Shown here: positions 1 to 64,000 of the stretch, one piece after another
How positions within the stretch are numbered: position 1 is the first letter of the stretch
Layout: the number at the start of each line of letters is the position of its first letter
Notes under the pieces: model-generated
Told to the model about the DNA's origin: nothing
Database searches by the model: none
The model's input: only the letters and a program-made list of their open reading frames with translations
Assembly: GCA_964572855.1 (NCBI GenBank)
Contig: CAZNGF010000001.1
Span: 14,099-78,098, forward strand
Source of the DNA: an uncultured Thermotogae bacterium
GTDB taxonomy: Bacteria; Bipolaricaulota; Bipolaricaulia; RBG-16-55-9; JAJCYT01
Direction: 5' to 3'
DNA length: 64,000 nt
Program-made: the position numbers and the translations under genes

Positions 1-383
1 CAGGGGAAACGTTTTTTGACCTCGGCCGGGCTCACCAGCTCGGCCTCGACGCCCCAGGCCTTGGCCGAGGTGACGCGCCGCCGCAGCTCGGCCACCCGCT
101 CCTCGGTGCGCGCCAGCTCGAAGCCGCCGCACGTGCGGTTCAGGCCCATCTTCTCGTACTGCTGCTGGCTGTCGACCGTGAGCTCGGTGGTGATTTTGTT
201 GTGGTCCACAGGATAGATGAAGTTGGATGCGTGCCCGGTGGAGCCGCCCGGGTTGGGCAGCGGCCCCTTGTCGATCATGACCATGTCGGTCCAGCCGTGC
301 TCGGCCAGGTGGTAGACGATGCTGTTGCCCACGATCCCCGAACCGATAATCACGACCTGTGCGTGTTGCGGCAACGTGCTCAT
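1..383 (-). CDS. FAD-dependent oxidoreductase, DAO family (sarcosine/dimethylglycine oxidase-like N-terminus). Partial: the 3' end lies outside the window.
   Basis: Reverse-strand translation begins MSTLPQHAQVVIIGSGIVGNSIVYHLAEHGW, a Rossmann GxGxxG FAD-binding fold. An AAGGAGG Shine-Dalgarno lies 7 nt upstream of the ATG. Third-position GC bias is consistent with coding. The frame runs off the window start. Confidence 0.6.
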   Translation of the reverse strand, partial: MSTLPQHAQVVIIGSGIVGNSIVYHLAEHGWTDMVMIDKGPLPNPGGSTGHASNFIYPVDHNKITTELTVDSQQQYEKMGLNRTCGGFELARTEERVAELRRRVTSAKAWGVEAELVSPAEVKKRFP

Positions 384-404
384 GCGTTCCCTCCTTCAGT
401 CTTT

Positions 405-1028
405 CTACCAGGTTAGTTGCGCGCGAATGTGCTCGATGAAGCGTCGCGTGTGGTCCTCCAGGATGCGCGCCGTCTCCTCCTCGTCGCGTGCCTTGAGCGC
501 CTTTAGCAGCGCGCCGAACTCCGTGCTCAGGTCCTCATAGTAGGCGTCCTGCTGCGAATAGGTCCAGATGCGCACGGCCTGGTTGCGCAGCATCTCGAGC
601 GTGCGCACCAACACCTCGTTGCGGGTGGCCCGGTTGAAGCGGTCGTGGAAGGCCGAATCCAGGCGCATGAGCGCCTTGGGGTCGCCCGCCTCGCGCATCT
701 GGGCGATCAAGCCCTCGAGCGCGGCCAGGTCCTCCTCGGTGGCCCGGGCCACCGCCAGGCGCGCGGCCAGCCTGACCAAGTGCGCGCGCAGCTCGAACAC
801 GTCCTTGAGGTTTTGGAACCCCACCTCGGTGACGATCGTGCCGCTGTTGGGGATGATGCGCACCAATCCCTCGCACTCCAGCCGGATGAGCGCTTCGCGC
901 ACGGGCGTGCGGCTCACCCCGAACTCGTCGATGAGCGCCTTCTCGCGCAGCACCTGGCCGGGCTCGTAGTCCAACAGGACGATGCGCTCCTTGAGCGACG
1001 CGTAGATCCGATCCTGTTCGTGCTCCAT
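405..1028 (-). CDS. GntR-family transcriptional regulator (FadR/FCD subfamily)
   Basis: 207-aa ORF with an N-terminal GntR winged-helix region (LKERIVLLDYEPGQVLREKALIDEFGVSRTPVREAL) and an FCD-type C-terminal domain. It lies immediately upstream of the oxidoreductase on the same strand. Confidence 0.8.
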   Translation of the reverse strand: MEHEQDRIYASLKERIVLLDYEPGQVLREKALIDEFGVSRTPVREALIRLECEGLVRIIPNSGTIVTEVGFQNLKDVFELRAHLVRLAARLAVARATEEDLAALEGLIAQMREAGDPKALMRLDSAFHDRFNRATRNEVLVRTLEMLRNQAVRIWTYSQQDAYYEDLSTEFGALLKALKARDEEETARILEDHTRRFIEHIRAQLTW

Positions 1029-1188
1029 GGGGTCGCCTTCGATATGCTTTTGATATATTGGTGTTATCTCATTAATATAGCGAGCGTGGCGGCCATGTCA
1101 AGCCTTGCCTCCTTGCGCGTGAAAATCGGCTTGATATCGTCAGAGGCGCACACGACACTCCGGCCGTCCCGTACCCGAAGGGGGAGCG

Positions 1189-1941
1189 ATGAAACACGTC
1201 ACCTTCGAAGTGTTCCCGAGCGACAAGCTCAAGCTCGATCTCGTCCCGGCATCGTGGACGCTTGCGATCACCTGTACCGCCGAAGAACTCCAGCCCACGC
1301 TCGACCTTTACGAAAGACTCGGGTCGGATCACACGCCGCACCTCTCGGCCGCGCTGGTGGAGAGCGAGGCGCACGCGCGCGAGCTGGCCGGGGTGTTCAC
1401 CGACCAACTGTTTCTGATCGGTGGTGACCTCGACCCGCGCGGTCCGTTCGAGCGCTCGGCCCAGCTGCTGCCGTACTTCCAACACTGCGATGAACTGGGC
1501 GTGGCCAGTTATCCCGAGGGTCACCCCTCGTACGCTTACGAGGAACTGGGCGACGAGATCCTGTTGGAAAAGCAGTCCCTGGGCGCGACCTACGCCGCCA
1601 CGCAGATGTGCTTCGACCCCGACAAAATCGTTGCCTGGGTCAAGCGGGTCCGGGACAAGGGGATCACCCTGCCGATTCAATGCGGCGTGGCCCCGCCGAT
1701 CAGCGCGCCCAAGCTAACGCAGTTCGCGCTGCGCTGCGGCGTGAACACCTCGCTCAGCTTCATCAAGAAGATGTCCTTCAAGGACACGGTGCGCATGGCC
1801 AGCCGCTACGATCCGCGCCCGCTGATGGAGGCCGTCTACGACCACGTGGACGGCTTCCACATCTACACCTTCAACGCGGTCAAGACGACGCGCAATTGGG
1901 TCGAGGAGACGCCGTGGCTGCACGAGCTGGTCGCGAACTGA
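1189..1941 (+). CDS. Methylenetetrahydrofolate reductase-like protein (MetF family)
   Basis: 250-aa ORF with an AAGGGGGAG Shine-Dalgarno. The fold resembles MTHFR (DLYERLGSDHTPHLSA...LIGGD...GHPS). It is divergent from the gntR gene. Confidence 0.6.
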   Translation: MKHVTFEVFPSDKLKLDLVPASWTLAITCTAEELQPTLDLYERLGSDHTPHLSAALVESEAHARELAGVFTDQLFLIGGDLDPRGPFERSAQLLPYFQHCDELGVASYPEGHPSYAYEELGDEILLEKQSLGATYAATQMCFDPDKIVAWVKRVRDKGITLPIQCGVAPPISAPKLTQFALRCGVNTSLSFIKKMSFKDTVRMASRYDPRPLMEAVYDHVDGFHIYTFNAVKTTRNWVEETPWLHELVAN

Positions 1942-1953
1942 GGGGAAACCGAT

Positions 1954-3126
1954 ATGGCCCTGGGTGATGTCGTGCTGCACGATCCCGAGCAACGGCAGTG
2001 GCTCGCCTTTCACGATCCCATCGAAATCGTCAAGACAAACGAGATCGGTGCGGTATTCCCCGCGCTCCGGCGCGTCGAGGGGGCGGTCGAGCACGACGGT
2101 CTCTACGCCGCTGGCTTCCTGAGTTACGAGGCCGCCCCGGCCTTCGACTCGGCCTTCACCGTTCTTGATCCCGACCCGGGGCTGCCGCTGCTCTGGTTCG
2201 GCCTCTACCGCGAACCGGCCGTCTGCGCCCCGCCCGGGGCCGGTTCCGCGGGCTACGCGCTCGGGCCCTGGGAGCCGTCCGCCGACTGGCCCGCCTACGA
2301 GCGGGCGTTCGCGCGCGTGTACGGGGCGATCGCGGCCGGCGAGACCTATCAGGTCAACCTCACCTACCGGCTGCGGGCGCGCTGGTCGGGCGACGCCTGG
2401 CCGCTGTTCGTCAACCTGGCGGGGGCCCAGGGCGGCGGGGGGTATGCGGCCTGGGTCGACACCGGCCGCCACGCGCTCTGCTCGGCCTCGCCGGAGCTGT
2501 GCTTCCGCCGTGCGGGAGAGGCGATCGCGACGCGCCCGATGAAGGGCACGGCCCCGCGCGGGAGGACCGCAGCCGAGGACGAAGCCAATGCCCGCTGGCT
2601 GGCGCGTTCCGAGAAGGATCGGGCCGAGAACGTCATGATCGCCGACATGATCCGCAACGACCTGGGCCGGATCGCCGAGCCGGGCTCGGTGCGCGTGCCG
2701 AAGCTGTTCACGGTCGAGCGCTACCCGACCGTGCTCCAGCTCACCTCGACCGTGACGGCGCGCAGCGGCGCCCCGCTCAGCGGGGTGTTTGGCGCGCTGT
2801 TCCCGTGTGCCTCGATCACGGGCGCGCCCAAGGTGAGCACGATGCGCCTGATCGCTTCGATCGAAACCGCCCCGCGCGGCGTTTACACGGGCTGCATCGG
2901 CTACGCGGCCCCCGGCCAGCGGGCGCAGTTCAACGTGGCCATCCGCACGGTCACGGTCGACCGCGAGGCGGGCACGGCCGAGTACGGCGTGGGCGGCGGG
3001 GTCGTGGCGGACTCCACTGCGGAAGCCGAGTACCGCGAGTGCGCGCTCAAGGCCGAGGTGCTCAGCGCCCGCACGACGGCGCCCGTAGGGCAAGCCCGTC
3101 GATCCGCACAACCCGCCGGCGTTTGA
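1954..3126 (+). CDS. Chorismate-binding enzyme, aminodeoxychorismate synthase component I-like (PabB family)
   Basis: 390-aa ORF carrying the conserved chorismate-utilising motifs (TYQVNLTYR, SASPELCF, PMKGTAPRG, ENVMIADMIRNDLGRI, PCASITGAPK). Confidence 0.75.
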   Translation: MALGDVVLHDPEQRQWLAFHDPIEIVKTNEIGAVFPALRRVEGAVEHDGLYAAGFLSYEAAPAFDSAFTVLDPDPGLPLLWFGLYREPAVCAPPGAGSAGYALGPWEPSADWPAYERAFARVYGAIAAGETYQVNLTYRLRARWSGDAWPLFVNLAGAQGGGGYAAWVDTGRHALCSASPELCFRRAGEAIATRPMKGTAPRGRTAAEDEANARWLARSEKDRAENVMIADMIRNDLGRIAEPGSVRVPKLFTVERYPTVLQLTSTVTARSGAPLSGVFGALFPCASITGAPKVSTMRLIASIETAPRGVYTGCIGYAAPGQRAQFNVAIRTVTVDREAGTAEYGVGGGVVADSTAEAEYRECALKAEVLSARTTAPVGQARRSAQPAGV

Positions 3127-3209
3127 GTAAAACGCGCGGGCAGCCAAGCCCAGCGGAGCCAAACCGGAGTCGGCGTCCACTACCCTCCCCGCACACCAAG
3201 GGAGGAACC

Positions 3210-4376
3210 ATGACACGTCGTCTCGCACGTTTCAGCGCCATCGGCTTGCCCCTTCTCCTCACGCTGTTGCTGGGTCACGCAGCGGCCACAGCCCAGATCG
3301 CGGGATGCAGTCTCCCCGTGCCGGTCAACTTGGAACCCCAGGACGGGGCCCTGCGCGCCTCACTCACCCCCACGCTCAAGGTCGGCTTGTCTCAAGGCGT
3401 GTTCGGGCCGTGCTCTCTCAATATCGTGCGCTGGCAGGTCTTCTACGCGCCCAGCTCGGGCTCGTTTCCCTTGATCGACGAGTTTAGGAGCGGGGCGAGT
3501 CCGGAGCGGTTCCAGTTCACGGTGCCGGCGGGCAAGTTGCGCCCTGGCACGGACTACGCTTGGCGCGTCGTGCTGACCTTCATCAAGGACGACAACAGCG
3601 TCACCACGCAGGCACTCAGCACGCTCACGACCTTCACCACGACCTACGTCGTCGACGGCGCGTGCGCGGCGCTGCCGCAACCGACGTTGGTGAGCCCGCG
3701 CAATGACGTGGCGGGGGTCTCGCTCACCCCAGAGCTGGAGATCCGCGCCTTTCTGATCGGCGTGGATGCCCCGTGCCGTTGGGAGACAACCGAGTGGCAA
3801 ATCTCGCGCGAGCCGGGCTTCCATACGCTGGAGTTGAGCGAGACCCGTCTCGAGACACTTTCGATCGAACCCGGCTTGCTGCGGGTTCCGGCAGGCGTGC
3901 TCCAGCCGGAGACCGTGTATTACTGGCGCGCGCGGCTGATTCAGGGCAGCGGGTTCTTCGCGCGGGTCGAATCCCCCTGGAACGCGGCGCGCTTTCGTAC
4001 GGGCGCCGGCTCGGGGGCGCGCCCGCAAGCGCCGACGCCTGCCTGTAGCGCGCTTCCCTTGCCCGTTCATATCGCGCCCGCAAATGGCGCTACCGTGTCG
4101 CCGACGCCCACGCTGGAGATGTTCCTCCCCGGCCTGCCCGACGGCTGCGAACACGACGAAACGGCCTGGCAGGTATTCGACGCGGCCGGCAACTACGTCT
4201 ACCAGACGGGGTTTACCGCGCTGGCGCACACGAGTTTGACGGTTCCAGCGGGCACCCTGGGCGCCGGTGCGACCTACGGCTGGCGCGTCAAGGTCGTCGC
4301 GCGCGGCGCGGGCCCCAACGGGTCGGACGTGTTCTCCGACTGGACGGATCTGACCTACTTCACGACGCAGTCGTGA
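3210..4376 (+). CDS. Secreted protein with three tandem ~115-aa FN3-like repeats
   Basis: The ATG at 3210 is preceded by AAGGGAGGA, and the N-terminus is a signal peptide (MTRRLARFSAIGLPLLLTLLLGHAAATAQ). Three internal repeats each carry a C..LP.P...P...L.P.L....Y.WR motif. The 625-aa track ORF from 2499 is an upstream run-on of the same frame. Confidence 0.7.
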   Translation: MTRRLARFSAIGLPLLLTLLLGHAAATAQIAGCSLPVPVNLEPQDGALRASLTPTLKVGLSQGVFGPCSLNIVRWQVFYAPSSGSFPLIDEFRSGASPERFQFTVPAGKLRPGTDYAWRVVLTFIKDDNSVTTQALSTLTTFTTTYVVDGACAALPQPTLVSPRNDVAGVSLTPELEIRAFLIGVDAPCRWETTEWQISREPGFHTLELSETRLETLSIEPGLLRVPAGVLQPETVYYWRARLIQGSGFFARVESPWNAARFRTGAGSGARPQAPTPACSALPLPVHIAPANGATVSPTPTLEMFLPGLPDGCEHDETAWQVFDAAGNYVYQTGFTALAHTSLTVPAGTLGAGATYGWRVKVVARGAGPNGSDVFSDWTDLTYFTTQS

Positions 4377-4432
4377 CAACGCGAGGCCGCGGGTCACCCA
4401 CGACCCGCCGGTGTCCGGTATAATCGGCTGGT

Positions 4433-4837
4433 ATGAATGCTTCACCGGCCCGATGGGGTTACATCGCCGCCGGCTGTGGATGCCTCGGCCTCGGCGCGCT
4501 CGGTGTTGTCCTGCCCGTGGTGCCGACCACGCCGTTCGTGCTGCTGGCCGCTTGGTGCTTCTCGCGCGGCTCGCAGCGCCTGCATCGCTGGCTGCTGGCG
4601 CATCGTCACTTCGGCCCCCTGGTGCGCGATTGGGAAAGCAACCGGGTCATCCGGCGCCGCGCCAAGGTCCTGGCCACGGCGGTGATGGTGCCGCTGGTCG
4701 GGTTCATGACCCCCTTCGCCGACGTCCCCGCGTGGACCAAGCTGCTGGCGGCGGCGCTGGCCGCCTGGGGGCTGGTGTTCATCTGGACCAAGCCGTCCGA
4801 GACGCCGGCCGAGGCCGCCGCGCGGGGTTCCCGGTAG
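4433..4837 (+). CDS. ybaN: DUF454 inner-membrane protein (YbaN family)
   Basis: 134 aa with two TM segments and the YbaN-like LPVVPTTPFVLLAAWCFSRGSQRLHRWL motif. Confidence 0.7.
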   Translation: MNASPARWGYIAAGCGCLGLGALGVVLPVVPTTPFVLLAAWCFSRGSQRLHRWLLAHRHFGPLVRDWESNRVIRRRAKVLATAVMVPLVGFMTPFADVPAWTKLLAAALAAWGLVFIWTKPSETPAEAAARGSR

Positions 4838-5034
4838 GCAACGCGGCGCGAGCGCGCCGTCCTTGCTGTCCCGTGGGCTTGGGCGGCGTCGGGGCGTGGA
4901 CAGGCTGCTGAACGTTGCAAGCCCGCCCCGGCCGCGTAATATCTGACGTGACGGTCTTGCGGGTCGGGCATGGCCCTCCGCCGAGCGGCGGTGCACGTCA
5001 TTGGATTCCATTCGATTCCCCAAAGGAGCGCAGG

Positions 5035-5472
5035 ATGTCCACGTGGGTCGCGGTGTTGGTGGCGCTGGCCGTGGGAACGGCGATCTCGACGCAGAGCAGT
5101 TTCAGCGCGGTGATGGCCCGCCACGCCGGTCTCTGGCCCACGGCCTTCGTCGTCCACGTCGTCGGGGTGTTCGTCTCGCTGGTGCCGCTCTGGTTCTACC
5201 GAAGCCAGTCAAACTGGGCGGGGCTGGCTCAGACGCCCTGGTACGCTTACCTGGGCGGGGCGCTCGGGGTCGTGATCATCGCGGGGATCGCCTACCTCGT
5301 TGGCCACGTTGGCGTCACGGCGGGTGTCTCGATCGTGATCGCCGCCCAGCTGACGGCCGCCCTTCTGATCGACCACTTCGGCTGGTTCGGGATCACGGTG
5401 CAGCCCGTGGACTGGCTCAAGTTGCTGGGCGTGGCGCTGCTGATCGTTGGGGCGCGGCTGGTGTTGCGGTAG
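5035..5472 (+). CDS. DMT-superfamily transporter, DUF606/YdcZ-like
   Basis: 145-aa hydrophobic protein starting MSTWVAVLVALAVGTAISTQ, with AAGGAG 8 nt upstream of the ATG. A TTGCAA-16-TAATAT promoter lies about 95 nt upstream. Confidence 0.65.
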   Translation: MSTWVAVLVALAVGTAISTQSSFSAVMARHAGLWPTAFVVHVVGVFVSLVPLWFYRSQSNWAGLAQTPWYAYLGGALGVVIIAGIAYLVGHVGVTAGVSIVIAAQLTAALLIDHFGWFGITVQPVDWLKLLGVALLIVGARLVLR

Positions 5473-5495
5473 AAAGGGGACGGGAAAGACGGCGT

Positions 5496-8400
5496 TTAGC
5501 CAGCCTCCAGCAGCTCGTCCACCCGCGCCAGCACGTCCGCGAAGCTGTGCCGTTCGGCCTTCGCACGAATTTGCTTCCAGCGCGCGAGCGGGAGTCGGCC
5601 TTCCATATCGGCCAGGATGGTGCGCGCGTTTTCCCGCATGTACTGCATCGTGTGCAGGCGCGCCATCGCGGTCAGGAGCTCGGCCGCCGGCTCATGCTTC
5701 CCCTCTTGCCCGAGCTGCCGCCCCAGGAACACGACCGCGTCCATGATGAGCCAGGTGACGTCGGTGGCGCGCGCGATCGAAAGCCCTTCGTGTAGATGGG
5801 CACGGGCCTCGTCGCGCAGGCCCATTCGGTGTTCGGTTTCGCTCAGGTTGGCAAGCGTCATGGCCGTCCCGGTGGCGTAGCCGAGGCGGCGGCTGACCGC
5901 CAGGGCCTGGAGGTAGTGTTCCTGGGCCCGGTCGTAGGCCGCCAGCGCGTTGGTCGCCCCGCCCAGGTTGTTGAACACGGTGTGTTCGCCCCAGGCCACG
6001 CCCAGATCGCGAAAGTGAGCCGCCGCCCGCTCGTAGAACGGAATCGCCTCCTCAAATTCCTCCTGCGCGTAGTGCAGGTTCCCGCGGTTGTTGAGCGCCT
6101 TGGCCAGCACGAAGCGGTCTCCCAGGCCTTCGCAGAGCTGCTGGCATGCCTCGTAGTGCCGGCCGGCCGCCTCGTAGTCGCCGCGGTCGAAGCCCAGGAT
6201 CCCCAGGTTCAGGCGCGCGGTGGCCGCGCCGTAGGCGTCCCCCTCCGCTTCGAACGCCGCCAGGCTGCGCTGGAGCAACGCCTCGGCCTGCTCGTAGCGC
6301 CCCGCGTTCTCGTGCACGAGCCCCAGGCCGAACAGGGCCGCGCCCGCGCGGGCCGCTTCCAGCATCGCCAGCGCGGCCTCCAGCTCCCGCTGGGCGGATT
6401 CCAGTCTCCCCAGGTGGAAGTGAAAGCGACCTAGCCGGATGCGGGCTTCCGCGCCCGCCCGGGCCAGCGACTCGTCCCCCGCCAACGCGTCCACGGCCTC
6501 CGAGAACGCCCGCGCACCCTCATGGAACCAGCCGCGCATCTCGAATAACAGGTAGAGTCCCTCGATGAACGGCTCGCACAGGTCGGGGCGCTCGGCCAGG
6601 CTCCAGCGCCAGGCGGCGTGCACGTTGTCCATCTGCAGCCCGAATTCCCGCAGCGCCTCCAGCTGGCGCGCGCCCTTGAGCGCCTCGGCCCAACGCGCCG
6701 CGCGCGCCCCATAGTGCGCTGCGTGCGCGGCGTGCACGGCCGTGGCGCGCCCGGGATCATCGCGCAGACGCTCCAGCGCGAACTGGCGCAAAAGCTCATG
6801 CGTTTCGAAGTACCCGTCGGCCGTGTGCCGGACGAAGGACTTGCTCATCAGCGAGGACAGGTCGGCCAGCGAAACCCCTACCGCGGCGGCCGCCTCGCGC
6901 GGGAAGGCGCCGCGGAAGGCGCCGAGCCCGCTGAGCGCTGAGCGCTCGGCGTCGCCGAGCGAGGCCCAGGAGTACTCGAAGCTGGCCCGCACGCTGCGGT
7001 GGCGCTCGGGGGCGCCGCGCCGCTCGCCCGAGAGGAAGTCGAGCCCCCGCTCGATCTCGGCGGCGATCTCGCCCGGCGGCAGCATTCCGGTCCAGGCGGC
7101 CGCCAGCTCGATGGCCAGCGGCATCCCCTGCAGCAGGCGACAGATGCGATCGATCGCATCCCGATCGACACGGGACGGCGAGCACTGCGGATCGGCGGCG
7201 CGGGCGCGCTCCAGGAACAGGGACACGGCCTCGGGCTCGGCGTCTTCCGCATCCGTCCAGGCAAGCCCTTCGAGCGGGAAGAGGGACTCCCCGGCCGCCC
7301 CCAGCCGGGCGCGCGAGGTCACCAGGCAGGTGAGCGCCGGGGCGGCCTGCAGCCAGACCAGCAGCGCGTCGGCCCCCTCGATCACGTGGTCGAAGTTGTC
7401 CAGGATGAGGCACATGCGCTTCTCGCTCAGGTAGGCGGCCAGCTGATCCCGAGGCGCGTCGCGGCCGAAGAAGCGGAAGTCGAGCGCCTGGGCCACCTCG
7501 TAGACGATGCCCTCGGCCGAGCCCACGCCGGCCAGCCCGACCCAGAAGACCCCGTCCGGGAAGGCGTCCAGATTGGATCGTGCCGCCTCCAGCGCCAGCC
7601 GCGTCTTGCCGGCGCCGCCGGGCCCGACCAGCGTGAGCAGGCGGCAGGCGGGGTCGCGCAGTCGGGCCCCAAGCGCCTCGAGCTCGCGCCCGCGCCCGAC
7701 GAGCGCGCTCAGCGGTGCCGGCAGGTTGTGGGGGGCGCGCCGCCGCGGGAGCGGCAGTTCGTGTGCCTTGATCTGGAGGTAGAGGTTGCGGGTGGCCGGG
7801 CTCGGCTCGCCCCCCAGGTGGTCTTTGAGCGCGCCGACGCCGGCGTGATAGGCTTCCAGCGCGCGCCGGTGCTCCCCCAGGTAGTGGTGGAAGCGCATGC
7901 AAAGGCGAATCGCGCCCTCGCGAAAGGGCGCCTCGGTTAGCAGTTTTCCCAGGTGCTCCAACCCGCGGCGGTACTGACCCAGCTCGCCGTGGCAGGCGGC
8001 CGCGCGTTCGAGCGCGTCCAGGCGTGCGTCCCCCAACCGGTCCCGCAAGGGCGCGCTCCAGTCCTCGTACAGGTCCTCCACCAAGACGGGGCCGCGGTAC
8101 AGAGCCAGCGCCCGCTCGTAAGCCTCAAGCGCCGCGCGCCAGCGCTCGGTGCGCGCCAGGGAGTTCGCTTGCTCCAACCCGGCCGAAAACGCCTCGACGT
8201 CGATCCAACAGGGCGCCTCCCGGCTCAAGCAGTAGCCGCCCTCCACCGCCCGCACGTAGCGCGAATCCGCGCCGCGTTTCAGCCCCGGCTCCAGCGCGCG
8301 CCGCAGCTCGCTCACGCGGCCCCGCAGGTTCTTCAGCACCTTGTCGGGGTCGCCCTCGGGGTAGAGCCGCTCGATGAGCTGGTCCGTGGTGAACACCCGC

Positions 8401-8531
8401 CCGCGCTCGCTCAGGAGCACCTTGAACAGCGTGCGCGTCTTGCGCCGACCCCAGGTCGCGTCGGGGACGGCCTCACCGTCCCGCAGCACCTGGAACGCGC
8501 CGAACATCCGGACCTCCAAAGTCTGTCCCAT
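5496..8531 (-). CDS. SARP/AfsR-like regulator: N-terminal OmpR-type winged helix + BTAD domain, NB-ARC (STAND) ATPase, C-terminal TPR repeats
   Basis: 1011 aa. The N-terminus (MGQTLEVRMFGAFQVLRDGEAVP...TRTLFKVLL) is an OmpR/BTAD DNA-binding domain. A Walker A motif (LVGPGGAGKTRLALEAA) follows, with hDD (CLILDNFDH), then many TPR-like repeats. Confidence 0.85.
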   Translation of the reverse strand: MGQTLEVRMFGAFQVLRDGEAVPDATWGRRKTRTLFKVLLSERGRVFTTDQLIERLYPEGDPDKVLKNLRGRVSELRRALEPGLKRGADSRYVRAVEGGYCLSREAPCWIDVEAFSAGLEQANSLARTERWRAALEAYERALALYRGPVLVEDLYEDWSAPLRDRLGDARLDALERAAACHGELGQYRRGLEHLGKLLTEAPFREGAIRLCMRFHHYLGEHRRALEAYHAGVGALKDHLGGEPSPATRNLYLQIKAHELPLPRRRAPHNLPAPLSALVGRGRELEALGARLRDPACRLLTLVGPGGAGKTRLALEAARSNLDAFPDGVFWVGLAGVGSAEGIVYEVAQALDFRFFGRDAPRDQLAAYLSEKRMCLILDNFDHVIEGADALLVWLQAAPALTCLVTSRARLGAAGESLFPLEGLAWTDAEDAEPEAVSLFLERARAADPQCSPSRVDRDAIDRICRLLQGMPLAIELAAAWTGMLPPGEIAAEIERGLDFLSGERRGAPERHRSVRASFEYSWASLGDAERSALSGLGAFRGAFPREAAAAVGVSLADLSSLMSKSFVRHTADGYFETHELLRQFALERLRDDPGRATAVHAAHAAHYGARAARWAEALKGARQLEALREFGLQMDNVHAAWRWSLAERPDLCEPFIEGLYLLFEMRGWFHEGARAFSEAVDALAGDESLARAGAEARIRLGRFHFHLGRLESAQRELEAALAMLEAARAGAALFGLGLVHENAGRYEQAEALLQRSLAAFEAEGDAYGAATARLNLGILGFDRGDYEAAGRHYEACQQLCEGLGDRFVLAKALNNRGNLHYAQEEFEEAIPFYERAAAHFRDLGVAWGEHTVFNNLGGATNALAAYDRAQEHYLQALAVSRRLGYATGTAMTLANLSETEHRMGLRDEARAHLHEGLSIARATDVTWLIMDAVVFLGRQLGQEGKHEPAAELLTAMARLHTMQYMRENARTILADMEGRLPLARWKQIRAKAERHSFADVLARVDELLEAG

Positions 8532-8665
8532 ACGTCCATCCTCGGGGCTCGGGATGAGACGATTATAGCCCAGCGAGCCGCCCGGACGCGCCCGCCGGAG
8601 TCCCGCCGGAGCCGGACCGGAGTCCCGGGGGGCTACAGTGCGCTCAACGCAGAAAAGGAGGCTTC

Positions 8666-10195
8666 ATGCGACACGCAATCAGACTGCTGTTGACGCTGGC
8701 GCTCGCCCTGCTGCTGGCGCAGGGGGTGGCGCCCGAGAACCGCGCCCAGGGGGCGATCAACGCGCTGCTCGAGGTGTGGCGCCTGCCCAATTCGGACAAC
8801 GGGCTCGCGGGCATCGCCTACGACGGCGTCGAGAACGCCGTCTACTACGCGGCCTTCAACCGGGATCGGGTCGGCCGGCTCGAGGCGGCCACGGGGCAGC
8901 TCACCGAGTGGCCCGTGGGCGACGGCCCCAACGGCCTGACCCTCGGCGGCGCCGGACCGCTGCTCATCCTGCAGCCGCCCTCGGTGTTCTTCACCGAAAG
9001 CCGGGGCAACCGCGTGGGCATGCTCCAGCCCGCCACCGACGGCTACCACGCCGCGGCGATCCCCACGCCCGACAGCTTTCCCAAGGGGATCGACTTCTAC
9101 TCGGCGATCGCGCGCCTGGACGAGGCGTGGTTCAGCGAGCGGATCGGCGGGCGCGTGGGCCGCGTGCAGGGCCTGCAGGCGGGGCCGCTGACGCCCGTGC
9201 CCCCCACGCGACAAACCCTGCGCGCCACGACCCAGGTCGTCTCGGTCCGCCAGACGCTCTTGCCGCCCACGGTCCACCGGGGCAACCCCGCGCTGCCGCC
9301 GGCCGTCATGCTCGCGCCGCGCAGCGACCGCGGGAACGTGGCGGAATGGGACATCTCGGGTTTCTATCAGGGGGGAGACAGCTTCCCCGAGGCCGTGGCC
9401 ACGACCTTCGACGGCGCGGTCTGGATCGCCAACAGTGCTCAGGAGACCCTGCTGCGGCTCGACCCAACCAGCGACGTGATGGCCTTCTACGGCCTCCCGC
9501 AGGGGAGCGCGGCCGTGGACCTGGCCATCGACCGGGACGAAAACGTGTGGTACACCACGGGCTTCGGCCACCGGGTCGGCAAGCTCGACCCGCGCAGCGG
9601 CGACGTGAGCGAGTGGACGCTGCCAACCGCGGGCCAGCCGCTCGGCCTGGCCGTGGTCGACGAGCGGAGCGTCTGGTTCACCGAGCGCGAGGGCGATTCG
9701 CTCGGCTGGTTCGACGCCGCCACCGGCGAGCTGCTCTCGTTCCGGATGCCGGCCGGTAGCCATCCGCTCGAGGTCGTGGCGGTGGCCTCCAACGAGGTCT
9801 GGTTCACCACCGAACGCGGCGACTTTTTGGGCCACCTCACGGTCACGGCGCTGGGCCAGCCGCTGACGTCGGACAACGCGATCCACGGGTTTCAGTTGAT
9901 CCAGACGGACCGCAAGCAGGCCGACGTCACGGTCGACTACAGCTACGAGGGCGGCCACGGGTTGCCCATCTGGCTCGACGTCGACGTCCTGAGCGGCGGG
10001 GTCAATCAGACGGACTTCGGCACGGTCGTGGCCCGCATCGACGCGCGGGGCCGCGGCTCGGCCACGGTGCGCGTCATCTACACCGGGAACGCCTGCGTCG
10101 AGTCGGACCAACTGCAGATCGACATGTACGACACCAACGGGGACGTGTTCGCTACGCAGCGCTTCAACGCCTCGTTGCGCTGGAACTGCGCCTAG
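8666..10195 (+). CDS. Secreted beta-propeller protein, virginiamycin-B-lyase (Vgb)-like repeats
   Basis: 509 aa with signal peptide MRHAIRLLLTLALALLLAQG and repeated blades of the pattern VWFTE..G...G..D..TG typical of Vgb/streptogramin-lyase propellers. AAAAGGAGG Shine-Dalgarno. Confidence 0.65.
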   Translation: MRHAIRLLLTLALALLLAQGVAPENRAQGAINALLEVWRLPNSDNGLAGIAYDGVENAVYYAAFNRDRVGRLEAATGQLTEWPVGDGPNGLTLGGAGPLLILQPPSVFFTESRGNRVGMLQPATDGYHAAAIPTPDSFPKGIDFYSAIARLDEAWFSERIGGRVGRVQGLQAGPLTPVPPTRQTLRATTQVVSVRQTLLPPTVHRGNPALPPAVMLAPRSDRGNVAEWDISGFYQGGDSFPEAVATTFDGAVWIANSAQETLLRLDPTSDVMAFYGLPQGSAAVDLAIDRDENVWYTTGFGHRVGKLDPRSGDVSEWTLPTAGQPLGLAVVDERSVWFTEREGDSLGWFDAATGELLSFRMPAGSHPLEVVAVASNEVWFTTERGDFLGHLTVTALGQPLTSDNAIHGFQLIQTDRKQADVTVDYSYEGGHGLPIWLDVDVLSGGVNQTDFGTVVARIDARGRGSATVRVIYTGNACVESDQLQIDMYDTNGDVFATQRFNASLRWNCA

Positions 10196-10211
10196 CACAA
10201 CGCCCGTCCCC

Positions 10212-12479
10212 GTGAAAGGAGCATCCATGTTATTGCCCATCGTCAAATCCAAGACGAAAACGACGGCTGCTCTGCTGTTGGTCCTCGCGCTCGTCGTCGC
10301 TGCGCCGGCGCTCGCCCAGCAGGGCGGGAGCTGCAAGATCGGCACGGGCCCCGTGGCCCCGGCCTCGGGCGCCGTGCTGTCGCCGAATGATCCGCTCACG
10401 CTGCGGATCGACGTCTCGGCCACGCCCAACACGCCCGACTGTCAGCACAACGCCACCGGCTGGCAGGTGGCCACCGATGCCGGCTTCGCGCTGGACGCGC
10501 TCGTGTTCGACTCGGGCGCCCACGCCTTCGACCTGCGCTCGATCACGATCCAGCCGCCGCTGCTGCAGCCCGGCACGATTTACTGGTGGCGGGCGCGGGT
10601 CCAGGTGACCAACGCCGGGATCATCGAGTGGATCGAGATCAAGGACACGTTCTCCACCCCCAGCCCCGGCGGCGCGGGCGGCGGGGGCCCCGTGATCTGG
10701 AGCCTCGCCCCCGCGCTGGGCGTCCCCGGCACGACCGTGTCCGTCGGCGGGAGCGGCTTCGTGATCGCGTTCGACCCCGTCTTCGGGTTCTGGCAGTCCG
10801 AGGTGCTATTCGACGGCCAAGCCGTCCCGACCAGTTTCATCGGCAACTTCGAGCTCGCGTTCACGGTCCCGGCGGGCGCGGCGTGCGGGCCACACGACGT
10901 CCAGGTGCGCAACCCCGACCCGAGCGTGTTCATCCCGGCCGTGAGCCACACCGAGACGTTTGAGATCCCCTGCGCGCAGCCCCCGCCGGGCGGCAACGTC
11001 CCGGCGCCGCAGATCAGCAGCCTGGACCCGCCCAGCGCCGCCCCCGGCGAGGCGGTCCGTGTGCTGGGATCGGGCTTTCTGGAGTTCCTGCTCGGCGAGG
11101 TCTCAACCGTCCGCCTGGAGGGAAGTCCGGTTCAGACGACCTTTGTGAGCGCGAGCGAGCTCCGCTTCACGCTGCCTCCCTTGATCCCCTGCGGGCCGAA
11201 CCGCGTGCAGGTGGTCACCACGCTGATCGGGGAGAGTACGCTGAGCAGCAACGTCGTCAACCTCGACGTGCCGTGCGGCGGCGGCAGCATCACGCCTCCA
11301 ACGCCCGCGATCACCCGGCTAAACCCCGCCAGCGGTCCGGCCGGGACGCAGGTCTCGGTGGTCGGCAGCGACTTCGTCGAGGGCAGCGCCCAGCTCGTGG
11401 TCGTGCCGGGGTCCGAGGTGCTGTTCGACGGGACGGCCGTCAGCACCCAGTTCGTCTCCGCGACCGAGCTGGGCTTTGCGGCCCCGGCGGGCGCGGCCTG
11501 CGGTCCCCACGACGTGCGCGTCCGGACCGAGAGCCCGGTGCTGAACGAGCCGGCCCAGCTCAGCAACGCGGTGGCCTTCGAGGTGACCTGCCCGGCCCCC
11601 GGGAACCCGCCGCCCGGCGGAGGGGGCAACCAGCCGCCGACGGCGGGCTTCAACTTCAGCCCGGGTGCGCCCCAGGTGGGGCAGACCGTAAGTTTCAGCA
11701 ACCAGTCGACCGACCCGGACGGCGCCGCCGATATCGCCAGCGTGCGCTGGTCCTTCGGGGACGGGGCGGCCAGCGCGCAGGCCAACGCCTCGCACGCCTA
11801 CGCGGCGGCCGGCAGCTACACCGTGACGCTCACGGTGACCGACCAGGCGGGTTTGTCCGACCAGATCGCGAAGCAAATCCAGGTATCGTCGGCCGGGAGC
11901 GGTGCGGCCACGCGCTCGGTGGCGCAGGCCATCGCGGCGCTGGTCCCCAACGACCCCAACGCGGCCAACGCCGACCTCATCATCGGCGACCGCGAGATCC
12001 TGCGGGCCGTCGCCATGTGGGTGAAGGGCGAGCTCGTACCCGACACCGGGGGCGCCCGCATCGGCGACGGTGCCATGATTGACCTCATCAAGCGCTGGAT
12101 CGGCGGCCTGCCGCTCTCGGCGGCGGGCGCCCCCGTGTCCGAGGCAAGCGCCCGCGCTGCGCTGGCAACGCTGGCCGGCGGCCTGACAGGACCAGAGCCG
12201 CTGCAACTGCACGCGGCCCTCGTGGAGCCCCAGGCGGCGGGCCGCTGGACGCTTCGCTTGGCGGGCAGCGGCATCGCCCGGCACGAGGTTCGGGTCTACG
12301 ACATGACGGGCCGCCTGCTGCACGCGGCGAGCGAGCGCGGGGACCGGTCGGCCCTGATCGCGCTGGATCGCAACGGGAACAGGCTGCCCAACGGGATCTA
12401 CCTCGTGACCGTGACGGCGTTGGACGCAAGCGGCGCGCAGCAGCGCCGCACGGTCGTCAAGTGGGCGGTGCTGCGCTGA
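10212..12479 (+). CDS. Secreted multidomain surface protein: FN3-like N-domain, 4x IPT/TIG, PKD domain, C-terminal beta-sandwich sorting-like domain
   Basis: 755 aa with a signal peptide. The N-domain is homologous to the repeats of the 3210-4376 protein (IYWWRARV). Four copies of P.I.SL.P..G..G..V.V.GSGF mark TIG/IPT domains. The PKD motif is WSFGDG...YTVTLTVTD. The tail is YDMTGRLL...LPNGIYLVTV...R. Confidence 0.75.
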   Translation: MKGASMLLPIVKSKTKTTAALLLVLALVVAAPALAQQGGSCKIGTGPVAPASGAVLSPNDPLTLRIDVSATPNTPDCQHNATGWQVATDAGFALDALVFDSGAHAFDLRSITIQPPLLQPGTIYWWRARVQVTNAGIIEWIEIKDTFSTPSPGGAGGGGPVIWSLAPALGVPGTTVSVGGSGFVIAFDPVFGFWQSEVLFDGQAVPTSFIGNFELAFTVPAGAACGPHDVQVRNPDPSVFIPAVSHTETFEIPCAQPPPGGNVPAPQISSLDPPSAAPGEAVRVLGSGFLEFLLGEVSTVRLEGSPVQTTFVSASELRFTLPPLIPCGPNRVQVVTTLIGESTLSSNVVNLDVPCGGGSITPPTPAITRLNPASGPAGTQVSVVGSDFVEGSAQLVVVPGSEVLFDGTAVSTQFVSATELGFAAPAGAACGPHDVRVRTESPVLNEPAQLSNAVAFEVTCPAPGNPPPGGGGNQPPTAGFNFSPGAPQVGQTVSFSNQSTDPDGAADIASVRWSFGDGAASAQANASHAYAAAGSYTVTLTVTDQAGLSDQIAKQIQVSSAGSGAATRSVAQAIAALVPNDPNAANADLIIGDREILRAVAMWVKGELVPDTGGARIGDGAMIDLIKRWIGGLPLSAAGAPVSEASARAALATLAGGLTGPEPLQLHAALVEPQAAGRWTLRLAGSGIARHEVRVYDMTGRLLHAASERGDRSALIALDRNGNRLPNGIYLVTVTALDASGAQQRRTVVKWAVLR

Positions 12480-12490
12480 GTCGCACGAAG

Positions 12491-12517
12491 CGGGGGCGCC
12501 CAGCAGGGCGCCCCCGC
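12491..12517. terminator. GC-rich hairpin between convergent genes (10212-12479 + and folD -); likely bidirectional terminator
   Basis: CGGGGGCGCCC-AGCAG-GGGCGCCCCCG perfect stem-loop. There is no U-tract, as is common in high-GC genomes. Confidence 0.45.
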
Positions 12518-12660
12518 GCCTCCTTTGGAGCGCCTAACAATACCTTCGCGAGCACGTCATCCTGAGGTCGTAGGCCGAAGGATCTTCCGCATTTGCAGGG
12601 GATTCTTCGCTTTCAGCTCAGAATGACATCTTGAACGATGTGGGATCTTGTTAGAGGCTC

Positions 12661-13500
12661 TTAGAGCCGGCGGCGGGCGGACTGGATCAGGTTGGACATC
12701 ACCATGGTCGAGGTCATGGGGCCGATCCCGCCCGGCACAGGGGTGATGAGCCCGGCCTTTTTGGCGACTTCGTCGAAGGCCACGTCGCCCCTGATCCCCT
12801 CCGGGGTCACGTTGACGCCGATGTCGACCACGGTGGCGCCCGCCTTGACCATGTCGGCGGTGATGAAGTGGGGCCGGCCCACGGCCACGCACAGGATGTC
12901 GGCCGCGCGCGTCTTGTCGGACAGGTCTTTCGTGCGGGAGTGGCAGATGGTCACGGTGGCGTGCTCGCGCATGAGCAGCAGGCCCAGCGGGATGCCCACC
13001 ACCTCGCTGCGCCCGACCATGACCACGTCCTGCCCCTCAAAGCGCACGCGGCTGGCGCGCAGCAACTCGAGCACGCCCATGGGCGTGGCCGGCAGCAGCG
13101 TGGCCTCGCCGGTGACCAGGCGGCCCAGGTTCGAGGGGTTGATCCCGTCCACGTCCTTGTGGGGCGCCACGGCCCGCCGCACGCGCTGGTCGTCGACCCA
13201 TTTGGGCAGGGGCAGCTCGACGAACACGCCGTCGATCTCGCCGTTGCCGTTACAGCTCTCGATCTGGCGGATGAGGTCGGCCTGGTCGATTTTGGGGTAG
13301 CGGCGCGCGTAGACCCGCACGCCCAAGGAGTCGGCTAACTTGCGCTTGGCGTCGAAGTAGGGCTCGGCCGAGGGGTCGTCCCCGATGTAGAAGACCACCA
13401 GCGTGGGCACGATCCCGCGCTTGCGCAGGTCGGCGGTCTGGTGTTTGAGCTGTTCGCGAAAGGTCTGCGCGATCGTCCTGCCGTCGATGCGGTTGGTCAA
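12661..13500 (-). CDS. folD: Bifunctional methylenetetrahydrofolate dehydrogenase/cyclohydrolase FolD
   Basis: The TTG start (LTNRIDGRTIAQ...) overlaps the nusB stop in a TTGA arrangement. The protein is about 280 aa with FolD motifs (PTLVVFYIGDDPSAEPY, VGRSEVVGIPL, TPVPGGIGPMT). Confidence 0.85.
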   Translation of the reverse strand: MTNRIDGRTIAQTFREQLKHQTADLRKRGIVPTLVVFYIGDDPSAEPYFDAKRKLADSLGVRVYARRYPKIDQADLIRQIESCNGNGEIDGVFVELPLPKWVDDQRVRRAVAPHKDVDGINPSNLGRLVTGEATLLPATPMGVLELLRASRVRFEGQDVVMVGRSEVVGIPLGLLLMREHATVTICHSRTKDLSDKTRAADILCVAVGRPHFITADMVKAGATVVDIGVNVTPEGIRGDVAFDEVAKKAGLITPVPGGIGPMTSTMVMSNLIQSARRRL

Positions 13501-13902
13501 CGCACCGCTCCCGCCAGCTCCTTCCAGACGCGGTCCAGCACGCCGTTGATGAAGGAGGCCGATGCCTCGGTCCCGTAGCGCTTGGCCAGCTCGACCGCTT
13601 CGTTGATGACGACCTCGGGCGGCGTGTCGGTGTGGCGCAGCTCGTAGAGCGCCAGGCGCAGCACGTTGCGGTCCACCGAGACGAGCCGGTCCAGCTCCCA
13701 CCCCCGGGCCTTCTCGCGGATGACTGCGTCCAGCTCGTCCCCGTGCGCCTCGACGCCGCGCACGATCCTTGCGACGAACGGGTCTTCCGTGTCGAATTCG
13801 GCCAGCAGCGTCTCGGCGTCGATCCCGCGGAACTCGCGCTGGAACAGGAGCTTGAGGCAGGCGTGCCGCGCCCGCCGGCGCCCGGCGACCTTACGCGTCA
13901 CC
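13497..13902 (-). CDS. nusB: Transcription antitermination factor NusB
   Basis: GTG start giving VTRKVAGRRRARHACLKLLFQREF...; the NusB fold continues to ...INGVLDRVWKEL. The GTGA start/stop overlaps the upstream DUF2273 gene. Confidence 0.8.
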
Positions 13903-14090
13903 GGAACAACACCCGGAACAACTCCTTGACCTTTTGGACCGCTTCCTCGCGCGATTCGAACGCGCGCCCGATCAGGTAGCCGAGCACGACCGGCACAACC
14001 ACCCAGAGGAAACGCCAGCCCCAGATGAGCCAGGAAATGCCGAGGAGCGCGCCAAAGAGCGCGCCCCACGTCTGCGGTCGGATCGTCATG
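13898..14090 (-). CDS. Small membrane protein, DUF2273 family (Asp23-operon associated)
   Basis: 64 aa, MTIRPQTWGALFGALLGISWLIWGWRFLWVVVPVVLGYLIGRAFESREEAVQKVKELFRVLFR, preceded by GGAGGGGAA. Its start overlaps the stop of the upstream amaP-like gene. Confidence 0.6.
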
Positions 14091-14700
14091 GGTTCCCCTC
14101 CTCGTCTTGGGAATCGTCTCGCTTCCCCCGGCCGGGCAGCGCGGGGGCGTCCCCGATCGTCCGCGCCGGCGGGTGGGCGATGCGATCGGTGTGGAAGGCC
14201 ACCTCGCTCACCCGCACGCCCAGGCGGGATTCGACCTGCTCCTTGAGCCGCGTCTGCACGCGGTTGGCGGTGCGGACCACGTCTGCCTCGGGCGTCAGCC
14301 CGGCGCTCACGGTGAGCTTGAGCGCCCCGTCCGCGGCGTGCTCCAGCCGGATGCGCGCCTCGGCCAGCTCGGTTTCCCCGGCCAGCAGGCCGCGGACGAA
14401 GTCCCGCACGGCGTAGGGCGAGACCGCGATGGGGCCTTGGCTCCCCTCGTGGTGGAAGTGCCGCCTCCGGCCCACGTGGTCCCAGAGCTTGAGCGCGAAG
14501 TAGAGCGCCAGCAACGCCGCCAGAGACGCCGCGAGGTAGGCCCCAGCGAGGCCCCAGCGGTTCGTGAGCCAGCCCAGGTCGAGCGCCGCGGGCAGCGGTC
14601 GGCTCAGCACGAGCCGGAATACAAACGCGGCGATCCCCAACAGGTAGAGCGCTGCGACCCCGTAGGCCAGTTCGCGCAGCGCCTCGAGCCAACGGTTCAT
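14086..14700 (-). CDS. Alkaline-shock-response membrane protein, AmaP/Asp23-family-like
   Basis: 204 aa with an N-terminal TM pair followed by an Asp23-like soluble domain. Its ATG overlaps the efp stop (ATGA). The efp-asp23-nusB-folD order matches Firmicutes/terrabacterial synteny. Confidence 0.55.
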   Translation of the reverse strand: MNRWLEALRELAYGVAALYLLGIAAFVFRLVLSRPLPAALDLGWLTNRWGLAGAYLAASLAALLALYFALKLWDHVGRRRHFHHEGSQGPIAVSPYAVRDFVRGLLAGETELAEARIRLEHAADGALKLTVSAGLTPEADVVRTANRVQTRLKEQVESRLGVRVSEVAFHTDRIAHPPARTIGDAPALPGRGKRDDSQDEEGNP

Positions 14701-15254
14701 CAGAGCCGTTCCACGTAGCGCCCGTCGCGCGTGTCGACCTTGATCCGATCGCCCTTGTCGATGAACAGCGGCACGCGCACCTCGGCGCCGGTCTCGACCG
14801 TGGCGGGCTTGTCGGTGTTGGAGACCGTGTCGCCGCGCACGCCGGGGTCGGTCTGGACGACCTCGAGCTCGACGAAGTTGGGCGGCTCGACCTTGATGAG
14901 CTCGCCGTCGTGGAAGAAGCCCGACACCTCGGCGTTCTCCTTCAGGTATCGGGCGGCGTCGCCCATCATCTCCTCGCGGATGGTCATCTGCTCGAAGGTC
15001 TCGTTGTCCATGAACACCCAGCCCTGCGTGTCGCGGTAGAGGAACTGCAGGCGGCGTTCCTCGAGGAAGACGACCTCGACGGGGTCGGACTCCGTAAAGT
15101 TCTTCTGCAGGACCTTGTCGGTCTTGAGGTGGCGCAGCTTGGTCGAGGCCACGGCGCCCCCCCGTCCGCGCTTGCTGTGCGAGTAGTCCTGCACCGTGTA
15201 GAGCTCGCCCTGGTAGCGGATGACCCGGCCCTTGCCCAAATCGTTCAGTCCCAT
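14700..15254 (-). CDS. efp: Elongation factor P
   Basis: 184 aa, MGLNDLGKGRVIRYQGELYTVQDYSHSKRGRGGA...; full-length EF-P with a KOW domain and OB domains. Confidence 0.92.
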   Translation of the reverse strand: MGLNDLGKGRVIRYQGELYTVQDYSHSKRGRGGAVASTKLRHLKTDKVLQKNFTESDPVEVVFLEERRLQFLYRDTQGWVFMDNETFEQMTIREEMMGDAARYLKENAEVSGFFHDGELIKVEPPNFVELEVVQTDPGVRGDTVSNTDKPATVETGAEVRVPLFIDKGDRIKVDTRDGRYVERL

Positions 15255-15279
15255 AACCGTCCTTTCTGGCGTCTTGTCG

Positions 15280-16233
15280 TCATTGAGCTCCGTCTTCGTC
15301 TGCGGCGTCGTCGGCCGGCGCGGCCTCGGCCTCCGCGACCTCCCGCTCCCGCTTGCGCTCGGCCCAGCGCGCCAGCAGCAGGCTGGACTCGAACAGCACC
15401 ACCACCGGGACGCCGACCGCGACCTGGCTGAACACGTCCGGGGGGGTGATGACCGCGGCCCCGGCGAAGCAGATCACGTAGATGTAGCGGCGCTTCTGCC
15501 GCAGGAATTCGACCGTGGTCAGCCCGAGCCGCACGGCCATGAAGATGAGCACGGGCAGCTCGAACACGAGGCCGAACACGAGCAAAAACATCATCGAAAA
15601 CGAGATGTAGTTGCCGATGGTGAAGTTGGCGTAGAGGAAGTCGCTGCCCAGGTTGATCAAAAAGCGCACCACGAACGGGAACACGAGGAAGAAGGAAAAG
15701 GCCACGCCCACGTAGAACAGGCCCGATCCGAAGGTGAACGCGCTCAGGAAGTAACGGCGCTCGTTGTCGTAGAGCGCGGGCATGATGAAGCGCCAGACCT
15801 GAAACAGCACGACCGGCGAGCCCACCAGCAGACCCGTGTAGAGGCTCAGCTTGATGTAGCTCAGGAACGCCTCGGTGGGGTGGATGAACATGAGCCCGCT
15901 CTGCTGGCGCAGCAGCCGTTCGAACAGGTTGCCGACCGCGTTGACCTGGTCGGGATCGAACTGCCCGCTCTGCGCCAGGAACGCGCGCCACGCCTCGACG
16001 ATCCCCGGCACCTGGTCCTGGGCGACCTGATAGTAGTCGGCCAGCGGGATGGTCAGGAGCTGCAACAGCGCGTCCTTGAACACGTAGGCCACGATGCCGA
16101 CGCTCACCACGGCGATCAACGCGTAGATGATGCGCCCGCGCAACTCGTCCAGATGGTCGATCAGGCCCATTTCCGTGTCCCGCGACATCGCACGTTTCCC
16201 CCGCTTCGGGCGGCTCGCTCGCCCCTTGAGCAC
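15280..16233 (-). CDS. tatC: Twin-arginine translocase subunit TatC
   Basis: Six-TM TatC core (LIDHLDELRGRIIYALIAVV...). It has an acidic C-terminal extension. The start may be the internal Met near 16188. Confidence 0.85.
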   Translation of the reverse strand: MLKGRASRPKRGKRAMSRDTEMGLIDHLDELRGRIIYALIAVVSVGIVAYVFKDALLQLLTIPLADYYQVAQDQVPGIVEAWRAFLAQSGQFDPDQVNAVGNLFERLLRQQSGLMFIHPTEAFLSYIKLSLYTGLLVGSPVVLFQVWRFIMPALYDNERRYFLSAFTFGSGLFYVGVAFSFFLVFPFVVRFLINLGSDFLYANFTIGNYISFSMMFLLVFGLVFELPVLIFMAVRLGLTTVEFLRQKRRYIYVICFAGAAVITPPDVFSQVAVGVPVVVLFESSLLLARWAERKREREVAEAEAAPADDAADEDGAQ

Positions 16234-16373
16234 GAATGTTTCGAGATTATAGGCGGCTCCAGGCCCGAATTCAATCGGCTTGGCGTCGCGTGCGAGCCAG
16301 TTCGAATTGCTTACATGACAAGACTTTGTCTATACTTGACTCGCAAAGTAAGGTATGCTAGACTTCACTTGAG

Positions 16374-17006
16374 GTGATAGCGATGTTCAAGTTCTATTTG
16401 AGAGCCGCCCTGGTTTGGGGCCTGGTCGCGGTCGGGGCGCTGGCCGCGCCCGGCGGCGCGCAGCAGGCACGCGAATTGGCCATCAACGAGGTCGCCTGGG
16501 CCGGAACGGCGGCCAACGCCCGCGACGAGTGGATCGAGCTGGTCAACAACACGAGTCGCGACGTCGATCTGACGGGCTGGGTTCTGCGCTGGGAGGACGT
16601 GGAAATCGCGCTGGGCGAGGTGGCCGGTAACACGCGGGAAACGCGGCGCACGACCATCCCGGCGCGCGGTTTCTTCCTGCTGGAGCGCACCGACGACACG
16701 ACCGTGCGCGAGGTCGAGGCCGACCTGATCTACACCGGCGGCCTGGCCAACGCGGGCGAGCGGCTCGAGTTGGTTGACCCGTCCGGCGCGGTGGTCGACA
16801 GCGCCAACGCCGACGCCGAGGACGGCTGGTACGCCGGAGCGACCGGCGACGCGGAGGTGCCGTTTGCCAGCATGGAACGCGTCAACCCGCGCGGCCCCGA
16901 CGCGGCCACCAACTGGGCGGCCAACGACGGGACCGTGCGCAACGGGCTCGACGCGGACGAGGGGGCCTTGAACGGGACCCCGAAGTCGCGCAACTCCGCG
17001 AGCTAA
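16374..17006 (+). CDS. Secreted lamin-tail-domain (LTD) protein
   Basis: Signal peptide followed by the LTD signature INEVAWAGTAANARDEWIELVNNTSRDVDLTGWVL. Confidence 0.65.
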   Translation: MIAMFKFYLRAALVWGLVAVGALAAPGGAQQARELAINEVAWAGTAANARDEWIELVNNTSRDVDLTGWVLRWEDVEIALGEVAGNTRETRRTTIPARGFFLLERTDDTTVREVEADLIYTGGLANAGERLELVDPSGAVVDSANADAEDGWYAGATGDAEVPFASMERVNPRGPDAATNWAANDGTVRNGLDADEGALNGTPKSRNSAS

Positions 17007-17022
17007 CCCCGCGGGGCGGCCT

Positions 17023-17910
17023 TCATGCGGCTGGCCTAACGCGCGCCAAGGCCCGTTGGATGAGGGGGATGGCGGCCTCGGCCTCCTCGCGGCCCGCCCG
17101 CCGGGGGCGGGCCACGTTGCCGAGCTCGAGCAACCTGACCGCCGAGACGTCCGGATTGAGCACGACGAGCCGTTCGCCCAGCTTCTCGTGCATGAGGGCG
17201 AGCTGCGTGCGCATGAGCGCGCGCGAGGTGATGTGATTGGACTGGGCCAGCACGGCCAGGCTCGTTTGCACCGGGTCCGTGATGCGCCCGCTTACGTCCA
17301 CAGCCACCACCACGTCCGCGCCCAGCGTCACGGCCACGTTGACCGGGACCTTGTTGATGATCCCGCCGTCGACCAGGAGCCGGCTTTCCCAGCGCACGGG
17401 GTCGTGGACCCCGGGCAGAGCCATGCTGGCGGCCAGCGCGCGGGCGACCTCGCCCCGGTCGATCACGATCTGTTCGCCGGTGTTGACGTCGCAGGCCACC
17501 ACGGCCAGCGGCCGCTCCAGCGTCTCGAAGCGAGCGCGCTTGGTGAGCAGTCTGAAGAAGGCCACCAGCCGTTGGGTCTTGGGCGAATCCGCATTGAGCC
17601 AGGTCGCCCGCTTGAACAGGTACTCCGAGGTGGCGCGCTCGAGCAGCTCGGGGATCGGGTTCTGCGCCACGTCCAGCAGCCCGTGCAGGTCGAGGTCTTC
17701 GAGCAGCTTGGCCAGCCGCCCCATGTCGTGGCCGCAGCGGTAGGCCGCGCCCACGATCGCCCCCATCGAGCTGCCGGCCACGACGTCGATGGGGATTCCC
17801 GCGGCCAGCAGCGCCTCGATCACGCCGATGTGGGCGAACCCCCTGGCGCCGCCCCCGCCCAGCGCCAGCCCCAGCCGGGGCCGGTCGCGCTCCGCTGCCG
17901 TTCCGGTCAT
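17023..17910 (-). CDS. Patatin-like phospholipase (RssA family)
   Basis: GGGARG oxyanion motif, GSSMG serine nucleophile and a DGG catalytic Asp. Confidence 0.85.
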   Translation of the reverse strand: MTGTAAERDRPRLGLALGGGGARGFAHIGVIEALLAAGIPIDVVAGSSMGAIVGAAYRCGHDMGRLAKLLEDLDLHGLLDVAQNPIPELLERATSEYLFKRATWLNADSPKTQRLVAFFRLLTKRARFETLERPLAVVACDVNTGEQIVIDRGEVARALAASMALPGVHDPVRWESRLLVDGGIINKVPVNVAVTLGADVVVAVDVSGRITDPVQTSLAVLAQSNHITSRALMRTQLALMHEKLGERLVVLNPDVSAVRLLELGNVARPRRAGREEAEAAIPLIQRALARVRPAA

Positions 17911-17911
17911 G

Positions 17912-18247
17912 TCAATCGCCGGCTCGGCACTGTTCGCACGGGCAGTCTCGCCTCAGCCGCTCGTAGGTGTAGATCCCGGTGCGATGCCCGTCGTTCCAGA
18001 CGAACTGGATGGCGTAGCGCCCGACGGACTGCACCTCCAGGGCTTCCAGGGGCCGTTTCGAGGCGCGCTGCAGCGTGAGTCCCTTGTCGCGCGCCGCGGC
18101 GCACAGGGCGCAGGGGCACGCCGCGCGCAGTTCCCGCAGCGGGTAGGCCGAGGCGTGGCCGTCGGACCAGCGGATGCCCAGCGTTTCGCGATCGATCCAG
18201 TGAAGCTCGGCGCGCCCGTTGTTCTGTGGTAGCGTGGGTTGGGCCAT
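17912..18247 (-). CDS. DUF971 family protein
   Basis: About 110 aa with the conserved LHWIDRETLGIRWSDGHASAYPLRELRAACPCALC motif. The ATG at about 18247 is preferred over the upstream TTG shown by the track. Confidence 0.6.
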   Translation of the reverse strand: MAQPTLPQNNGRAELHWIDRETLGIRWSDGHASAYPLRELRAACPCALCAAARDKGLTLQRASKRPLEALEVQSVGRYAIQFVWNDGHRTGIYTYERLRRDCPCEQCRAGD

Positions 18248-18291
18248 GCTATAAAGTCTAGACGAGCCCGACCGCAGCGACAAGGAATACC

Positions 18292-18882
18292 ATGCGTCAC
18301 GAGTCAGCCCGCTTGATCTTGGCCTCGGGGTCCCCGCGCCGCCGAGCGCTGTTGCAGCACGTGACCCCGGACTTCGACGTCGTCCCCGCCGACGTCGAGG
18401 AGCGCGCCGGGGACGGCACGCCCGAGTCCGCCGTGCGCGGGATCGCGCGGCGGAAAGTGGAGGCCGTGCACGCGCGCGGCGCGTCGGGGGTGATCTTGGG
18501 TGCGGACACCGCCATCGTGCTCGACGGCCGGCTGCTGGGCAAGCCGCGCGATTGGGGCGACGCCCGCCGCACGCTGCGCGCGCTCAGCGGGCGGGTCCAC
18601 ACCGTGCTCACCGGCCTGTACGCCGTCCACACGGGCACGGGCCGGGCCGGCGCCGACTGCGTTGCCACCCGCGTCCACGTGCGCCCGCTCGATGGCGTTT
18701 GGATCGAGCGCTATCTGGCCACCGGCGAGGGGGTGGACAAGGCGGGCGCCTACGCGATTCAGGGCCGGGGCGCGTGCATGGTCGAATACCTGGAGGGGGA
18801 CTACACCAACGTGATGGGACTTCCCTTGGTTCGAACGGCCCAACTGCTGGAACGGGTCGGCTGGCGCCCGCCCGCGCGCTGA
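18292..18882 (+). CDS. maf: Maf-family nucleoside triphosphate pyrophosphatase
   Basis: LILASGSPRRRALL...GADTAIVLDGRLLGKP...AYAIQG motifs. Confidence 0.88.
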   Translation: MRHESARLILASGSPRRRALLQHVTPDFDVVPADVEERAGDGTPESAVRGIARRKVEAVHARGASGVILGADTAIVLDGRLLGKPRDWGDARRTLRALSGRVHTVLTGLYAVHTGTGRAGADCVATRVHVRPLDGVWIERYLATGEGVDKAGAYAIQGRGACMVEYLEGDYTNVMGLPLVRTAQLLERVGWRPPAR

Positions 18883-18886
18883 GGGG

Positions 18887-19321
18887 TTATTGGTTGTCGA
18901 AATCGCCGCCGCCGCTGCCCCCGCCGTCCTCGCCGCCGCCCTCGGGCAGGACGACGACCTTCTTGGCGTCGAGGAAGCCCGCCTCGCTCTCGACGTAGTC
19001 GGTCACGCGCAGCCGCGTGCCCACGCCGATGCTCCCCTTGCCCAGCGGCTGGCCGGCGGGGCTCTGGACGGCGCCCGACACCTTGACCCACTGGTCGCCC
19101 TTCTCGTCGGCGTCGACGTCGAGCTGGACGAAGAAGTCCTTGTTGATCTGGGAGATCTTGACCACGACGCCCTCGATGGGCGGGGGGGGCTCGTCCTCCT
19201 GCGCCAGCGACGGCCACGGGCCCAGCAACGACCCCAACAGCGGGAGCAGGAGCAAGAGGACCAAGGCCAGTCCTCTGGGCAGGCGGGCCAGCGAAGCGGG
19301 TGTGGCCAACGAAGCGCTCAT
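18887..19321 (-). CDS. Secreted hypothetical protein (signal peptide, Gly/Asp-rich C-terminus)
   Basis: 144 aa, MSASLATPASLARLPRGLALVLLLLLPLLGSLLGPWPSLAQ..., with coding-like GC3 bias. Confidence 0.5.
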   Translation of the reverse strand: MSASLATPASLARLPRGLALVLLLLLPLLGSLLGPWPSLAQEDEPPPPIEGVVVKISQINKDFFVQLDVDADEKGDQWVKVSGAVQSPAGQPLGKGSIGVGTRLRVTDYVESEAGFLDAKKVVVLPEGGGEDGGGSGGGDFDNQ

Positions 19322-19386
19322 CGCGTTCGACTGTAGCCCGTCCCCGCCGGCGGGACCATAGAGATCCCGTGAAAATTAGATGAAAA

Positions 19387-20052
19387 CTAGTCCCGCTCGA
19401 TCAATCGGTACCCGAAGCCGCGTACGGTGACGACCCGCTCGGGGGTTTTGGGGTCGGCCTCGACCTTCTGGCGCAGCAGGTGGATGTAACGTTTGACGTC
19501 GTTGGAGACGGCCGTGCCCTGGGGCCAGAGCGTCTCGATGATGTCCTCGTCGGAGAACACCTTGTTCAGGTCCGAGGCCAGCAGGCTCAGCAACTCGTAC
19601 TCCTTGGGGGAGAGGTGCAGCGGCTCGCCGCGCAGCGTGACCTGCTTGAGTCGGTCGTCGATCTCGAGCGCGCCCACCCTGAGTTGCTCGGTGGGCTGGG
19701 TCCGCCGCATGACGGCCTCCATGCGGGCCTCGAGCTCGTTGAACTTGAAGGGTTTGGTGATGTAGTCGTCGGTCCCGGCCCGCAAGCCCTTGACGATGTC
19801 CTCTGTGTCGGCGCTGGCCGTGACCATGATCACGGGCAGGTCGTCCTGCGCGCGGATGAACTCCAGCACGCCCCAGCCGTCCAGTTTGGGCAGCGCGATG
19901 TCCAGCAGCACGATGTCGGGCTGGGCGCGCTGCAACTGATCGAGCGCCTCGACGCCGTCGCGCGCCTCGATGACGGTGTGGTCCTTGAGTTCCAGGAACC
20001 GCTTCAAGATCGCCAGTGCGTCCGCGTCGTCCTCGACTACCAGGACGTTCAT
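19387..20052 (-). CDS. OmpR-family two-component response regulator
   Basis: Receiver domain (MNVLVVEDDADALAIL...DIVLLDIALPKLDG) plus an OmpR winged-helix. AAGGAGG lies before the ATG at 20052, and the gene overlaps the stop of the kinase gene. Confidence 0.88.
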   Translation of the reverse strand: MNVLVVEDDADALAILKRFLELKDHTVIEARDGVEALDQLQRAQPDIVLLDIALPKLDGWGVLEFIRAQDDLPVIMVTASADTEDIVKGLRAGTDDYITKPFKFNELEARMEAVMRRTQPTEQLRVGALEIDDRLKQVTLRGEPLHLSPKEYELLSLLASDLNKVFSDEDIIETLWPQGTAVSNDVKRYIHLLRQKVEADPKTPERVVTVRGFGYRLIERD

Positions 20053-21533
20053 TCGGGGGTCACCTCCTTGGGGATACACACCGAAAACGTGCTGCCCCGA
20101 CCGGATGCGCTCTGCACGCTCACGCGCCCGCCGTGGTCGGCCACGTAGCGCTTGACGATGGCCAAGCCCAAGCCCATCCCCTCGGTCATTTTACCCGCGT
20201 AGTTGTGCAGCCGCCCGAAGGGTTCGAAGATGAGGGCCTCGTAGCGCTTGGGGACGCCCGGCCCGGTGTCCCGGATCGCCCAGCGGGCTTCGCCTTCCGC
20301 CGCTTCCAGGGCCACCGAGACGCGCCCCCGCTCGGTGTACTTGATCGCGTTCTCGACCAGGTTGACCAGCACCTGCTTGAGCTTGGCGCGGTCCACCCGG
20401 GCGGTGACGGGGCGTTCGAGCTCGAGTTCGAAGGCGAGTCCCTTGCGCTCGGCCAGCGAGCGCAGCGGCTCGACGGCCTCCAGGGTGAGCTGGGCCACGT
20501 CGGTGGCCTCGAGCTGGATGGGCTCGCGCCCGGTCTCGATGCGGGAGTAGCGCAGGATGCGCTCGATGAACTCGAGCAGCTGGTCCGACGAGCCCATGAC
20601 CGATTGTAGATAAGCCCGCTGGGTCTCGCCGGGCTCGCCGCCGTCGCCGGCCAGCATGAGTTGGGCGTAGCCCGAGATCACGTGCAGCGGCGTTTTCAAA
20701 TCGTGGCTCATGGAAGCCAGAAAGTCCGACTTGGCGCGGTTGGCCTGTTGCAGCTCGAGGTTGACCCGGTGCATCTGTCCGTCCTTTTCGACTAGCGCGT
20801 CGGCCATCTGGTTGAACGCGTGGGAGAGCGTCTCGAGCTCGTCGCCGCTTTCGACGCGCGCACGCACGCCGGACTCGCCCTGGCCGAAGCGGGTCATGGC
20901 CCCGCTGATGTGCTCGATGGGGCGCCAGATGCGCCGGTAGAGCACGAGCACCATGAGCGAGCCGACGGCGATCACGCCCAGCGAGACCCCGGCCACCACC
21001 AGCAGGCCCTGCCGGATCTCGGTTCGCACCTCGGCCAGCGAGATGCCCAGACGCACGTAGCTGCCGACCAGCTCGCGCTGTACGTCGGCCCGCTCGGGTG
21101 TGACCTCACGGCCCGTGAACGAGCGCTCGAAGTCGACGTAGGGCGTGCCGTCGGACAGCGTCTTTTCGTACGTCTGTAGGCCGGGCACGATGCGGTGGAC
21201 GCTCAACTCGACCGGGACGGCCCTTTTTTCGGCCACGACCTCGCCGTCGACCACGATCTGGGCGTACAGCACGTCGCCCGAGACCACGCTCTCGGTCACC
21301 AGCGGCAGGCGAGAGGTGTCGTTGCGGAACTCGGCGCTGAACAGGGCCTCGCGCGCCAGGCTCTCGGCCAGGTGCTGGCCCAGCTTCCAGACCCCCTGCT
21401 CCAGGTCCTCGGCGAAGCGGTAGCCGGCGAACAGCGTGATCAACACGGCCAGCGACGCGGTCAGTGCGGTCAAGCCGACGAGAAAGCGGGTCCGCAGGCT
21501 CATGCGCCCTCGTCCCTGGCGGAAGCGTTTCAT
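20049..21533 (-). CDS. Sensor histidine kinase (TM-HAMP-HisKA-HATPase_c)
   Basis: 494 aa with an H-box (SHDLKTPLHVISGYAQLM) and N, G1 and G2 boxes (RDTGPGVP, GMGLGLAIV). Confidence 0.88.
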   Translation of the reverse strand: MKRFRQGRGRMSLRTRFLVGLTALTASLAVLITLFAGYRFAEDLEQGVWKLGQHLAESLAREALFSAEFRNDTSRLPLVTESVVSGDVLYAQIVVDGEVVAEKRAVPVELSVHRIVPGLQTYEKTLSDGTPYVDFERSFTGREVTPERADVQRELVGSYVRLGISLAEVRTEIRQGLLVVAGVSLGVIAVGSLMVLVLYRRIWRPIEHISGAMTRFGQGESGVRARVESGDELETLSHAFNQMADALVEKDGQMHRVNLELQQANRAKSDFLASMSHDLKTPLHVISGYAQLMLAGDGGEPGETQRAYLQSVMGSSDQLLEFIERILRYSRIETGREPIQLEATDVAQLTLEAVEPLRSLAERKGLAFELELERPVTARVDRAKLKQVLVNLVENAIKYTERGRVSVALEAAEGEARWAIRDTGPGVPKRYEALIFEPFGRLHNYAGKMTEGMGLGLAIVKRYVADHGGRVSVQSASGRGSTFSVCIPKEVTPE

Positions 21534-21622
21534 GGTGTTCGCTGGGGAGGATAAGCCTGGGACCGCGTTCCCCGCAACCGGCGCTTGCGGGCGTTCCCGG
21601 GGGCGCTTACGATGCTCCCGAC

Positions 21623-22417
21623 ATGCGCGCGAACCTGTTGACGTTCATGAGCGATTTCGGGGCCCACAGCGGCTATGCCGCCGCCATGAAGGGCGTGGCG
21701 GCCGGGCTCACCGAGGCGCGCATGCTCGACCTGAGCCACGACGTCGACGCCTTCGACATCCGCCAGGGCGCCTTCCTGCTCTACATGGCCGCGCCGCACT
21801 TCCCCAAGGGGACGGTCCACTGCTGCGTGGTCGACCCCGGCGTCGGGACGAGCCGTCCCGCGCTGGTCGTGGCCGCCGGCGACCAGTACCTGGTCGGTCC
21901 GGACAACGGGCTGCTGCTGCCGGCCGCGCGCCGCATGGGGCTACAGGGGGTCTGGCGCATCGAGAACGAACGCCACTTCCGCCATCCGGTTTCGCACACG
22001 TTCCACGGACGGGACGTTTTCGCCCCCGTGAGCGCCCACCTCTGCAACGGGACGGCGCCGGGCGAGGTCGGCCCACCCACCAAAGCCTGGGTCGAGCTGG
22101 ACTTCGGGCGCGCGAACGTCGGCGGGCGGCGCGCCGCCGGCGAGGTCATCTGCTGCGACGCGTTCGGCACGATCGTGACCAACCTGACCGAGGCCGACCT
22201 GAGGAAGATCGCCCGCGTCGGCGACGAGCTCGACCTCACGCTGGGATCGCGCTGCGAGCGCCTGCGCTGGGTGAACACCTTCGGCGAGGCCGAGGGCGAG
22301 GAGCTCATCCTGGACGTGGGCAGCCACGGCTTCGTCGAGGTCGCGGTCAATCTGGGCAGTGCCAAGGCGCGTTTGGGCCCCAGCGCCCGTGCCCCGGTCG
22401 TGATCGAACCCGCCTGA
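21623..22417 (+). CDS. S-adenosyl-L-methionine hydroxide adenosyltransferase (SAM hydrolase, DUF62)
   Basis: Begins MRANLLTFMSDFGAHSGYAAAMKGV...HCCVVDPGVGTSR...GPDNGLL, the DUF62/fluorinase-like fold. The track ORF from 21464 carries an N-terminal run-on. Confidence 0.75.
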   Translation: MRANLLTFMSDFGAHSGYAAAMKGVAAGLTEARMLDLSHDVDAFDIRQGAFLLYMAAPHFPKGTVHCCVVDPGVGTSRPALVVAAGDQYLVGPDNGLLLPAARRMGLQGVWRIENERHFRHPVSHTFHGRDVFAPVSAHLCNGTAPGEVGPPTKAWVELDFGRANVGGRRAAGEVICCDAFGTIVTNLTEADLRKIARVGDELDLTLGSRCERLRWVNTFGEAEGEELILDVGSHGFVEVAVNLGSAKARLGPSARAPVVIEPA

Positions 22418-23862
22418 TGGCCGCGGGCCTCGAGCTGGACCTGACGGATCTGTTCGCGCGCCACCCGGACGCCCGCCGGATCCTGGAGCGGCTCGAGTTG
22501 CGTGGGCACACGGCGGTGCTGGTTGGCGGCGCGGTGCGCGATCTGCTCCGCAGCGCCTGGGCGAACGACCCCGACCTGCTCCCCGCCGAGGTCGACGTCG
22601 CCACGGATGCGACCCCCGATCAGGTTCGTGCGCTGTTTCCGGACTGGAGGACGGTCGAAGTCGGCAAAGCCTTCGGCGTCGTCGTGTTGCGCGCGCCGGG
22701 CGGGGCCGCCTACGAGGTCGCCACCTTCCGCCAAGAGGGCGACTACGACGGCCGCAGGCCCGGCACGGTCGAACTGGTGCGCTCGCTGGAGCGGGACGTG
22801 CGCCGGCGCGACTTCACGGTCAACGGGCTGGCGGCGCGCCTCGACGGGACCGTGCTCGACCACGTCGGCGGGGTCGCGGACCTGAAGCGCGGCCTTGTCC
22901 GCACGATCGGCGACCCGGACGCGCGCTTGCGCGAGGATTTCCTGCGGCTGCTGCGCGCCGTGCGCTTTGCTTGCGCGCTCCCGGCCGAGATCGAATCCGG
23001 AACGGCCGCGGCGATCCGGAGGCACGCCGGCGGGCTGCGCCGGATCTCGCGGGAGCGCGTCGGGCAGGAGCTGCTCAAGCTGCTGGGTACGGACCGGTCG
23101 CGCCGTGGGGTCGAGCTGCTCGACGCGTTTGGGCTGTTGGAGGCGTTCCTGCCCGAGCTCTCGGCGCTCCAGGGCGTGCCGCAGCCCGCGCGATATCACC
23201 CCGAGGGCGACGTCTGGGTCCACACGCTGCTGGCGCTGGATTGGGCTGACCGGCTGCGCCTGCCCCCCTTGAGCAAACTGGCCGTCCTGCTGCATGACGT
23301 CGGCAAACCCGCCGCGCTCGAGCGCAACGCCGGCGCGCACATGGGCGAACACGAGAAGATCGGCGCCGAGATGGTCCGACGAATCGCCCGTCGCCTGCGC
23401 TTGAGCGCCGCCGAGGCCCAAACGCTACAGTACACGACGCGCGAGCACCTTAGAATCGCCAAGCTGCCCGAGATGGGACCGGCCAAGCGGTTGCGCTTCC
23501 TCAGGTCGCAGGGGGACGCGGGCGCGTCGCTGGCGTCGCTGCCCGAGCGCTTCCCGCGCTACGCCGAGCTGCTGCGCGTCCTGCTCTGCGACGCCCAGGC
23601 CAGCGCGCATCGGGCGTCCGCCTGGCTGCCCGTGCTGGGCGCGACCGTGGGCGCGGCCTTGCAGGTCCGCGATCTGGAGGCGCTGGAAGCGGCGCAGAAG
23701 CTGCTGGACGGGCACGACGTGCTGGCGCTGGGGGTCGCGCCCGGCCCCGCCGTCGGCGCGATCCTCGAGTCGGTCTATGACCGGATCTTCGCGGGCGAGA
23801 TCCGGGACCGCCCGACGGCGCTGGCGGCGGCCCGCCGCTTGGCGCGGCGGGCCGAAGCTTAG
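22417..23862 (+). CDS. cca: CCA-adding tRNA nucleotidyltransferase (PolyA_pol head + HD domain)
   Basis: Begins MAAGLELDLT...LVGGAVRDLLR...DVAT...RRDFTVNGLA, and has an HD motif LLHDVGK. Its start overlaps the SAM-hydrolase stop (TGATG). Confidence 0.85.
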   Translation: MAAGLELDLTDLFARHPDARRILERLELRGHTAVLVGGAVRDLLRSAWANDPDLLPAEVDVATDATPDQVRALFPDWRTVEVGKAFGVVVLRAPGGAAYEVATFRQEGDYDGRRPGTVELVRSLERDVRRRDFTVNGLAARLDGTVLDHVGGVADLKRGLVRTIGDPDARLREDFLRLLRAVRFACALPAEIESGTAAAIRRHAGGLRRISRERVGQELLKLLGTDRSRRGVELLDAFGLLEAFLPELSALQGVPQPARYHPEGDVWVHTLLALDWADRLRLPPLSKLAVLLHDVGKPAALERNAGAHMGEHEKIGAEMVRRIARRLRLSAAEAQTLQYTTREHLRIAKLPEMGPAKRLRFLRSQGDAGASLASLPERFPRYAELLRVLLCDAQASAHRASAWLPVLGATVGAALQVRDLEALEAAQKLLDGHDVLALGVAPGPAVGAILESVYDRIFAGEIRDRPTALAAARRLARRAEA

Positions 23863-25319
23863 CCCGCTTTGGTGTCGGACTTGGCGTCGGGGTAGCGCGG
23901 GCGGGAGTGCATCATCGAGCGCAGCGTGCCCAGGAACGAGGCCTTGATCTTGCGCAGGTCGGCCAGCGTGAGCGGGCACTGGTCGAGCTGGCCGTCCTCC
24001 AGGCGTTCCTGCACGACGCGATCGACCACCTCGGCCATCTGCTCGGGGTCGTCCACGGTGCGCGAAATGGATTCCACCGCGTCGGTGAGCATCAATATCG
24101 CGGTTTCCTTGCTGCGTGGGCGCTGTCCCTCGTAGCGGTAGTCGCTCAGCGAGAGGTGCTTGCCCTCGCCGGGGTTCTTGAGCGCCTTGATGTAGAAGAA
24201 GCGCATCACGGTCGTGCCGTGGTGTTCGGCGATGAACTGCAACACGTCCTGCTTGAGCCCGTAGTTCTGTCCCATCTCGAGGCCGGCCTTGACGTGGTTG
24301 ATGAGCACGAGCCGGCTCATGTTGGGGCTCAGGTGGTCGTGCGGGTTGTGGCCGTCGCGCTGGTTCTCGGCGAAGTGGTCCGGCGAGACGCTCTCCGAGG
24401 CCTTGCCGATGTCGTGGTAGAGTGCGCCCACCTGGGTCAGAAGCGCGTCGGCGCCGATGGCGCGCGCGGCGTCCGAGGCGAGCCGCGCCACGCTCAAGCT
24501 GTGCGAGTACGTCCCCGGCGCGCGGTCCTGGAGCCGCTCCAGCAAGGGGTGCGAGGTATTGAGCAGTTCGATCAGGCCCAGCGGGCTCGTGCGCTGCAGC
24601 ATGTACTCGACCAGCGGGACCAAGCCCATGAGCAGCAGCGCGTTGACGGGGCCGCTCACGGTGGCGGCGGCGAAGCGCTGCCAGTACCAGTACCAGTTGG
24701 CCCAGTCCGCCCAGAGCGCCAGCGCCACCAGCCCCAACAGGTTCACCAGGCCGACCTCGAGGCCGATCAGGATGAGCTCGCGCGAGCGCTCCAGCCGGCG
24801 GGCGCGCAGGACCATAATCATCGCGCCGGCGAACAGCATGAGCGCGAGCCCGGCCTGGGGCGCGCTGAGCGCGACCAGCCCGGCCAGCGCCAGGTTGGCC
24901 ACCAGCCCCATCTCGACGCCCAGGAACATGACCACCAGCCCCACGCTCAGGCTCACCGGGATCAGGTATGGCGAGAGTACGCCCAGCCCCTGCGCCACCA
25001 GCGCGTTGAACGCGATCAGGCCGGCTAGGAACCACTTCTCGCGCTGGCGGCCCAGCCACGGCGGGCGCCGTACCCAGACGTAGGCCGCCAGCCCTACGGC
25101 CAGCAGGCCGATCAGCAGGACGCGCGCGATCCACTGGGGCCAGGGGACGAGGCTGAGCCGCAGCCCCGGGTCGAGCTCGAGGGTGAACGCGAAGATCAGG
25201 TCCAGCACCAAGACGACGCCGGCCAGCAGCAGCAGGTCGCCCCGCGGCGGCAGGGGGACGCGCTGGCGCGAGGCGGCGCGCTGGGGTCTATCGCGCCTGT
25301 GCCTGCTCCGCGTTCTCAT
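23859..25319 (-). CDS. 7TM receptor with intracellular HD hydrolase domain (7TMR-HDED / YqfF-like)
   Basis: Seven predicted TM segments followed by an HDIG domain (ALYHDIGK...HH). It lies downstream of phoH, as in Bacillus phoH-yqfF. Confidence 0.8.
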   Translation of the reverse strand: MRTRSRHRRDRPQRAASRQRVPLPPRGDLLLLAGVVLVLDLIFAFTLELDPGLRLSLVPWPQWIARVLLIGLLAVGLAAYVWVRRPPWLGRQREKWFLAGLIAFNALVAQGLGVLSPYLIPVSLSVGLVVMFLGVEMGLVANLALAGLVALSAPQAGLALMLFAGAMIMVLRARRLERSRELILIGLEVGLVNLLGLVALALWADWANWYWYWQRFAAATVSGPVNALLLMGLVPLVEYMLQRTSPLGLIELLNTSHPLLERLQDRAPGTYSHSLSVARLASDAARAIGADALLTQVGALYHDIGKASESVSPDHFAENQRDGHNPHDHLSPNMSRLVLINHVKAGLEMGQNYGLKQDVLQFIAEHHGTTVMRFFYIKALKNPGEGKHLSLSDYRYEGQRPRSKETAILMLTDAVESISRTVDDPEQMAEVVDRVVQERLEDGQLDQCPLTLADLRKIKASFLGTLRSMMHSRPRYPDAKSDTKAG

Positions 25320-26286
25320 AGGCCTCGATGATCTCCCGGATGAGCCGGTTGCGCACGACGTCGGTCTTGTCCAAGTGGACGAACTCGATGCCCTTGATTC
25401 CGTTCAGGATCCGCTGGACGGTTTGCAGGCTGGAGGCGTGGCCCTGCAGGTCCACCTGGGTCACGTCCCCGGTGATGACGGCCTTGGCCTTGGCCCCCAT
25501 GCGGGTCAGGAACATCTTCATCTGCGTTTCGGTCGTGTTCTGCGCCTCGTCCAGGATCATGAAGCTGTGGTTGAGCGTGCGCCCGCGCATGAACGCCAGC
25601 GGCGCCACCTCGATGCGGCGACTGGCCATGAGCCGGTGGACCTCGTCGTCGGGCATCATGTCGAAGATGGCGTCGTACAGGGGGCGCAGGTAGGGGTTGA
25701 CCTTGGCCTCGAGGTCGCCGGGCAAAAAGCCCAGTTCCTCGCCGGCCTCGACCGCCGGGCGGGTGAGGACGATGCGGTGGACCTTGCCGCGCTTGAGCGC
25801 GGCCACGGCGATGGCCACCGCCAAATAGGTTTTCCCCGTGCCCGAGGGCCCGATCCCGAACACGACGTCGTTGTGCAGGATGGCCTCCAGGTAGCGCCGC
25901 TGGCCCACGGTCTTGGGTTTGATGGTCTCGCCCCAGCGGGTCTGCTGGATCGAGCCGCTCAGCACGCCGGTGAGGTCGTGCCCCTCGCGGGTCTGCTCGA
26001 CCAAATAGCGCACGTCGTCCAGCGTGGGGACGTGTCCGTCGCGCCAGATCGCGCGCAACTGTGCAAACAGCCCGTAGACGCGCTCGACCTCCTCGGGCGC
26101 GCCAGAAATGCGCAGCACGGTCCCGCGCGCGGCCAGCTGGACGTCGAACTGCTCGCGGACGTACTTCAGGTGGTTGTTGAACTGGCCCAGCAGCCCCAGC
26201 GCCTCGTCGGCGCCCTGGAACTCGAACTGGCGCGTCGTGCCGGGGGTCCGGTTGTCCGGCCGGTCAACCGATTGGGTCCGATCCAT
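25288..26286 (-). CDS. phoH: PhoH-like ATPase
   Basis: Walker A GPSGTGKT, with strong full-length PhoH similarity. Confidence 0.9.
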   Translation of the reverse strand: MDRTQSVDRPDNRTPGTTRQFEFQGADEALGLLGQFNNHLKYVREQFDVQLAARGTVLRISGAPEEVERVYGLFAQLRAIWRDGHVPTLDDVRYLVEQTREGHDLTGVLSGSIQQTRWGETIKPKTVGQRRYLEAILHNDVVFGIGPSGTGKTYLAVAIAVAALKRGKVHRIVLTRPAVEAGEELGFLPGDLEAKVNPYLRPLYDAIFDMMPDDEVHRLMASRRIEVAPLAFMRGRTLNHSFMILDEAQNTTETQMKMFLTRMGAKAKAVITGDVTQVDLQGHASSLQTVQRILNGIKGIEFVHLDKTDVVRNRLIREIIEAYENAEQAQAR

Positions 26287-26426
26287 CCATCCTCCTCATC
26301 GATCGGTGTCGGGCGTCTTGTCGCGCGCGTCCGCCCTACGGGGCGGCCTAAGCGTTCCGGTCGCGTCGGCAAACGGGTTTCGTGGGGGAACGGGGGTAAG
26401 CGGCAAGCAACGGAGTGCCAATGTGA

Positions 26427-26981
26427 TCACGCTTCGGTCAGCATACCCCGGCCGGCGACGCTTGTCAAAACGCCGCGCCGCTCGATCTCGCTTAGCACCA
26501 GGCCGGTCGCCGTGCCGCTGATCAGCGCCAACACCCAGAGCACGGGCAGGTAGTAGAAGAGTGCCCCCTGCTGTACGAACGCCGCCCAGGCCAGGGCGAG
26601 CTGGGCCGTGTTGTGGACGAGCGCACCCACGACGCTCACCCCCACCAGGCTGAGCCCGGGTCGCAGCCAGCGCAGCGCCAGCGCGACCGCGACCGCGCTG
26701 GCCACCCCGCCCCCGAGGCTGAGGAAGAAGCCCACGCTCAGGAACGTCCCCGCGATCAGCCCGCCCAGGGCGCTACGCGTCACCGCCAGCCCCACGCCCG
26801 CCCACGGCCCCAGCAGCAGCATGGTCACGACGGTCATCAGGTTCGACAGGCCCAGCTTGACGCCGGGGAAGGGAAGCGGCGGGGGCAGCGCGCCCTCCAG
26901 CACGTGCAGCACCAGCGCCATCGCGAGCAACATCGCAAACGTTAGGGTGCGCTTGAGCGCGGGGTCGGCCGGGTGGGTCAT
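26427..26981 (-). CDS. Gx-transporter family membrane protein (HepT/heptaprenyl-diphosphate-synthase-component-I-like)
   Basis: About 184 aa and polytopic, starting MTHPADPALKRTLTFAMLLAMALVLHVLEG. Its ATG overlaps the stop of the NusG-II gene (ATGA). Confidence 0.6.
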   Translation of the reverse strand: MTHPADPALKRTLTFAMLLAMALVLHVLEGALPPPLPFPGVKLGLSNLMTVVTMLLLGPWAGVGLAVTRSALGGLIAGTFLSVGFFLSLGGGVASAVAVALALRWLRPGLSLVGVSVVGALVHNTAQLALAWAAFVQQGALFYYLPVLWVLALISGTATGLVLSEIERRGVLTSVAGRGMLTEA

Positions 26982-27391
26982 TTGACCACGCTGTCGTAGG
27001 GCGGCGGGCCGGGGATCTGGATCACGACGCGGTTGGGCAGACAGACCAGCGACTGACCCGCGCGGCTGATCCAGCCCTGGCGCACGCAGAGCTGCTGCGG
27101 GCCGGGGTCGCTCACGACCCGGACCCTGCCGGCGGCCACCTCGATGACCGTCTCGCCCAGCGGGCCGCGCACGGCGAACTGGCGCCGCTCGCCCAGCGGC
27201 ACCTCGGCGATCACCTCGTTCTCGACACGCACGACCGCCGCCTGGCCCGGCAGGCCGCCGGCGCGCAGCCAGGGCAAAAAGCCGACGCTGGCGGCCAGCA
27301 CCGAAGCGATCAGGAGCCGGTCGCCCCAGGTGAGCCGGCGCCACAGGCTGCGAAGCGCGCCCGTCCAGCGGGCGGTTGGTCGGGTGTGCAT
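26978..27391 (-). CDS. NusG domain II-containing protein (DUF1312)
   Basis: 137 aa with one TM segment followed by a KOW-less NusG-II beta-barrel. It is typically paired with Gx transporters. Confidence 0.55.
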   Translation of the reverse strand: MHTRPTARWTGALRSLWRRLTWGDRLLIASVLAASVGFLPWLRAGGLPGQAAVVRVENEVIAEVPLGERRQFAVRGPLGETVIEVAAGRVRVVSDPGPQQLCVRQGWISRAGQSLVCLPNRVVIQIPGPPPYDSVVK

Positions 27392-27418
27392 CGGTGTCTA
27401 TCCCCCTCCGCGCCCATT

Positions 27419-28492
27419 TTAGAACGCGAACCGGGCGGCGTCCAAGCCGTCCGAGGTCAGGACCTCGCCCGCGGGCGTGACCAGCACGGCCTCGATGCCG
27501 GTGAGGTCGTTGACCAGCGCGAGCCCGGCCTCCGGACCCAGGACGAACACCCCTGTCGAGAGCGCGTCGGCCTCGGTGGCCGTGGGCGCGATCACGGTGG
27601 CGCTGACCAGCGCGCGCGCCGGGCGGCCCGTTTCGGGGGCGAGCACGTGGTGGTAGCGCACGCCGTCTTGCTCGAAAAAGCGCTGGTAGTCGCCCGAGGT
27701 GGCCACGCCGCGGCCCGCGGCCAGCTCGACCGTGCCCAACACGCGCCCCGGCTCGCGCGGGTGCTGGATCGCCACCCGGAACGGGCGGTAGCGGGTCCAG
27801 AACAGGACCGACTCGGGCACGCCACCGAACACGCCCACGTTGCCCCCCGCGTTGACCAGCGCGCCCTCGACCCCGAAGCCGCCCAGCGTCTCGAGCGCGC
27901 GGTCCACGGCGTAGCCCTTGGCGATCCCACCCAGGTCGATCTGGGCCGCCTGGCTGTGGCGCGTGACCGCCCGCGCCCCGGGGGCGAGGGTGTAGCCGAG
28001 CGGTTGTGCCAGCAGCCCCCGGATCTCGCCCTCGGACGGCACGGTGCCGGACCCGTCCCAGTCCTGCACGAAGCCCCAGAGGTCGACGAGCGCCCCCAGG
28101 CTGGCGTCGAAGGCGCCGCGGGTGCGCTCGCGGTACCGTTGGGCGCGCTGTAACAGGTCGAACAGCTCCTCGGAGACGGGCACGGGCTCGCCCGGCGGGG
28201 CGCGGTTGAGCCGGCCCAGCTCGCCCTCGCCCGTGCGGCTGAAGCGTCCCTGGACGCGCGCGACTTCGTCGAAGGCGGCGTCCACGGCGCGTTCGAGCTC
28301 TTCGGCGTCGGGGCCGTAGGCCGTGATCTGGACGAAGGTCCCGAGCCAGATCTGCTCGCGGGAGACCTCGCGGTCGCGCAGCCAGGCCGTCAGGATCAGG
28401 CCCAGCGCGAACGTGCCCAGCAGGGCGAGCAGCGCCCCCCGCAGGCCGAACTGCCGCAGCGCGCCGCCCGCCGCCCTGTTCGGGGTGTTCAA
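27419..28492 (-). CDS. apbE: FAD:protein FMN transferase ApbE
   Basis: 357 aa with ApbE motifs (DLGGIAKGYAVD, TSGDYQRFF). It has an N-terminal TM anchor, and the start is probably TTG. Confidence 0.85.
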   Translation of the reverse strand: MNTPNRAAGGALRQFGLRGALLALLGTFALGLILTAWLRDREVSREQIWLGTFVQITAYGPDAEELERAVDAAFDEVARVQGRFSRTGEGELGRLNRAPPGEPVPVSEELFDLLQRAQRYRERTRGAFDASLGALVDLWGFVQDWDGSGTVPSEGEIRGLLAQPLGYTLAPGARAVTRHSQAAQIDLGGIAKGYAVDRALETLGGFGVEGALVNAGGNVGVFGGVPESVLFWTRYRPFRVAIQHPREPGRVLGTVELAAGRGVATSGDYQRFFEQDGVRYHHVLAPETGRPARALVSATVIAPTATEADALSTGVFVLGPEAGLALVNDLTGIEAVLVTPAGEVLTSDGLDAARFAF

Positions 28493-28643
28493 GCTAGCCC
28501 ATCCACCCCTGCGGCAGCGTGCGGTAGTCGGTCTCGCCGACGCGCAGGTCGGCCAGCTCGCGGAAGCGTTCGCCGTCGTAGCGCAGCCTCATACCTTGTC
28601 CCTTCACGGTCGCGGTTTGCGGCAGCTCGGCCCGCACCCGCTG

Positions 28644-28667
28644 ACGCAAGGGGGGCGCGCCCCCCTT
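28644..28667. promoter_or_regulatory. 24-bp perfect GC palindrome in the ApbE/LCP divergent intergenic region
   Basis: GCAAGGGGGGCG|CGCCCCCCTTGC is a perfect palindrome. It sits in a 390-bp non-coding spacer. Confidence 0.35.
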
Positions 28668-28882
28668 GCGCCGGAGCGCGTAGAGTATTTTTCAGGACGG
28701 ATCGGGCCTCGTCAAGCGCGGCCGGAGGTCGATCCGGCAGTGATCCTTCCGGATGTGCGTCAGGTTCTTCAGGACCTCGCCCCCCCCGGTGAGGGGCGGC
28801 TTGCGCGCGAGCCCTTGACCGCGACGAGGCCGAGCGCTACCCTCGTCGGCGTGGGTACCCAAGCGACGCAGAGAGGGGAAGG

Positions 28883-30073
28883 ATGAGCAACCGCTGGATC
28901 TGGGCTCTGGGCGTGTTGCTGGTGCTGGCCGCCGGGGCGGTGTTCATTTGGTTCCAGCCGCGCCCGAGCGCGGCGGGCAACGGCACGCGCGTGCTCGTGC
29001 TCGGCCTCGACGAGGTCGAGGGGCGCAGCCGCAGCGACATCATCATCGTGGCCCAGGCGAACGAGGACGGGGTCCAGCTCGTCTCGATCCCGCGCGACCT
29101 GCGGGTCAAGTTCCCGGACGGCCAACTGCGCAAGGTGAACGCGGCCTACTCGCTGGGCGGCGTCGCGCTGGCGCGCGAAGTCGTGGCCGGCTTCCTGGGC
29201 GTCGAGCTCCCCTACTACGCCGTGGTGGACTACGACGGCTTCGAGACCGTGGTCGATCTGTTGGGCGGGGTCGAGCTCGAGGTCGAAAAGCGCATGGTCT
29301 ACGAGGACCAGGCCCAGGGGCTCGAGATCGACCTGGAGCCGGGGCTGCAGACGCTCGACGGCGCGCAGGCGCTCCAGTACGTGCGCTACCGCGATGAGAC
29401 GGGCGACCTGGACCGCATCAACCGGCAGCAGAAGCTGCTGCGCGCGCTGCTGGCCAAGGAGTCGGTCCAGCTCGAGGCGCTGGGCACGGTGCGCTCGCTG
29501 TTGGAGATGGCCTTCCAGCACGTCGAGTCGACCAACCTGCTGCTCACCGACCTGCTGGGGATGGCCGGCCGCTTCCAGGGATTGGGTGCTGATCAGGTGT
29601 CGATGCACCAGCTGGGCGGCGAGCCGATCCAGGTCGCGGGCGTGAGCTACCTCGAGCCCAACGCCGTGCGGGCGGCCGCCACCGTGGAGCGCTACCTGCG
29701 CGGCCGGGAGGTCCTGTTGCGCAGCGACGTCACCGCGGTCGTGCTCAACGGCAACGGGGCCAGCGGGCTGGCCAGCCAGCTCCAGGCACGCCTGGAGGGG
29801 CGGGACTTCCGCGTGATCGAGGTCGGCAACGCCGAAAACTTCGAGTACCTGAACACGCTGGTGATCGCCAACGACGGGGGGGATACGGCGCGCGCCACCC
29901 TGGTGCACCAGGCGCTCGGCGGCGTGGGACGGATCGTACCCGCCGAGGAGGTCGCCGACCACCTGGAGGCGATCCGGGCCTGCGGGGGGCCGTGTCGGAT
30001 CGATGACCCCGCCAACCTGGACCGGGCCGACGTGATCCTGATCGCCGGGCTCGACTATCCGACGGAAGAGTGA
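28883..30073 (+). CDS. LytR-CpsA-Psr (LCP) family protein with LytR_C domain
   Basis: A TM anchor followed by an LCP core (VLVLGLDE...RSDIIIVAQ...VSIPRDL) and a C-terminal LytR_C domain. Confidence 0.85.
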   Translation: MSNRWIWALGVLLVLAAGAVFIWFQPRPSAAGNGTRVLVLGLDEVEGRSRSDIIIVAQANEDGVQLVSIPRDLRVKFPDGQLRKVNAAYSLGGVALAREVVAGFLGVELPYYAVVDYDGFETVVDLLGGVELEVEKRMVYEDQAQGLEIDLEPGLQTLDGAQALQYVRYRDETGDLDRINRQQKLLRALLAKESVQLEALGTVRSLLEMAFQHVESTNLLLTDLLGMAGRFQGLGADQVSMHQLGGEPIQVAGVSYLEPNAVRAAATVERYLRGREVLLRSDVTAVVLNGNGASGLASQLQARLEGRDFRVIEVGNAENFEYLNTLVIANDGGDTARATLVHQALGGVGRIVPAEEVADHLEAIRACGGPCRIDDPANLDRADVILIAGLDYPTEE

Positions 30074-30441
30074 TCATGGCAGGACAGAGCGCCCCAAACG
30101 GCGACCTTGACCCGCGCGACCGCGAGTTGCTCGAGCGCATCGTGGGCGCGATCGAGCGGGTCAAGGGCAGCGACACCGCGGTGTGGGACGTGCGCGGTTT
30201 CGTCGTGCCCACGAGCTTCATGGTGCTGACCACCGCGGAGGGCGTCAGGCAAATCCGGGCCATGGCCGACGCCATCCGGGACGCCGTCGAGGGCAAGCCG
30301 CTGTATCAGGAGGGAATCGACGGTCGGCAGTGGGCCGTGATGGACTACGGCCCCGTGATCGTCCACGTGCTCACCCCGGAGGCGCGCGCCTTCTACGACC
30401 TGGACGAGCTTTGGGGCGACAAACCGGTGGCGCTGGGCTGA
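30070..30441 (+). CDS. rsfS: Ribosomal silencing factor RsfS (Iojap)
   Basis: About 120 aa with an Iojap/RsfS fold (VWDVRGFVVPTSFMVLTTAEGVRQIRAMADAI). The start is GTG at 30070 or ATG at 30076. It overlaps the LCP stop. Confidence 0.85.
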   Translation: MIMAGQSAPNGDLDPRDRELLERIVGAIERVKGSDTAVWDVRGFVVPTSFMVLTTAEGVRQIRAMADAIRDAVEGKPLYQEGIDGRQWAVMDYGPVIVHVLTPEARAFYDLDELWGDKPVALG

Positions 30442-30494
30442 GCCGCCGGTGGGCGTGAGCTGATGGCCGTTTTTCCCTTTCCAAACGGCGTCCT

Positions 30495-30522
30495 TGACAA
30501 GGGAAACCGGGGTTGGTATACT
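30495..30522 (+). promoter_or_regulatory. Consensus sigma-70-type promoter for the 23S-5S rRNA operon
   Basis: TTGACA, a 16-nt spacer, then TATACT. It lies about 60 nt upstream of the 23S processing stem. Confidence 0.6.
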
Positions 30523-31754
30523 TCTGTCCGCCTCGGATCAGAGGCATCCGGATTTGGTCTTTGAAAAGTGAATAGAGTGTGCCGCAAGCGCAGTAAGGGC
30601 ACGTGGTGGATGCCTTGGCAGATGGAGGCGATGAAGGGCGTGGTAGGCTGCGATAAGCCGCGGGGAGCCGCCGAACAGGCTTTGATCCGTGGATGCCCGA
30701 ATGGGAGCACCCGCACCGCTGAAGGCGGTGGATCCAGGGCCGAAAATCTCAAGTAAGCTCTGGAGGCCAACCCGGGGAAGTGAAGCATCTCAGTACCCGG
30801 AGGAAGAGAAATCAACCGAGATTCCCCTAGTAGCGGCGAGCGAACGGGGAAGAGCCCAAACCCGATGTGCGCCAAGAGTGCAGTCGTTGCTCATCGGGGG
30901 TTGTAGGACGGCCCGTAAGGTCCCTGCATGGACCTTGAGGAGTTACAAACGCATCCTTTAGTTGAACGGCCTGCAAAGTCACTGGAAAGGGCGACCGGAG
31001 AAGGTGAAAGTCCTGTAAGCGAAAAGGGATGCGCTCCTCGTGGCTGGACCTGAGTAGCGTCGGACACGAGAAATCCGGCGTGAAGCTGGGAGGACCACCT
31101 CCCAAGGCTAAATACTCCCATCTGACCGATAGTGAACTAGTACCGCGAGGGAAAGGTGACAAGAACCCCTGACGGGGAGTGAAATAGAACCTGAAACCAC
31201 GTGCTTACAGACAGTGGAAGGGCCAAGGTCTTTTCGCTTCGGCGAATCGACCAGCCTGACCGCATGCCTTTTGCATTATGATCCTGCGAGTTATCGTATG
31301 TGGCAAGGTTAAGCCTCACTGGGGCGGAGCCATAGTGAAAGCGAGCCTGAATAGGGCGTGGAGTCACGTGCGATAGACCCGAAGCCGAGCGAACTAGCCA
31401 TGGCCAGGTTGAAGCACATGTGATAGTGTGTGGAGGACCGCACCGGTGGACGCTGAAAAGTCCTCGGATGAGCTGTGGTTAGCAGTGAAAAGCTAGACGA
31501 GTCTCGGTGATAGCTGGTTCTCCCCGAAATATATTTGGGTATAGCCTCAGGCATCGAAGCAAGCGGGGGTAGAGCACTGGTTGAATGCGGGGCAACCCAA
31601 TTTCAGTCAAACTTCGAATACCGTTTGTGAATTCCTGGGAGTCAGTCTATGGGGGATAATCTTCATGGACAAGAGGGAAACAGCCCGTAACCGCCAGCTA
31701 AGGTCCCCAAGTTTAGGCTAAGTGAAGAAGGATGTGCGATTGCTAAAACAGCTG

Positions 31755-31800
<46 letters not shown>

Positions 31801-32602
31801 CCACCAGTCTAGTGGTTGTGCGCCGAAGATGAAACGGGACTCAAGCCTAACGCCGAAGCTGCGGGCTCGGACCGCCTGCGGGCGGACCGAGCGGTAGGGG
31901 AGCATTCTGCAGTAGGATGAAGTCGGCCCGTGAGGGTCGATGGACGAGGCAGAAGTGAGAATGCAGGAATGAGTAGCGCGAGCTGAATGAGAAATTCGGC
32001 CACCGATTGCCCAAGGTTTCCTGGGGAAGGCTTATCCTCCCAGGGTTAGTCGGTCCTAAGCTGAATCCTTATCGGAGTAAGCGATGGACAACGGGTTAAT
32101 ATTCCCGTACCTCCGGTTGTGCGTTATCAGCAAAGGGGTGACGCTGTGGGCTGTACCGAGCGGGGTAACGGTTATCCCCGTGCAAGCGCCAAGGCGTCGG
32201 ACGCCAGGAAAATCCAGCGTCCGGTTAAGTCGAGGCGTGATGCGGAGGACCTAAGGGTCCGAAGGAAGGTAAGTCTGGAGCCAAGAAAAACCTCTAGCGA
32301 GTGCATCCGGAGACCGTACCGCAAACCGACACAGGTAGGCAGGTAGAGGATACCAAGGTGGACGAGATAACCCCTGTTAAGGAACTCGGCAAGTTGGCCC
32401 CGTAACTTTGGAAGAAGGGGTGCCTCTTGCGAAAGAGGCCGCAGTGAATAGGCTCTGGCGACTGTTTATCAAAAACACAGGATCCTGCTAACTCGAAAGA
32501 GGACGTATAGGATCTGAAGCCTGGCCACTACCGGAAGGTCAAGGGGAGGTGTGCAAGCACCAAACTGAAGCCCCGGAGAAGGCCGGCCGTAACTATAACG
32601 GT

Positions 32603-33279
32603 GGTTTTTGCTGCCGAAAACGGCCGTTGCAAAATCTAGCCATATGCTGGGACGGCTCACGTATCCCGATGCTACCGAGGAGGTTACAATGCATGGGCGG
32701 AGCTAATCAGCAGGAAAGGCTATCCGAGCACGAAACCAAATGGTTCCTTGCGGGTTTCATCGAAGGCGAGGGAAGCCTGTGTGTCTCGATCAAGGCGCAT
32801 CCCACCGCCAAGTTTGGGTACTATGTGGACCCGGAGTTCTTCATCTACCAACACAAGAGCGGGGTATCCGTTCTTAAGTTGGCCCAAGAGATCTTCGGGA
32901 CCGGAAGCATTCATCCCAAGCAGGGCAACGAGGATGTGCTGGTCTACGCGATCACGAGTCGGCGTAGCTTGAGAGAGCGGGTCATCCCTTTCTTTGAAAC
33001 CTACATGGTCTTGTCTGCAAAGCGCGATGTCTTTGAGAGATTCAGGGAGATCGTGATTGCCATGGAAGATCGCAAGGAGCATTTGACCCCTGATGGCTTG
33101 GCGCGCATCGTCGAGCAGGCGTATGCGATGAACCCGGCGAGTAAGGGGAAGCAACGCAAGCGTTCGTTGCAAGAAGTGACGGATAGAATCCTCAGAGGCC
33201 ATACGCTAGACCTCTCCCTCGAAGCGGGAGAGTGAAGAGATGGTCCGATCTTTGCAGCGATGCAAAGCTAACACAAATG
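32603..33279 (+). mobile_element. Intron in the 23S rRNA at the I-CeuI site (E. coli position 1923, helix 69/71 region); probably a group I intron
   Basis: The exon junction ...GGCCGTAACTATAACGGT | intron | CCTAAGGTAGCGAAATTCC reconstitutes the universal 23S sequence and the 26-bp I-CeuI recognition site. The 5' exon ends in U and the intron ends in G, as in group I introns. It contains a LAGLIDADG ORF. Confidence 0.8.
32693..33235 (+). CDS. LAGLIDADG homing endonuclease (single-motif, I-CeuI-like) encoded within the 23S intron
   Basis: The ATG at 32693 is preceded by GAGGAGG. The motif KWFLAGFIEGEGSLCVSI is a LAGLIDADG-type catalytic helix. The protein is about 181 aa. The track ORF from 32549 extends upstream into exon 1. 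Confidence 0.85.
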   Translation: MGGANQQERLSEHETKWFLAGFIEGEGSLCVSIKAHPTAKFGYYVDPEFFIYQHKSGVSVLKLAQEIFGTGSIHPKQGNEDVLVYAITSRRSLRERVIPFFETYMVLSAKRDVFERFREIVIAMEDRKEHLTPDGLARIVEQAYAMNPASKGKQRKRSLQEVTDRILRGHTLDLSLEAGE

Positions 33280-33317
<38 letters not shown>

Positions 33318-33628
33318 GCGCATGAATGGTATAACGACTGGAGCACTGTCTCAACAGGGGGCTCGGTGAAATTGAACTGCCGGTGCAAATGCCGGCAACC
33401 CGCGGTAGGACGAAAAGACCCCGTGGAGCTTTACTGGAGTTTGGCATTGGGGCTTGATGCATTTTGTGTAGGATAGGTGGGAGCCTTTGAAGCCGGGGCG
33501 CTAGTCTCGGTGGAGGCGTCCTTGAAATACCACCCTTTATGTATTGGGTCTCTAACCTAGCGTCGTGAAGAGCGGCGCGGGGACCGTGTTAAGCGGACAG
33601 TTTGACTGGGGCGGTCGCCTCCTAAAAA

Positions 33629-33661
<33 letters not shown>

Positions 33662-33785
33662 GTTAGCGATCAGCCATTGAGTGTAAGGGCATAAGGGAGC
33701 TTGACTGCGAGACCCACAAGTCGAGCAGGTGCGAAAGCAGGCCCTAGTGACCCTACGGCTTCTGTGTGGAAGGGCCGTGGATCAT

Positions 33786-33816
<31 letters not shown>

Positions 33817-33875
33817 AGTACCGCCCGAGAGTCCACATCGACGGCGGTGTTCGGCACCTCGATGTCGGCTCATCT

Positions 33876-33906
<31 letters not shown>

Positions 33907-34316
33907 CGTCTGTTCGCCGGTTAAAGAGGTACGTGAGCTGGGTTCAGACCGTCGCAAGACAGGTCGGTCCATATCCGCCGTGGGCGCAAGAAGCTTGAGA
34001 GGTTTTCTCCTCAGTACGAGAGGACCGGGAGGACCGGACCGCTGGTGTACCAGTTGTCCCGCCAGGGGCACCGCTGGGTAGCTATGTCCGGACAAGATAA
34101 GCGCTGAAGGCATCTAAGCGCGAAGCTTCCCTCGAGACAAGGCTTCTTAGACCCCTCCGAGACCAGGAGGTTGATAGGCCACAGGTGTACGCACGGTAAC
34201 GTGTTCAGCCGAGTGGTACTAATGGTCTATTGCTTGCACTATGCACACTCTATTCACTTTTGAGGGACCAAGTCCCCCGACTTGAAATTCGGCCCGCCAG
34301 GGGCGGGTCCACGGAC

Positions 34317-34434
34317 TTCAGGTGGCCATAGAGCAGGGGAAACACCCGTTCCCATCCCGAACACGGCAGTTAAGCCCTGCTTCGCCGATGGTACTAAGCT
34401 CGTAAGGGCTTGGAAGAGTAGGTTGCCGCCTGGA
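34317..34434 (+). rRNA. rrf: 5S ribosomal RNA
   Basis: GGTGGCCATAGAGCAGGGGAAACACCCGTTCCCATCCCGAACACGGCAGTTAAGCCCTGCTTCGCCGATGGTACT...GAGTAGGTTGCCGCC matches the bacterial 5S consensus and lies about 75 nt downstream of the 23S gene. Confidence 0.9.
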
Positions 34435-34435
34435 A

Positions 34436-34480
34436 CCTCTTCAAAGGGGAAGAGCGTACGCTCTTCCCCTTTGGTTTTTC
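34436..34480 (+). terminator. Rho-independent terminator of the rRNA operon
   Basis: AAAGGGGAAGAGCG-TACG-CTCTTCCCCTTT stem-loop followed by TTTTT. Confidence 0.8.
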
Positions 34481-34532
34481 TCGCCTTGACGCGCTCCCCC
34501 GCGCCCCCGATAGTGGAACCGAGGAGGGCTCT

Positions 34533-35360
34533 ATGCTGATCGACTGTCACGTGCATTTGAACCACTACGAGGACGAACACCGCCCGCCCAGCGAGGCGGC
34601 CGCCCAGCTGTTCGCCGAGATGGCCCAGGCCGGCGTAGACCACGCCGTCGTGCTCACCTCCTACGAGGTCACGCCCAACCGACCGCACGTCGACGAGGTG
34701 ATCGAACTGGTGGGAGACGACCCGCGCATCACCATCGTCGAGGGGCTGCGCTGGAACGGCCCCGGCCAGCCGACCGACCTGTTCCGCATGGAGGAGCGCA
34801 TCCGCGACGGGCTCGTGAAGGGCATCAAGCTCTACCCCGGTTACGATCGTTACGCCATCAACGACGCTTCGCTGGTCTCGGTGCTTAGAATCGCGTCTAA
34901 GTACGGGGTGCCCGTGATGATCCACACCGGCGACACCTACAGCCAGCGCGCCAAGGTGCGCCAGGCCCACCCGCTGCTGGTCGACGACGTCGCGGTCGAC
35001 TTTCCCCAGGTGGACTTCGTGATCTGTCACCTGGGCAACCCTTGGTTCCAGGACACCGCCGAGGTCTTGTACAAGAACGACAACGTCTACGCCGACATCT
35101 CGGGGCTCACGCTGGGGGACTTCGACTACGAGTTCGAGCGCTACATGATGATGCGCGTCAGCGAGCTGATCACCTACATGGGCGACCCCGGTGAACAGCT
35201 CCTGTTCGGCACGGACTGGCCCATCGCCGGCATGAAGGCGTATCGGAAATTCTTCGACGGGTTCGAGCTCACCGGCGACCAGAAGGAGAACATCGCCTGG
35301 CGCACGGCCGCGCGGCTGTTCGACATCGACGTCGAAGCGCTGTACCCGGAGGCGAGCTGA
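34533..35360 (+). CDS. Amidohydrolase-family metal-dependent hydrolase (TIM barrel)
   Basis: MLIDCHVHLNH..., with HTGD and HLG metal-binding motifs. 275 aa. Confidence 0.75.
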   Translation: MLIDCHVHLNHYEDEHRPPSEAAAQLFAEMAQAGVDHAVVLTSYEVTPNRPHVDEVIELVGDDPRITIVEGLRWNGPGQPTDLFRMEERIRDGLVKGIKLYPGYDRYAINDASLVSVLRIASKYGVPVMIHTGDTYSQRAKVRQAHPLLVDDVAVDFPQVDFVICHLGNPWFQDTAEVLYKNDNVYADISGLTLGDFDYEFERYMMMRVSELITYMGDPGEQLLFGTDWPIAGMKAYRKFFDGFELTGDQKENIAWRTAARLFDIDVEALYPEAS

Positions 35361-35361
35361 G

Positions 35362-35562
35362 ATGGACGGCACGCGCCGCGCGCACATCAAGCCCGGCGCC
35401 CGCGTCCTGATCGTCCTGAAACGCGACCAACCCAGCGGTGAACGCACCGAGGGCATCGTGAAGGAGGTTTTGACCAAGTCGCCCGTCCACCCGCACGGGA
35501 TCAAGGTGCGGCTGCAGTCGGGCGAGGTGGGCCGCGTCAAGGAGATCCTGGAACCTGCCTGA
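35362..35562 (+). CDS. YwbE-family protein (DUF2196)
   Basis: 66 aa. GERTEGIVKEVLTKSPVHPHGIKVRLQSGEVGRVKEI is the YwbE signature. Confidence 0.7.
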   Translation: MDGTRRAHIKPGARVLIVLKRDQPSGERTEGIVKEVLTKSPVHPHGIKVRLQSGEVGRVKEILEPA

Positions 35563-35586
35563 TCCCACTATCCCGAGGAGGCCACG

Positions 35587-35889
35587 TTGTACATCGCCAT
35601 GAACCGCTTCAAAATCGCTCCCGGCCGCGAGCAGGACTTCGCGGCCATCTGGCACGAGCGCGAGTCGCACCTGGACGGGGTGCCGGGGTTCCAATCGTTC
35701 CACCTGTTGCGGGGCCCATCCCAGCAGGACCATACGCTGTTCGCCTCGCACACGGTGTGGGCATCCAAGGCGCACTTCGACGCCTGGACCGACTCCGAGG
35801 CATTCAAGCGCGCCCACGCCGGCGCGGGCGGCGCCAAGGACATCTACCTCGGCCCGCCGCAGTTCGAGGGGTTCGAAGTCGTGCTCTAA
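35587..35889 (+). CDS. Antibiotic-biosynthesis-monooxygenase (ABM) domain protein
   Basis: About 100 aa with a ferredoxin-like ABM fold (IAMNRFKIAPGREQDFAAIW...FQSFHLLRG). Confidence 0.7.
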   Translation: MYIAMNRFKIAPGREQDFAAIWHERESHLDGVPGFQSFHLLRGPSQQDHTLFASHTVWASKAHFDAWTDSEAFKRAHAGAGGAKDIYLGPPQFEGFEVVL

Positions 35890-36281
35890 CCCGGCCGCTG
35901 CGCTTTCAGGTCGGAAACCTGGGCAATCCGCTCGAAGTGCGCGTCCAGGTGATAGAGCACCGCTTCGGCCTCAAGTGCCGACGCAGCAACGATCAGGTCG
36001 GTTGCCGGCACGGTGACGCCGGTGCGTCTGAGATCGTAGCCCAAGCGTGCGGCGCGCTCGAACACGTCACGGGTCAATTCCAGCCAGTGAAACGCGTGAA
36101 AATCCGAGTCGAGCTGCCGGTACGCGCGTTCCGTGCCGGCAAAGGCCAACAGCTCGGTTTGCACGATCCCGTTGATCGCCACCTGATCCGCGGCGATGGC
36201 AGCGCCAATTGCCGCCTGCACCGCCGCCGCGCCGTCCGGCCGATAGTACTCGATCAGCGCCGAGCTGTCCGCCAGGATCAT
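35886..36281 (-). CDS. vapC: Type II toxin VapC (PIN domain ribonuclease)
   Basis: 131 aa, MILADSSALIEYY.... The PIN acidic residues are present. It overlaps the vapB stop. Confidence 0.8.
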   Translation of the reverse strand: MILADSSALIEYYRPDGAAAVQAAIGAAIAADQVAINGIVQTELLAFAGTERAYRQLDSDFHAFHWLELTRDVFERAARLGYDLRRTGVTVPATDLIVAASALEAEAVLYHLDAHFERIAQVSDLKAQRPG

Positions 36282-36484
36282 TCTTCGGCTCTCAGCGCTT
36301 CCAGCGTTGCCCGATCCAAATCCAGCTCAATCCGCCCGCGATGGGCGAGTGCCTCGTTCAGCCGCCGGCGCCGCAAGAAATCCTCCAAGGCCAAGCGAAT
36401 GGCCTCCGCCTTGCTGGAGACACCCAGCGTTTCCTTCACTTCCTGCACCAACCGCTCGTCCACCGTGATCGTCATGCGACTCAT
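36278..36484 (-). CDS. vapB: Type II antitoxin VapB (ribbon-helix-helix/CopG-like)
   Basis: 68 aa, MSRMTITVDERLVQEVKETLGVSSKAEAIRLALEDFLRRRR, a classic RHH antitoxin, immediately upstream of vapC. Confidence 0.8.
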   Translation of the reverse strand: MSRMTITVDERLVQEVKETLGVSSKAEAIRLALEDFLRRRRLNEALAHRGRIELDLDRATLEALRAEE

Positions 36485-36643
36485 GGCGCACCACCTCTTT
36501 ACACCAATATACTACACCACCATACAGCACTATTCGAACGCCAAAGCCCTTTTGGTACCTTCTTCTAAACCCAGTGGCCACTCGACGGAATCACAGCGGT
36601 GTGAGAGAGCTGGCAAGGCTGCTGCGAGAAATCCGGGCGCACG

Positions 36644-36658
36644 TATAATGCCCCTGTG
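36644..36658 (+). promoter_or_regulatory. -10 box (TATAAT) 6 nt upstream of the GTG start, implying a leaderless mRNA for the methyltransferase gene
   Basis: TATAAT-gcccct-GTG; there is no room for a 5' UTR or Shine-Dalgarno. Confidence 0.5.
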
Positions 36659-37459
36659 TCATTCGACGACTACGCCGAGCGGAACCGCAAGGCCTGGAAC
36701 GAGGCCGCGGGTGTTCACCGGCGGCACCGCGACCTGCGCTCGTCCGTGCGGGACCCGGCGTTCAACGCCCTGGACACCGACACGCGCGCGCTGTTCGCCG
36801 GTATTGAGCTTTCGGACAAGCGGGTGGCGCAGCCCTGCTGCAACAACGGGCGCGAGCTGATCTCGCTCTGCCGCATGGGTGCCTCAAGCGGCGTCGGCTT
36901 CGACATCGCCGACGTCTGCGTCGCGGAGGCATGCGAGCTGGCGCGCCTGGCTCAGGCCCCTTGTGAGTTCGTGTGCTGTGACGTGCGCGCGATTCCCGAG
37001 GTGTATGACGACGCGTTCGACGTCGTCCTGTTCACGGTGGGCGCGCTCTGCTGGGTGTGCGAGCTGGACCGGTTGTTCGCGGTCGCCGCCCGGCTGTTGC
37101 GGGACGAGGGCTTACTGGTCGTCCACGAGCTGCACCCCTTCACCGACGTGATCGCCACGCCGGACGATCCTGGCTACGACCCCGACGACGCGCTCAAGGT
37201 CGTCTTCTCGTATTTCAAGATCGATCCGTGGGTCAGCAGCGCCGGGCTCGACTACCTTGGCGGTACGACCTACGACGCCCCCCCGTCCTACGCCTTCCCC
37301 CACACGCTTTCCGAGACGATTTCGGCGATCATCGACGCGGGCTTCGTCCTGCAGCACTTCGCCGAGTCCGCGCGCGACATCGCCAACAGCTTTGCACACC
37401 TGGAGCAGTTCGGAAAGCTGCCGCTTTCCTACTCGCTGATGGCGCGCAAGGCGGCATGA
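36656..37459 (+). CDS. Class I SAM-dependent methyltransferase
   Basis: 267 aa with a Rossmann MTase fold (motif I region VGFDIADVCV, acidic loop CCDVRAIPE). Confidence 0.75.
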   Translation: MSFDDYAERNRKAWNEAAGVHRRHRDLRSSVRDPAFNALDTDTRALFAGIELSDKRVAQPCCNNGRELISLCRMGASSGVGFDIADVCVAEACELARLAQAPCEFVCCDVRAIPEVYDDAFDVVLFTVGALCWVCELDRLFAVAARLLRDEGLLVVHELHPFTDVIATPDDPGYDPDDALKVVFSYFKIDPWVSSAGLDYLGGTTYDAPPSYAFPHTLSETISAIIDAGFVLQHFAESARDIANSFAHLEQFGKLPLSYSLMARKAA

Positions 37460-37515
37460 TATTGCTACCCTGGCGTTGGTGGCCTGTGTCCCGTGTGTTA
37501 TACTAAAAGTAGTAA

Positions 37516-37791
37516 GAAAGGTATAACCATAGCCGGATTCAGGCCGTCGTCGTGTGCGCGCTGACCTCGAACCTCCGCCGGGCCAACGCGCCCGGAAACG
37601 TCTTGTTGGAGGAAGGGGAGGCCAATCTTTCCCGCCCCAGCGTCGTCAACGTCTCACAGCTCTTCACGGTCGACAAGGACGATCTGGTAGGGAGAATCGG
37701 CACGCTTTCCAAAGAACGGGTGGTTGCCATCGCCGAAGGGATAGAACTCCTGATCACGCCGCGAGACCTGCGTTCGCAAGAACGGATCTAG
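37516..37791 (+). pseudogene. 5'-truncated PemK/MazF-family toxin remnant
   Basis: The in-frame translation ...AVVVCALTSNLRRANAPGNVLLEEGEANLSRPSVVNVSQLFTVDKDDLVGRIGTLSKERVVAIAEGIELLI matches only the C-terminal two-thirds of MazF/PemK toxins. The N-terminal beta-strands are missing, with a stop codon at 37513. No antitoxin gene lies upstream. Confidence 0.6.
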
Positions 37792-37830
37792 CCGCTGTGC
37801 CCTGAAAACGCGTCAAGGAAGCGCCACATC

Positions 37831-38958
37831 TTACTCCAGCCAGGACGCGTAGGCCCGCAGCGCCTCCGGGAAACTGCGCCGCCCGAAGCCGAAGCGCACG
37901 AAACGGTCTTCCGCGCCCATAAACGCGGCGGGCAGCAGCATCAGCCCGGCCTGTTGGGCCAGGCGATGGCAGTACTCGGTCGCCGAGGGGACGTCGATCT
38001 CGGCCAGCGCGACCGAGCCCGCCTGAGGGGGGCGCCAGGCGAACTGATCCCGCTGGCGGGCGAAGAACGGCTCGGCCAGCGCTAGGTTGTCCCGGATGAT
38101 CCCCCTGTTGCGCGCGACCAGCTTGGGTCCGGCCTTGAGCCCGGCCAGCGCGAGCTGCTCGGTGGGGCCCGGCGGGCAGATGGTGGTGTAGTGCTTCCAG
38201 TTGACCAGAGCCTCGCGCGTGGCCGGGTCCTTGACGACCAGCCAGCCCGCGCGCAGGCCCGGCAGACCATGCGCCTTGGACAGGCCGGCGAGCACGACGC
38301 TGCGCTCGTAGCGGTCCGCGGCCGAGGGCAGCGGGTCGTCGTCCAGCTCCAGGCCGCGGTACATCTCGTCGCAGAAGAGCCACAGGTCACGTTGGCGCGC
38401 GAAATCGACCATCGAGTCGAACTCTGCGGCCGTCGGCAGGAACCCCGTCGGGTTGTGCGGAAAATTCACCACGAGCAGCCGGGTCTTGCCCGTCACGGCC
38501 GCCTCCAGCGCGGCCCAATCGAGTGTCCAGCGCCCCTCCTCGGGGCGCAGCGGCCAGCGGCGGACCCGGTCGCAGACGTGCTCGGTCACGTTCAACAGCG
38601 CGTCGTAGGCCGGCGCCAGCACGACCGCCTGGTCGTCCGATTCGAGCAGCGTCCGCATGGTGAGATAAATCCCCTCGACCGGCGAGCCCAGCACGACGAC
38701 CTCGTCGGGCGAGACGCTTGCGTACTCGGCCGCGATCGCCTCCCGCAGCGCGGGGTGGCCTTGCGACTCGGTGTAGCTCAGGCGCAGTCCGCCCAGCGCG
38801 TCCGGCGTCATCCCGGCAAGTTCCAGCAACTCCGACACGGTCACGCTCTCGCAGTCCGAAACCGAGAGCGGATGAGGCGTGGTGAACTCGTAGCGGGCAT
38901 AGTACCGCTCGGTTTCAAACGGCGCGATTTGCACGTTTCCCTCCTCCGGTGCGCCCAT
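37831..38958 (-). CDS. Pyridoxal-phosphate-dependent aminotransferase (class I/II fold)
   Basis: About 375 aa from MGAPEEGNVQIAPFETERYY.... It has the NPTG motif (VVNFPHNPTGFL) and a SKAHGLPGLR lysine region. The track ORF extends 165 codons further upstream without support. Confidence 0.8.
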   Translation of the reverse strand: MGAPEEGNVQIAPFETERYYARYEFTTPHPLSVSDCESVTVSELLELAGMTPDALGGLRLSYTESQGHPALREAIAAEYASVSPDEVVVLGSPVEGIYLTMRTLLESDDQAVVLAPAYDALLNVTEHVCDRVRRWPLRPEEGRWTLDWAALEAAVTGKTRLLVVNFPHNPTGFLPTAAEFDSMVDFARQRDLWLFCDEMYRGLELDDDPLPSAADRYERSVVLAGLSKAHGLPGLRAGWLVVKDPATREALVNWKHYTTICPPGPTEQLALAGLKAGPKLVARNRGIIRDNLALAEPFFARQRDQFAWRPPQAGSVALAEIDVPSATEYCHRLAQQAGLMLLPAAFMGAEDRFVRFGFGRRSFPEALRAYASWLE

Positions 38959-39015
38959 TGTATAACGCGCTGCACGGCGTTCGACCTCGCGCCGGCGCAG
39001 GCCTATACTCGCCGC

Positions 39016-39615
39016 ATGCAAGCGACGCGCGTGGAACGGCTGACCGGGAAACACGTTGAGCCTTATCTGGAGGAACTGGCGCACCTGCGCATCACGGTGT
39101 TCCGCGAGTTCCCCTACCTCTACGACGGGGACATGGCCTACGAGGCCGACTACCTGCGCACCTACAGCGTCTCGCCCGAGAGCCTGTTCGTGCTCGTCTT
39201 CGATGGCGAACACGTCGTGGGGGCCGCCACCGGCGTACCGATGGCCGACGAGACGGAAGAATTCCGCCAACCGTTCGCTGAGAAGGGATATGATCCTGAC
39301 CGGATCTTCTACTTCGGCGAGTCCGTGCTGTTGAAACCGTATCGCGGCCGGGGGCTGGGCGTGCGCTTTTTCGCCGAGCGCGAGCGCTACGCCAGCGAGC
39401 TGGGCCGCTTCGACCACACCGCCTTCTGCGCGGTGCAACGCCCCGCCGACCACCCGAGCCGCCCGCCCGACTACGTCCCGCTGGACGCCTTCTGGCGCAA
39501 GCGCGGCTACGAGAAGACCGATCTAATCACGCACTACCCCTGGAAAGACCTGGGCCACGACGCAATGACCGAAAAGCCGATGGTGTTTTGGATCAAGCCA
39601 TTACTTGACTACTGA
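39016..39615 (+). CDS. GNAT-family N-acetyltransferase
   Basis: 199 aa with an acetyl-CoA-binding motif (LLKPYRGRGLGVRFF). TATACT lies 6 nt before the ATG, implying a leaderless transcript. Confidence 0.75.
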   Translation: MQATRVERLTGKHVEPYLEELAHLRITVFREFPYLYDGDMAYEADYLRTYSVSPESLFVLVFDGEHVVGAATGVPMADETEEFRQPFAEKGYDPDRIFYFGESVLLKPYRGRGLGVRFFAERERYASELGRFDHTAFCAVQRPADHPSRPPDYVPLDAFWRKRGYEKTDLITHYPWKDLGHDAMTEKPMVFWIKPLLDY

Positions 39616-40077
39616 AATTCGTGTTCAATCTACATCTGGCGTGAGCCAAGAATCTGGAATACCGGATTTATTTCGGATGATCACTACTTGCCCTAGTCTT
39701 CGTGCGCGTTGAATGCACTCTCTCTTCAGAGAGTTCATATCCTCACTTCGCTTTGTTGCTTTTTGATTTCCCTCTAGAAGATCCCTCCAGTACCTTTTCC
39801 CATCGTATTCTAGGAATCTGATCACAATATCATCCTTGCTAATCCCAGCAGATAACTTCTCCAAATCACCATCCAAAATAACAAGCCTGTCTTGGGCACC
39901 CAAGAAACGCTTCAGAATTTTCTCTTTGTTAATCATGATATAAATCCTTGCATAGCGATTTCAGCTTTGCAACCTCTCAATGTTCATGAGCACTTCGTTC
40001 CATTCTTGATAGATACATTCTAGACGCAGTTTAAGTTATTCATACTCAGGTAACAATAACACGCCCTATACTCCCCG
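39616..40077. other. AT-rich (~40% GC) islet between two convergent high-GC genes
   Basis: GC content drops abruptly within 10 bp of the GNAT stop and recovers at the ABC-F stop. The islet contains one ORF (39625-39936). Confidence 0.7.
39625..39936 (-). CDS. Hypothetical protein (ORFan) encoded in the low-GC islet
   Basis: 103 aa, MINKEKILKRFLGAQDRLVILDGDLEKLSAGISKDDIVIRFLEYDGKRYWRDLLEGNQ... Codon usage is AT-rich, unlike every other gene in the window. I recognise no domain. Confidence 0.45.
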   Translation of the reverse strand: MINKEKILKRFLGAQDRLVILDGDLEKLSAGISKDDIVIRFLEYDGKRYWRDLLEGNQKATKRSEDMNSLKRECIQRARRLGQVVIIRNKSGIPDSWLTPDVD

Positions 40078-42015
40078 CTAGGCTGCTGTTTGCTCCAGCT
40101 CAGAGGCGACTTGGTCCCAGGCGGCGTAGGCTTGGTTCAAGTCGGACTTGGCCGCTTCGTAGTCCGACGAGGTCGCGTTGATCCGTTCCAAGTCCTGCGC
40201 GTAGCTGGCCGCCTCCAAGTCCCGTTCCAGCTCGGCGATGCGCGCCTCCAGCGCCTGAATCCGCTCGGCCAGCTCGGCCTCGCGGCGGTGGAGCTTGGCG
40301 CGCTCGCGCTCTTGCAGGCGCTTGCGCTTGCCGGGGGTCATCTTCTTGTCCTTGGGCTTGGCCGCACGGTCCTGGGCGGATGCCGACGAAGCCGCGCGCA
40401 CGCTCACTTCTTTCTTGCGCCGATAGAAGTCGTAGTCGCCCTTGTAGAGGTGCAGTTTCCCGTCGGCGTCCACCTCCCAGACTTGCGTGGCCAGCGTCTG
40501 GATGAAGGTGCGGTCGTGTGAGACGAACAGGATCGAGCCCTGAAAGCTTTTGAGCACCTGCTCCAGGATCTCGCGCGCCGGGATGTCCAGGTGGTTGGTG
40601 GGCTCGTCCAGCAACAGCAGGTTGCCGCCGAGCTGGGCCAGGCGCGCCAGCGCCACGCGGCTGCGCTCGCCGCCCGACAGCTCCTCCAGCTTTTTGAAGA
40701 CCTCGTCGCCCGAGAACAGGAACTGGCCCAGCAGGTTGCGCGCCTTGGGGATGGTCCAGCCGGGCTGGTCGATGAGCGCGTCCACCAGCGTCCCATCGCG
40801 CTCGAAGTAGTCCCAGGTCGCCTGCGCGAAGTAGGCCAATTCCACCGCGTGGCCCCACTCGGCCGCGCCCTTGAGCGGATGGAGCTGACCCGCCAGCGTC
40901 TTGAGCAGCGTCGTCTTGCCGCTGCCGTTGGGGCCCACGAGCGCAACGCGCTCCCCGCGGTCCAGGATGGCGTGCTCGATCTCGAACAACTCAGTCGGCC
41001 CGCCGCCCGGCTCGCTCTTTGGGTAGCCCACGCTCACGCCCTGCAGGCGGAAGACGCGCTGGCCGCTGGGGCGCGTGAAGCCGATCTCGAAGGCGATGCG
41101 CTTGTCCTCGGGAGGGGGGGCGACCCGCTCAAGCTTTTCGAGCTGCTTGCGGCGCGACTGCGCCTGGCCCGTGGTCTTCTTGTCGACGATGTTGCGCCGG
41201 ATGAAGTCCTCGGTCTTTTGGATGTAGGCCTGCTGGGCGTAGTACGCCTCCCACTGGTGTTCAATCTCCTCGTCCCGCTGGGCCACGAACGCCGCGTAGT
41301 TGCCCGTATAGACTTTGAGCCGGCCGTGGTCCACCGACCAAATGCGCTCGGCGGCGCGGTCGAGTAGGTGCCGGTCGTGCGAGGAGATCACGTAGGCGCG
41401 CTTCCAGCGGCCCAGAAAGCCCTCGAGCCACTCCAGCGCCGCGAAGTCGAGGTGGTTGGTGGGCTCGTCCAGCAGCAGCACGTCGGGCTCCTCCAGCAGG
41501 AGCTTGGCCAGCGAAGCCCGTGCGGCCTGGCCGCCGCTCAAGTGCGCCACGGGCATGCCCTTGTCTTCAGAGGCGAACCCGAGGCCGTCCAGCACGGCGT
41601 GCACGCGGCTCTCGACCTCGTAGCCGCCGCCGGTCTCGAAGGCGTGGCGCAGCTCGTCGTAGCGGTGCAGCAGCGCCGCGTCGCCGTCGGCCAGTTGGGA
41701 CTCCAGCGCGCGTATCTCGGCCTCCATGTCCTTGAGCGAGGCGAACACGCTGCGCAGCTCGTCGAGCAGGCTGAGCTCGCCCTGCAGCTTGGCCTCCTGG
41801 GTCAGGTAGCCCACGCGGGCCGAGCCGATGACCTGCACGCGGCCCGCGTCCGGCTCGTCGCGCCCGGCCAGCAGGTTGAGCAGCGTCGTCTTGCCGCTGC
41901 CGTTGGGACCCACCAGGCCGATGCGGTCGCCCGCGCCGATCTGGAGCGAGACGCCCGCGAACACGGGGTCGGCGCCGTAGCGCTTGGCGAGCTCGTGGGC
42001 CATCAACAGCGACAT
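40078..42015 (-). CDS. ABC-F family ATPase (tandem ABC domains, Uup/YheS-like, C-terminal coiled coil)
   Basis: 645 aa with two Walker A motifs (GPNGSGKTT) and two LSGG signatures. The charged coiled-coil tail (LHRREAELAERIQALEARIAELERDLE) is typical of Uup-class ABC-F proteins. There are no TM domains. Confidence 0.88.
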   Translation of the reverse strand: MSLLMAHELAKRYGADPVFAGVSLQIGAGDRIGLVGPNGSGKTTLLNLLAGRDEPDAGRVQVIGSARVGYLTQEAKLQGELSLLDELRSVFASLKDMEAEIRALESQLADGDAALLHRYDELRHAFETGGGYEVESRVHAVLDGLGFASEDKGMPVAHLSGGQAARASLAKLLLEEPDVLLLDEPTNHLDFAALEWLEGFLGRWKRAYVISSHDRHLLDRAAERIWSVDHGRLKVYTGNYAAFVAQRDEEIEHQWEAYYAQQAYIQKTEDFIRRNIVDKKTTGQAQSRRKQLEKLERVAPPPEDKRIAFEIGFTRPSGQRVFRLQGVSVGYPKSEPGGGPTELFEIEHAILDRGERVALVGPNGSGKTTLLKTLAGQLHPLKGAAEWGHAVELAYFAQATWDYFERDGTLVDALIDQPGWTIPKARNLLGQFLFSGDEVFKKLEELSGGERSRVALARLAQLGGNLLLLDEPTNHLDIPAREILEQVLKSFQGSILFVSHDRTFIQTLATQVWEVDADGKLHLYKGDYDFYRRKKEVSVRAASSASAQDRAAKPKDKKMTPGKRKRLQERERAKLHRREAELAERIQALEARIAELERDLEAASYAQDLERINATSSDYEAAKSDLNQAYAAWDQVASELEQTAA

Positions 42016-42094
42016 GGTACGCCTCCTGCGCGGGAAGACAGCGGGGTCGGTTCAACCTCCCCCGCAGACGGACAACTCAAGTGTGCCAGGGCAG

Positions 42095-43468
42095 TTACGC
42101 CCCTTCGACGCCCAGGATCTTCATGGCCACCTTGGTCGTCCAGCGCGCGCCGATCTCCAGGCTCTCCAGGTCGACGCGCTCGTTGTCGTTGTGGAAAAGC
42201 GCCGTGCGCTCGGCCATGCTCATAGCCGTGGACAGCGGGCAGAAGCCGTAGGCCACCGCGCCGGCTTCGCGCACGAAGCGCGAGTCGGTGGCGCCGGTCA
42301 TCATGAAGGGGGCCACGTCCGCTTCCGGCGCCTCCTCCCGAATCACCTGCCGGATCGCCTCGTACAGCGGCGTGTCCAGTTCGGACTCCGAGGGGCTGTG
42401 GTACTGCAGCTCCTCGATCGTGATCGACTGCCCCAGGTCGCGCGCCAGCGTGTAGAGCGCCTCGACGACCTCTTCTTTTTCCTGGCCGGGCACGAGCCGG
42501 CAGTCGAGCGTGAACTCGCACACGTCGGGGATGACGTTCTCCTTGGAGCCGGCGCGCACCGAGGTGGGCGAGATCGTCGTGTGCGTCAGGGCGCGGATGT
42601 GGTCGGCCTTGATGGGGAACCCGGCCAGCGCGTGGTCCAGGTCGGCCTCCTTGTACTCGGTCAGAATCTCCTCGGCGAGCCCCATGCCGGCCGGACCGAA
42701 GGCGCTGGTGAGCTGCTCGACCAGCGTCCGCACCGAGGGGCTGATCATCTTGGGGAACTGGAGGTGGATCACGCGGCGGATCAGGCGCGCTGCCTTGGCC
42801 AGCGCGTTGTCGGCGTGCGGGATCGAGCCGTGGCCAGAGGTGCCCTTGACCGTGACCTTGAGCCAGAGCAGGCCCTTTTCGGCGTTTTCCACGGTGTAGA
42901 AGGTCTTGTTCAGCACCTGGATGGGCATGCCGCCGCCCTCGTTGATAACGTAGTCGGCCTTGATCTTGTCCAGGTGCTCCTTGACGAGCCACTCGGCACC
43001 AAAAGCCGCGCCCTTCTCCTCGTCGGCGCAGGCCGCGTAGACGAGCTCGCCGCCGAAATCCAGCCCCAGGCGCTGGAACAGGAACACCGTCATGGCCTCG
43101 ACGGCCGTCTGGTTCTTCATGTCCAGGGCGCCGCGGCCCCAGACGTAGCCCTGGTCGATCTTGCCGCTGAAGGGGGGATGCTTCCACTTGGAAGCGTCCG
43201 CCGCCGGCACGACGTCCGTGTGGTTGAACAGCAACAGCGTCGGCCCGGGACGCTTGCCCTTGAGGCGAGCGATGAACGTCCCGCGGCCCGGTTCCGACTC
43301 CAGGATCTCGCCACCGATGCCCTCGGCTGAAAAGCGCTTCTGTAGGTACTGGGCGGCCTCGGTTTCGTTGCCGGGGGGGTTGGTGGTGTCGATCCGGATC
43401 AGTTCGGAAAGCAGTTCGGCCGTTTCGTCGCGGACCTCGTTCCAGCGAACGGCGTCAAGCGTGTGCAA
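42095..43468 (-). CDS. M20-family metallopeptidase (ArgE/DapE/CPG2-like)
   Basis: 457 aa with metal-binding motifs (LLFNHTDVVP, GRGALDMK, EEKG) and an M20 dimerisation-domain insert. Confidence 0.8.
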   Translation of the reverse strand: MHTLDAVRWNEVRDETAELLSELIRIDTTNPPGNETEAAQYLQKRFSAEGIGGEILESEPGRGTFIARLKGKRPGPTLLLFNHTDVVPAADASKWKHPPFSGKIDQGYVWGRGALDMKNQTAVEAMTVFLFQRLGLDFGGELVYAACADEEKGAAFGAEWLVKEHLDKIKADYVINEGGGMPIQVLNKTFYTVENAEKGLLWLKVTVKGTSGHGSIPHADNALAKAARLIRRVIHLQFPKMISPSVRTLVEQLTSAFGPAGMGLAEEILTEYKEADLDHALAGFPIKADHIRALTHTTISPTSVRAGSKENVIPDVCEFTLDCRLVPGQEKEEVVEALYTLARDLGQSITIEELQYHSPSESELDTPLYEAIRQVIREEAPEADVAPFMMTGATDSRFVREAGAVAYGFCPLSTAMSMAERTALFHNDNERVDLESLEIGARWTTKVAMKILGVEGA

Positions 43469-43518
43469 TGGACTGCACCCCTTTCAAGCGGAGGTCCCTT
43501 CGGGGAAACGCAGAGAAG

Positions 43519-43534
43519 GGACAAAATTTTGTCC
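43519..43534. promoter_or_regulatory. Perfect 16-bp palindrome GGACAAAATTTTGTCC upstream of the M20 peptidase gene
   Basis: It has dyad symmetry with no loop, the architecture of a dimeric transcription-factor site. It is about 50 nt upstream of the peptidase start and downstream of the crp-family gene. Confidence 0.35.
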
Positions 43535-43612
43535 TCATCGTATCAAGCGCGGGGCGAGCGGGGCAAGTGATTTCGAAGGGAATGGGTTTCGGGCCCCGAA
43601 GGGCGGGCACCT

Positions 43613-43637
43613 GGGGCGGCCGGGAGGGAGCCGCCCC
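43613..43637 (-). terminator. GC hairpin just downstream of the crp-family gene
   Basis: GGGGCGGC-cgggaggga-GCCGCCCC lies about 30 nt after the stop codon at 43667. Confidence 0.4.
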
Positions 43638-43666
43638 GGGTGACCCGAAAAGTCGGCGATGGGAGG

Positions 43667-44362
43667 CTAATTCAGCTGTTTGGACTTGGCGCCCCCGAAC
43701 GCCTTGGCGCGCAATTGCTCCTCGTTGGGGACGGTCAGGAAGCGCCCCTTCTTGAGCAACCCTTGTTCGTAGAACTCGCCCAGCATCATGGTGACGTTGG
43801 TGCGCGTGGCCCCGATGAGGTCGGCCAGGTCCTGGTGGGTGAGCCGGCAGTCGAGCTGGATCCCCTCGGGGGTCTTGCGCCCGTGGAACTCGCACAGGTG
43901 GATCAGCACGCGTGCCAGGCGCGTGGGCAGGTCCTTGAAGGCCATGTCCTCGAGCTTGCGCTGGACGCTGCGGGAGCGCACGCCCATCAAGGCCAGGATC
44001 TCGAACATGAGCCTTGGATCGCGCCGCGCGTGTTCCAACAGGCGCTTGTTGTCCAGCGCGATGACCTCGGTTTCCTCGATGGCCTCGGTAAGCAACTCGC
44101 GCCGGTCCATGCGCGCCAGCGAGAGTTCTCCAAAGAGCTGCCCTTCCCCCAGGATGTCCAGGGCCAGCTTGCGGCCGGTTTCGTCCAGGTAGCTCATCTT
44201 GACGTGTCCCTTTTGCACCCAGTAGAGCGTGTCGTTGGGGTCGTCCAACCCGTAAATCAGATCCCCCCGTTTGAAATTCATCGCGATGCCACGGTTTTCC
44301 AATATCTGTCTGAACTGTGCCGTTAACCTCAACACATTGGCCTCCCTTGACCGACTTCCCAT
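43667..44362 (-). CDS. Crp/Fnr-family transcriptional regulator
   Basis: A cNMP-binding domain (FKRGDLIYGLDDPNDTLYWVQKGHVKM...LGEGQLFGE) plus a C-terminal HTH (LTHQDLADLIGATRTNVTMML). The start may instead be the internal ATG at about 44281. Confidence 0.85.
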   Translation of the reverse strand: MGSRSREANVLRLTAQFRQILENRGIAMNFKRGDLIYGLDDPNDTLYWVQKGHVKMSYLDETGRKLALDILGEGQLFGELSLARMDRRELLTEAIEETEVIALDNKRLLEHARRDPRLMFEILALMGVRSRSVQRKLEDMAFKDLPTRLARVLIHLCEFHGRKTPEGIQLDCRLTHQDLADLIGATRTNVTMMLGEFYEQGLLKKGRFLTVPNEEQLRAKAFGGAKSKQLN

Positions 44363-44470
44363 GTCGGTTTTTTCGATTCGCGTCCGCGGCGCTGGCCCCC
44401 TTTACACAATGCCCGCCGCGTGCGCGGATGATCGCTACTTACTTCATACACCGTTTGGGGCTTCTGTTGC

Positions 44471-44486
44471 TGTGATTGGAGTCACA
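44471..44486. promoter_or_regulatory. Perfect CRP/FNR-type box TGTGA-N6-TCACA
   Basis: TGTGATTGGAGTCACA lies in the divergent intergenic region between the crp-family gene and the O-antigen-ligase-like gene. Confidence 0.6.
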
Positions 44487-44606
44487 GTGGGGCGAGAACG
44501 GCGCGCCTGCGCCCGTGGCCAGCCCGTCAGGGGTTTTGCCCGGTTCGGAAGGCGGTTTGCCCGTCTCTTGCGCGCCGTAGAGGTGCCCGTTAAGGTACGC
44601 CCATCC

Positions 44607-47414
44607 ATGAATCGCAAACGGCGAAAGACAGCTGTCCGGGGCGCCAAACGGGGGACGGGGGAGCGGACGCTGGGCTGGATCATGCGCGCGCTGCTGGCGT
44701 TCTATCTGTTCGTCACGCCGTTGCTGCTCTACACTCGAAACACCGAATACGGCTACACCAAGGTCGTCTTCACCTTCGTGGTCGTGTCGCTGCTGCTGGC
44801 GCTCTGGGGCCTGCGCGGCTGGCTGCGCGGCGGCCTCTCGCTGCGCCTGCCGCCGCTGGCTTGGCCCGCGCTGGCGCTCTTGCTCGCCGGCGCGCTCTCG
44901 CTGTTCAACGCCACCAGCGCCGGCACGGGGCTGCAAAGCCTGGCGGTGCTGCTCTACTTCGCCTTTCTCTACCTTTTGATCGGCAACCTGGCCGAAGACC
45001 GGCGGACCGTGCTCCTGCTCCTGAGCATGGCCGCCCTGGCCGTGTTCGGGACGGGGCTGTACGGGATATTGCAGTACCACGGACTCCTCCCCGGCCGGAC
45101 GGGATCGTTGGGGACGGGGGCCATGATCTCCAGTATGGGCAACCAGAACTACCTGGCCGGCTTCCTGAGCTACTTGCTGATTCCGGGCACGTGGCTGCTG
45201 ATACAGGTCCGACGCTGGTGGTTGCGGGGGTTGGTTGCGATTTGTCTGGGGGTCGGGTTGTACGCCCTCGTCCTGACGAAGACGACGGGCGCCTTCCTTG
45301 GCTTGGGGGCCGCGCTCGCGTTTCTGCTGCTGGCTTGGCTGTTGCACGCGCTGCGTGGCGGGCGGTTCGCCTTGGTCGCGGCCGGCGCGGTCGCGGCCGG
45401 CTTGCTCGTGCTGGTCTACGTCCCGGTCGAGCCGCTCGTCGGTATGCGCGGCACCGATTGGGACGGGGTCGTGGTGGACGAGGGCCCGGCCCAGCGCACC
45501 GGCTTCCGCTACGGCGGGCGCCTGGTGGCCGGCGCCAGTGGAAACGGGCTGGAATTGAACGGCGAATCCGCTTACGTGACGCTCCCGGCGCAGTCGGCCC
45601 CTACGTTCGCCGCCGGGAGTTTTTCGGGCGCGCTCTGGGCCCGACTCGAAGACACAGGCGAAATCCAGACGCTGGTGGGACGGAATCGGCAGAGGTCGGG
45701 CTTCTTCCAAGGGTGGCGCCTGATCTATCGCGGGGACTCCAACGGCAAGCGAACCGACTTCACGATCGGCGACGGGGACAACCGCTTTGCCTTGCGACTT
45801 GAACGGGATATCGCCGACGGCCAATGGCACCACCTCGCCTGGCGCGTCGATCGCGCAAGCGACCAAGCGGCGCTCTTCCACAACGGCGAGCTGGTGGACC
45901 AGCGCGCCGTCACGTTCCAGAACGTGGACAGCGACCGCCCGCTTACGGTGGGGCGGCGTTCGCACTCCGCGCGCTGGTACCTCAAGGGGGCGCTGGATGA
46001 GGTGCGCCTCTGGGGGCGCGCCCTGTCCGACGAGGAGATCGACGCGCTTGCCAAGCGCGAAGCGCCCGCTTCGCTTTCGGACGGGCTCGCGCTGGCCTGG
46101 GGCTTCGACGCGGGGCCGCTGGCGCTTCAACTGGCCTACGTCCCCGCCCGCCTGGGCGATCTTTGGCAGCGCAACGCCGACCGCACGCGCGCCTGGGACT
46201 GGTGGGTGGGCTTCGAGATGGCCAAGGCGCGGCCGTTGCTGGGCGTGGGCCTGGGCAACTACAAGGTCGACTTCCTGGACTACAAGGGCGACTTCCTGCA
46301 AACCGAGCGCGGGGCCGCGTACGACTTCTACATCCGCCGCGCCGCCCAGGCGCACAACGACTACGTCCAGGCCGTCGCGGAGATGGGGTTGCTGGGGCTT
46401 GCAGCCGTGTTGTTCCTGCTGGGGACGCTCCTCTGGAGCGCCCGGCGCGGCCTGCGCCAGGAGGGCGGCGCCCGCTGGGCTCATGCCGCCATGCTGGCCG
46501 GCGTCGTCGCCTATCTGGCCCACGCGCTGGTGAGCTTCCCGGCGCACCTGCCGGCCTCCTCGCTGGCGCTCGTGCTCCTGCTGGGGCTGGCCCATTCCCG
46601 CGCGCTTTACCCGGACGTCCGCGCGCTCGTCCTGTGCGGATGGGCCCTGCGCGCGACCGTCGTCGTGGTCGTCGTCCTGGGCGTTTCCGTGAGCGCGCTG
46701 GCGCTGCGCGACTGGCAGGCCAACCTCCACCTGGACCGGGGGAACGCCCTCATGCAGCGCGGGCTGCACAACCTGGCGCGCAACGAATACGAGCGCAGCC
46801 TGGCGCTGGACTTCCAGCCGGCCGAGGTGCTCTACCGGCTCGGCGACCTCAACCGCACGCTGGGCAACCCCGAGGCCGCCGCCCGCTACTTCGAGCGCTC
46901 GCTGGGGAGTTTCGTGGTCGAGGAGACGTTCCTGTTTCTGACCGCGCTCGAACTCCAAAACGAAAACTTCGACGCCGCGCGCGCCCACGTGCGCCGGCTG
47001 CTTCGGATGCAGCCCAACCCCGAGACGCTGCGCGAGGCCGAGAACCTGCGCGGCGTGATCGAGGTGCGCGCCGGGAACGTCGAGGAGGGGATCGCTGTGC
47101 TAACCCCGCTGCTCGAGCGCTACCCGGACTTCGAAAAGCTCTACCTCTCGCTGGGCGAGGCCATGATTGCCCGGTACGAGTCGTCCGGCGACGCCGAGCA
47201 CCGCCGGCGCGCGCTGGACTACTACCGCGAGGGCATGGCCGTGGTCGAGCGCAAGCTGGAACGGCTGCAGGCCCGCTGGGCGGATATCGAGGAGCGGGTC
47301 GGCCGCGGCGAGGCCGTCTCCGGCCAGGAGGGCAACTCGGTGCGCAACTCGATCGACTACCTCAACCAGGTGCGTGACGAGATCGAGAAGGTGCTGGACC
47401 AACTCCAGCCCTAG
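44607..47414 (+). CDS. O-antigen ligase/polymerase-like polytopic membrane protein with an inserted LamG (concanavalin-A-like) domain and C-terminal TPR repeats
   Basis: The N-terminus (MNRKRRK) is followed by about 10 TM helices. An extracytoplasmic insert (GESAYVTLPA...FSGALWARL...WHHLAWRV...LDEVRLWGRALSDEEI) is LamG/Laminin_G_3-like. A Wzy_C-like segment follows, then TPR/coiled-coil to ...EIEKVLDQLQP. The 1047-aa track ORF includes an unsupported N-terminal run-on. Confidence 0.7.
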   Translation: MNRKRRKTAVRGAKRGTGERTLGWIMRALLAFYLFVTPLLLYTRNTEYGYTKVVFTFVVVSLLLALWGLRGWLRGGLSLRLPPLAWPALALLLAGALSLFNATSAGTGLQSLAVLLYFAFLYLLIGNLAEDRRTVLLLLSMAALAVFGTGLYGILQYHGLLPGRTGSLGTGAMISSMGNQNYLAGFLSYLLIPGTWLLIQVRRWWLRGLVAICLGVGLYALVLTKTTGAFLGLGAALAFLLLAWLLHALRGGRFALVAAGAVAAGLLVLVYVPVEPLVGMRGTDWDGVVVDEGPAQRTGFRYGGRLVAGASGNGLELNGESAYVTLPAQSAPTFAAGSFSGALWARLEDTGEIQTLVGRNRQRSGFFQGWRLIYRGDSNGKRTDFTIGDGDNRFALRLERDIADGQWHHLAWRVDRASDQAALFHNGELVDQRAVTFQNVDSDRPLTVGRRSHSARWYLKGALDEVRLWGRALSDEEIDALAKREAPASLSDGLALAWGFDAGPLALQLAYVPARLGDLWQRNADRTRAWDWWVGFEMAKARPLLGVGLGNYKVDFLDYKGDFLQTERGAAYDFYIRRAAQAHNDYVQAVAEMGLLGLAAVLFLLGTLLWSARRGLRQEGGARWAHAAMLAGVVAYLAHALVSFPAHLPASSLALVLLLGLAHSRALYPDVRALVLCGWALRATVVVVVVLGVSVSALALRDWQANLHLDRGNALMQRGLHNLARNEYERSLALDFQPAEVLYRLGDLNRTLGNPEAAARYFERSLGSFVVEETFLFLTALELQNENFDAARAHVRRLLRMQPNPETLREAENLRGVIEVRAGNVEEGIAVLTPLLERYPDFEKLYLSLGEAMIARYESSGDAEHRRRALDYYREGMAVVERKLERLQARWADIEERVGRGEAVSGQEGNSVRNSIDYLNQVRDEIEKVLDQLQP

Positions 47415-47481
47415 CGCTTCATCCCCAGCGCCAATTGAAGCGCTCCCCCGCGGGGCTTAGAATGTGCGCGGAGGCACTTGA

Positions 47482-50052
<2,571 letters not shown>

Positions 50053-50053
50053 A

Positions 50054-50263
50054 TCAATCGAGCTTCAGCACGCGGAGCTCCTGCGGGTTTTTGGCGCCCT
50101 GCAGCAACTCGAAGCGGATGACCCCGTTGATGGACACAACGTTTCGCTCCAAAGATGCCTTCAAGTGGGCCTTGAGGCGTTCGTAGCCTATGCGCTGAAA
50201 ACTCGCGATCCACGCCGACGTGTCCACAAGAATGAGCTCAGCGGACGCGGATTTAGCGTTCAT
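50054..50263 (-). pseudogene. Truncated VapC (PIN) toxin: N-terminal half only
   Basis: The 69-aa reading frame starts ELILVDTSAWIASF, a PIN N-terminus with its first Asp. It stops where it meets the secA 3' end, and the remaining PIN acidic residues are absent. Confidence 0.55.
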
Positions 50264-50465
50264 CCCGGACGCGCTCTAACTCGGCCAAGTCCATGCCGTG
50301 TTCGTAGTGGCCGATCATGTCGTGCAACTCCTGACGCCGCTTGAGCTTGACGTACGCCTCCAAGGCGGTGTGAATCGCCCGTTTCTTGGTACGGCTACCG
50401 CTCAGCTTCATGACCAGCTCGACCAGTTCCTCATCGAGCTCGAGCGTGGTGTGCACAAAAACCAC
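50253..50465 (-). CDS. vapB: VapB-family antitoxin (Rv0623-like)
   Basis: 70 aa, MVFVHTTLELDEELVELVMKLSGSRTKKRAIHTALEAYVKLKRRQELHDMIGHY.... An AT-rich operator-like stretch (ATTATGCATTATG) lies upstream. Confidence 0.7.
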   Translation of the reverse strand: MVFVHTTLELDEELVELVMKLSGSRTKKRAIHTALEAYVKLKRRQELHDMIGHYEHGMDLAELERVRDER

Positions 50466-50577
50466 CTCTCATTATGCATTATGTTGATAGTAATTCTTGT
50501 GCTTGTCAAGGCTGGCACACGCAGGGGCGCGAGTTCATAACAACCGGGAGCTGTTCTGACCCCGCCGGCCAGGCGAC

Positions 50578-52014
50578 TCAGGGATAGAGCCGGTGGATCT
50601 GGCGCGGGAACGGGATGCACTCGCGCAGGTGGGCCACGCCTGTGATCCAGGCCACGGTGCGCTCGATCCCGAGGCCGAAGCCCGCGTGCGGCACCGAGCC
50701 GTAGCGGCGCAGGTCCAGGAACCACTCGTAGGGCGCCTTGGGCAGGCCGTGCGCCTCGATCTTGCGTTCGAGCACTTCCAAACTGACCGCGCGCGCGCTG
50801 CCCCCGATGAGCTCGCCGTAGCCCTCAGGCGCGATCAGATCCGCGTTCAGGACCCGCTCGGGGTTGTCGGGGTCGGGCTCCATGTAGAACGGCTTCATGT
50901 CGGCCGGGAACTTTTCGATGAACACGGGCCGGCCGAAGTGATGGCCCAGCGCCTCCTCGTGCGGCGCGCCGAAGTCGTCGCCCGCACTCATCTTGAGTCC
51001 ATGTTCGCTGGCGATTTGCTCGGCCTCGGCTGGGGTGAGCTCGGGCGGCGCGGCCTCGTCGCCCCCCTCGCTCTCGCTGGTGCGCTCCTCGTCGTCGGCC
51101 TGGCCGCGGCGCTGCGCCCACTTGGCGGCCATGAAGCGCACGAGCGCGTCCGTGTTCAGCAGGTCGATCGCCTCGTCGTAGCTCACGCGCGCGAAGGGCT
51201 CGTCCACGACGCGCTCCAGCGCGGCGCGCTCGCGGCCCAGCGCGTCGAGCTCGGGGGCCTTGTGCTCCAGGGCGCGTGCGATCACGTACTTGACCAGTTC
51301 CTCCTGCAGCGCCAGGTTGTCGTCGTGCCCGTAGTAGGCCATCTCGCCTTCGGCCATCCAGAACTCGGTCAGGTGTTTGCGCGTCTTGGAGAGCTCGGCG
51401 CGGAAGGCCGGGCCGATCCAGTAGACGCGCCCCAGCGCCATGGCCGTGGCCTCCAAGTAGAGCTGGCCGCTCTGCGACAGGTAGGCCTTGCGCTCGAAGT
51501 AGGGGGTCTCGAACAGCGTGGTCGTGCCCTCGACCGAGATCGGGGTCAACAGCGGCGCCTCGGTGGCCACGAAGCCCTTTTGGTGGAAGAAGTCGCGGAT
51601 GGCCTGCATCACCTCGTGGCGCACGCGCAGCAGCGGGACCTGCTTGGCCGAGCGGATCCACAGGTGGCGGTGGTCCATCAAAAAGCCCGCCCCGTGCGGC
51701 TTGGGCGAGATGGGGTATTCGTGGGCGACGTGGACGGGTTCGACCTCTTCAAGCTCGAGCTCGTAGCCGCTGGGCGCGCGCGCGTCGGCCTTCACCGTGC
51801 CGCGCACGATGAGCGAGGACTCCTGCGTGAGCCCTTTGGCCGCCTCGAAGGCCGCCTCGTTGCCTTTGGTCACGACGCCCTGGATGATCCCGGTCCCGTC
51901 CCGCACGAGGAGAAAGGCGATCTTGCCGCTCTCGCGCTTGCGATACAGCCAGCCGCGCAGCTCGACGCGCCGGCCCTCGTGGGCCCCAATGTCGACGATG
52001 TAGGTCTGTTCCAT
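50578..52014 (-). CDS. asnS: Asparagine--tRNA ligase
   Basis: Class IIb aaRS with an OB anticodon domain. Motif 2 is GPAFRAELSKTRKHLTEFWMAEGEMAY (AsnRS type, not AspRS) and motif 3 is GFGLGIERTVAWI. It carries an acidic insertion of about 45 aa. Confidence 0.85.
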   Translation of the reverse strand: MEQTYIVDIGAHEGRRVELRGWLYRKRESGKIAFLLVRDGTGIIQGVVTKGNEAAFEAAKGLTQESSLIVRGTVKADARAPSGYELELEEVEPVHVAHEYPISPKPHGAGFLMDHRHLWIRSAKQVPLLRVRHEVMQAIRDFFHQKGFVATEAPLLTPISVEGTTTLFETPYFERKAYLSQSGQLYLEATAMALGRVYWIGPAFRAELSKTRKHLTEFWMAEGEMAYYGHDDNLALQEELVKYVIARALEHKAPELDALGRERAALERVVDEPFARVSYDEAIDLLNTDALVRFMAAKWAQRRGQADDEERTSESEGGDEAAPPELTPAEAEQIASEHGLKMSAGDDFGAPHEEALGHHFGRPVFIEKFPADMKPFYMEPDPDNPERVLNADLIAPEGYGELIGGSARAVSLEVLERKIEAHGLPKAPYEWFLDLRRYGSVPHAGFGLGIERTVAWITGVAHLRECIPFPRQIHRLYP

Positions 52015-52184
52015 TGCGCTCCTCCGCCCGTGCGCCCGAGATTTCGACGCGGCCCATGGTAATCCTCCCCGCGGGTTTTACAAGCCGGCAGGCCTGCTCG
52101 GGGTGGCGATTCGGCAAGCCGATTGGGAGGGGGAAGCGTCCGTGCGTTTCCAGGCCGCTCCCCGTCACAATGCATCCCAGGGGC

Positions 52185-52213
52185 TTGACTTGGGAAGCAA
52201 GTTAGGCTATGTT
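52185..52213 (+). promoter_or_regulatory. Putative promoter of the lipoprotein gene: TTGACT, 17-nt spacer, TATGTT
   Basis: Near-consensus -35 and -10 boxes with 17-nt spacing, about 80 nt upstream of the ATG at 52292. Confidence 0.45.
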
Positions 52214-52216
52214 TGC

Positions 52217-52250
52217 TTCATCTCATCTCATCTCATCTCATCTCATCTCA
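52217..52250. repeat. Pentanucleotide microsatellite (TCTCA)6 in the 5' UTR of the lipoprotein gene
   Basis: ttcaTCTCATCTCATCTCATCTCATCTCATCTCA is six perfect units plus a partial unit. It lies between the -10 box and the Shine-Dalgarno (AAAGGAG). Confidence 0.9.
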
Positions 52251-52291
52251 AGTTCGGTAGTTGCGGTCCTTGAGGGAGCGAAAGGAGCGGC

Positions 52292-55060
52292 ATGCACGGG
52301 CTCGAGCGTCGGGTCGTGTGCGGGTTGGCGTTGCTGTTGGCGCTGGGGGCGTTGGCGGGGTGCGCGCAGTTCTCGGGGTGGTTCCGGGACGCGCCCGAGG
52401 GGGTGGCGGCCTCGTTCGAGGGGAGCTACGCCTGGGAGATGCTGGGGGTCGAGCGGGGCAAGCAGCCCCAGGCCTGCGGCGCGGCGCTGGGGGCCCAGGC
52501 GGCCAAGGCCAAGGCGCAGGAGCTGCTGAGCCGGATGCGCGAGGCCCAGCAGTTGCAGGCGCTGCTGGGGGCGCGGGGCAAGCCGCTCAAGCTGGGCAAG
52601 GCGGCGGCCTGCCGGGTCAAGCGCGACCAGCCGAAGCGCGGACGCGGGGTGGCCTTGCAGGACGGCGGCCCAACCGGCGAGGAGGAGATCGGCACGCTGG
52701 TCGAAATCCCGGCCGGCAGCGACGCGGCGCTCTACCTGGCCGAGGTGTATGATGAGGGCGAAAGCTGGGCCTCGATCAAGGAGGTCGACCCCGAGGGCGA
52801 GCGCCTGGTGCAAATCGAGACGCTCGTGCCCGAGGACTACGATCTGGAGCCGGAAGGGGAGCTGAGCGTGGGCGAGGTGCCTTGGTTCCTGCCGGGCGAG
52901 ACGGGCAGCGGCGAGTTGATCGCCGAGGTGCTGGAGGGGCTGGCCGAGGCGGGGCCGGAAGGGTGGGTGTTCCGGCCGGCGGCGCTGGCCGAAGCCGATC
53001 CGGCGTACCTGGCGTTTGCGCAGGAGGCCAGCGACCCGGAGCTGGACTGGAGCCAGGCGGACGCGATCGTCGACGAGGAGAGCGAGGAGTTGGTGTTGTT
53101 CGTGCCGTCGGCGGGGGCGGTGGCCGCGGGCGAGGCGTTGTGGGGCTCGCGGTTGAGCTTCCTGGACGACGGCCATTCGCTAGCGGTGCGGGCGCCGGTG
53201 CGGCGCGTGACCCGGCCCGCGACCAACACGCAGCGCTGGACGGTGCAGCGCAACACGACCACGCAACGCCCGACAATCCGCAGCACGATCCGGACGCGCC
53301 ACCTGCCCCAGCCGTTTGGGTTGTGTCCCTACCAGCACTACGGCCGCCTGTCACGGGCCAAGAAAGCGCTCTGCAACACGTGGGAACAGAGGCATCAGCC
53401 CAAGGTCAACCGGGTCAAGTTCAAGTCGGCGAAGAAGAACGTGCGGGAGACGAGCCAAAAGACCGTGCAAACGTTGAATGCCAACGCCAGCGTGATCGGC
53501 TTGAGCGGCAAGAACGCCAACCTCGTGTTGGCCGGCTTCAAGGACGTCTCACAGGAGCGGATCGACAAGTTCTATCAGGAAGCGGCCCGCGCGGCGGCGT
53601 CAGGGGCCAACCAGACCAACGGCCTGCTGAGGTTCCCCTTCATCGCGGACAACGATCGGTTGCCGGATGACCGGCTCTCGCCGCCGGAAGACACAATTTC
53701 GACAGCGGTCAATGCGACGTGCTCGTTTGCCAGTGACTTGATTGGCCAAATTACACGTGTAGGGGAAAATACGATTGATGCTATCTGCTTCATTCTGGGC
53801 GAGATGAACGGTTGGCGAGAAGTCCAATCTGTGCAAGAACAAGCAGACTTACGTGAAGGAATAAATAGAATCGCAAGTCAAGCTTTTGGTGTAGAGGTGT
53901 TTACATTAGGCGATATAGAGAAACGCATTTTAGGGATAGAAAATGCAGGTCTTTCTTCAGATGAAAGGCAACAGGTCAACAGCTTCCTCGGTCAATTGGA
54001 ACAACTGTTACAGCAACAGATGGGAACAGAATCCCTGGAGGCAAGCAAAGTATTGGCTACAGCGCTGTTTGGGTTGAGACAAGCATTTCGTGCTTCTCAT
54101 ACTGAAGCTGATGCAATCGGGAACGGTCAGCTCTTCGTCAAAAGCATGATCGACGAGATGGGCCCAGAGCTGTTCTTGATGATTCACTTCATGCAACAAG
54201 CAACTTCAGAACTGACTTGGAATATCAATGCCGACTGGGAGCGCCATATCCCTGTGCAGGACTTCGCTACGTTGGGGAAGTTCCTCGACATGCTCAAGAG
54301 CAAAGACATCATCAACACGGACAACGCCGTCAAGCTGATCACATTTGTGGGCGTCTTCTCCCAGCTCGCGCTGGAGAACGGCATGACGTTTGAGGTGAAG
54401 GAAGCGCTGGCCCGCGCGGGTTTCCTGGCCGAACTGGCCGTGGAAGCCCAAGTCGCAGGTTACAATACCGCGCAACAATTTGAGGTGCTCACCGAGATCG
54501 GAGGAGAGTCGGTCGATTTCAAGTTTCAGTCTTTAAAGCTGAGAATAGAAGACAAGACAACGTTTATCACGGGTATCGTGGTGCCTTTCTTGAAAGACGG
54601 GGTCGCAGTCAAGGGGTTGATTGAGAGGATCAAGAAAGTAGACAAGGCGCTTGAAGGCAGCGCAGGGAACGCTCCCCAATTGATCGTCGTGGTCGTCCAA
54701 CAAGCCAGCGAGGCCAATGTGAACGAGTTGTGCGCGGACGTGCGTTCCGGGCGTACGTTTGCGTTCGTGGTGGTCATCGTCAACGGGCGCGTGGCCCTGA
54801 ACGGGACGTGTCACAGCATCGACAGCTCGGTCAATGACAAGCTGCTGGGTTCTGGGCGTGATGGGGGCGATGTAGCCCAAGGGGTCTGTGACCTGGAGGT
54901 CACGCTCTGCGGAGGCGAAACGGACACGTCTTCATCCGGCGGTGGGGGAGCCAGCGCACCGCCGGTGATCGTGAGCCTGCCCCTGCCGCCCGAGGTGCTG
55001 TGTCCGGGAGGCGGCGCGTGCTTGACCCCGGAAGGGAAGAGGCTGTGGCTGGGTGACTGA
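52292..55060 (+). CDS. Large lipoprotein of unknown function; its C-terminal ~330 aa are paralogous to the downstream gene
   Basis: Lipobox MHGLERRVVCGLALLLALGALAGC. The N-terminal half is acidic. The C-terminal module is shared with 55144-56334 (RIAS...SSDER.Q.NSFL.QLEQLLQQ...GQLFV...MGP.LFLM.HFMQQATS.L.WN ... CADVR..RT.AFVVV..NGR...LLG.GR...QVCDLEVTLCG). Codon position 3 is GC-rich except in the 53690-54300 segment. Confidence 0.75.
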   Translation: MHGLERRVVCGLALLLALGALAGCAQFSGWFRDAPEGVAASFEGSYAWEMLGVERGKQPQACGAALGAQAAKAKAQELLSRMREAQQLQALLGARGKPLKLGKAAACRVKRDQPKRGRGVALQDGGPTGEEEIGTLVEIPAGSDAALYLAEVYDEGESWASIKEVDPEGERLVQIETLVPEDYDLEPEGELSVGEVPWFLPGETGSGELIAEVLEGLAEAGPEGWVFRPAALAEADPAYLAFAQEASDPELDWSQADAIVDEESEELVLFVPSAGAVAAGEALWGSRLSFLDDGHSLAVRAPVRRVTRPATNTQRWTVQRNTTTQRPTIRSTIRTRHLPQPFGLCPYQHYGRLSRAKKALCNTWEQRHQPKVNRVKFKSAKKNVRETSQKTVQTLNANASVIGLSGKNANLVLAGFKDVSQERIDKFYQEAARAAASGANQTNGLLRFPFIADNDRLPDDRLSPPEDTISTAVNATCSFASDLIGQITRVGENTIDAICFILGEMNGWREVQSVQEQADLREGINRIASQAFGVEVFTLGDIEKRILGIENAGLSSDERQQVNSFLGQLEQLLQQQMGTESLEASKVLATALFGLRQAFRASHTEADAIGNGQLFVKSMIDEMGPELFLMIHFMQQATSELTWNINADWERHIPVQDFATLGKFLDMLKSKDIINTDNAVKLITFVGVFSQLALENGMTFEVKEALARAGFLAELAVEAQVAGYNTAQQFEVLTEIGGESVDFKFQSLKLRIEDKTTFITGIVVPFLKDGVAVKGLIERIKKVDKALEGSAGNAPQLIVVVVQQASEANVNELCADVRSGRTFAFVVVIVNGRVALNGTCHSIDSSVNDKLLGSGRDGGDVAQGVCDLEVTLCGGETDTSSSGGGGASAPPVIVSLPLPPEVLCPGGGACLTPEGKRLWLGD

Positions 55061-55143
55061 GACGGCGCTGCTCTGCGCGCGGGAAGGAGCGCTCTGGCCA
55101 GCGGGCCGGGGCGCTTCGCTCACGGCGTGCTAAGGAAACCAAC

Positions 55144-56334
55144 ATGAACAGGCCAGGGCAACAGCAGTGGGTGTTCATTGTGATCTTGGTGATATTGGCG
55201 TTGTGGATGTTGAATGACATAACTGTTTGGCAGGGAAGACAGCAGGTTAGAGATCAGTCAGATCTGCGTGACGCATTATTTAGAATTGCAAGTGCAGCAC
55301 TTGCTGTTGCAGATATCACTAGAGAAGATATTGAGGAGCGGTATTTAGGAGAAGCTAGGTGGGTTTCCTCAGATGAAAGGCATCAGTTAAATAGTTTCCT
55401 TATTCAATTGGAGCAATTGCTTCAGCAGGAGTCGACAACCAAAAACCTAGAGGCAAGCCAGGTATTGTCTGGCACCTTGTTGGGGTTAGGCCAGGCATTT
55501 CGTGCTTCTCATGCTGAAGCTGATGCGATTGTAAACGGTCAACTCTTCGTTGAGAATTTACTCGACCCCATGGGCCCGGGGCTGTTCCTGATGCTGCACT
55601 TCATGCAGCAAGCGACCTCGCAACTCGCTTGGAATACCAACAGCACCGACTGGGAAAGCTACATTCCCGTACAAGACTTCGCCGCGCTGGGGACGTTCCT
55701 CAACATGCTCAGGAACGAGACCACGATCAACACGGACAACGCCGTCGCGCTCCTCTCGCAGGTGGGCCGCTTGTCCCAGCGCGCGCTGGGAGAGGGACCC
55801 ACGCCTCAGATCAAGCAAGCGCTGGCCCGTGCGGGCTTTCTGACCGAACTGGCTGTCGAGGCCCAAGCCGCGGGTCTGAGGACCAGCTGGGACTTTGCGG
55901 TCTTGGGCGAGATCGAAGGCGAGCCGCTCGACTTCACGCTCCGCTCGCGCCGCTTGGTCGCGGGCGACGAGCCCACGCCCGTCGCAGGGCTGGTGCAGCC
56001 CGCCCTGGTCGATGAGGCCGGGGCCCAGGCGCTGTGGGCACGGATCAACGCAACGGACAACGCCCTCCGCTCCAAGCGCGCGGCCGACCTGCTGGCCGTG
56101 CTGGTGGCGCAGGCCGGGGAGGCGTCGCTCGCGGCGCTGTGCGCGGACGTGCGAGCCCAGCGGACACACGCCTTCGTGGTCGTCGTGGCCAACGGGCGCA
56201 CGGCCTGCCACAGCGCCCAAAGCACGGCGGATGCCAAGCTGCTGGGCGCCGGGCGCGCCCGAGCCGAGCTGGCCCAGCAGGTCTGCGACCTGGAAGTCAC
56301 GCTCTGTGGGAATGAAAGAACCGTTGGTCGTTGA
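55144..56334 (+). CDS. Membrane-anchored paralog of the C-terminal module of the upstream lipoprotein (unknown function)
   Basis: 396 aa with an N-terminal TM anchor (WVFIVILVILALWML). It is co-linear with the module of the 52292-55060 protein and ends with the same QVCDLEVTLCG motif. The first ~420 nt are markedly AT-rich. Confidence 0.75.
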   Translation: MNRPGQQQWVFIVILVILALWMLNDITVWQGRQQVRDQSDLRDALFRIASAALAVADITREDIEERYLGEARWVSSDERHQLNSFLIQLEQLLQQESTTKNLEASQVLSGTLLGLGQAFRASHAEADAIVNGQLFVENLLDPMGPGLFLMLHFMQQATSQLAWNTNSTDWESYIPVQDFAALGTFLNMLRNETTINTDNAVALLSQVGRLSQRALGEGPTPQIKQALARAGFLTELAVEAQAAGLRTSWDFAVLGEIEGEPLDFTLRSRRLVAGDEPTPVAGLVQPALVDEAGAQALWARINATDNALRSKRAADLLAVLVAQAGEASLAALCADVRAQRTHAFVVVVANGRTACHSAQSTADAKLLGAGRARAELAQQVCDLEVTLCGNERTVGR

Positions 56335-56472
56335 GATCGATTGCACGCTGATGTCGCGGTATTATCACGGAGTTAGGGCTGTTGGCGCATAGGAGATGTT
56401 GTGAAATCTCGGAATTGAGCATGGTGCCCAGTGGTGCTGTCCTGGATCAATTGGTCACGGTAGGGGGCTTGG

Positions 56473-57546
56473 TTGCACAGCGAAGCGAGACGGATTCTTG
56501 TCGTCAACACCGGCGGCACGATCATGATGGTGCGCGACGGCGACGATCCCAGCTCGCCCTGGCGGCCCGGGGACTACGCGCGCGTGACGCGGGACTACCC
56601 GGCGCTCTCCGCGCTTCCGTTCGAGCTCACCTTCCACAGCTTCGACCCGCTGATCGACTCCTCGGACATGACCGAGGCCGGCTGGCGCGAGATCGCGGGG
56701 GTGATCGGGCGGCACTACGACCGGGTCGACGGCGTCGTCGTGCTGCACGGCACGGACACGATGTGCTACACGGCCGCGGCGCTCTCGTTCCTGCTCGAAA
56801 ACCTGGGCAAACCCGTCGTGCTGACGGGCGCGCAGCTCCCCCTGATCGTCCCGCGCAGCGACGGGCTGCAGAACTTCGTGACCGCGCTCTGCATCGCGGC
56901 CGGTCTCGACGTGAGCGACGGGGGCGCGCTGCCCCCCCTGCCCGAGGTCTGCATCTACTTCGGCGGCAAGCTGCTGCGGGGCAACCGGGCGCGCAAGCTG
57001 AGCGCGAGCGCCTACGCGGGCTTCGAGTCGCCCAACTTCCCGCCGCTGGGCGCGGTGGGCAAGCGCATCGAGCTCGACGCAAAACGCATACGCCCGCTGC
57101 CTGACGGGCCGTTTCGCGCCGGCTCGGCGCTCGACACGCGCGTGATGACCCTGGACCTGTTCCCCGGTTTCGACCCGGATTGGTTTCAAACCCTGGTCAC
57201 GCACGAGGCCGCCGACGGCCCCGGCGCGCGCGGGCTCGTGCTCAAGACGTTCGGGGCCGGCAACGCGCCCACGAGCCGGCGCTTCCTGGACGCGCTGGCA
57301 TCGGTCCGCGAGCGCGGGATTCCGGTCGTCAACGTGTCGCAGTGCCCGCAAGGAGCAGTCGAGCTCGGGGCCTACCAGGCCAGCGTCGGGATGCTGGAGG
57401 CGGGCGTCATCAGCGGGCTCGACCTGACCCCCGAGGCCGCGCTCTGCAAGCTCATGTGGCTGCTGGGCCGGGGGCTCGATCGGGAAGCGATCGCACGAGA
57501 AATGGGGCGCTCCCAGCGCGGCGAAGGGGGCGCGCCCCCCGACTGA
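56473..57546 (+). CDS. ansA: L-asparaginase, type I (cytoplasmic)
   Basis: A TGGTI catalytic threonine motif near the N-terminus (ILVVNTGGTIMM), HGTDTM, and type-I asparaginase architecture. The start is probably TTG at 56473, with AGGGGG 5 nt upstream. Confidence 0.85.
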   Translation: MHSEARRILVVNTGGTIMMVRDGDDPSSPWRPGDYARVTRDYPALSALPFELTFHSFDPLIDSSDMTEAGWREIAGVIGRHYDRVDGVVVLHGTDTMCYTAAALSFLLENLGKPVVLTGAQLPLIVPRSDGLQNFVTALCIAAGLDVSDGGALPPLPEVCIYFGGKLLRGNRARKLSASAYAGFESPNFPPLGAVGKRIELDAKRIRPLPDGPFRAGSALDTRVMTLDLFPGFDPDWFQTLVTHEAADGPGARGLVLKTFGAGNAPTSRRFLDALASVRERGIPVVNVSQCPQGAVELGAYQASVGMLEAGVISGLDLTPEAALCKLMWLLGRGLDREAIAREMGRSQRGEGGAPPD

Positions 57547-57547
57547 C

Positions 57548-58330
57548 TTAAGCGCTTGAGCCGATGACCTCGATCATCGCCCCGTGCACGCGGCCGTTGG
57601 AGGCCACGATCTCGCCGCGGCCCAGGTCCGGTTTGTGGCCGGCGAAGTCGCTCACGCGCCCGCGGGCCTCTTCGACCGCAAGCGCGCCGGCGGCCACGTC
57701 CCAGGGTTGCAGGTTGAACTCCCAGAAGCCGTCCAAGCGCCCGGCCGCCAGCCAGCACAGATCGAGCGCGGCCGCGCCGTTGCGGCGGATCCCCTGCGCT
57801 TGATGCGCGAAGCGCCCGAACAGCTCCAAGGCGCGCGCCATGCGCTCGCGTTGATACGGGAACCCCGTGGCCAACAGGCTTTCGGACAACGTTCCGATCG
57901 CCGACACGCCGATCGGCTTCCCGTTGAGCGTCGCGCCGCCGCCGCGGGCGGCCACGAACGTCTCGCCCAGGACCGGCGCCTGCACGACGCCCAGGATCGG
58001 CTCGCCGTCGCGCTCGAGCGCGATCGAGACGCAGAAGAACGGGTTGGCGTGCGCGAAGTTGGTCGTGCCGTCCAGCGGGTCGACTACCCAGCGGTAGGGT
58101 GAGTCGCTGCGGCGGTCCACGCCCTCCTCGGACAACACGGCGTGCTCGGGGAAGCGCGCCGCCAGCACGTCCAACACGGCCTCCTGCGCGCGGCCGTCGT
58201 ACTCGGTCAGCAGATCCGTGGCGCTGCTCTTGGTGCGGACGGCGCCGGCCCGGCCGAAGCCGCTCAAGAGCACCTCGCCGGCGCGCGCTGCGGCGTCCAG
58301 CGCCGCTTGTCTCAGAGCGTCCAGGTCCAC
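57548..58330 (-). CDS. Inositol monophosphatase family protein (SuhB/IMPase-like)
   Basis: About 260 aa from a GTG start (VDLDALRQAALDAAARAG...). Motifs WVVDPLDGTTNF and the GRLDGFWEF region are present. The track ORF (348 aa) runs on into surE. Confidence 0.8.
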   Translation of the reverse strand: MDLDALRQAALDAAARAGEVLLSGFGRAGAVRTKSSATDLLTEYDGRAQEAVLDVLAARFPEHAVLSEEGVDRRSDSPYRWVVDPLDGTTNFAHANPFFCVSIALERDGEPILGVVQAPVLGETFVAARGGGATLNGKPIGVSAIGTLSESLLATGFPYQRERMARALELFGRFAHQAQGIRRNGAAALDLCWLAAGRLDGFWEFNLQPWDVAAGALAVEEARGRVSDFAGHKPDLGRGEIVASNGRVHGAMIEVIGSSA

Positions 58331-59085
58331 GCGCGCATCGCCTCCAGCAGCTTCGGGTCGGTGCGGTTCAGGCTCAGCGGCGTGACCGTGACCCAGCCCG
58401 CGTGGAGCCGGGCGTAGTCGCCGCCGTCGTCGTGGTCGTCCAAAATCTTTTTGTGCTCCTTGATCAGCACGCGGCGCCCGTTTTCGGAAGGCCCCCACTC
58501 GAAGTGCGGCAGATAGCGCTGCATGGCCTGGGTGCCGCTCCAGATCCCGCGCACGCGCTCGGGCGGCAGCGCGGGCAGGTTGACGTTGAGGCACGTCCCC
58601 GGCGGCAGCTCCTGCGCGAGCACCTGGTCCAGCACGAGCGCGCTCAGGCGCGCCGCCTCCTCCAGGTCCGGCGCCTCCCCGTCGAGCAACTGCAGCGAGA
58701 ACGCGATCCCGCGGTGCCCCTGCAGCGCCCCCTCGCAGGCCGCCCCGATCGTGCCGGAGTAGAACGCGTCCACCCCCACGTTGGCGCCCAGGTTGATGCC
58801 CGAAACGACCCAGTCCACCTCGCCTTCCAGGAAGAGCGCGACCTTGACGCAGTCCACCGGCGTGCCCGCGACCGCGTAGGCGGGTTGCCGCTGGAACAGC
58901 TCGACCTGGCGGAAGGCGACGGGGCCCCGGTGCGTGAAGGCGTGGCTCGAGCCGCTGCGCTCGGCGTCCGGCGCGGCCACGACCAGCGCGCCGCGGGAGG
59001 CCAGCACCCGCGCCAGCGCGCGCAGGCCGGCGGAGTCGATCCCGTCGTCGTTGGACAACAAAAAACGCGTGCTCATGTGCCTCAC
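58312..59085 (-). CDS. surE: 5'/3'-nucleotidase SurE
   Basis: The FLLSNDDGIDSAGL N-terminal motif gives a full-length SurE. Confidence 0.88.
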   Translation of the reverse strand: MRHMSTRFLLSNDDGIDSAGLRALARVLASRGALVVAAPDAERSGSSHAFTHRGPVAFRQVELFQRQPAYAVAGTPVDCVKVALFLEGEVDWVVSGINLGANVGVDAFYSGTIGAACEGALQGHRGIAFSLQLLDGEAPDLEEAARLSALVLDQVLAQELPPGTCLNVNLPALPPERVRGIWSGTQAMQRYLPHFEWGPSENGRRVLIKEHKKILDDHDDGGDYARLHAGWVTVTPLSLNRTDPKLLEAMRAWTWTL

Positions 59086-59115
59086 TCCGTGTCGTCTGGG
59101 GAATGGGAGAGCGGG

Positions 59116-59853
59116 TCAGCGTCCCAACAAGAGCCGATTATACAGGGATTGGGGCAGATTCGCCTCCCGCACGGCCGGGGCCGCGCGCTCGACGTCGTAT
59201 TCGAGCCGGTGAAAGGTGACGGTCTCCTCGCTCCCGGTTCGCTCGTACACCGCGAACGCCAGGCGCCAATCGCCGTCGCGCGGCTGGCCCACGCTGCCGG
59301 GGTTGAGCAGGTAGCGCGCGTCGGGTTCCAGCGCCAGCGTCTGGCAGCCGGGCACCCCGCCGCCGTCCACGTCGTTGTCCCGTTCGACGAAGACGGTGGG
59401 CACGTGCGAGTGCCCGAACCAGCAGAGCCGCTGCTCGACGTGGCGGAAGCTGAGGTAGGCCGTGCGGCGGTCGGTGACGTATTCCCAGAGGGGATCGCGC
59501 GGGCTGCCGTGCGTGACGAACATGTCGCGATGGGCGGTCTGTGGCGGGCAGCCTTTGAGGAACTCCAGGGACGCGTCGGACAGCTGCGCGCGCGTCCAGC
59601 GGGCGGCCGCCGCGGCCGTGCCGTTGAAGCGTGCCAGCTCGATCTCGCCGACGACCGCCGCGTCGTGGTTCCCCTGCAGGCACAGCTCGCAGCGCGCACG
59701 CACGCGCGCGACGCACTCGTCCGGCCACGGGCCGTAGCCCACCACGTCACCGCAACAGAGGACGGCCTCGACCCCCTGTTCGTCGAGCGCCGCCAGCGCC
59801 GCCTCGAGCGCCGGGAGGTTGCCGTGCACGTCGGAGATGAGGCCGAGCTTCAT
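59116..59853 (-). CDS. Metallophosphoesterase (calcineurin-like, YfcE/MJ0936 family)
   Basis: Motifs MKLGLISDVHGN, GDVVGYG, GNHD and GHSH. Confidence 0.85.
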   Translation of the reverse strand: MKLGLISDVHGNLPALEAALAALDEQGVEAVLCCGDVVGYGPWPDECVARVRARCELCLQGNHDAAVVGEIELARFNGTAAAAARWTRAQLSDASLEFLKGCPPQTAHRDMFVTHGSPRDPLWEYVTDRRTAYLSFRHVEQRLCWFGHSHVPTVFVERDNDVDGGGVPGCQTLALEPDARYLLNPGSVGQPRDGDWRLAFAVYERTGSEETVTFHRLEYDVERAAPAVREANLPQSLYNRLLLGR

Positions 59854-60488
59854 GCCAACCGGTCCAGCACGGCTGCAAGCGCCTCACTGTGGCGTGCCTC
59901 GAGCGAGCGGGCCAGCTCGGCGCGCTTGGCGCGGTAGTCCGCCGAGAACGCCTCGTCCCGAATCGAACCCAGGTTGATGTCGACGTTGAGCAGGGCCGCC
60001 TGCGCCGCGGCGTGGGCCAGGTGGACCGCCGCGGCCGCGTCGCTGGCCGCGTTGCGGTTGCCCTCTGCGATGGCTCCCGCGGCGAGGGTCAGCACCCCGA
60101 GCGCCGCCCGCGCGGTCTCGTAGGGCACCTCGGTGGCGTCCCGCAGGGCCGCTTGTACGCGTTCGGCGCGCGCGCTTTTCTGCTCCTCGGTGTCCTTTGG
60201 GAGCCGGAAGGCGTCCATCACGGCGTCGAAGGCCGCCACGTCGCGCTCGACGCCGTCCAGCAGCTCGGCGCGCAAGGCCTCGGCGCGCTCCAGGCGCTCG
60301 GCCATGGCCTCCCGCACGCGCTCGTAGCCCTTCTTGTCCAACGTCAGGCGCGCCACCATCGCCACCAGCGCCGCGGCCATGGCGCCGGTGACACCTGCCG
60401 CGCCGCCGCCGCCCGGCGTGGCCGTGCCGGCCGCCAGGGAGTCCAGCACCTCGGACAGCGCCTGATCGCGTAAGGAAGGTTCAGGCAT
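59850..60488 (-). CDS. Cyclodeaminase/cyclohydrolase family protein (FTCD C-terminal domain, FchA-like)
   Basis: 212 aa and all-alpha. Its N-terminal region (GTATPGGGGAAGVTGAMAAAL) is the FTCD_C signature. Confidence 0.7.
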   Translation of the reverse strand: MPEPSLRDQALSEVLDSLAAGTATPGGGGAAGVTGAMAAALVAMVARLTLDKKGYERVREAMAERLERAEALRAELLDGVERDVAAFDAVMDAFRLPKDTEEQKSARAERVQAALRDATEVPYETARAALGVLTLAAGAIAEGNRNAASDAAAAVHLAHAAAQAALLNVDINLGSIRDEAFSADYRAKRAELARSLEARHSEALAAVLDRLA

Positions 60489-61002
60489 CGCGCTTCCAGT
60501 ACACGCGCGCGAAGCGCGAACCGTCGGCGTACTTGATCTCCAGGTCGCCCGAGTGCGCGTTGTGGACGGCCTTCCCGATCCGCTGCGCCAGGTGGACGTT
60601 GGTGGTGGCGATCTCGACCTCGCCGTCGCCGCGCTCGACCCACATCACGCGCTGCAGCGGCCGGTCGGCGCGCGCCTGCTGCTCCTGGTTCTTGACGACG
60701 TTGAGGATCTCGCTCAGCTTGTGCTTGTCGCGCAGGTAGCCGCCGCTCAGGAACACGAGCCCGCCCGGCTCGCCGTCCGAGATGCGCCGACAGGCGGGGC
60801 AGCGTTCACGGTGGGGATCGCCCGCCGGGGGCGTGTCGGGGTCGGCCTGGCTCCAGCGCCCCTTGTGGTAGACGAGCGCGCAATTCGTACAGATGGTGGG
60901 TTCGGGATACTTCCGCTTCTCGTGGTACGGGCTCTTGGAGTCGTCGCCCAGGTTGCCCTGCCGCAAGTCCCCTCGCATGGAATCACCTCGATCAGGGATC
61001 AC
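60481..61002 (-). CDS. Zinc-ribbon hypothetical protein (CxxC...CxxC; possibly NMD3-like)
   Basis: 173 aa with the Cys pairs CTNC and CPAC. GC3 bias indicates coding. The family assignment is uncertain. Confidence 0.45.
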   Translation of the reverse strand: MIPDRGDSMRGDLRQGNLGDDSKSPYHEKRKYPEPTICTNCALVYHKGRWSQADPDTPPAGDPHRERCPACRRISDGEPGGLVFLSGGYLRDKHKLSEILNVVKNQEQQARADRPLQRVMWVERGDGEVEIATTNVHLAQRIGKAVHNAHSGDLEIKYADGSRFARVYWKRDA

Positions 61003-61143
61003 CCCTCAGGGTACTCCCCCCGGTAAACGATGTCAAAATCGCTCTATAACGTCCTTTTAGCATATCGGGCGGCCGCGCCGGACATGACGGCCGCCGTTGT
61101 TTCGTTTCGACCGGTCTGGTACCTTGATCCGGGGTGAAAACTT

Positions 61144-62769
61144 ATGCATCCACGCTGGAGATTCGACCGACCCACCAACGGCTTCAACCTGATGCCCTCG
61201 TATGCCTCTGGAACCCCCGAACGGGAGAAACTGCTGGAGGCGCTCGAGGCGCGCAAACACAAGACCGACACCGTCCCCCTGATCATCGACGGGGAGGAAG
61301 TCGAAACCGAGAACACCTTCGACGTTGTCTGCCCGCACGACCACGGCCGCGTGCTGGCCAAGGCGCACCTGGCCGGCGAGGCCGAGCTCGAGCGCGCGAT
61401 CGAGGCGGCCCTGGCCGCGCACGAGGCTTGGGCCACCATGGACGGCTACCAGCGCGCGGCCGTGTTCCACCGCGCCACCGACCTGCTGGAAGGACCCAGG
61501 CGTTACGACACCGTGGCCACCATCATGCTGAACCAGTCCAAGACGCCGTATGAAGCCGAGATCGACCTGATCGAGCTGATCGATTTTCTGCGCTTCAACG
61601 CCTACTACATGCAGACGCTCTACGAGGACCAGCCCAACCAGGCCCCAGGCGAGTTCAACCGGCTCGACTGGCGCCCGCTAGAGGGCTTCGTGCTGGCCGT
61701 GCCGCCGTTCAACTTCTTCGCCATCGGCGGCAATTTGCCCACCGCGCCGGCCATCGTGGGCAACGTGGCGCTCTGGAAGCCCGCGCGCTCGGTGACGCTG
61801 GCCAACTACCTCATCATGCGGGCGTTGCTGGACGCCGGGCTGCCCGCGGGCGTGATCAACTTCGTGCCGTTTTCGAGCCGCGACGCCAATGCGGCGCTCG
61901 ACCACCCCATGCTGGCCGGTTTGCACTTCACGGGCAGCTACGAGACGCTGGTCGAGATCTGGCAGCGCGTGGGCCAAAACCTGACGCGCTACAAGAACTT
62001 CCCTAGAATCGTGGGCGAGACCGGCGGCAAGGACTTCATCGTGGCGCACCCCTCGGCCGACGCCGAGGAAGTGGCCAACAACGCCGTGCGCGGCGCCTTC
62101 GAGTACCAGGGCCAGAAGTGTTCGGCCTGCTCGCGCCTGTTCGTGCCCGAGAGCCTCTGGCCGCGGGTCAAGGACGGGATGCTGCGGCGCTTGCAGGAGA
62201 TCAAGGTCGGCCCCACCGAGGAGCTGGACACGTTCGTGGGCGCGATCATCACCGAGGACGCTTACCGGAAGATCGTCGCCTACCTCGAGCACGCCAAGTC
62301 GCAACCCGACGAGTACGAGTTCCTCTTCGGCGGCGAGTACGACGATTCGAAGGGCTGGTTCGTCACCCCCACCGTTATCGTGAGCCAAAAGCCCGACAAC
62401 AAGCTCATGTGCGAGGAGATCTTCGGCCCCGTGTTGAGCGTCTACGTCTACCCCGACGCCGAGTTCGAGCGCACGCTGGAGGTGTGCGACGCTTCAGCGC
62501 CGTTTGCGCTCACGGGCGCGATCTTCGCCAAGGACCGCGCCGCGGTCGCGCTGGCCGAGCGCAAATTGCGCTACGCGGCCGGCAACTTCTACATCAACGA
62601 CAAGCCCACGGGATCGATCGTGGGGCGCCAGCCCTTTGGCGGCGCGCGCCACTCGGGCACCAACGACAAGGCCGGCTCCTGGGTCAACCTGGCCCGCTGG
62701 CTCAGCCCGCGCGCCATCAAGGAAACCCTGGTCCCGCCGCGCGAGTGGCAGCGGCCCTACATGGAGTAA
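61144..62769 (+). CDS. pruA: L-glutamate gamma-semialdehyde (1-pyrroline-5-carboxylate) dehydrogenase
   Basis: ALDH superfamily with the RocA/PruA family signature. It has a catalytic Cys region (GQKCSACSR) and the motif ETGGKDF. The start may be the Met at about 61192. Confidence 0.85.
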   Translation: MHPRWRFDRPTNGFNLMPSYASGTPEREKLLEALEARKHKTDTVPLIIDGEEVETENTFDVVCPHDHGRVLAKAHLAGEAELERAIEAALAAHEAWATMDGYQRAAVFHRATDLLEGPRRYDTVATIMLNQSKTPYEAEIDLIELIDFLRFNAYYMQTLYEDQPNQAPGEFNRLDWRPLEGFVLAVPPFNFFAIGGNLPTAPAIVGNVALWKPARSVTLANYLIMRALLDAGLPAGVINFVPFSSRDANAALDHPMLAGLHFTGSYETLVEIWQRVGQNLTRYKNFPRIVGETGGKDFIVAHPSADAEEVANNAVRGAFEYQGQKCSACSRLFVPESLWPRVKDGMLRRLQEIKVGPTEELDTFVGAIITEDAYRKIVAYLEHAKSQPDEYEFLFGGEYDDSKGWFVTPTVIVSQKPDNKLMCEEIFGPVLSVYVYPDAEFERTLEVCDASAPFALTGAIFAKDRAAVALAERKLRYAAGNFYINDKPTGSIVGRQPFGGARHSGTNDKAGSWVNLARWLSPRAIKETLVPPREWQRPYME

Positions 62770-62855
62770 AACGCAACCGTCCCCGTCCCCTTGGGTTTGA
62801 CTCCTGGGGGACGGGGGAACTTAGCTTTGACACTCTTGAGGCGCTTCTTTCACGC

Positions 62856-64000
62856 TCAAGGTGTCCCCGTGATCGTGATCGTCACGATCGCCGTGGCGGT
62901 GGCGCCGTCGGCGTCCTGGATCATGTAACTGAAGCTGTCCGTGGCCGTCTCGCCCTCGGCTAGGCCCGTGAACTGACCGTTCGGATCGTAGCTGAACGAT
63001 CCGTCGGCGTTGACCGTCGCCTGACCCGTGGTGCCCGAGGTGTCGCTGCCAATGACGATCAGATCGTCGCCGTCGGGATCGTTGTCGTTTGTCAGCACGT
63101 TGCCACTGAGGGGACTGTCCTCGTCCGTGCTTCCGCTGTCGTTGGACGCTATCGGTGCCGGGTTGGTCAGCGTCCAGGTGAACGACGCGCCCACCGTACC
63201 GCCGTTGCCGTCGTTGGCCGTGACGGTCACCGAGTACGGGCTGTTCTGCGAGGTGCTGCTATCGATCGTCCCGCCGATGACGCCCGTGGCCGCATCGATG
63301 CTCAAGCCGGTCGGCAGCCCCGTCGCCGTGAAGCTGAGCGTATCCGAGCTGTCGACGTCGCTGAAGTTGCCGGAGACGTCCAGGTTGACGGAGTCACCGT
63401 CCATATTGGTCTGATCCGAGATGGCGGAGGACGTGGGCGCGTCGTTGGCGCCGGTGATCGTGATCGTCACGGTGGCGGTGTCCATCGCGCCGTCGGCGTC
63501 CTGCACGGTGTAGCCGAAGCTGTCCGTCGCCGACTCGCCCATGGCCAGGTCCTCGAACTGCCCGTTCGGGTCGTAAGTGAACGTGCCGTCGCCGTTGTCG
63601 GTCACCGTCCCCGGCGTGCTCGAGTCGTCGAAGGAGCTGACGCTGAGCGTGTCGCCGTCAGGGTCCGTGTCGTTGTCGAGCACGTTGGCCGTGGTGATCG
63701 CCGTGTCCTCGTCCGTGCTCGCGCTGTCGCCGGACGCGGTCGGGGTCGGGTTGGTCACCGTCCAGGCGAAGCTTTCCGAGGCACTGCCGCCGTTGCCGTC
63801 GTCGGCCGTGACGGTCACCGAGTAGGGACTGTTCTGCGAGGCGCTTGCATCCAACGTCCCGCTGATGACGCCGGTATTGGCGTCGATGCTGAGGCCGGTG
63901 GGCAGGCCGGTCGCGCTGAAGCTGAGGCTGTCGCCGCTGTCGACGTCGCTGAAGTTGCCGGAGACATCGAGATTGACCGACTCGCCGTCCGCGCTCGACT
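62856..64000 (-). CDS. Large repetitive surface protein with cadherin-like/VCBS-type Ig repeats. Partial: the 5' end lies outside the window.
   Basis: Repeats of about 95 aa with the pattern SQNSPYSVTVTA.DGNGG....F.WT.TNP.P....D...TDED....NVL.ND.DPDGD.L...DPNGQF..LA.GE.ATDSF.Y...DADGA...A.VTITITG. The frame continues to the window end. Confidence 0.75.
   Translation of the reverse strand, partial: SSADGESVNLDVSGNFSDVDSGDSLSFSATGLPTGLSIDANTGVISGTLDASASQNSPYSVTVTADDGNGGSASESFAWTVTNPTPTASGDSASTDEDTAITTANVLDNDTDPDGDTLSVSSFDDSSTPGTVTDNGDGTFTYDPNGQFEDLAMGESATDSFGYTVQDADGAMDTATVTITITGANDAPTSSAISDQTNMDGDSVNLDVSGNFSDVDSSDTLSFTATGLPTGLSIDAATGVIGGTIDSSTSQNSPYSVTVTANDGNGGTVGASFTWTLTNPAPIASNDSGSTDEDSPLSGNVLTNDNDPDGDDLIVIGSDTSGTTGQATVNADGSFSYDPNGQFTGLAEGETATDSFSYMIQDADGATATAIVTITITGTP

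Follow-up and report, generated by a model that had tools for sequence, protein, structure and literature searches.

A probable mobile group I intron at the I-CeuI site (L1923) of the 23S rRNA gene in a high-GC relative of Bipolaricaulota

Position 1923 of the large subunit (LSU) rRNA is known as an intron site from chloroplasts, where it is occupied by Ce.LSU.5/I-CeuI of C. eugametos and So.rrl.1 of Scenedesmus, both introns of subgroup IB4 with a LAGLIDADG open reading frame (ORF) in L6 (PMC1513399). I-CeuI is the enzyme that cleaves the chloroplast LSU 1923 site (PMC3315327). Archaeal IB4 introns have been described at LSU/1923 and LSU/1931, also from metagenomic assemblies, with an ORF-containing class of ~680-760 nt (Nawrocki, Jones, and Eddy 2018; PMC6125680); in those searches the Rfam model RF00028 gave no significant matches, and the introns were found with subgroup models. 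For bacteria, 23S introns were listed in 2007 at four sites in domains IV and V, L1917, L1931, L1951, and L2593 (Thermotoga, Simkania, Coxiella, and Synechococcus), with lengths of 654-774 nt and single-motif LAGLIDADG proteins of 143-189 aa, the ORFs reaching from a peripheral loop into P7, P3, and P8 (PMC1995217); a similar overlap of ORF and core was reported for cyanobacterial L1917 introns (Haugen et al., PMC1995217). Outside CPR, the rRNA genes of bacteria are still regarded as rarely containing group I introns.

In the 64-kb window, by which we mean the whole stretch of DNA that was analyzed, an Rfam scan identified two rRNA genes, that for 5S rRNA at 34318-34434 and, at 30583-34240, a bacterial 23S gene that is complete and matches the LSU model over positions 1-2925 with 2542 bits. 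The local 23S alignment contains one large insertion, of 682 nt against 5 model positions; the model is unbroken up to ...GCCGUAACUAUAACGGU and resumes at ...GUAGCGAAAUUCC beyond the insertion, apart from which the exons together align to the complete LSU rRNA model, so that the exon continuity on which the preliminary description of this DNA depended holds. Read directly from the sequence, exon 1 ends in ...TAACTATAACGGT at T32602 (AACGGT) and exon 2 starts with CCTAAGGTAGCGAAATTCC at C33280 (CCTAAGG). The insert therefore occupies 677 nt, begins and ends with G, and has precisely the boundaries and junction first proposed for it, including the final U of the 5' exon and the final G of the intron. 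It separates U1923 from C1924 of the E. coli numbering and so lies at the I-CeuI site, within the 3' strand of helix 69, and the exon junction is one that we take to be identical to the I-CeuI target. No RNA family other than 23S and 5S, and hence no intron family, was returned by the Rfam gathering scan of the 64 kb. A second 23S gene was likewise absent from the window, as had been supposed from the sequence, and neither a 16S gene (Rfam) nor a tRNA gene (ARAGORN) was found there, which indicates that the rRNA genes are unlinked in this genome.

The ORF within the insert had been described as a frame of 181 aa starting at 32690; it is present, with its ATG at 32693 (MGGANQQERLS...), its TGA stop at 33233-33235 and a length of 180 aa, which is also that of an identical protein in the public databases (P0001). 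A frame at 32549-33235 in a mechanically generated list starts inside the exon and was discarded as an artefact. The Shine-Dalgarno sequence attributed to the ORF was recovered as GAGGAGG (32678-32684), 8 nt before the ATG, and the LAGLIDADG motif LAGFIEGEGS as the only such motif (LAGFIEGEG) in a match that spans the whole of the Pfam model LAGLIDADG_1 (Table 1). E25 and E27 of the motif are invariant in 25 homologues, and its acidic catalytic residue is present. Among the 923 database relatives of the endonuclease, the best 120 are at least 62% identical to it. The comparison with I-CeuI that had been suggested gave 55% identity over 93 aa of the core (BLASTP, window protein). Among the alignments listed, I-CeuI (2ex5) is also the best PDB match per domain, scoring 95 bits with the single sequence and 127 bits, in one domain, with a 25-sequence profile, whereas no single domain of the other PDB chains among those alignments exceeds 88.5 bits with that profile; two-motif fungal enzymes rank higher in total score only by summing two domains. 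On this sequence evidence the ORF is a putative LAGLIDADG homing endonuclease gene of the I-CeuI lineage, with one motif per chain as in the homodimer type.

Of the two Rfam scans suggested in the preliminary description, that for group II found nothing and that for group I (Intron_gpI, RF00028) gave 19.5 bits (E=0.021), far below the gathering score of 50. The 3' half of the model (J6/7, P7, P3', P8, J8/7 GAAGAGAUGGUC, and P9) aligns convincingly and matches the consensus GAAGAUAUAGUC, and the 5' half is misplaced inside the ORF, the poor fit being explained by an ORF loop of ~450 nt and the missing P2. Because only a sub-threshold match was obtained, homologues were sought, a fold was built by hand and its covariation was tested. 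A scan of one genome per GTDB species yielded 80 loci; 57 of these have, at the same position, an insert of 667-721 nt enclosed by both of the flanking 23S motifs. When the 5' and 3' ends of these introns are aligned, long invariant blocks alternate with covarying segments. The covariation set comprised 40 non-identical homologous introns with the ORF interior removed.

In the hand-built fold 92.5% of 2518 cells pair across the 40 introns, a value that falls to 33-44% when partners are slid by 1-3 columns; changes on both sides are found at 41 of 63 pairs (17-19 when slid), and the covariation score is 0.415 against 0.07-0.13. None of 500 shuffles reached any of the observed values. Several compensatory pairs occur in each of P3, P5, P5a, P6a, P7, and P9; P4 and P6 are uninformative for covariation, being invariant. 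Run on the same 40-intron alignment without the hand-built structure, RNAalifold recovered P1, P3, P4, P5, P5a, P5b, P6, P6a, P8, and P9 (62 pairs, 39 of them compensatory). For P8 the register first drawn by hand was wrong for the family (55% paired) and was replaced by the better one from RNAalifold. Pairing in P1 reaches 99.6% of cells, with a U.G at the splice site in all 40 introns, and compensatory changes link exon AACCGU with guide GGCGGUU in actinobacterial introns (loci L046 and L055) and exon UGACGGU with guide GCCGUCA in two others (L074 and L075).

Table 1. Coordinates of the interrupted 23S rRNA gene, its intron, and the modelled ribozyme elements in the window
Feature	Position	Strand	Basis and remarks
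23S rRNA exon 1 (E. coli 1-1923)	30583..32602	+	Rfam LSU_rRNA_bacteria, sequence; ends at U1923 in helix 69 3' strand
Group I intron, 677 nt	32603..33279	+	Sequence, Rfam alignment, covariation, RNAalifold; P2 absent, omega-G 33279
Homing endonuclease gene (putative), 180 aa + TGA	32693..33235	+	PF00961, E=1.4e-17; single LAGLIDADG motif; 923 homologues
23S rRNA exon 2 (E. coli 1924 to end)	33280..34240	+	Starts CCUAAGGUAGCG; Rfam, sequence
P1	32597..32628	+	Exon AACGGU 32597-32602 with guide GCCGUU 32623-32628; U.G at 5' splice site
P1 hairpin extension GUUUUU/GAAAAC	32604-32609 / 32616-32621	+	Between exon strand and guide
P3 UCUAGC/GCUAGA	32635-32640 / 33205-33210	+	100% paired, double changes in 5/6 pairs; also RNAalifold
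P4-P5-P5a-P5b arm	32645..32712	+	Covariation; same helices in RNAalifold
P4 UGCUGG/UCAGCA	32645-50 / 32707-12	+	Invariant
P5 GGCUC/GAGCU	32654-58 / 32700-04	+	Double changes in 5/5 pairs
P5a CCC.AUGC/GCAUGGG	32665-72 / 32691-97	+	Double changes in 7/7 pairs
P5b ACC/GGU	32674-76 / 32682-84	+	Covaries to ACU/AGU
P6 GG/CC	32713-14 / 33190-91	+	Invariant
P6a CUAUCCG/CGGAUAG	32720-26 / 33180-86	+	91% paired, double changes in 9/9 pairs
3' half of core	33180..33245	+	P6a' and P6' (33180-91), J6/7, P7, P3', P8, J8/7
P7 GGCCAU/AUGGUC	33197-202 / 33240-45	+	95% paired, 3 double-change pairs; pseudoknot with P3
P8 hairpin	33212-18 / 33226-32	+	Supported in RNAalifold register
J8/7 UGAAGAG	Between P8 and P7 3' strand	+	Contains ORF stop codon
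P9 hairpin CUUUGCA-GCGA-UGCAAAG	33250..33267 (33250-56 / 33261-67)	+	98.9% paired, double changes in 6/7 pairs; conserved GNRA tetraloop

The fold from P1 to P9 that the preliminary description had called for can thus be drawn, including the pairing of the internal guide with the 5' exon end, with one helix missing: the guide is followed by GCAAAA and then directly by P3, which leaves no room for P2. All modelled core pairs of the window copy are standard with the exception of the two outermost positions of P6a and of one U-U, which is the outer end pair of P5b. In its architecture (P2 absent, ORF in the P6a loop), the modelled intron is IB4-like. The terminal G of the window copy is shared by ~50 of the 57 family members, the other 7 ending in A (L024, L026, L056, L058, L064, L069, and L073); shifting the boundary restores no G in these L1923 introns, and a Coxiella intron lacking a canonical omega-G has been described (Raghavan et al. 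2007, as cited in PMC11270868). In seven introns (L014, L029, L041, L042, L047, L052, and L053) an extra ~45-60 nt follows P9 and holds two covarying hairpins resembling P9.1/P9.2; the window copy is without them.

The ribozyme core amounts to ~225 nt (32603-~32728 and ~33180-33279), and the greater part of the ORF is contained in a loop of ~450 nt closed by P6a. Codons 1-12 and ~163-180 overlap ribozyme helices. At the 5' side the AUG (32693-95) forms part of the P5a 3' strand, codons 2-12 run over P5', P4', P6, and the 5' strand of P6a, and the Shine-Dalgarno sequence occupies the loop and 3' strand of P5b; at the 3' side the last ~18 codons run over P6a', P6', J6/7, P7, P3', and P8, with J8/7 supplying the UGA at which the frame stops. 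The insert is as short as it is because the ORF, besides filling the P6a loop, extends into the core on either side. Of the two explanations initially offered for its small size, overlap of ORF and core is therefore the one that stands; the other, an unusual intron class, does not, the intron being IB4-like and without P2, as is the chloroplast L1923 intron. The overlap also accounts for the invariance of N6-R10 (AAUCAGCAGGAAAG) and R166-R169 (..AGAAUCCUCAGAG..) in the protein alignment, and makes the locus a clear case of a protein-coding frame that a ribozyme core constrains at its start and at its end. An ORF-less relative of 293 nt (in L035) keeps the same RNA blocks without coding and closes P6a with a short loop, and in L074 the ORF begins later, within L6, with the P5b sequence kept. 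Five actinobacterial introns (L036, L037, L046, L048, and L055) have a hairpin of ~30 nt inserted in P5b and no Shine-Dalgarno sequence; the AUG column reads ACG in them, an in-frame GUG lies just upstream, and ACC/GGU is replaced by the compensatory ACU/AGU. As aligned, these actinobacterial introns differ in their translation signals and keep the P5b helix.

Site, covarying fold, and Pfam match agree with the main claim of the preliminary description, namely that L1923 is occupied by a group I intron bearing a single-motif LAGLIDADG gene. The insertion at this site, the intact ORF of the I-CeuI family, and the covariation-supported group I fold are features of the DNA itself, and the sequence makes it highly probable that the 23S gene of this high-GC relative of Bipolaricaulota harbours a mobile group I intron belonging to the L1923 lineage.

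Helix 69 forms an essential intersubunit bridge. As 677 extra nucleotides within its 3' strand should be harmful, it is unlikely that the insert, though descended from group I introns, is no longer removed, being either kept in the mature 23S rRNA or spliced only with the help of a host or intron protein; the window copy has every core helix intact, as well as the terminal G, and the compensatory changes over 40 introns point to continued selection on the fold. Such a loss of splicing does have a precedent in the wider family, since the Simkania L1931 intron is unspliced according to the title of Everett et al. 1999 (as cited in PMC11270868), and a conserved fold alone is hence no guarantee of removal. 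P10 is weak in the window copy, where only C1924-G32622 and U1926-A32620 could pair, and the homologues that end in A suggest that some family members may splice poorly.

The two further readings concern the class of the insert. Intervening sequences (IVSs), which are cut out by RNase III-type cleavage without religation and leave a fragmented 23S rRNA, are the commonest 23S insertions in non-CPR bacteria, but the short-insertion sites tied to known RNase III-cleaved IVSs are 23IS2 and 23IS4, neither of which is 1923 (PMC11270868), and the Coxiella IVS lies in helix 45 (PMC4990558). An IVS is moreover a simple extended hairpin located at the tip of a helix, whereas the insert lies in the helix 69 stem and has a multi-helix core with a P3/P7 pseudoknot, U.G pairing of guide and exon, a terminal G, and an endonuclease gene, so that its removal as an IVS is very improbable. 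LAGLIDADG genes are also carried by archaeal rRNA introns of the bulge-helix-bulge type (PMC2602781) and by some group II introns (PMC13190283). That the insert belongs to either class is scarcely credible, because the host rRNA scores as bacterial (Rfam), the helices supported by covariation are those of a group I intron, no group II family was detected between 32450 and 33450 when Rfam was run permissively, and the ~135 nt outside the ORF are too few for group II domains I-VI. The reading followed below is that of a mobile group I intron.

In such an intron the pre-23S transcript would fold into a P2-less core consisting of P1, P3-P9, and a P5a/P5b arm, the guide GCCGUU would pair with the exon end AACGGU and hold U1923 in a U.G wobble, and an exogenous guanosine bound in P7 would attack after U1923. 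G33279 would then take over the G-site, and ligation of the exons would restore helix 69. The 180-aa protein would be translated from the excised or the precursor intron RNA, and a homodimer like that of I-CeuI would cut intron-less 23S rDNA at TAACTATAACGGT|CCTAAGGTAGCGA, with double-strand-break repair driving homing; the candidate intron-less target sequence is TAACTATAACGGTCCTAAGGTAGCGA. The protein may also assist RNA folding, a maturase role having been reported for the Thermotoga L1931 protein (PMC3984707). Competition between RNA folding and translation is to be expected, since P5b contains the Shine-Dalgarno sequence and P5a the AUG. We infer splicing, cleavage specificity, homing, and the coupling of translation with folding from established group I and LAGLIDADG biology, the cleavage specificity from homology only.

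Intron and endonuclease occur together at L1923 in ~70 of the 80 loci, a count that adds tandem, partial, and variant-exon loci to the 57 in which both flanking motifs are present, and the species-level MAGs concerned carry more than 20 phylum or candidate-phylum labels. These include Bipolaricaulota, Fraserbacteria, Melainabacteria, Chloroflexota, Gemmatimonadota, Latescibacterota, Chlamydiota, Armatimonadota, Acidobacteriota, Thermaceae, Bacteroidia, Verrucomicrobiae, Planctomycetes, Actinomycetota, Nitrospirales, Gamma- and Deltaproteobacteria, Omnitrophota, Caldiserica, Spirochaetota, Margulisiibacteriota, Eisenbacteria, and Aminicenantes. The remark that rRNA introns are rare in bacteria thus remains true per genome, yet the family spans many bacterial phyla. 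Two loci (L006 and L007) are identical intron-bearing 23S segments in MAGs labelled "bacterium" and "archaeon"; the archaeal label is probably a binning error.

At L1931, 8 nt downstream, 10 loci have the same core and a homologous endonuclease (43-63% identity). In eight of them (L045, L051, L054, L061, L068, L070, L078, and L079) the intron, of ~700-820 nt, follows CCTAAGGT; L071 and L072 were assigned to L1931 from the exon flank only. The L1931 guide is GCCUUAG in most (GCCUUAU in L078) and pairs with CUAAGGU, the L1923 guide being GGCCGUU, so that one family has apparently been retargeted by 8 nt through a change of guide. Tandem introns at L1917 and L1923, separated by a 6-nt micro-exon (AACGGT), are found in four gammaproteobacterial loci (L050, L062, L063, and L077) and in L001 and L021, and L061 combines L1917 with L1931. 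In L035, L030, L039, and L043 the L1923 intron is followed by an 8-nt micro-exon, CCTAAGGT, and a second insert of ~290-320 nt. Read from the sequence, that of L035 (L035:3585-3878) is an ORF-less copy of the same core that appears to end in A; a search of this second insert for P1 and a guide found neither.

Several observations bear on the host. Identity of the 23S exons to the 80 loci does not exceed 79-81%, the best being from Bipolaricaulota; a neighbouring ABC-F protein has its best named matches among Bipolaricaulota/Acetothermia at ~50-52% identity, and unnamed ones at 58-65%; and the closest endonucleases also come from the Bipolaricaulota group (82% to Acetithermum). Exon identity, ABC-F matches, and endonucleases together indicate a deep relative of Bipolaricaulota. 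Compared with L076, the whole intron shows 77.9% identity and the exons show 78.7%, figures with which vertical descent of the intron within a Bipolaricaulota-related lineage is plausible. The flanking DNA has ~64-73% GC and the rRNA region 55-59%. Elsewhere in the window, two adjacent paralogous ORFs on the + strand, of 922 aa (52292-55060, with a lipoprotein-like N-terminus, ...LGALAGC) and 396 aa (55144-56334), share ~380 aa, and neither has a Pfam match; their GC content of 45-58%, against ~69% for the genome, suggests that they may be a recently acquired gene pair.

A wider proposal, to which we give an even chance, is that the I-CeuI-type L1923 intron, far from being a curiosity of organelles, is a member of one bacterial ribozyme-plus-endonuclease family, spread thinly across more than 20 phylum or candidate-phylum labels. 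Under this proposal, the family would be retargeted between 1923 and 1931 by the guide only (GGCCGUU to GCCUUAG), with core and homologous endonuclease kept; tandem copies with micro-exons of 6-8 nt would be tolerated; the invariant N- and C-terminal residues of the protein would be dictated by the RNA; and the chloroplast and archaeal L1923/L1931 introns would possibly be offshoots. The occupation of the classic I-CeuI target in many free-living bacterial lineages bears on the annotation of rRNA genes, on amplicon and primer design across domain IV, and on the origin of organellar rRNA introns, and the family may be a ready natural source of enzymes resembling I-CeuI and directed at a site that is universally conserved.

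Introns of this kind are familiar, chloroplasts and archaea already provide examples at the site, and the case adds no new principle. Nothing relevant came from a literature search for "L1923", and 1923 is absent from the LAGLIDADG_1 site list of the 2024 CPR survey and from its one supplement available as text (PMC11270868). The bacterial 23S site lists that were found (L1917, L1931, L1951, L2593, and the CPR sites) omit L1923, and its breadth outside CPR seems to be under-reported. Compared with the bacterial introns listed in 2007, the window intron resembles them in the single LAGLIDADG motif, in the extension of the ORF from a peripheral loop into P7, P3, and P8, and in its location in the same part of the 23S rRNA, and differs in its site, which is absent from the four then listed; with the L1931 introns among the 80 loci it has ribozyme and endonuclease family in common. 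The archaeal LSU/1923 and LSU/1931 introns are alike by description, occupying the same two sites, whereas the rRNA of the window host is bacterial. Ce.LSU.5 shares the site and the IB4-like architecture, but belongs to a chloroplast, whereas the window host is a free-living high-GC bacterium, and in the window it is at both ends that the ORF overlaps the ribozyme core. The window protein, whose activity is putative, shares with I-CeuI the single motif and the conserved core, and is shorter, with 180 aa against the 207 residues of the crystallised chain, of which it lacks the first ~40.

Follow-up and report, generated by a model that had tools for sequence, protein, structure and literature searches.

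The 64-kb stretch of DNA analysed here, which we call the window, carries on its plus strand two adjacent genes encoding a predicted lipoprotein of 922 aa (gene 1, 52292-55060) and a paralogue of 396 aa with a putative N-terminal membrane anchor (gene 2, 55144-56334). As proposed in the initial annotation, the pair is flanked by asnS, which scores 511.9 bits in NCBIfam against a cut-off of 414, and by a type I asparaginase-like gene. It forms an island whose GC3 ranges from 0.3 to 0.8, compared with 0.92-0.96 in the flanks, and the spacers of 84 nt and 138 nt leave no room for a further ORF. BLASTP aligns gene 1 residues 500-876 with gene 2 residues 21-391 at 56% identity over 378 aa (E 5e-123). 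The co-linear module noticed earlier is thus real, its extent being somewhat longer than the ~330 aa first estimated, and every motif block quoted at the time is found in the sequences. At the DNA level, the two copies share only 73-76% identity and no long identical tracts. Moreover, window positions 52384-59241 are matched at 99.985% by an independent assembly (Logan, run SRR7048221), which contains the same tandem. The assembly duplication artefact that the initial annotation had considered is therefore excluded.

Organization of the two genes

The region preceding gene 1 contains a promoter-like site, TTGACT-17-TATGTT (52185-52213, plus strand), retrieved solely by a consensus scan that returned four sites against 0.7 expected in shuffled sequences and constitutes no evidence of function. 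Between this site and the start of gene 1 lies a perfect (TCATC) x 6.6 pentanucleotide microsatellite (52218-52250). Because an in-frame TGA (52271-52273) intervenes before the gene 1 ATG, the repeat is part of the 5' leader, not of the coding sequence. It was not found upstream of the gene 1 relative in locus L004.

Gene 1 is preceded by an AAGGAG ribosome-binding site located 5 nt upstream of its ATG. Bacterial lipoproteins were recognized by a positive n-region, a hydrophobic h-region and a lipobox of the form [LVI][ASTVI][GAS]C. The N-terminus of gene 1 (52292-52363), MHGLERRVVCGLALLLALGALAG-C24, with a Kyte-Doolittle window reaching 2.13 over residues 6-30 and the lipobox LAGC read from the sequence, has these features and would make the protein a substrate of Lgt and Lsp. 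P0005, a full-length relative of 918 aa with an overall identity of 41%, carries the equivalent lipobox LMGGC (...GVLMGG-C23). The conserved N-terminal region that follows (52667-53581) comprises the long acidic stretch reported initially, now delimited to residues 126-300 (pI 4.05), and a block spanning residues 301-430 with two conserved cysteines. The strongly basic character of this second block (pI 11.5) was absent from the initial annotation. Over these 305 residues (126-430), gene 1 and P0005 share 67% identity and GC3 is host-like (0.89-0.91). The structure model of this region is unusable (pLDDT 32), and the N-terminal half has no NCBIfam or Pfam match, in libraries that may or may not hold SitA models.

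The shared module occupies residues 500-877 of gene 1 (53789-54922). Its first third, residues 500-622 (53789-54157), is variable and low in GC3 (0.32-0.60 versus 0.86-1.0 upstream), with dN of 0.38 and dS of 1.3 relative to gene 2. A restriction-endonuclease-like alpha/beta domain at residues ~700-843 (54389-54820) is placed by homology to the domain modelled in gene 2. The C-terminal part (54884-55057) consists of the Cys tail VCDLEVTLCG (residues 865-874), the Gly/Ser/Pro stretch noted earlier, which contains two extra cysteines, and a terminal LPPEVLCPGGGAC...RLWLGD motif. These tail features recur in P0005 and in an orphan fragment at locus L001. The spacer separating gene 1 from gene 2 contains a 14-bp GC-rich hairpin without T tract (55086-55117; RNA fold of -48.3 kcal/mol, z = -2.2). 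The spacer of L001 is collinear and forms the same hairpin with wobble-preserving changes.

Public gene calls begin at Met143 of gene 2 (P0001, 254 aa) and therefore miss its anchor. Omega is ~0.3 over codons 1-142. The N-terminal motif MNRPG..W and the transmembrane segment are conserved in P0003, P0006 and both copies of locus L002. The anchor (residues ~9-29, 55168-55230) is a single hydrophobic segment following a positive N-terminus, with a Kyte-Doolittle maximum of 2.52 over residues 5-31. By the positive-inside rule, an N-in/C-out topology is predicted, the N-terminal flank carrying a charge of +1 to +4 in the relatives. A variable low-GC3 region comes next (residues 30-142, 55231-55569; GC3 0.36-0.56). 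For codons 1-142, which include the anchor, inter-copy amino-acid identity is 0.26-0.54 and dS is saturated. The conserved helical core (residues 143-245, 55570-55878) displays the motifs MGPxLFLMLHFMQQATS, DWE..IPV, N.DNA and LARAGFL.ELAVEA, an inter-copy amino-acid identity of 0.60-0.82 and a model confidence of only 50-70. The model also shows a restriction-endonuclease-like alpha/beta domain (residues 221-358, 55804-56217). Gene 2 ends in the Cys tail QVCDLEVTLC (56281-56310), as the initial annotation had seen. Together with C333 and C355, the tail provides the four family-conserved cysteines of the module; mature gene 1 has 12. The export of both proteins proposed at the outset agrees with the gene 1 lipobox and the gene 2 hydrophobic segment. 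The combination of a lipoprotein signal, a signal anchor and conserved cysteines would place both modules outside the cytoplasm.

Fold of the shared module

No match to the family was obtained in Pfam, NCBIfam, PADLOC, PHROG or PDB sequences. In line with the initial annotation, which could assign no domain to the module, none is recognized by Pfam or NCBIfam at the sequence level. The known fold that it had envisaged as a counter-argument was encountered in part: in an AlphaFold model, the last ~135 residues adopt a restriction-endonuclease-like fold. This assignment derives from a single model built on a 6-sequence alignment. All six module sequences retain D263, within the motif (P/S/T)(L/V)DF, and E239, within ELAVEA. 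These two residues occupy, according to the secondary structure of the model rather than a superposition, the N-terminus of strand 2, where the Asp of the 'PD' signature is expected, and helix 1, which carries the acidic residue. The module would share these two positions with the PD-(D/E)xK superfamily, including Tox-REase, but differs from it in several respects. None of the copies has the (D/E)xK lysine on strand 3, the position opposite D263 reading VQP in gene 2, VVP in gene 1, LQP or VQS in relatives and VEP in P0005. There is no profile-level similarity to any member family, and the module has two predicted disulfides and a probable extracytoplasmic location. Single-sequence and domain-profile comparisons with Pfam, NCBIfam, PADLOC and PDB sequences revealed no link to a nuclease or toxin family, and Foldseek returned nothing significant.

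Distribution and rearrangement of related loci

Members of this family are extremely rare and their distribution is patchy: among 1.84 billion protein representatives, searched exhaustively, only four further proteins belong to it. At least one relative originates from a Namib salt-pan metagenome, and phage, IMG/VR and plasmid collections yielded none. Evolutionary comparisons cover only five loci and are thus thinly sampled throughout, the break in gene 1 being defined by two full-length sequences. The locus occurs as an island in two different chromosomal contexts.

At one related locus, a gene 1 relative retains an N-terminal half 67% identical to that of gene 1 and carries a replaced module, 27-33% identical to the present module family depending on the region; a residual 3' fragment of gene 1 type and a gene 2 relative come after it. 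For P0005, identity to the gene 1 module is ~28%, the drop occurring at about residues 430-500, where GC3 falls from ~0.9 to 0.3-0.6. Polymorphic toxins are expected to lose identity abruptly in this way where their C-terminal domain begins. At L004 and L001, considered contiguous from an overlap of ~67 nt with one mismatch, a 345-nt fragment (L001 1334-1678) precedes a gene 2 relative. It lacks a start codon, contains an in-frame stop and corresponds to gene 1 residues 801-922 with 59% identity. In type it groups with gene 1 (70%) and not with gene 2 types (49-56%). The segment made up of this fragment, the spacer and the beginning of the neighbouring gene 2 relative aligns collinearly, at 77% DNA identity, with the end of gene 1, the spacer and the start of gene 2 in the window. 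Displaced C-terminal fragments and spare downstream partners of this kind are expected of polymorphic toxin systems.

Loci L002 and L005 contain tandem copies of the gene-2-type module, one of which is frameshifted and another interrupted by a premature stop, with an IS3-family element inserted after it. Decayed copies are present in three of the five loci. A 113-nt stretch across the junction of copies 1 and 2 in L005 matches the start of L002 at 89%. Between gene 2 and copy B of L002, dS rises from 0.13 in the 3' part to 1.4 over codons 1-142. These comparisons point to a mosaic history. Omega values remain at 0.2-0.5 throughout, indicating purifying selection, and both genes are thus functional.

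A putative exported effector and its paralogous partner

The layout of gene 1 finds its closest parallels in two known groups of loci. SitA toxins of myxobacteria, encoded by sitAI or sitBAI loci, are delivered by outer membrane exchange (OME). They carry a lipobox followed by a family-defining conserved N-terminal region of ~375-450 aa, and their operon, carried on mobile DNA, places the partner gene directly after the toxin gene; in SitA4, SitA6 and SitA7, the C-terminal domain is a single toxin family with allelic variation (PMC8546572). Gene 1 similarly combines a lipobox, a conserved N-terminal region of ~400 aa, a C-terminal domain varying between homologous alleles, as in SitA4, SitA6 and SitA7, and a partner gene that follows directly in one operon in a mobile DNA setting. 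On the other hand, its C-terminal domain is cysteine-rich and devoid of any recognizable nuclease motif, and gene 2 is a paralogue of the effector module with a membrane anchor, whereas SitI is an unrelated cytoplasmic protein. In addition, the LytR_cpsA_psr protein and the unlinked 23S-5S genes of the window do not point to Myxococcota. In CDI and Rhs loci, too, the N-terminal part is conserved and the C-terminal part diverges sharply. These loci accumulate startless displaced 3' fragments followed by the old partner gene, in the pattern seen at L001, as well as spare partners and IS elements (PMC9086364). In contrast, the present locus lacks CdiB, an Rhs core, PAAR and a VENN-type demarcation motif, gene 1 would be exported by a lipoprotein signal, its alleles are mutually homologous and the partner shares homology with the effector module.

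The reading that we tentatively favor, possible but not probable, is that gene 1 encodes a polymorphic exported effector and gene 2 its paralogous partner, tethered to the membrane. The locus would be a small, horizontally mobile and fast-rearranging two-gene cassette. Gene 1 would consist of a lipid-anchored conserved N-terminal part of ~430-470 residues serving as carrier or targeting region and of a replaceable C-terminal module of ~380 residues. The module itself would comprise a fast-diverging segment of ~120-140 residues determining specificity, the helical core and a disulfide-stabilized restriction-endonuclease-like domain. Since gene 2 presents the same module on an N-in/C-out anchor, it would face the same extracytoplasmic compartment. 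Restriction-endonuclease-fold domains commonly dimerize and, for this reason, gene 2 is proposed to bind the gene 1 module homotypically. It may thereby hold, neutralize or receive this module, as a 'self-mimic' immunity protein or a docking partner. New module alleles would arrive by recombination, leaving behind displaced fragments and spare partner copies. The interaction, antagonistic activity, target and delivery route of this cassette are what we infer rather than observe.

Several lines of evidence argue for this effector-partner cassette: N-terminal conservation set against module replacement, the orphan fragment, the decayed tandem copies, island composition in two contexts, the mosaic history with omega of 0.2-0.5, the export signals and cysteines and, by analogy, the SitA-like layout. 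The initial annotation had likened the pair to effector/immunity or surface-variation loci. Module replacement, the displaced fragment, decayed tandem arrays and island composition speak for this comparison; the nature of the partner, a full paralogue and as such atypical for an immunity gene, speaks against it. As a rule, known immunity proteins bear no relation to the toxins they counter. Here, no unrelated cognate gene lies directly downstream; gene 2 is a full-length paralogue, 56% identical to the effector module, that keeps every invariant module residue, and no substitution marking it as an inactivated copy was found. Likewise, the module alleles are all homologous to one another, while those of classic polymorphic toxins have unrelated folds. 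At locus B, the gene following the replaced module encodes a secreted beta-helix protein and is not of the gene 2 type. The missing strand 3 lysine, the negative profile and Foldseek searches and the reliance of the fold on one model also weigh against the cassette, and disulfide-rich domains are unusual for toxins required to cross a membrane. Pfam and NCBIfam scans of 31 other ORFs of the window, about two-thirds of a GC3-based map of ~48 ORFs, detected only housekeeping, regulatory and surface-repeat proteins. No T5, T6 or T7 secretion gene, OME gene or other linked dedicated secretion apparatus was present among them. SitA-type lipoprotein toxins need no such linked apparatus.

In a doubtful, though not negligible, alternative, the paralogues form a non-antagonistic envelope complex, structural or enzymatic and confined to the producer cell, either as a heterodimer at the outer surface of the cytoplasmic membrane or as a bridge between inner and outer membranes. 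One operon displaying the same module on two different anchors, invariant residues common to both types, purifying selection on both genes and cysteines appropriate for a stable extracytoplasmic protein agree with it, and the conserved spacer hairpin could set the stoichiometry of gene 1 to gene 2. Nevertheless, extreme rarity, patchy distribution, island composition in different insertion contexts, module replacement, and decayed copies in three of five loci would be unusual for a housekeeping envelope machine. The fold could instead indicate that both proteins are active surface-anchored nucleases, in which E239, E260, D263 and a relocated basic residue or histidine would make up a non-canonical PD-(D/E)xK site. 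Extracellular DNA, bound by the basic block of gene 1, would be degraded or processed, for instance as a food source in hypersaline mats. Invariant E239, E260 and D263 do fall at the metal-site position of the modelled fold, invariant K224, R229 and H356 are available, the salt-pan relative fits such a habitat, and CdiA-CT PD-(D/E)xK toxins with non-canonical sites containing His exist (PMC9086364). We regard this activity as unlikely given the lack of lysine at the strand 3 position and of any nuclease-family profile match, and a scavenging enzyme is not expected to be so rare, module-swapping and often decayed.

The microsatellite, the fast-diverging low-GC3 region of each module and the frequent loss or decay of copies would also be understandable if the locus encoded variable surface proteins acting as a contingency or exclusion system, such as a phage-receptor decoy, a superinfection-exclusion factor or an adhesin, diversified by phage or host pressure and phase-varied by the upstream repeat. 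This is decidedly improbable: the repeat lies neither in coding sequence nor between promoter hexamers and is missing from the related locus, and the searches gave neither relatives in phage, IMG/VR or plasmid collections nor a PHROG match. As for an artefact of assembly or annotation, or a pair of dead pseudogenes, the shortened public call of gene 2 and the decayed copies elsewhere could evoke it, but its probability is negligible. It was rejected on the divergence of the copies in protein and DNA, the independent assembly and the two intact ORFs under omega of 0.2-0.5, including the 5' part of gene 2 missed by gene callers. Returning to the effector and its tethered partner, the pair would resemble the toxin/immunity loci of bacterial competition, except that the partner gene duplicates the effector's own module.

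Architecture of the gene pair and its surroundings

Two genes of the same orientation occupy positions 52292-55060 (+) and 55144-56334 (+) of the window and encode, according to an ORF check, a lipoprotein of 922 aa (gene 1, P0004) and an N-terminally membrane-anchored protein of 396 aa (gene 2). Residues 500-876 of the former and 21-391 of the latter align over 378 positions with 56% identity (BLASTP, E 5e-123), in agreement with the tandem paralogous pair described in the initial annotation, and all the motif blocks named there were found. The DNA of the two copies of this shared module is only 73-76% identical, and an independent Logan assembly (SRR7048221) displays 1 mismatch in the 6858 nt corresponding to window positions 52384-59241. 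Low DNA identity and independent assembly together exclude an assembly duplication artefact and identify the pair as a real, diverged tandem duplication; that it should be artefactual, or made of dead pseudogenes, is virtually inconceivable. The pair lies, as previously noted, between asnS, encoded on the minus strand (NCBIfam, 511.9 bits for a cut-off of 414), and a type I asparaginase-like gene; beyond these flanks, the neighbours are SecA, an inositol-monophosphatase-like gene and SurE. No convincing direct or inverted flanking repeats marking an integration site were detected, nor any Rfam family within the locus. The asparagine-tRNA ligase (50578-52014, minus strand) matches NCBIfam in two stretches around an acidic insertion of ~50 residues (…QADDEERTSESEGGDEAAPPELTPAEAEQ…), which would fit an acidic, halophile-type proteome. 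The secA-asnS intergenic region (50053-50577) is unusually long (~525 nt), with a GC content of 0.56 versus ~0.68 in its flanks.

An AAGGAG ribosome-binding site is located 5 nt before the start of gene 1, whose signal peptide ends in a lipobox (LAG-C24). The mature protein contains twelve cysteines and is composed of a basic segment (residues 24-125, pI 9.95), a very acidic block (residues 126-300, pI 4.05), a very basic block carrying two conserved cysteines (residues 301-430, pI 11.5), a variable linker, the shared module (residues 500-877) and a C-terminal Gly/Ser/Pro tail ending in LPPEVLCPGGGAC...RLWLGD. A model of its N-terminal half reached a pLDDT of 32 and permitted no fold call. Upstream of gene 1, a promoter-like site (52185-52213) is followed, before the start codon, by a perfect pentanucleotide microsatellite at 52218-52250, (TCATC) x 6.6, as a candidate slipped-strand contingency element. 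This repeat lies outside the coding sequence, and an N-terminal extension of gene 1 through it is ruled out, because of an in-frame TGA at 52271-52273.

Gene 2 corresponds to the module alone, preceded by MNRPGQQQW and one hydrophobic helix (residues ~9-29). Since a charge of +3 or +4 precedes this helix in the relatives, an N-in/C-out topology is predicted. Four module cysteines are conserved in the whole family (C333, C355, C381 and C388, gene 2 numbering) and, together with the export signals, they suggest that both modules reside outside the cytoplasm. NCBI and JGI gene callers placed the start at Met143, yielding public proteins of 254 aa (P0001, gene 2 itself) and 275 aa (P0002, a relative). 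A step in GC3 falls at this very codon and misled the callers, so that P0001 and P0002 lack 142 residues and with them the membrane anchor. For gene 2, the long form is the real one because its N-terminus is kept in five loci, is collinear with gene 1 and displays an omega of ~0.3 over codons 1-142.

The two genes are separated by an 84-nt spacer with a 14-bp GC hairpin devoid of a T tract. The spacer preceding gene-2-type genes is conserved between the window (55058-55143) and the related metagenome contig L001 (1679-1789), at least as well as the adjoining coding DNA, and the hairpin is kept via wobble-compatible changes. It could act as a processing or attenuation signal, or represent a recombination boundary.

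The window has a GC content of ~70% and encodes an AfsR-like BTAD/NB-ARC/TPR regulator (5496-8531), a LytR_cpsA_psr (LCP) protein with a LytR_C domain (28883-30073) and a cadherin/Big_9 repeat surface protein (62856-63854). It also carries a 23S-5S unit, directly preceded by a short ORF and an LCP-family gene; neither 16S nor tRNA genes were found within the 64 kb and the rRNA genes therefore appear unlinked. The LCP protein, the regulator, the 23S-5S unit and the GC content give a hint of a lineage that is deep-branching or of monoderm type, and speak less for Myxococcota. The LCP protein hints likewise at a monoderm-type envelope, where the lipid anchor of gene 1 and the helix of gene 2 would share the same membrane. 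The 23S gene (30583-34434) spans 3658 nt versus 2925 nt for the model, the ~730 extra nt forming an insertion around 32500-33270. A 228-aa ORF in this insertion (32549-33235) has a LAGLIDADG_1 homing-endonuclease domain (E 2.4e-17), and a match to group I introns that stays below threshold lies at 33003-33267 (19.5 bits, E 0.029); the insertion probably represents an intron within a bacterial 23S gene. Compared with plasmid-borne rRNA operons, the 23S sequence was ~70% identical to all of them and gave no taxonomic signal.

A rare family with mosaic modules

The relatives of the pair are extremely few. An exhaustive phmmer search of 1.84 billion cluster representatives with gene 2 as query returned, beyond the two window proteins, only four items: P0003 (383 aa, gene 2 type), P0005 (918 aa, gene 1 type), the fragment P0006 and one spurious repeat protein. 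P0002 was an additional relative provided by a word-index search, whose negatives do not amount to absence: it never gave gene 1 or P0005, both of which the exhaustive search gave, and its zero returns with the N-terminal half of gene 1 missed gene 1 itself and are uninformative on absence. GTDB representative genomes, JGI metagenome contigs and IMG/VR were scanned with patterns built on alignments of the module and of the N-terminal half; no relatives were found, but these scans were not exhaustive, as they missed the JGI contigs L002 and L005. Plasmid and phage collections searched by tblastn contained no relatives either.

Two contigs of ENA sample ERZ869940, L004 and L001, overlap by ~67 nt with one mismatch and are for this reason probably contiguous. 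This locus B encodes, in order, an aldehyde dehydrogenase, the gene 1 relative P0005, a signal-peptide beta-helix protein, a 345-nt fragment, the gene 2 relative P0003, a 137-aa ORF, an S26 signal peptidase and an adenylate-cyclase-domain gene. P0005 shares 67% identity with gene 1 over residues 126-430 and only ~28% across the module. The 345-nt fragment, 59% identical to gene 1 residues 801-922, belongs to the gene 1 type (70% identity versus 49-56% to gene 2 types, with a gene-1-type tail), lacks a start codon and contains an in-frame stop. Fragment, spacer and hairpin are collinear with the end of gene 1, the spacer and the start of gene 2 in the window, at 77% DNA identity. The simplest reading of this arrangement is that an ancestral window-like pair was overwritten by an incoming gene 1 allele bearing another module, along with the beta-helix gene, an event that would have left the old 3' end and the old partner in place. 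Fusion of the fragment to the upstream beta-helix gene through a sequencing indel, for which a single base would suffice, was rejected because the fragment begins in the middle of the alpha/beta domain of the module and has its own premature stop. Downstream of the gene 2 relative, L001 2998-3970 contains the 137-aa ORF, which has no family match, and the S26 signal peptidase, a small one (181 aa); both have an equally low GC3 and lack a window counterpart. As a dedicated enzyme, the peptidase might act on the conserved MNRPG-type signal anchor.

L002 and L005 originate from a Namib salt-pan metagenome (IMG 3300023214) and carry two tandem module copies each. In the copies whose contig includes the N-terminus (both L002 copies and L005 copy 2), this is of gene 2 type. 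In L005, copy 2 has a premature stop and is followed by an IS3-family element (942-2220, HTH_Tnp_1 and rve transposase ORFs); the homologous arrangement of L002, from the same sample, exhibits instead a frameshift in its first copy. Three of the five loci thus contain decayed copies. The spacer preceding gene-2-type genes corresponds to ~583-620 in L005 and to 1-39 in L002. A 113-nt stretch across the junction of the two L005 copies matches the L002 start at 89%. Translation of L005 copy 1 appears to continue at its end, in frame, through window-type spacer sequence.

Composition and substitution rates both divide the module. GC3 reaches 0.92-0.96 in the flanking genes. In gene 1, it amounts to 0.86-1.0 over codons 1-450, 0.32-0.60 over codons 450-650, which include the first third of the module, and 0.66-0.86 thereafter, and in gene-2-type genes of all loci to 0.36-0.62 over the first ~150 codons and 0.8-0.96 after. 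The step regions lie at 53789-54157 and 55144-55569 in the window and in the same regions of L001, L002 and L005; the P0005 module remains at ~0.40 throughout. Between copies, codons 1-142 show an amino-acid identity of 0.26-0.54, a dN of 0.4-0.85 and a saturated dS, and codons 143-245 an identity of 0.60-0.82 and a dN of 0.10-0.25. Because codons 1-142 are far more diverged than the rest, and because dS between gene 2 and L002 copy B is 0.13 in the 3' part and 1.4 in the first 142 codons, the module is best described as a mosaic in which an old or fast-evolving variable region is joined to a recently exchanged conserved remainder.

Predicted fold of the shared module

The initial annotation could not assign any known domain to the module and this still holds: Pfam, NCBIfam, PADLOC and PHROG scans of both proteins and their relatives gave no significant family match. 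Sequence-profile searches of the PDB with the whole module and its C-terminal domain returned only noise, the best matches being DUF507 (E 0.23) and a designed NTF2 protein (E 0.46). Gene 2 was modelled with AlphaFold2 from a six-sequence alignment (mean pLDDT 61); residues 23-146, which make up the helical part, are modelled unreliably, and residues ~260-390 reach a pLDDT of 77-91. A fold search with this model listed AF1548 (9.2), N.BspD6I (8.5), NucS (8.2), the R.BspD6I small subunit (8.1), NgoMIV (7.9), FokI and an XisH-like protein (7.1 each), Card1 and Can2 (about 7), NucC (6.6), CdiA-CT of EC869 (6.5) and of Y. pseudotuberculosis (6.3) and Tox-REase-5 effectors (6.0).

A known enzyme fold is therefore approached in part only: the C-terminal domain is predicted to be restriction-endonuclease-like, but Foldseek found nothing significant in the PDB and BFVD (top match EcoO109I, a restriction enzyme, E 0.11). 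In the model, the invariant residues E239 and D263 fall on the canonical core, on helix 1 and at the start of strand 2, respectively. The lysine of the (D/E)xK element is present in no copy, the strand-3 position reading VQP, VVP, LQP or VEP. Because this defining element was looked for and is absent, the label is limited to the predicted fold. K224, R229, E260, D305 and H356 are also invariant and a non-canonical site built from them is possible; such sites occur in some CdiA-CT toxins of restriction-endonuclease-like fold (PMC9086364).

Candidate roles of the pair

A resemblance to effector/immunity or surface-variation loci had been proposed from the outset, and several traits of polymorphic loci were indeed recovered. 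In combination, these traits recall CDI, Rhs and the myxobacterial SitA lipoprotein toxins (PMC9086364; PMC8546572): a lipoprotein signal, a conserved N-terminal half with a replaceable C-terminal module, a partner gene directly downstream, an island-like composition, a displaced 3' fragment, spare or decayed partner copies, an IS insertion and a C-terminal predicted fold common to known inter-bacterial toxins. On account of this combined likeness we favour, tentatively and as less than probable, a reading in which gene 1 is an exported effector and gene 2 its membrane-tethered partner. Gene 2 would bind the gene 1 module homotypically and thereby hold, neutralise or receive it. A more elaborate version, which we consider unlikely, posits a so far unrecognised class of polymorphic Sec/lipoprotein-exported effectors whose partner or immunity protein is a tethered paralogue of their own module ('self-mimic' immunity or homotypic recognition), with the module built on a disulfide-bonded, catalytically re-wired restriction-endonuclease-like domain and a fast-diverging region of 120-140 residues setting allele specificity.

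The main weakness of the effector reading, and its oddity, is that the partner is a full paralogue retaining all invariant residues; the reading is weakened further by the absence of a catalytic motif and of any toxin-family match, by the homology of all alleles to one another and by the small number of loci, five only. A scan of 31 window ORFs, about two-thirds of the ORF map, showed no delivery apparatus. A non-antagonistic envelope complex of the two paralogues is somewhat unlikely. The predicted fold of the putatively extracytoplasmic modules would suit two surface-anchored nucleases of a non-canonical kind that act on extracellular DNA; with the (D/E)xK lysine missing in every copy, this is decidedly unlikely. 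A variable surface or exclusion protein subject to microsatellite-driven phase variation would make use of the (TCATC) repeat, which is absent upstream of the gene 1 relative in L004, and is highly unlikely. In several of the respects tested, the locus behaves like those of polymorphic effectors; it should not be classed with CDI, Rhs or SitA, since Pfam and NCBIfam scans gave no homology to these systems and the partner does not answer to the description of an immunity protein.

Whatever its function, the family is a true orphan, known from about five loci in 15 billion predicted proteins. Its intragenic GC3 step, sharp and conserved, misleads gene callers, and its predicted restriction-endonuclease-like domain probably lies outside the cytoplasm. 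A putative antagonistic or recognition role for this orphan family is plausible. An ordinary envelope complex would be of narrow interest. If the effector and partner reading is true, the pair would represent a new toxin-immunity solution, in which protection or docking is achieved by a tethered copy of the effector module, and, beyond the SitA families of myxobacteria, a new architecture for lipoprotein-borne delivery.

What the first reader, a model, noticed from the sequence alone, without database searches (positions are those of the whole stretch)
53690..55600. Sharp low-GC (~45-50%) segments embedded in the coding sequence of both paralogs
Every other gene in the window is about 68% GC with a strong G/C third-position bias. 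Inside the 52292-55060 gene, GC collapses over about 53690-54300. In the downstream paralog it collapses over about 55144-55600. In both genes the low-GC stretch covers the same homologous protein segment (RIAS ... HFMQQATS). Within it the two copies share near-identical DNA runs, for example GCATTTCGTGCTTCTCAT(A/G)CTGAAGCTGATGC. Downstream of the segment both genes return to high GC while protein similarity continues.

This mosaic pattern implies that a sub-module was recently acquired from a low-GC donor, or exchanged between the copies by gene conversion, and has not yet ameliorated.
Basis: seen in the sequence. Interest (0 to 1): 0.65.

Follow-up and report, generated by a model that had tools for sequence, protein, structure and literature searches.

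The report
AT-rich hypervariable cassette in paired envelope genes
The two low-GC patches are real and mark the fast-diverging, exchangeable middle section of a rare, uncharacterised cell-envelope protein pair; every known relative shows the same patch, so it is a standing trait of the family and not a one-off fresh import.

Summary
Confirmed. GC3 falls to 0.2-0.5 at homologous positions of lipoprotein gene A (about 53690-54230) and of the downstream membrane-anchored paralog B (about 55180-55560). Other genes in the window average 0.91 (sd 0.07).

It is not an assembly chimera. A separate Logan assembly is 99.985% identical across all junctions, and two other metagenomes show the same mosaic.

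The troughs coincide with the hypervariable helical region (HVR) of a rare family with no Pfam, NCBIfam or PDB match. The family has 55 representatives among 1.84 billion proteins and is multi-copy in a Ca. Fraserbacteria MAG. All four intact B-type modules have HVR GC3 of 0.43-0.44, against 0.72-0.90 downstream, and their fine-scale profiles correlate.

B and its nearest counterpart are 53.5% identical in the HVR and 86.8% downstream (p=2e-28). A and B are about 65% identical in both. The segment is therefore an exchangeable, fast-diverging cassette.

A recent one-off import is not supported. Recent A-B gene conversion is not supported either (dS about 1.2; the 32-nt run has p about 0.03). 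Even so, HVRs within one genome are each other's closest relatives.

No donor was found. The cause of the AT-richness is unresolved: either a lower-GC allele pool or escape from GC-biased conversion.

The parts
52185..52213 (+). Sigma-70-like promoter candidate upstream of gene A (TTGACT, 17-nt spacer, TATGTT)
   Evidence: Consensus scan; sequence read. A consensus match only, not shown to be functional.
52218..52250 (+). Perfect pentanucleotide repeat (TCATC) x6.6 in the presumed leader of gene A. It is the only short-unit perfect repeat in the 64-kb window and a possible slipped-strand phase-variation site.
52292..55060 (+). Gene A, a 922-aa lipoprotein with lipobox LAGC (Cys24). It has a conserved N-domain (residues about 25-440), a helical variable middle and a conserved alpha/beta C-domain, followed by a Gly/Pro-rich tail with terminal cysteines.
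53690..54230 (+). Low-GC tract of A, corresponding to the hypervariable helical region (residues about 467-646). GC3 is 0.2-0.5 and GC 0.43-0.50.
54231..54919 (+). C-domain of A, homologous to B residues 160-391. GC3 is 0.8-0.9, with a second milder dip (0.6-0.7) at 54450-54700, where A is most divergent from B. Its amino-acid composition is of the low-GC type (GARP 0.23, FYMINK 0.23).
55132..55136 (+). AAGGA ribosome-binding site, 7 nt upstream of the ATG of B
   Evidence: Read from the sequence. The 5' flank and start region are 78-85% identical in the L002 copies.
55144..56334 (+). Gene B, 396 aa: an N-terminal membrane anchor (residues about 9-28, maximum KD19 of 2.5), then the HVR, then the conserved C-domain. 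The version held from NCBI (P0003, 254 aa) starts after the low-GC part and is probably a truncated gene call.
   Evidence: dN/dS of 0.25 in the low-GC part shows that it is coding.
55205..55536 (+). Hypervariable core of B, inside the low-GC tract (about 55180-55600). It is 53.5% identical to L002 copy 2, against 86.8% downstream. AlphaFold predicts helices, but with pLDDT below 50.
55537..56316 (+). Conserved part of B (GC3 0.8-1.0). It includes an alpha/beta domain with four conserved cysteines, modelled at pLDDT 75-91 over residues 260-380.

Best explanation
The two low-GC tracts are the hypervariable region (HVR) of a two-gene envelope module. Gene A is a lipoprotein and gene B a membrane-anchored paralog of A's C-terminal half.

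The HVR is a predicted helical stretch. It lies between the anchor (in A, the N-domain) and a conserved, cysteine-containing alpha/beta C-domain. It behaves as a cassette. It is bounded by conserved flanks: the 5' start/anchor region and the MGPxLFLMLHFMQQATS block. It diverges, or is replaced, far faster than those flanks, and it tends to be matched between paralogs of the same genome.

Its AT-richness (GC3 about 0.44, locally 0.2) is a long-standing property of the cassette pool and is shared by every known relative.

Inferred cause, my preferred sub-hypothesis (about 55:45 over the alternative): alleles this divergent cannot form heteroduplex with one another. The cassette therefore escapes the recombination-linked GC-enriching force that keeps the rest of the genome at GC3 of about 0.9. 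It then sits near the AT-biased mutational equilibrium, possibly helped by hitch-hiking under diversifying selection.

The alternative is that the cassette pool is replenished from lower-GC relatives of the Fraserbacteria/Bipolaricaulota type.

Shown: the trough, its conservation across homologs, its coincidence with hypervariability, the decoupled histories, purifying selection on the segment, and that it is not an assembly artefact.

Inferred: cassette exchange by recombination in the flanks, the cause of the AT-richness, and an extracytoplasmic recognition or assembly role.
For: The trough is real.

The same trough sits at the same alignment columns in A, B, L002 copy 2 and L003. HVR GC3 is 0.43-0.44 in all four, against 0.72-0.90 downstream. 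Fine-scale GC3 profiles inside the HVR correlate at r=0.44-0.81, even between copies that are near saturation there. L002 copy 1 shows the same low-GC 5' part and high-GC 3' part in raw GC.

HVR against flanks: B-c2 is 53.5% against 86.8% nt (p=2e-28), B-c1 is 54.7% against 77.6%, and B-L003 is 50.9% against 69.3%. For B-c2, dS is 1.81 against 0.24 and dN 0.50 against 0.11. The breakpoint at about 55537 coincides with the GC3 transition.

GC3 rises with amino-acid conservation along the module (rho 0.56, p=0.02). The same holds among six Fraserbacteria paralogs (rho 0.54, p=0.004). There the conserved N-part has GC3 of 0.65-0.78 and the variable half 0.42-0.6, in a 55% GC genome. Import from low-GC donors cannot easily explain that pattern inside a low-GC genome.

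The segment is coding: dN/dS is 0.25-0.28 and the ORF is open in four of five modules.

Within-genome HVR similarity is shown.

Locus dynamics: a decayed remnant of a window-type A 3' end lies downstream of a different A allele plus a beta-helix gene in L003.

A separate assembly is identical.

The recombination-GC3 link in bacteria is reported in PMC4450053.
Against: There are only five close modules, from three sources, and no population data.

A simple F81 amelioration estimate allows the present GC3 of 0.44 if the segment began at 0.1-0.2 when A and B split. An old import that is still ameliorating is therefore not excluded.

A's whole C-terminal half has a low-GC-type amino-acid composition. 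The ERZ869940 locus carries a large GC3 0.40-0.47 block between host genes at 0.95-0.96. Both point to lateral input from lower-GC lineages.

The 277-nt stretch D1 is as similar between A and B (75%) as the adjacent GC-rich D2, yet it stays AT-rich. A pure 'too divergent to recombine' argument does not predict this.

The function of the proteins is unknown. There are no Pfam, NCBIfam or PDB sequence hits and no significant fold hit. The HVR model has low confidence.
Confidence: 0.6

Rival explanations
1. One reading: a sub-module was recently taken up from a low-GC donor by this genome, spread between A and B by gene conversion, and has not yet ameliorated.
For: The composition boundaries are sharp. 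A and B have each other as closest HVR relative. There is one 32-nt run with a single mismatch. The family is richest in lower-GC Fraserbacteria/Bipolaricaulota MAGs at 52-60% GC. A low-GC cassette displaced the resident allele in ERZ869940. GC1, GC2 and GC3 of the tract (0.58/0.36/0.44) fit a genome of roughly 45-50% GC. That last point is my inference from the published regressions of codon-position GC on genome GC (own knowledge).
Against: A-B dS in the tract is about 1.2. A-B nt identity is 65% inside and outside the tract (p=0.78), so there has been no recent conversion. The same trough is present in five modules from three sources, which would need repeated imports with identical breakpoints. 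No donor was detected in any collection. The most AT-rich sub-part (GC3 about 0.2) is also the most diverged between A and B. That is the opposite of what shared descent under amelioration predicts.
Confidence: 0.2
2. The AT-richness is selected at the nucleotide or mRNA level. Possible reasons are slow translation or weak mRNA structure for membrane targeting or folding, an embedded regulatory element, or an antisense element.
For: The GC3 profile is position-specific and conserved among homologs that are near saturation. B's tract begins at its 5' end, next to the membrane anchor.
Against: In A the tract is internal, about 1.4 kb from the start codon. GC1 and GC2 are also depressed and the amino-acid sequence itself is hypervariable, so no conserved nucleotide element is being preserved. 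The gathering-threshold Rfam scan of the whole window matched only the 23S and 5S genes. Promoter-like hits inside the tracts are weak 9-of-12 consensus matches.
Confidence: 0.07
3. The tract is diversified by targeted hypermutation, either by a diversity-generating retroelement or by another localised mutator with AT bias.
For: Both dS and dN are raised five- to seven-fold in the tract between B and L002 copy 2.
Against: A-B mismatches are spread over all bases, with no adenine-specific template/variable-repeat pattern. The divergence includes indels and unalignable stretches. The flanking genes that were scanned are housekeeping. Not every ORF in the window was screened for a reverse transcriptase.
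Confidence: 0.05
4. The pattern is an assembly or binning chimera, or contamination.
For: None was found. The contig appears to come from a poorly sampled lineage: its SecA forms a cluster of its own at 90% identity.
Against: The Logan assembly of SRR7048221 is 99.985% identical over 6858 nt spanning all four junctions. The reading frame and protein homology run through every junction. The same mosaic occurs in a JGI and an ENA metagenome.
Confidence: 0.01

Closest known systems
Rhs / CdiA polymorphic-toxin loci with C-terminal displacement (Jackson et al. 2009, PMC2935791; Poole et al. 2011, PMC3150448)
   Same: There is a composition discontinuity inside one ORF at the border between conserved and variable parts. 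The conserved and variable parts have decoupled histories. A partial paralogous copy lies just downstream. In the ERZ869940 relative, a decayed remnant of the old 3' end has been shunted downstream of the incoming allele. PMC2935791 describes displaced tips, and GC peaks that mark core fragments.
   Different: Here the variable part is an internal helical region and the extreme C-terminal domain is conserved across the family. There is no VENN or PxxxxDPxGL border motif and no YD repeats. No immunity-type gene follows: the downstream gene is a paralog of the C-terminal half, and in relatives it is a beta-helix protein. No toxin domain was detected.
Surface proteins with a hypervariable region between conserved parts, such as the flagellin central domain, the streptococcal M-protein HVR and Myxococcus TraA (own knowledge, not tested here)
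   Same: An allele-specific, fast-diverging segment is flanked by conserved sequence that allows replacement by homologous recombination. The location is the cell envelope. The composition is often atypical.
   Different: There is no sequence or fold relationship. The HVR here is proximal to the anchor, not distal. It is co-matched between two paralogous genes in one genome.
Phase-variable multigene lipoprotein families such as Mycoplasma Vlp/Vsp (own knowledge, not tested here)
   Same: The proteins have a lipobox and a conserved N-terminus with a variable remainder. There are many paralogs per genome in Ca. Fraserbacteria. Simple repeats lie by the promoter or leader: (TCATC)6.6 here, and C8-C9 tracts just upstream of the -35 box of three paralogs (C5 in a fourth).
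   Different: There are no tandem-repeat C-terminal regions. Length variation of the repeats has not been observed. This genome has only one full copy plus one partial copy.
Recombination-associated GC enrichment (GC-biased gene conversion) in bacteria (Lassalle et al. 2015, PMC4450053)
   Same: Segments that can recombine are GC3-rich, and the segment that cannot is GC3-poor. The effect is strongest at third codon positions.
   Different: That work compares whole genes. Here the contrast would be within a single gene and far larger (0.44 against 0.9). Recombination rates were not measured here.

Membership tests
Uncharacterised lipoprotein family found here (A-like; Ca. Fraserbacteria/Bipolaricaulota paralogs) | Homologous N-domain (profile positions 1-440) behind a lipobox | tested here: met
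   An HMMER profile search gave 55 hits, many covering positions 1-440. A tblastn search gave 11 loci in MAGs. LAGC lipobox at residues 21-24.
Uncharacterised lipoprotein family found here (A-like; Ca. Fraserbacteria/Bipolaricaulota paralogs) | Conserved C-terminal alpha/beta domain with conserved cysteines, and a Pro-rich tail ending in a Cys motif | tested here: met
   Sequences, alignments, model pLDDT of 75-91.
Uncharacterised lipoprotein family found here (A-like; Ca. Fraserbacteria/Bipolaricaulota paralogs) | Secreted right-handed beta-helix gene immediately downstream | tested here: not met
   Present in L005, L006, L010, L014, L015 and L001+L003. Absent from the window, where B follows A directly.
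Polymorphic toxin systems (Rhs/CdiA type) | Variable extreme C-terminal toxin domain after a conserved border motif (VENN, PxxxxDPxGL) | tested here: not met
   The motifs are absent. The extreme C-domain is the conserved part. No toxin family hit.
Polymorphic toxin systems (Rhs/CdiA type) | Small cognate immunity gene directly downstream | tested here: not met
   The downstream gene B is a 56%-identical paralog of A's C-terminal half.
Polymorphic toxin systems (Rhs/CdiA type) | Displaced or orphan 3' fragments downstream, and a composition break at the conserved/variable border | tested here: met
   Remnant of an A 3' end in L003 at 1342-1680. GC3 breaks.
Diversity-generating retroelement target | Template/variable repeat pair differing at adenines of the template | tested here: not met
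   A-B mismatches in the tract involve A 45, C 26, G 35 and T 21 on the A side, and include indels.
Diversity-generating retroelement target | Nearby reverse transcriptase gene | not tested
   Only the flanking genes were scanned, and they are housekeeping. The whole window was not screened.
Recently acquired genomic island | Identifiable donor, or near-identical copy elsewhere | tested here: not met
   No hit for the tract or the proteins in the genome, metagenome and viral contig collections, plasmids or phages. The best HVR hits are A and B themselves.
Recently acquired genomic island | tRNA or integrase borders, mobility genes | tested here: not met
   No tRNA in the window. The neighbours are SecA, a class II aminoacyl-tRNA synthetase, asparaginase, inositol monophosphatase and SurE.
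Phase-variable lipoprotein families (Vlp/Vsp-like) | Simple repeat in the promoter or leader whose length varies | tested here: inconclusive
   The repeats are present. Length variation could not be tested because the only second assembly (L004) starts at window position 52384, downstream of the repeat.

The most novel reading that the evidence does not exclude
The helical HVRs of A and B are matched specificity determinants of a strain-specific recognition or assembly system, in a poorly sampled lineage that shares this family with Ca. Fraserbacteria/Bipolaricaulota. Their AT-richness arises because such divergent alleles escape GC-biased gene conversion. If so, this single gene pair shows the gap between the AT-biased mutational equilibrium (GC3 of about 0.2-0.4) and the recombination-driven genomic GC3 (about 0.9) within one reading frame.
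Probability: 0.15. Interest if true: 0.7.

Novelty: new member of a known kind. Interest (0 to 1): 0.42.

Why it matters
Compositional troughs inside genes are routinely read as fresh horizontal transfer. Here the trough is conserved at the same place across diverged homologs and tracks local variability. It is therefore a marker of a hypervariable cassette and does not date an acquisition.

The finding flags a new polymorphic envelope-protein family with no annotation, in a candidate-phylum-type lineage. It also corrects a likely truncated gene call for B. With population data it would give a clean within-gene test of whether recombination-linked GC enrichment, and not selection on codons, maintains very high GC3 in bacteria.

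Tried and rejected
Searches that found nothing:
- The genome-contig scan with B alone found nothing.
- The metagenome scan with the B-type alignment found nothing, and the one with the A-type alignment gave a single partial locus.
- The viral contig scan, plasmid and phage blastn of the tract, and plasmid tblastn of A were all empty.
- The evalue-threshold Rfam scan was run only on the AT-rich spot at 39400-40150 and found nothing. It was not run on the A/B tracts.
- Cluster look-ups gave no names or accessions, so the organism stays unidentified.

Searches limited by the tools:
- The 22-sequence family alignment was too divergent for a locus scan.
- As a word-index query that alignment returned only P0001 and P0002. 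As a result I could not fetch DNA for P0006 and the other representatives.

Function:
- Pfam, NCBIfam, a PDB profile search and Foldseek against PDB gave no significant match.
- The weak top fold hits, restriction-endonuclease-like with E of 0.06 or worse, were not pursued.
- The full-length A model was too poor to use (pLDDT 40.8).

Hypotheses rejected or left undecided:
- A DGR-type origin was rejected on the mismatch spectrum.
- Recent gene conversion was rejected on uniform A-B identity and a marginal run test.
- An F81 amelioration calculation was meant to exclude an old import but proved inconclusive.

Full report
OBSERVATION. The window is about 69% GC. Its genes have GC3 of about 0.9. 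Gene A (52292-55060, +, 922 aa) and gene B (55144-56334, +, 396 aa) lie in tandem. B aligns to A residues 500-876 at 56% amino-acid identity.

GC in 200-nt windows drops to 0.43-0.50 at 53700-54300 and to 0.43-0.51 at 55100-55600. In frame, GC3 drops from 0.87-1.0 to 0.23-0.5 in A (53700-54210) and to 0.2-0.6 in B (55200-55590). Across 1386 fifty-codon windows of the other 39 ORFs, GC3 averages 0.91 (sd 0.074, minimum 0.52). A reaches 0.22 and B 0.26.

The troughs occupy the same homologous protein segment, and their GC3 values track each other window by window. The only other large low-GC block in the window is the 23S/5S rRNA.

NOT AN ARTEFACT. A Logan assembly of run SRR7048221 (L004) is 99.985% identical to window 52384-59241. 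It spans both troughs and all four junctions. The reading frame and the protein homology continue through the junctions. Two other metagenomes contain the same mosaic, as described below.

WHAT THE GENES ARE. A begins with a signal peptide and an LAGC lipobox. B begins with a hydrophobic anchor and has an AAGGA ribosome-binding site 7 nt upstream of its ATG.

Neither protein matches Pfam or NCBIfam at a meaningful level. A PDB profile search and Foldseek against PDB also gave nothing significant.

A full HMMER profile search of 1.84 billion representative proteins returned only 55 hits. Many are 750-950-aa proteins that share A's N-domain (profile positions 1-440). Inspection of the sequences shows that they also share a C-terminal alpha/beta domain with conserved cysteines and a Pro-rich tail ending in a Cys motif. 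Their middles are very different.

In the GTDB species representatives the family appears in MAGs labelled Ca. Fraserbacteria and Ca. Bipolaricaulota. One 55% GC MAG has nine matching loci. The window's own genome is not among the representatives. Its SecA forms a cluster of its own at 90% identity among 15 billion proteins, so this is a poorly sampled lineage.

The AlphaFold model of B gives a confident alpha/beta C-domain (pLDDT 75-91 over residues 260-380). The low-GC part is predicted helical, but with low confidence (pLDDT below 50 over residues 23-146).

The architecture of A is therefore lipobox, N-domain, helical variable middle, conserved C-domain and tail. B is membrane anchor, variable middle and conserved C-domain.

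THE TROUGH IS A FAMILY TRAIT AND COINCIDES WITH HYPERVARIABILITY. The close relatives are:
- P0002, A-like, on L001;
- P0005, B-like, on L003. L001 and L003 come from ENA sample ERZ869940 and overlap end to end;
- two tandem B-like copies on L002. L002 is from JGI metagenome 3300023214, an accession cited in a study of Namib Desert salt-pan microbial mats.

Every one shows a low-GC 5' part and a high-GC 3' part. On a common alignment the GC3 profiles of A, B, L002c2 and L003 run in parallel. The minimum is 0.15-0.38 at columns 75-105, there is a shoulder of about 0.5 at columns 120-150, and values rise above 0.8 from column 210. HVR GC3 is 0.43-0.44 in all four, against 0.72-0.90 downstream. 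Inside the HVR alone the profiles correlate at r=0.44-0.81.

The low-GC tract is the hypervariable part:

| Pair | HVR, nt identity (55205-55536) | Downstream, nt identity | Fisher p |
|---|---|---|---|
| B vs L002c2 | 53.5% | 86.8% | 2e-28 |
| B vs L002c1 | 54.7% | 77.6% | 2e-12 |
| B vs L003 | 50.9% | 69.3% | 4e-8 |
| A vs B | 65.3% | 66.4% | 0.78 |

For B-c2, dS is 1.81 against 0.24 and dN 0.50 against 0.11. The jump in identity at about 55537 coincides with the GC3 transition. The 5' start and anchor region is conserved again, at 78-85%.

The tract is under purifying selection (dN/dS 0.25-0.28), so it is coding. The 254-aa version of B held from NCBI (P0003) is most likely a start called too far downstream, because the gene model did not accept the AT-rich 5' part.

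GC3 rises with amino-acid conservation along the module (rho 0.56, p=0.02). The same relation holds among six paralogs of the 55% GC Fraserbacteria MAG. Their conserved N-part has GC3 of 0.65-0.78 and their variable half 0.42-0.60 (rho 0.54, p=0.004).

A AGAINST B. Between A and B there is no discontinuity: 65.3% identity in the HVR and 66.4% downstream (p=0.78). Ungapped repeats show 75% identity both in the low-GC stretch (53952-54228 against 55364-55640) and in the adjacent GC-rich stretch. A-B dS in the tract is about 1.2.

The 'near-identical run' is a single 32-nt stretch with one mismatch. Its p is 0.026 under codon-column shuffling. The longest perfect run (21 nt) lies in the GC-rich part. 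Recent gene conversion is therefore not supported.

In the HVR, paralogs of the same genome are nevertheless each other's closest relatives. A-B is 0.57 and c1-c2 0.48, against 0.31-0.45 across genomes. In the conserved part B is closest to L002c2 (0.82) and A is the outlier (0.51-0.57). This incongruence requires one of three things: HVR-specific exchange or co-selection within genomes, replacement of the HVR in one lineage, or a much faster clock in the HVR.

DONOR SEARCH. The best matches of the A and B HVRs anywhere are each other. Next come a 107-aa fragment (P0039, 36-42%) and P0005. There are no hits in the Fraserbacteria paralogs. Plasmid, phage and viral collections give nothing.

LOCUS DYNAMICS. 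In all the MAG loci examined (L005, L006, L010, L014, L015) and in L001+L003, the A-like gene is followed by a secreted right-handed beta-helix protein. The window lacks that gene.

In L003 there is a decayed copy of a window-type A 3' end, with an in-frame stop, together with the A-B intergenic region. It lies between the beta-helix gene and the B-like gene. In that genome a different A allele has displaced the resident one. Its C-half and its beta-helix partner have GC3 of 0.40-0.47, and they sit between host genes at 0.95-0.96. This resembles the C-terminal displacement described for rhs loci (PMC2935791). It shows that lateral input of lower-GC cassettes does occur in this family.

WHY AT-RICH. 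There are two non-exclusive causes.

(a) Escape from the GC-enriching force. Bacterial mutation is AT-biased (own knowledge). Recombining genes have higher GC3 (PMC4450053). A cassette whose alleles are too divergent to form heteroduplex would relax towards the mutational equilibrium. Three observations support this:
- the trough recurs at the same place;
- GC3 correlates with conservation even within a 55% GC genome;
- the most AT-rich sub-part (GC3 about 0.2) is also the most diverged between A and B, which is the reverse of what amelioration under shared descent predicts.

(b) A lower-GC allele pool. Three observations support this:
- the displacement in ERZ869940;
- the low-GC-type amino-acid composition of A's whole C-half (GARP 0.23, FYMINK 0.23, against 0.35-0.36 and 0.12-0.15 in A's N-domain and B's C-domain);
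- the mutual consistency of GC1, GC2 and GC3 in the tract.

An F81 estimate from fourfold sites shows that a segment starting at GC3 of 0.1-0.3 at the A-B split would now be at 0.42-0.53. The observed 0.44 therefore does not exclude an old import. I favour (a) slightly.

REJECTED ALTERNATIVES.
- A DGR-type origin: there is no adenine-specific mismatch pattern.
- Nucleotide-level selection: the tract is internal in A, and its sequence is itself hypervariable.
- A chimera.

COMPARISON AND VERDICT. The locus works like other polymorphic envelope loci. It has conserved flanks, an exchangeable variable cassette, displaced remnants, atypical composition and a possible contingency repeat. It fails the defining tests for Rhs/CdiA toxins: there is no border motif, the conserved part is the extreme C-domain, and there is no immunity gene.

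It is a new, unannotated family showing a known kind of phenomenon. Interest is moderate at 0.42. The main value lies in correcting the reflex that equates low GC with recent transfer, and in offering a within-gene test case for recombination-linked GC enrichment.

Noticed in passing
window 30583-34434: The 23S rRNA gene spans 3658 nt against a 2925-nt Rfam model. An internal ORF (32549-33235, 228 aa) hits the LAGLIDADG homing-endonuclease family (E 2.4e-17). The 23S therefore probably carries an intron or insertion with a homing endonuclease. The 23S-5S pair has no 16S upstream, where a LytR-CpsA-Psr gene lies instead, and the window has no tRNA.
   Followed up: partly
window 52218-52250; L005, L006, L009 and L012 just upstream of the A-like genes: A perfect (TCATC)x6.6 repeat lies between a promoter-like site and the start of A. 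It is the only such repeat in the 64-kb window. Three Fraserbacteria paralogs carry C8-C9 tracts immediately upstream of a TTGACA -35 box, and a fourth (L009) carries C5. These are possible slipped-strand phase-variation sites.
   Followed up: partly
window 55144-55569: The version of B held from NCBI (P0003, 254 aa) starts at about residue 143, which skips the AT-rich, membrane-anchor-encoding 5' part. The longer ORF has an RBS, a conserved start in three other loci and dN/dS of 0.25. The short call is probably an annotation artefact of a GC-trained gene finder.
   Followed up: yes
L003 1342-1743 (with L001): A decayed remnant of a window-type A 3' end plus the A-B intergenic region lies between a beta-helix gene and the B-like gene. 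It has an in-frame stop. L001 and L003 overlap by 67 nt and form one island of about 8.8 kb. Its GC3 is mixed (0.4-0.87), and it is flanked by host genes at 0.95-0.96.
   Followed up: partly
L005, L006, L010, L014, L015, L003 (gene downstream of each A-like gene): Each A-like lipoprotein gene is followed by a secreted right-handed beta-helix (PF13229/NosD-like) protein with a conserved C-terminal ENEF..N..GDLCP motif. The window's locus lacks this partner.
   Followed up: partly
L002 40-1282: The first of two tandem B-like copies has a frameshift or short deletion at about 350-390, inside its hypervariable region. It is either a pseudogene or a sequencing error.
   Followed up: no
window 54450-54700 and A residues 470-880: A has a second, milder GC3 dip (0.6-0.7) where it is most divergent from B. 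Its whole C-terminal half has a low-GC-type amino-acid composition even where GC3 is high, as if synonymous sites had been GC-enriched faster than the protein.
   Followed up: partly
window 39600-40050: A 400-nt AT-rich spot (40-43% GC) lies between two GC-rich genes. It contains a 104-codon ORF on the minus strand (39936 to 39622; the 103-aa product was scanned) with no Pfam match, and the region has no Rfam match.
   Followed up: partly
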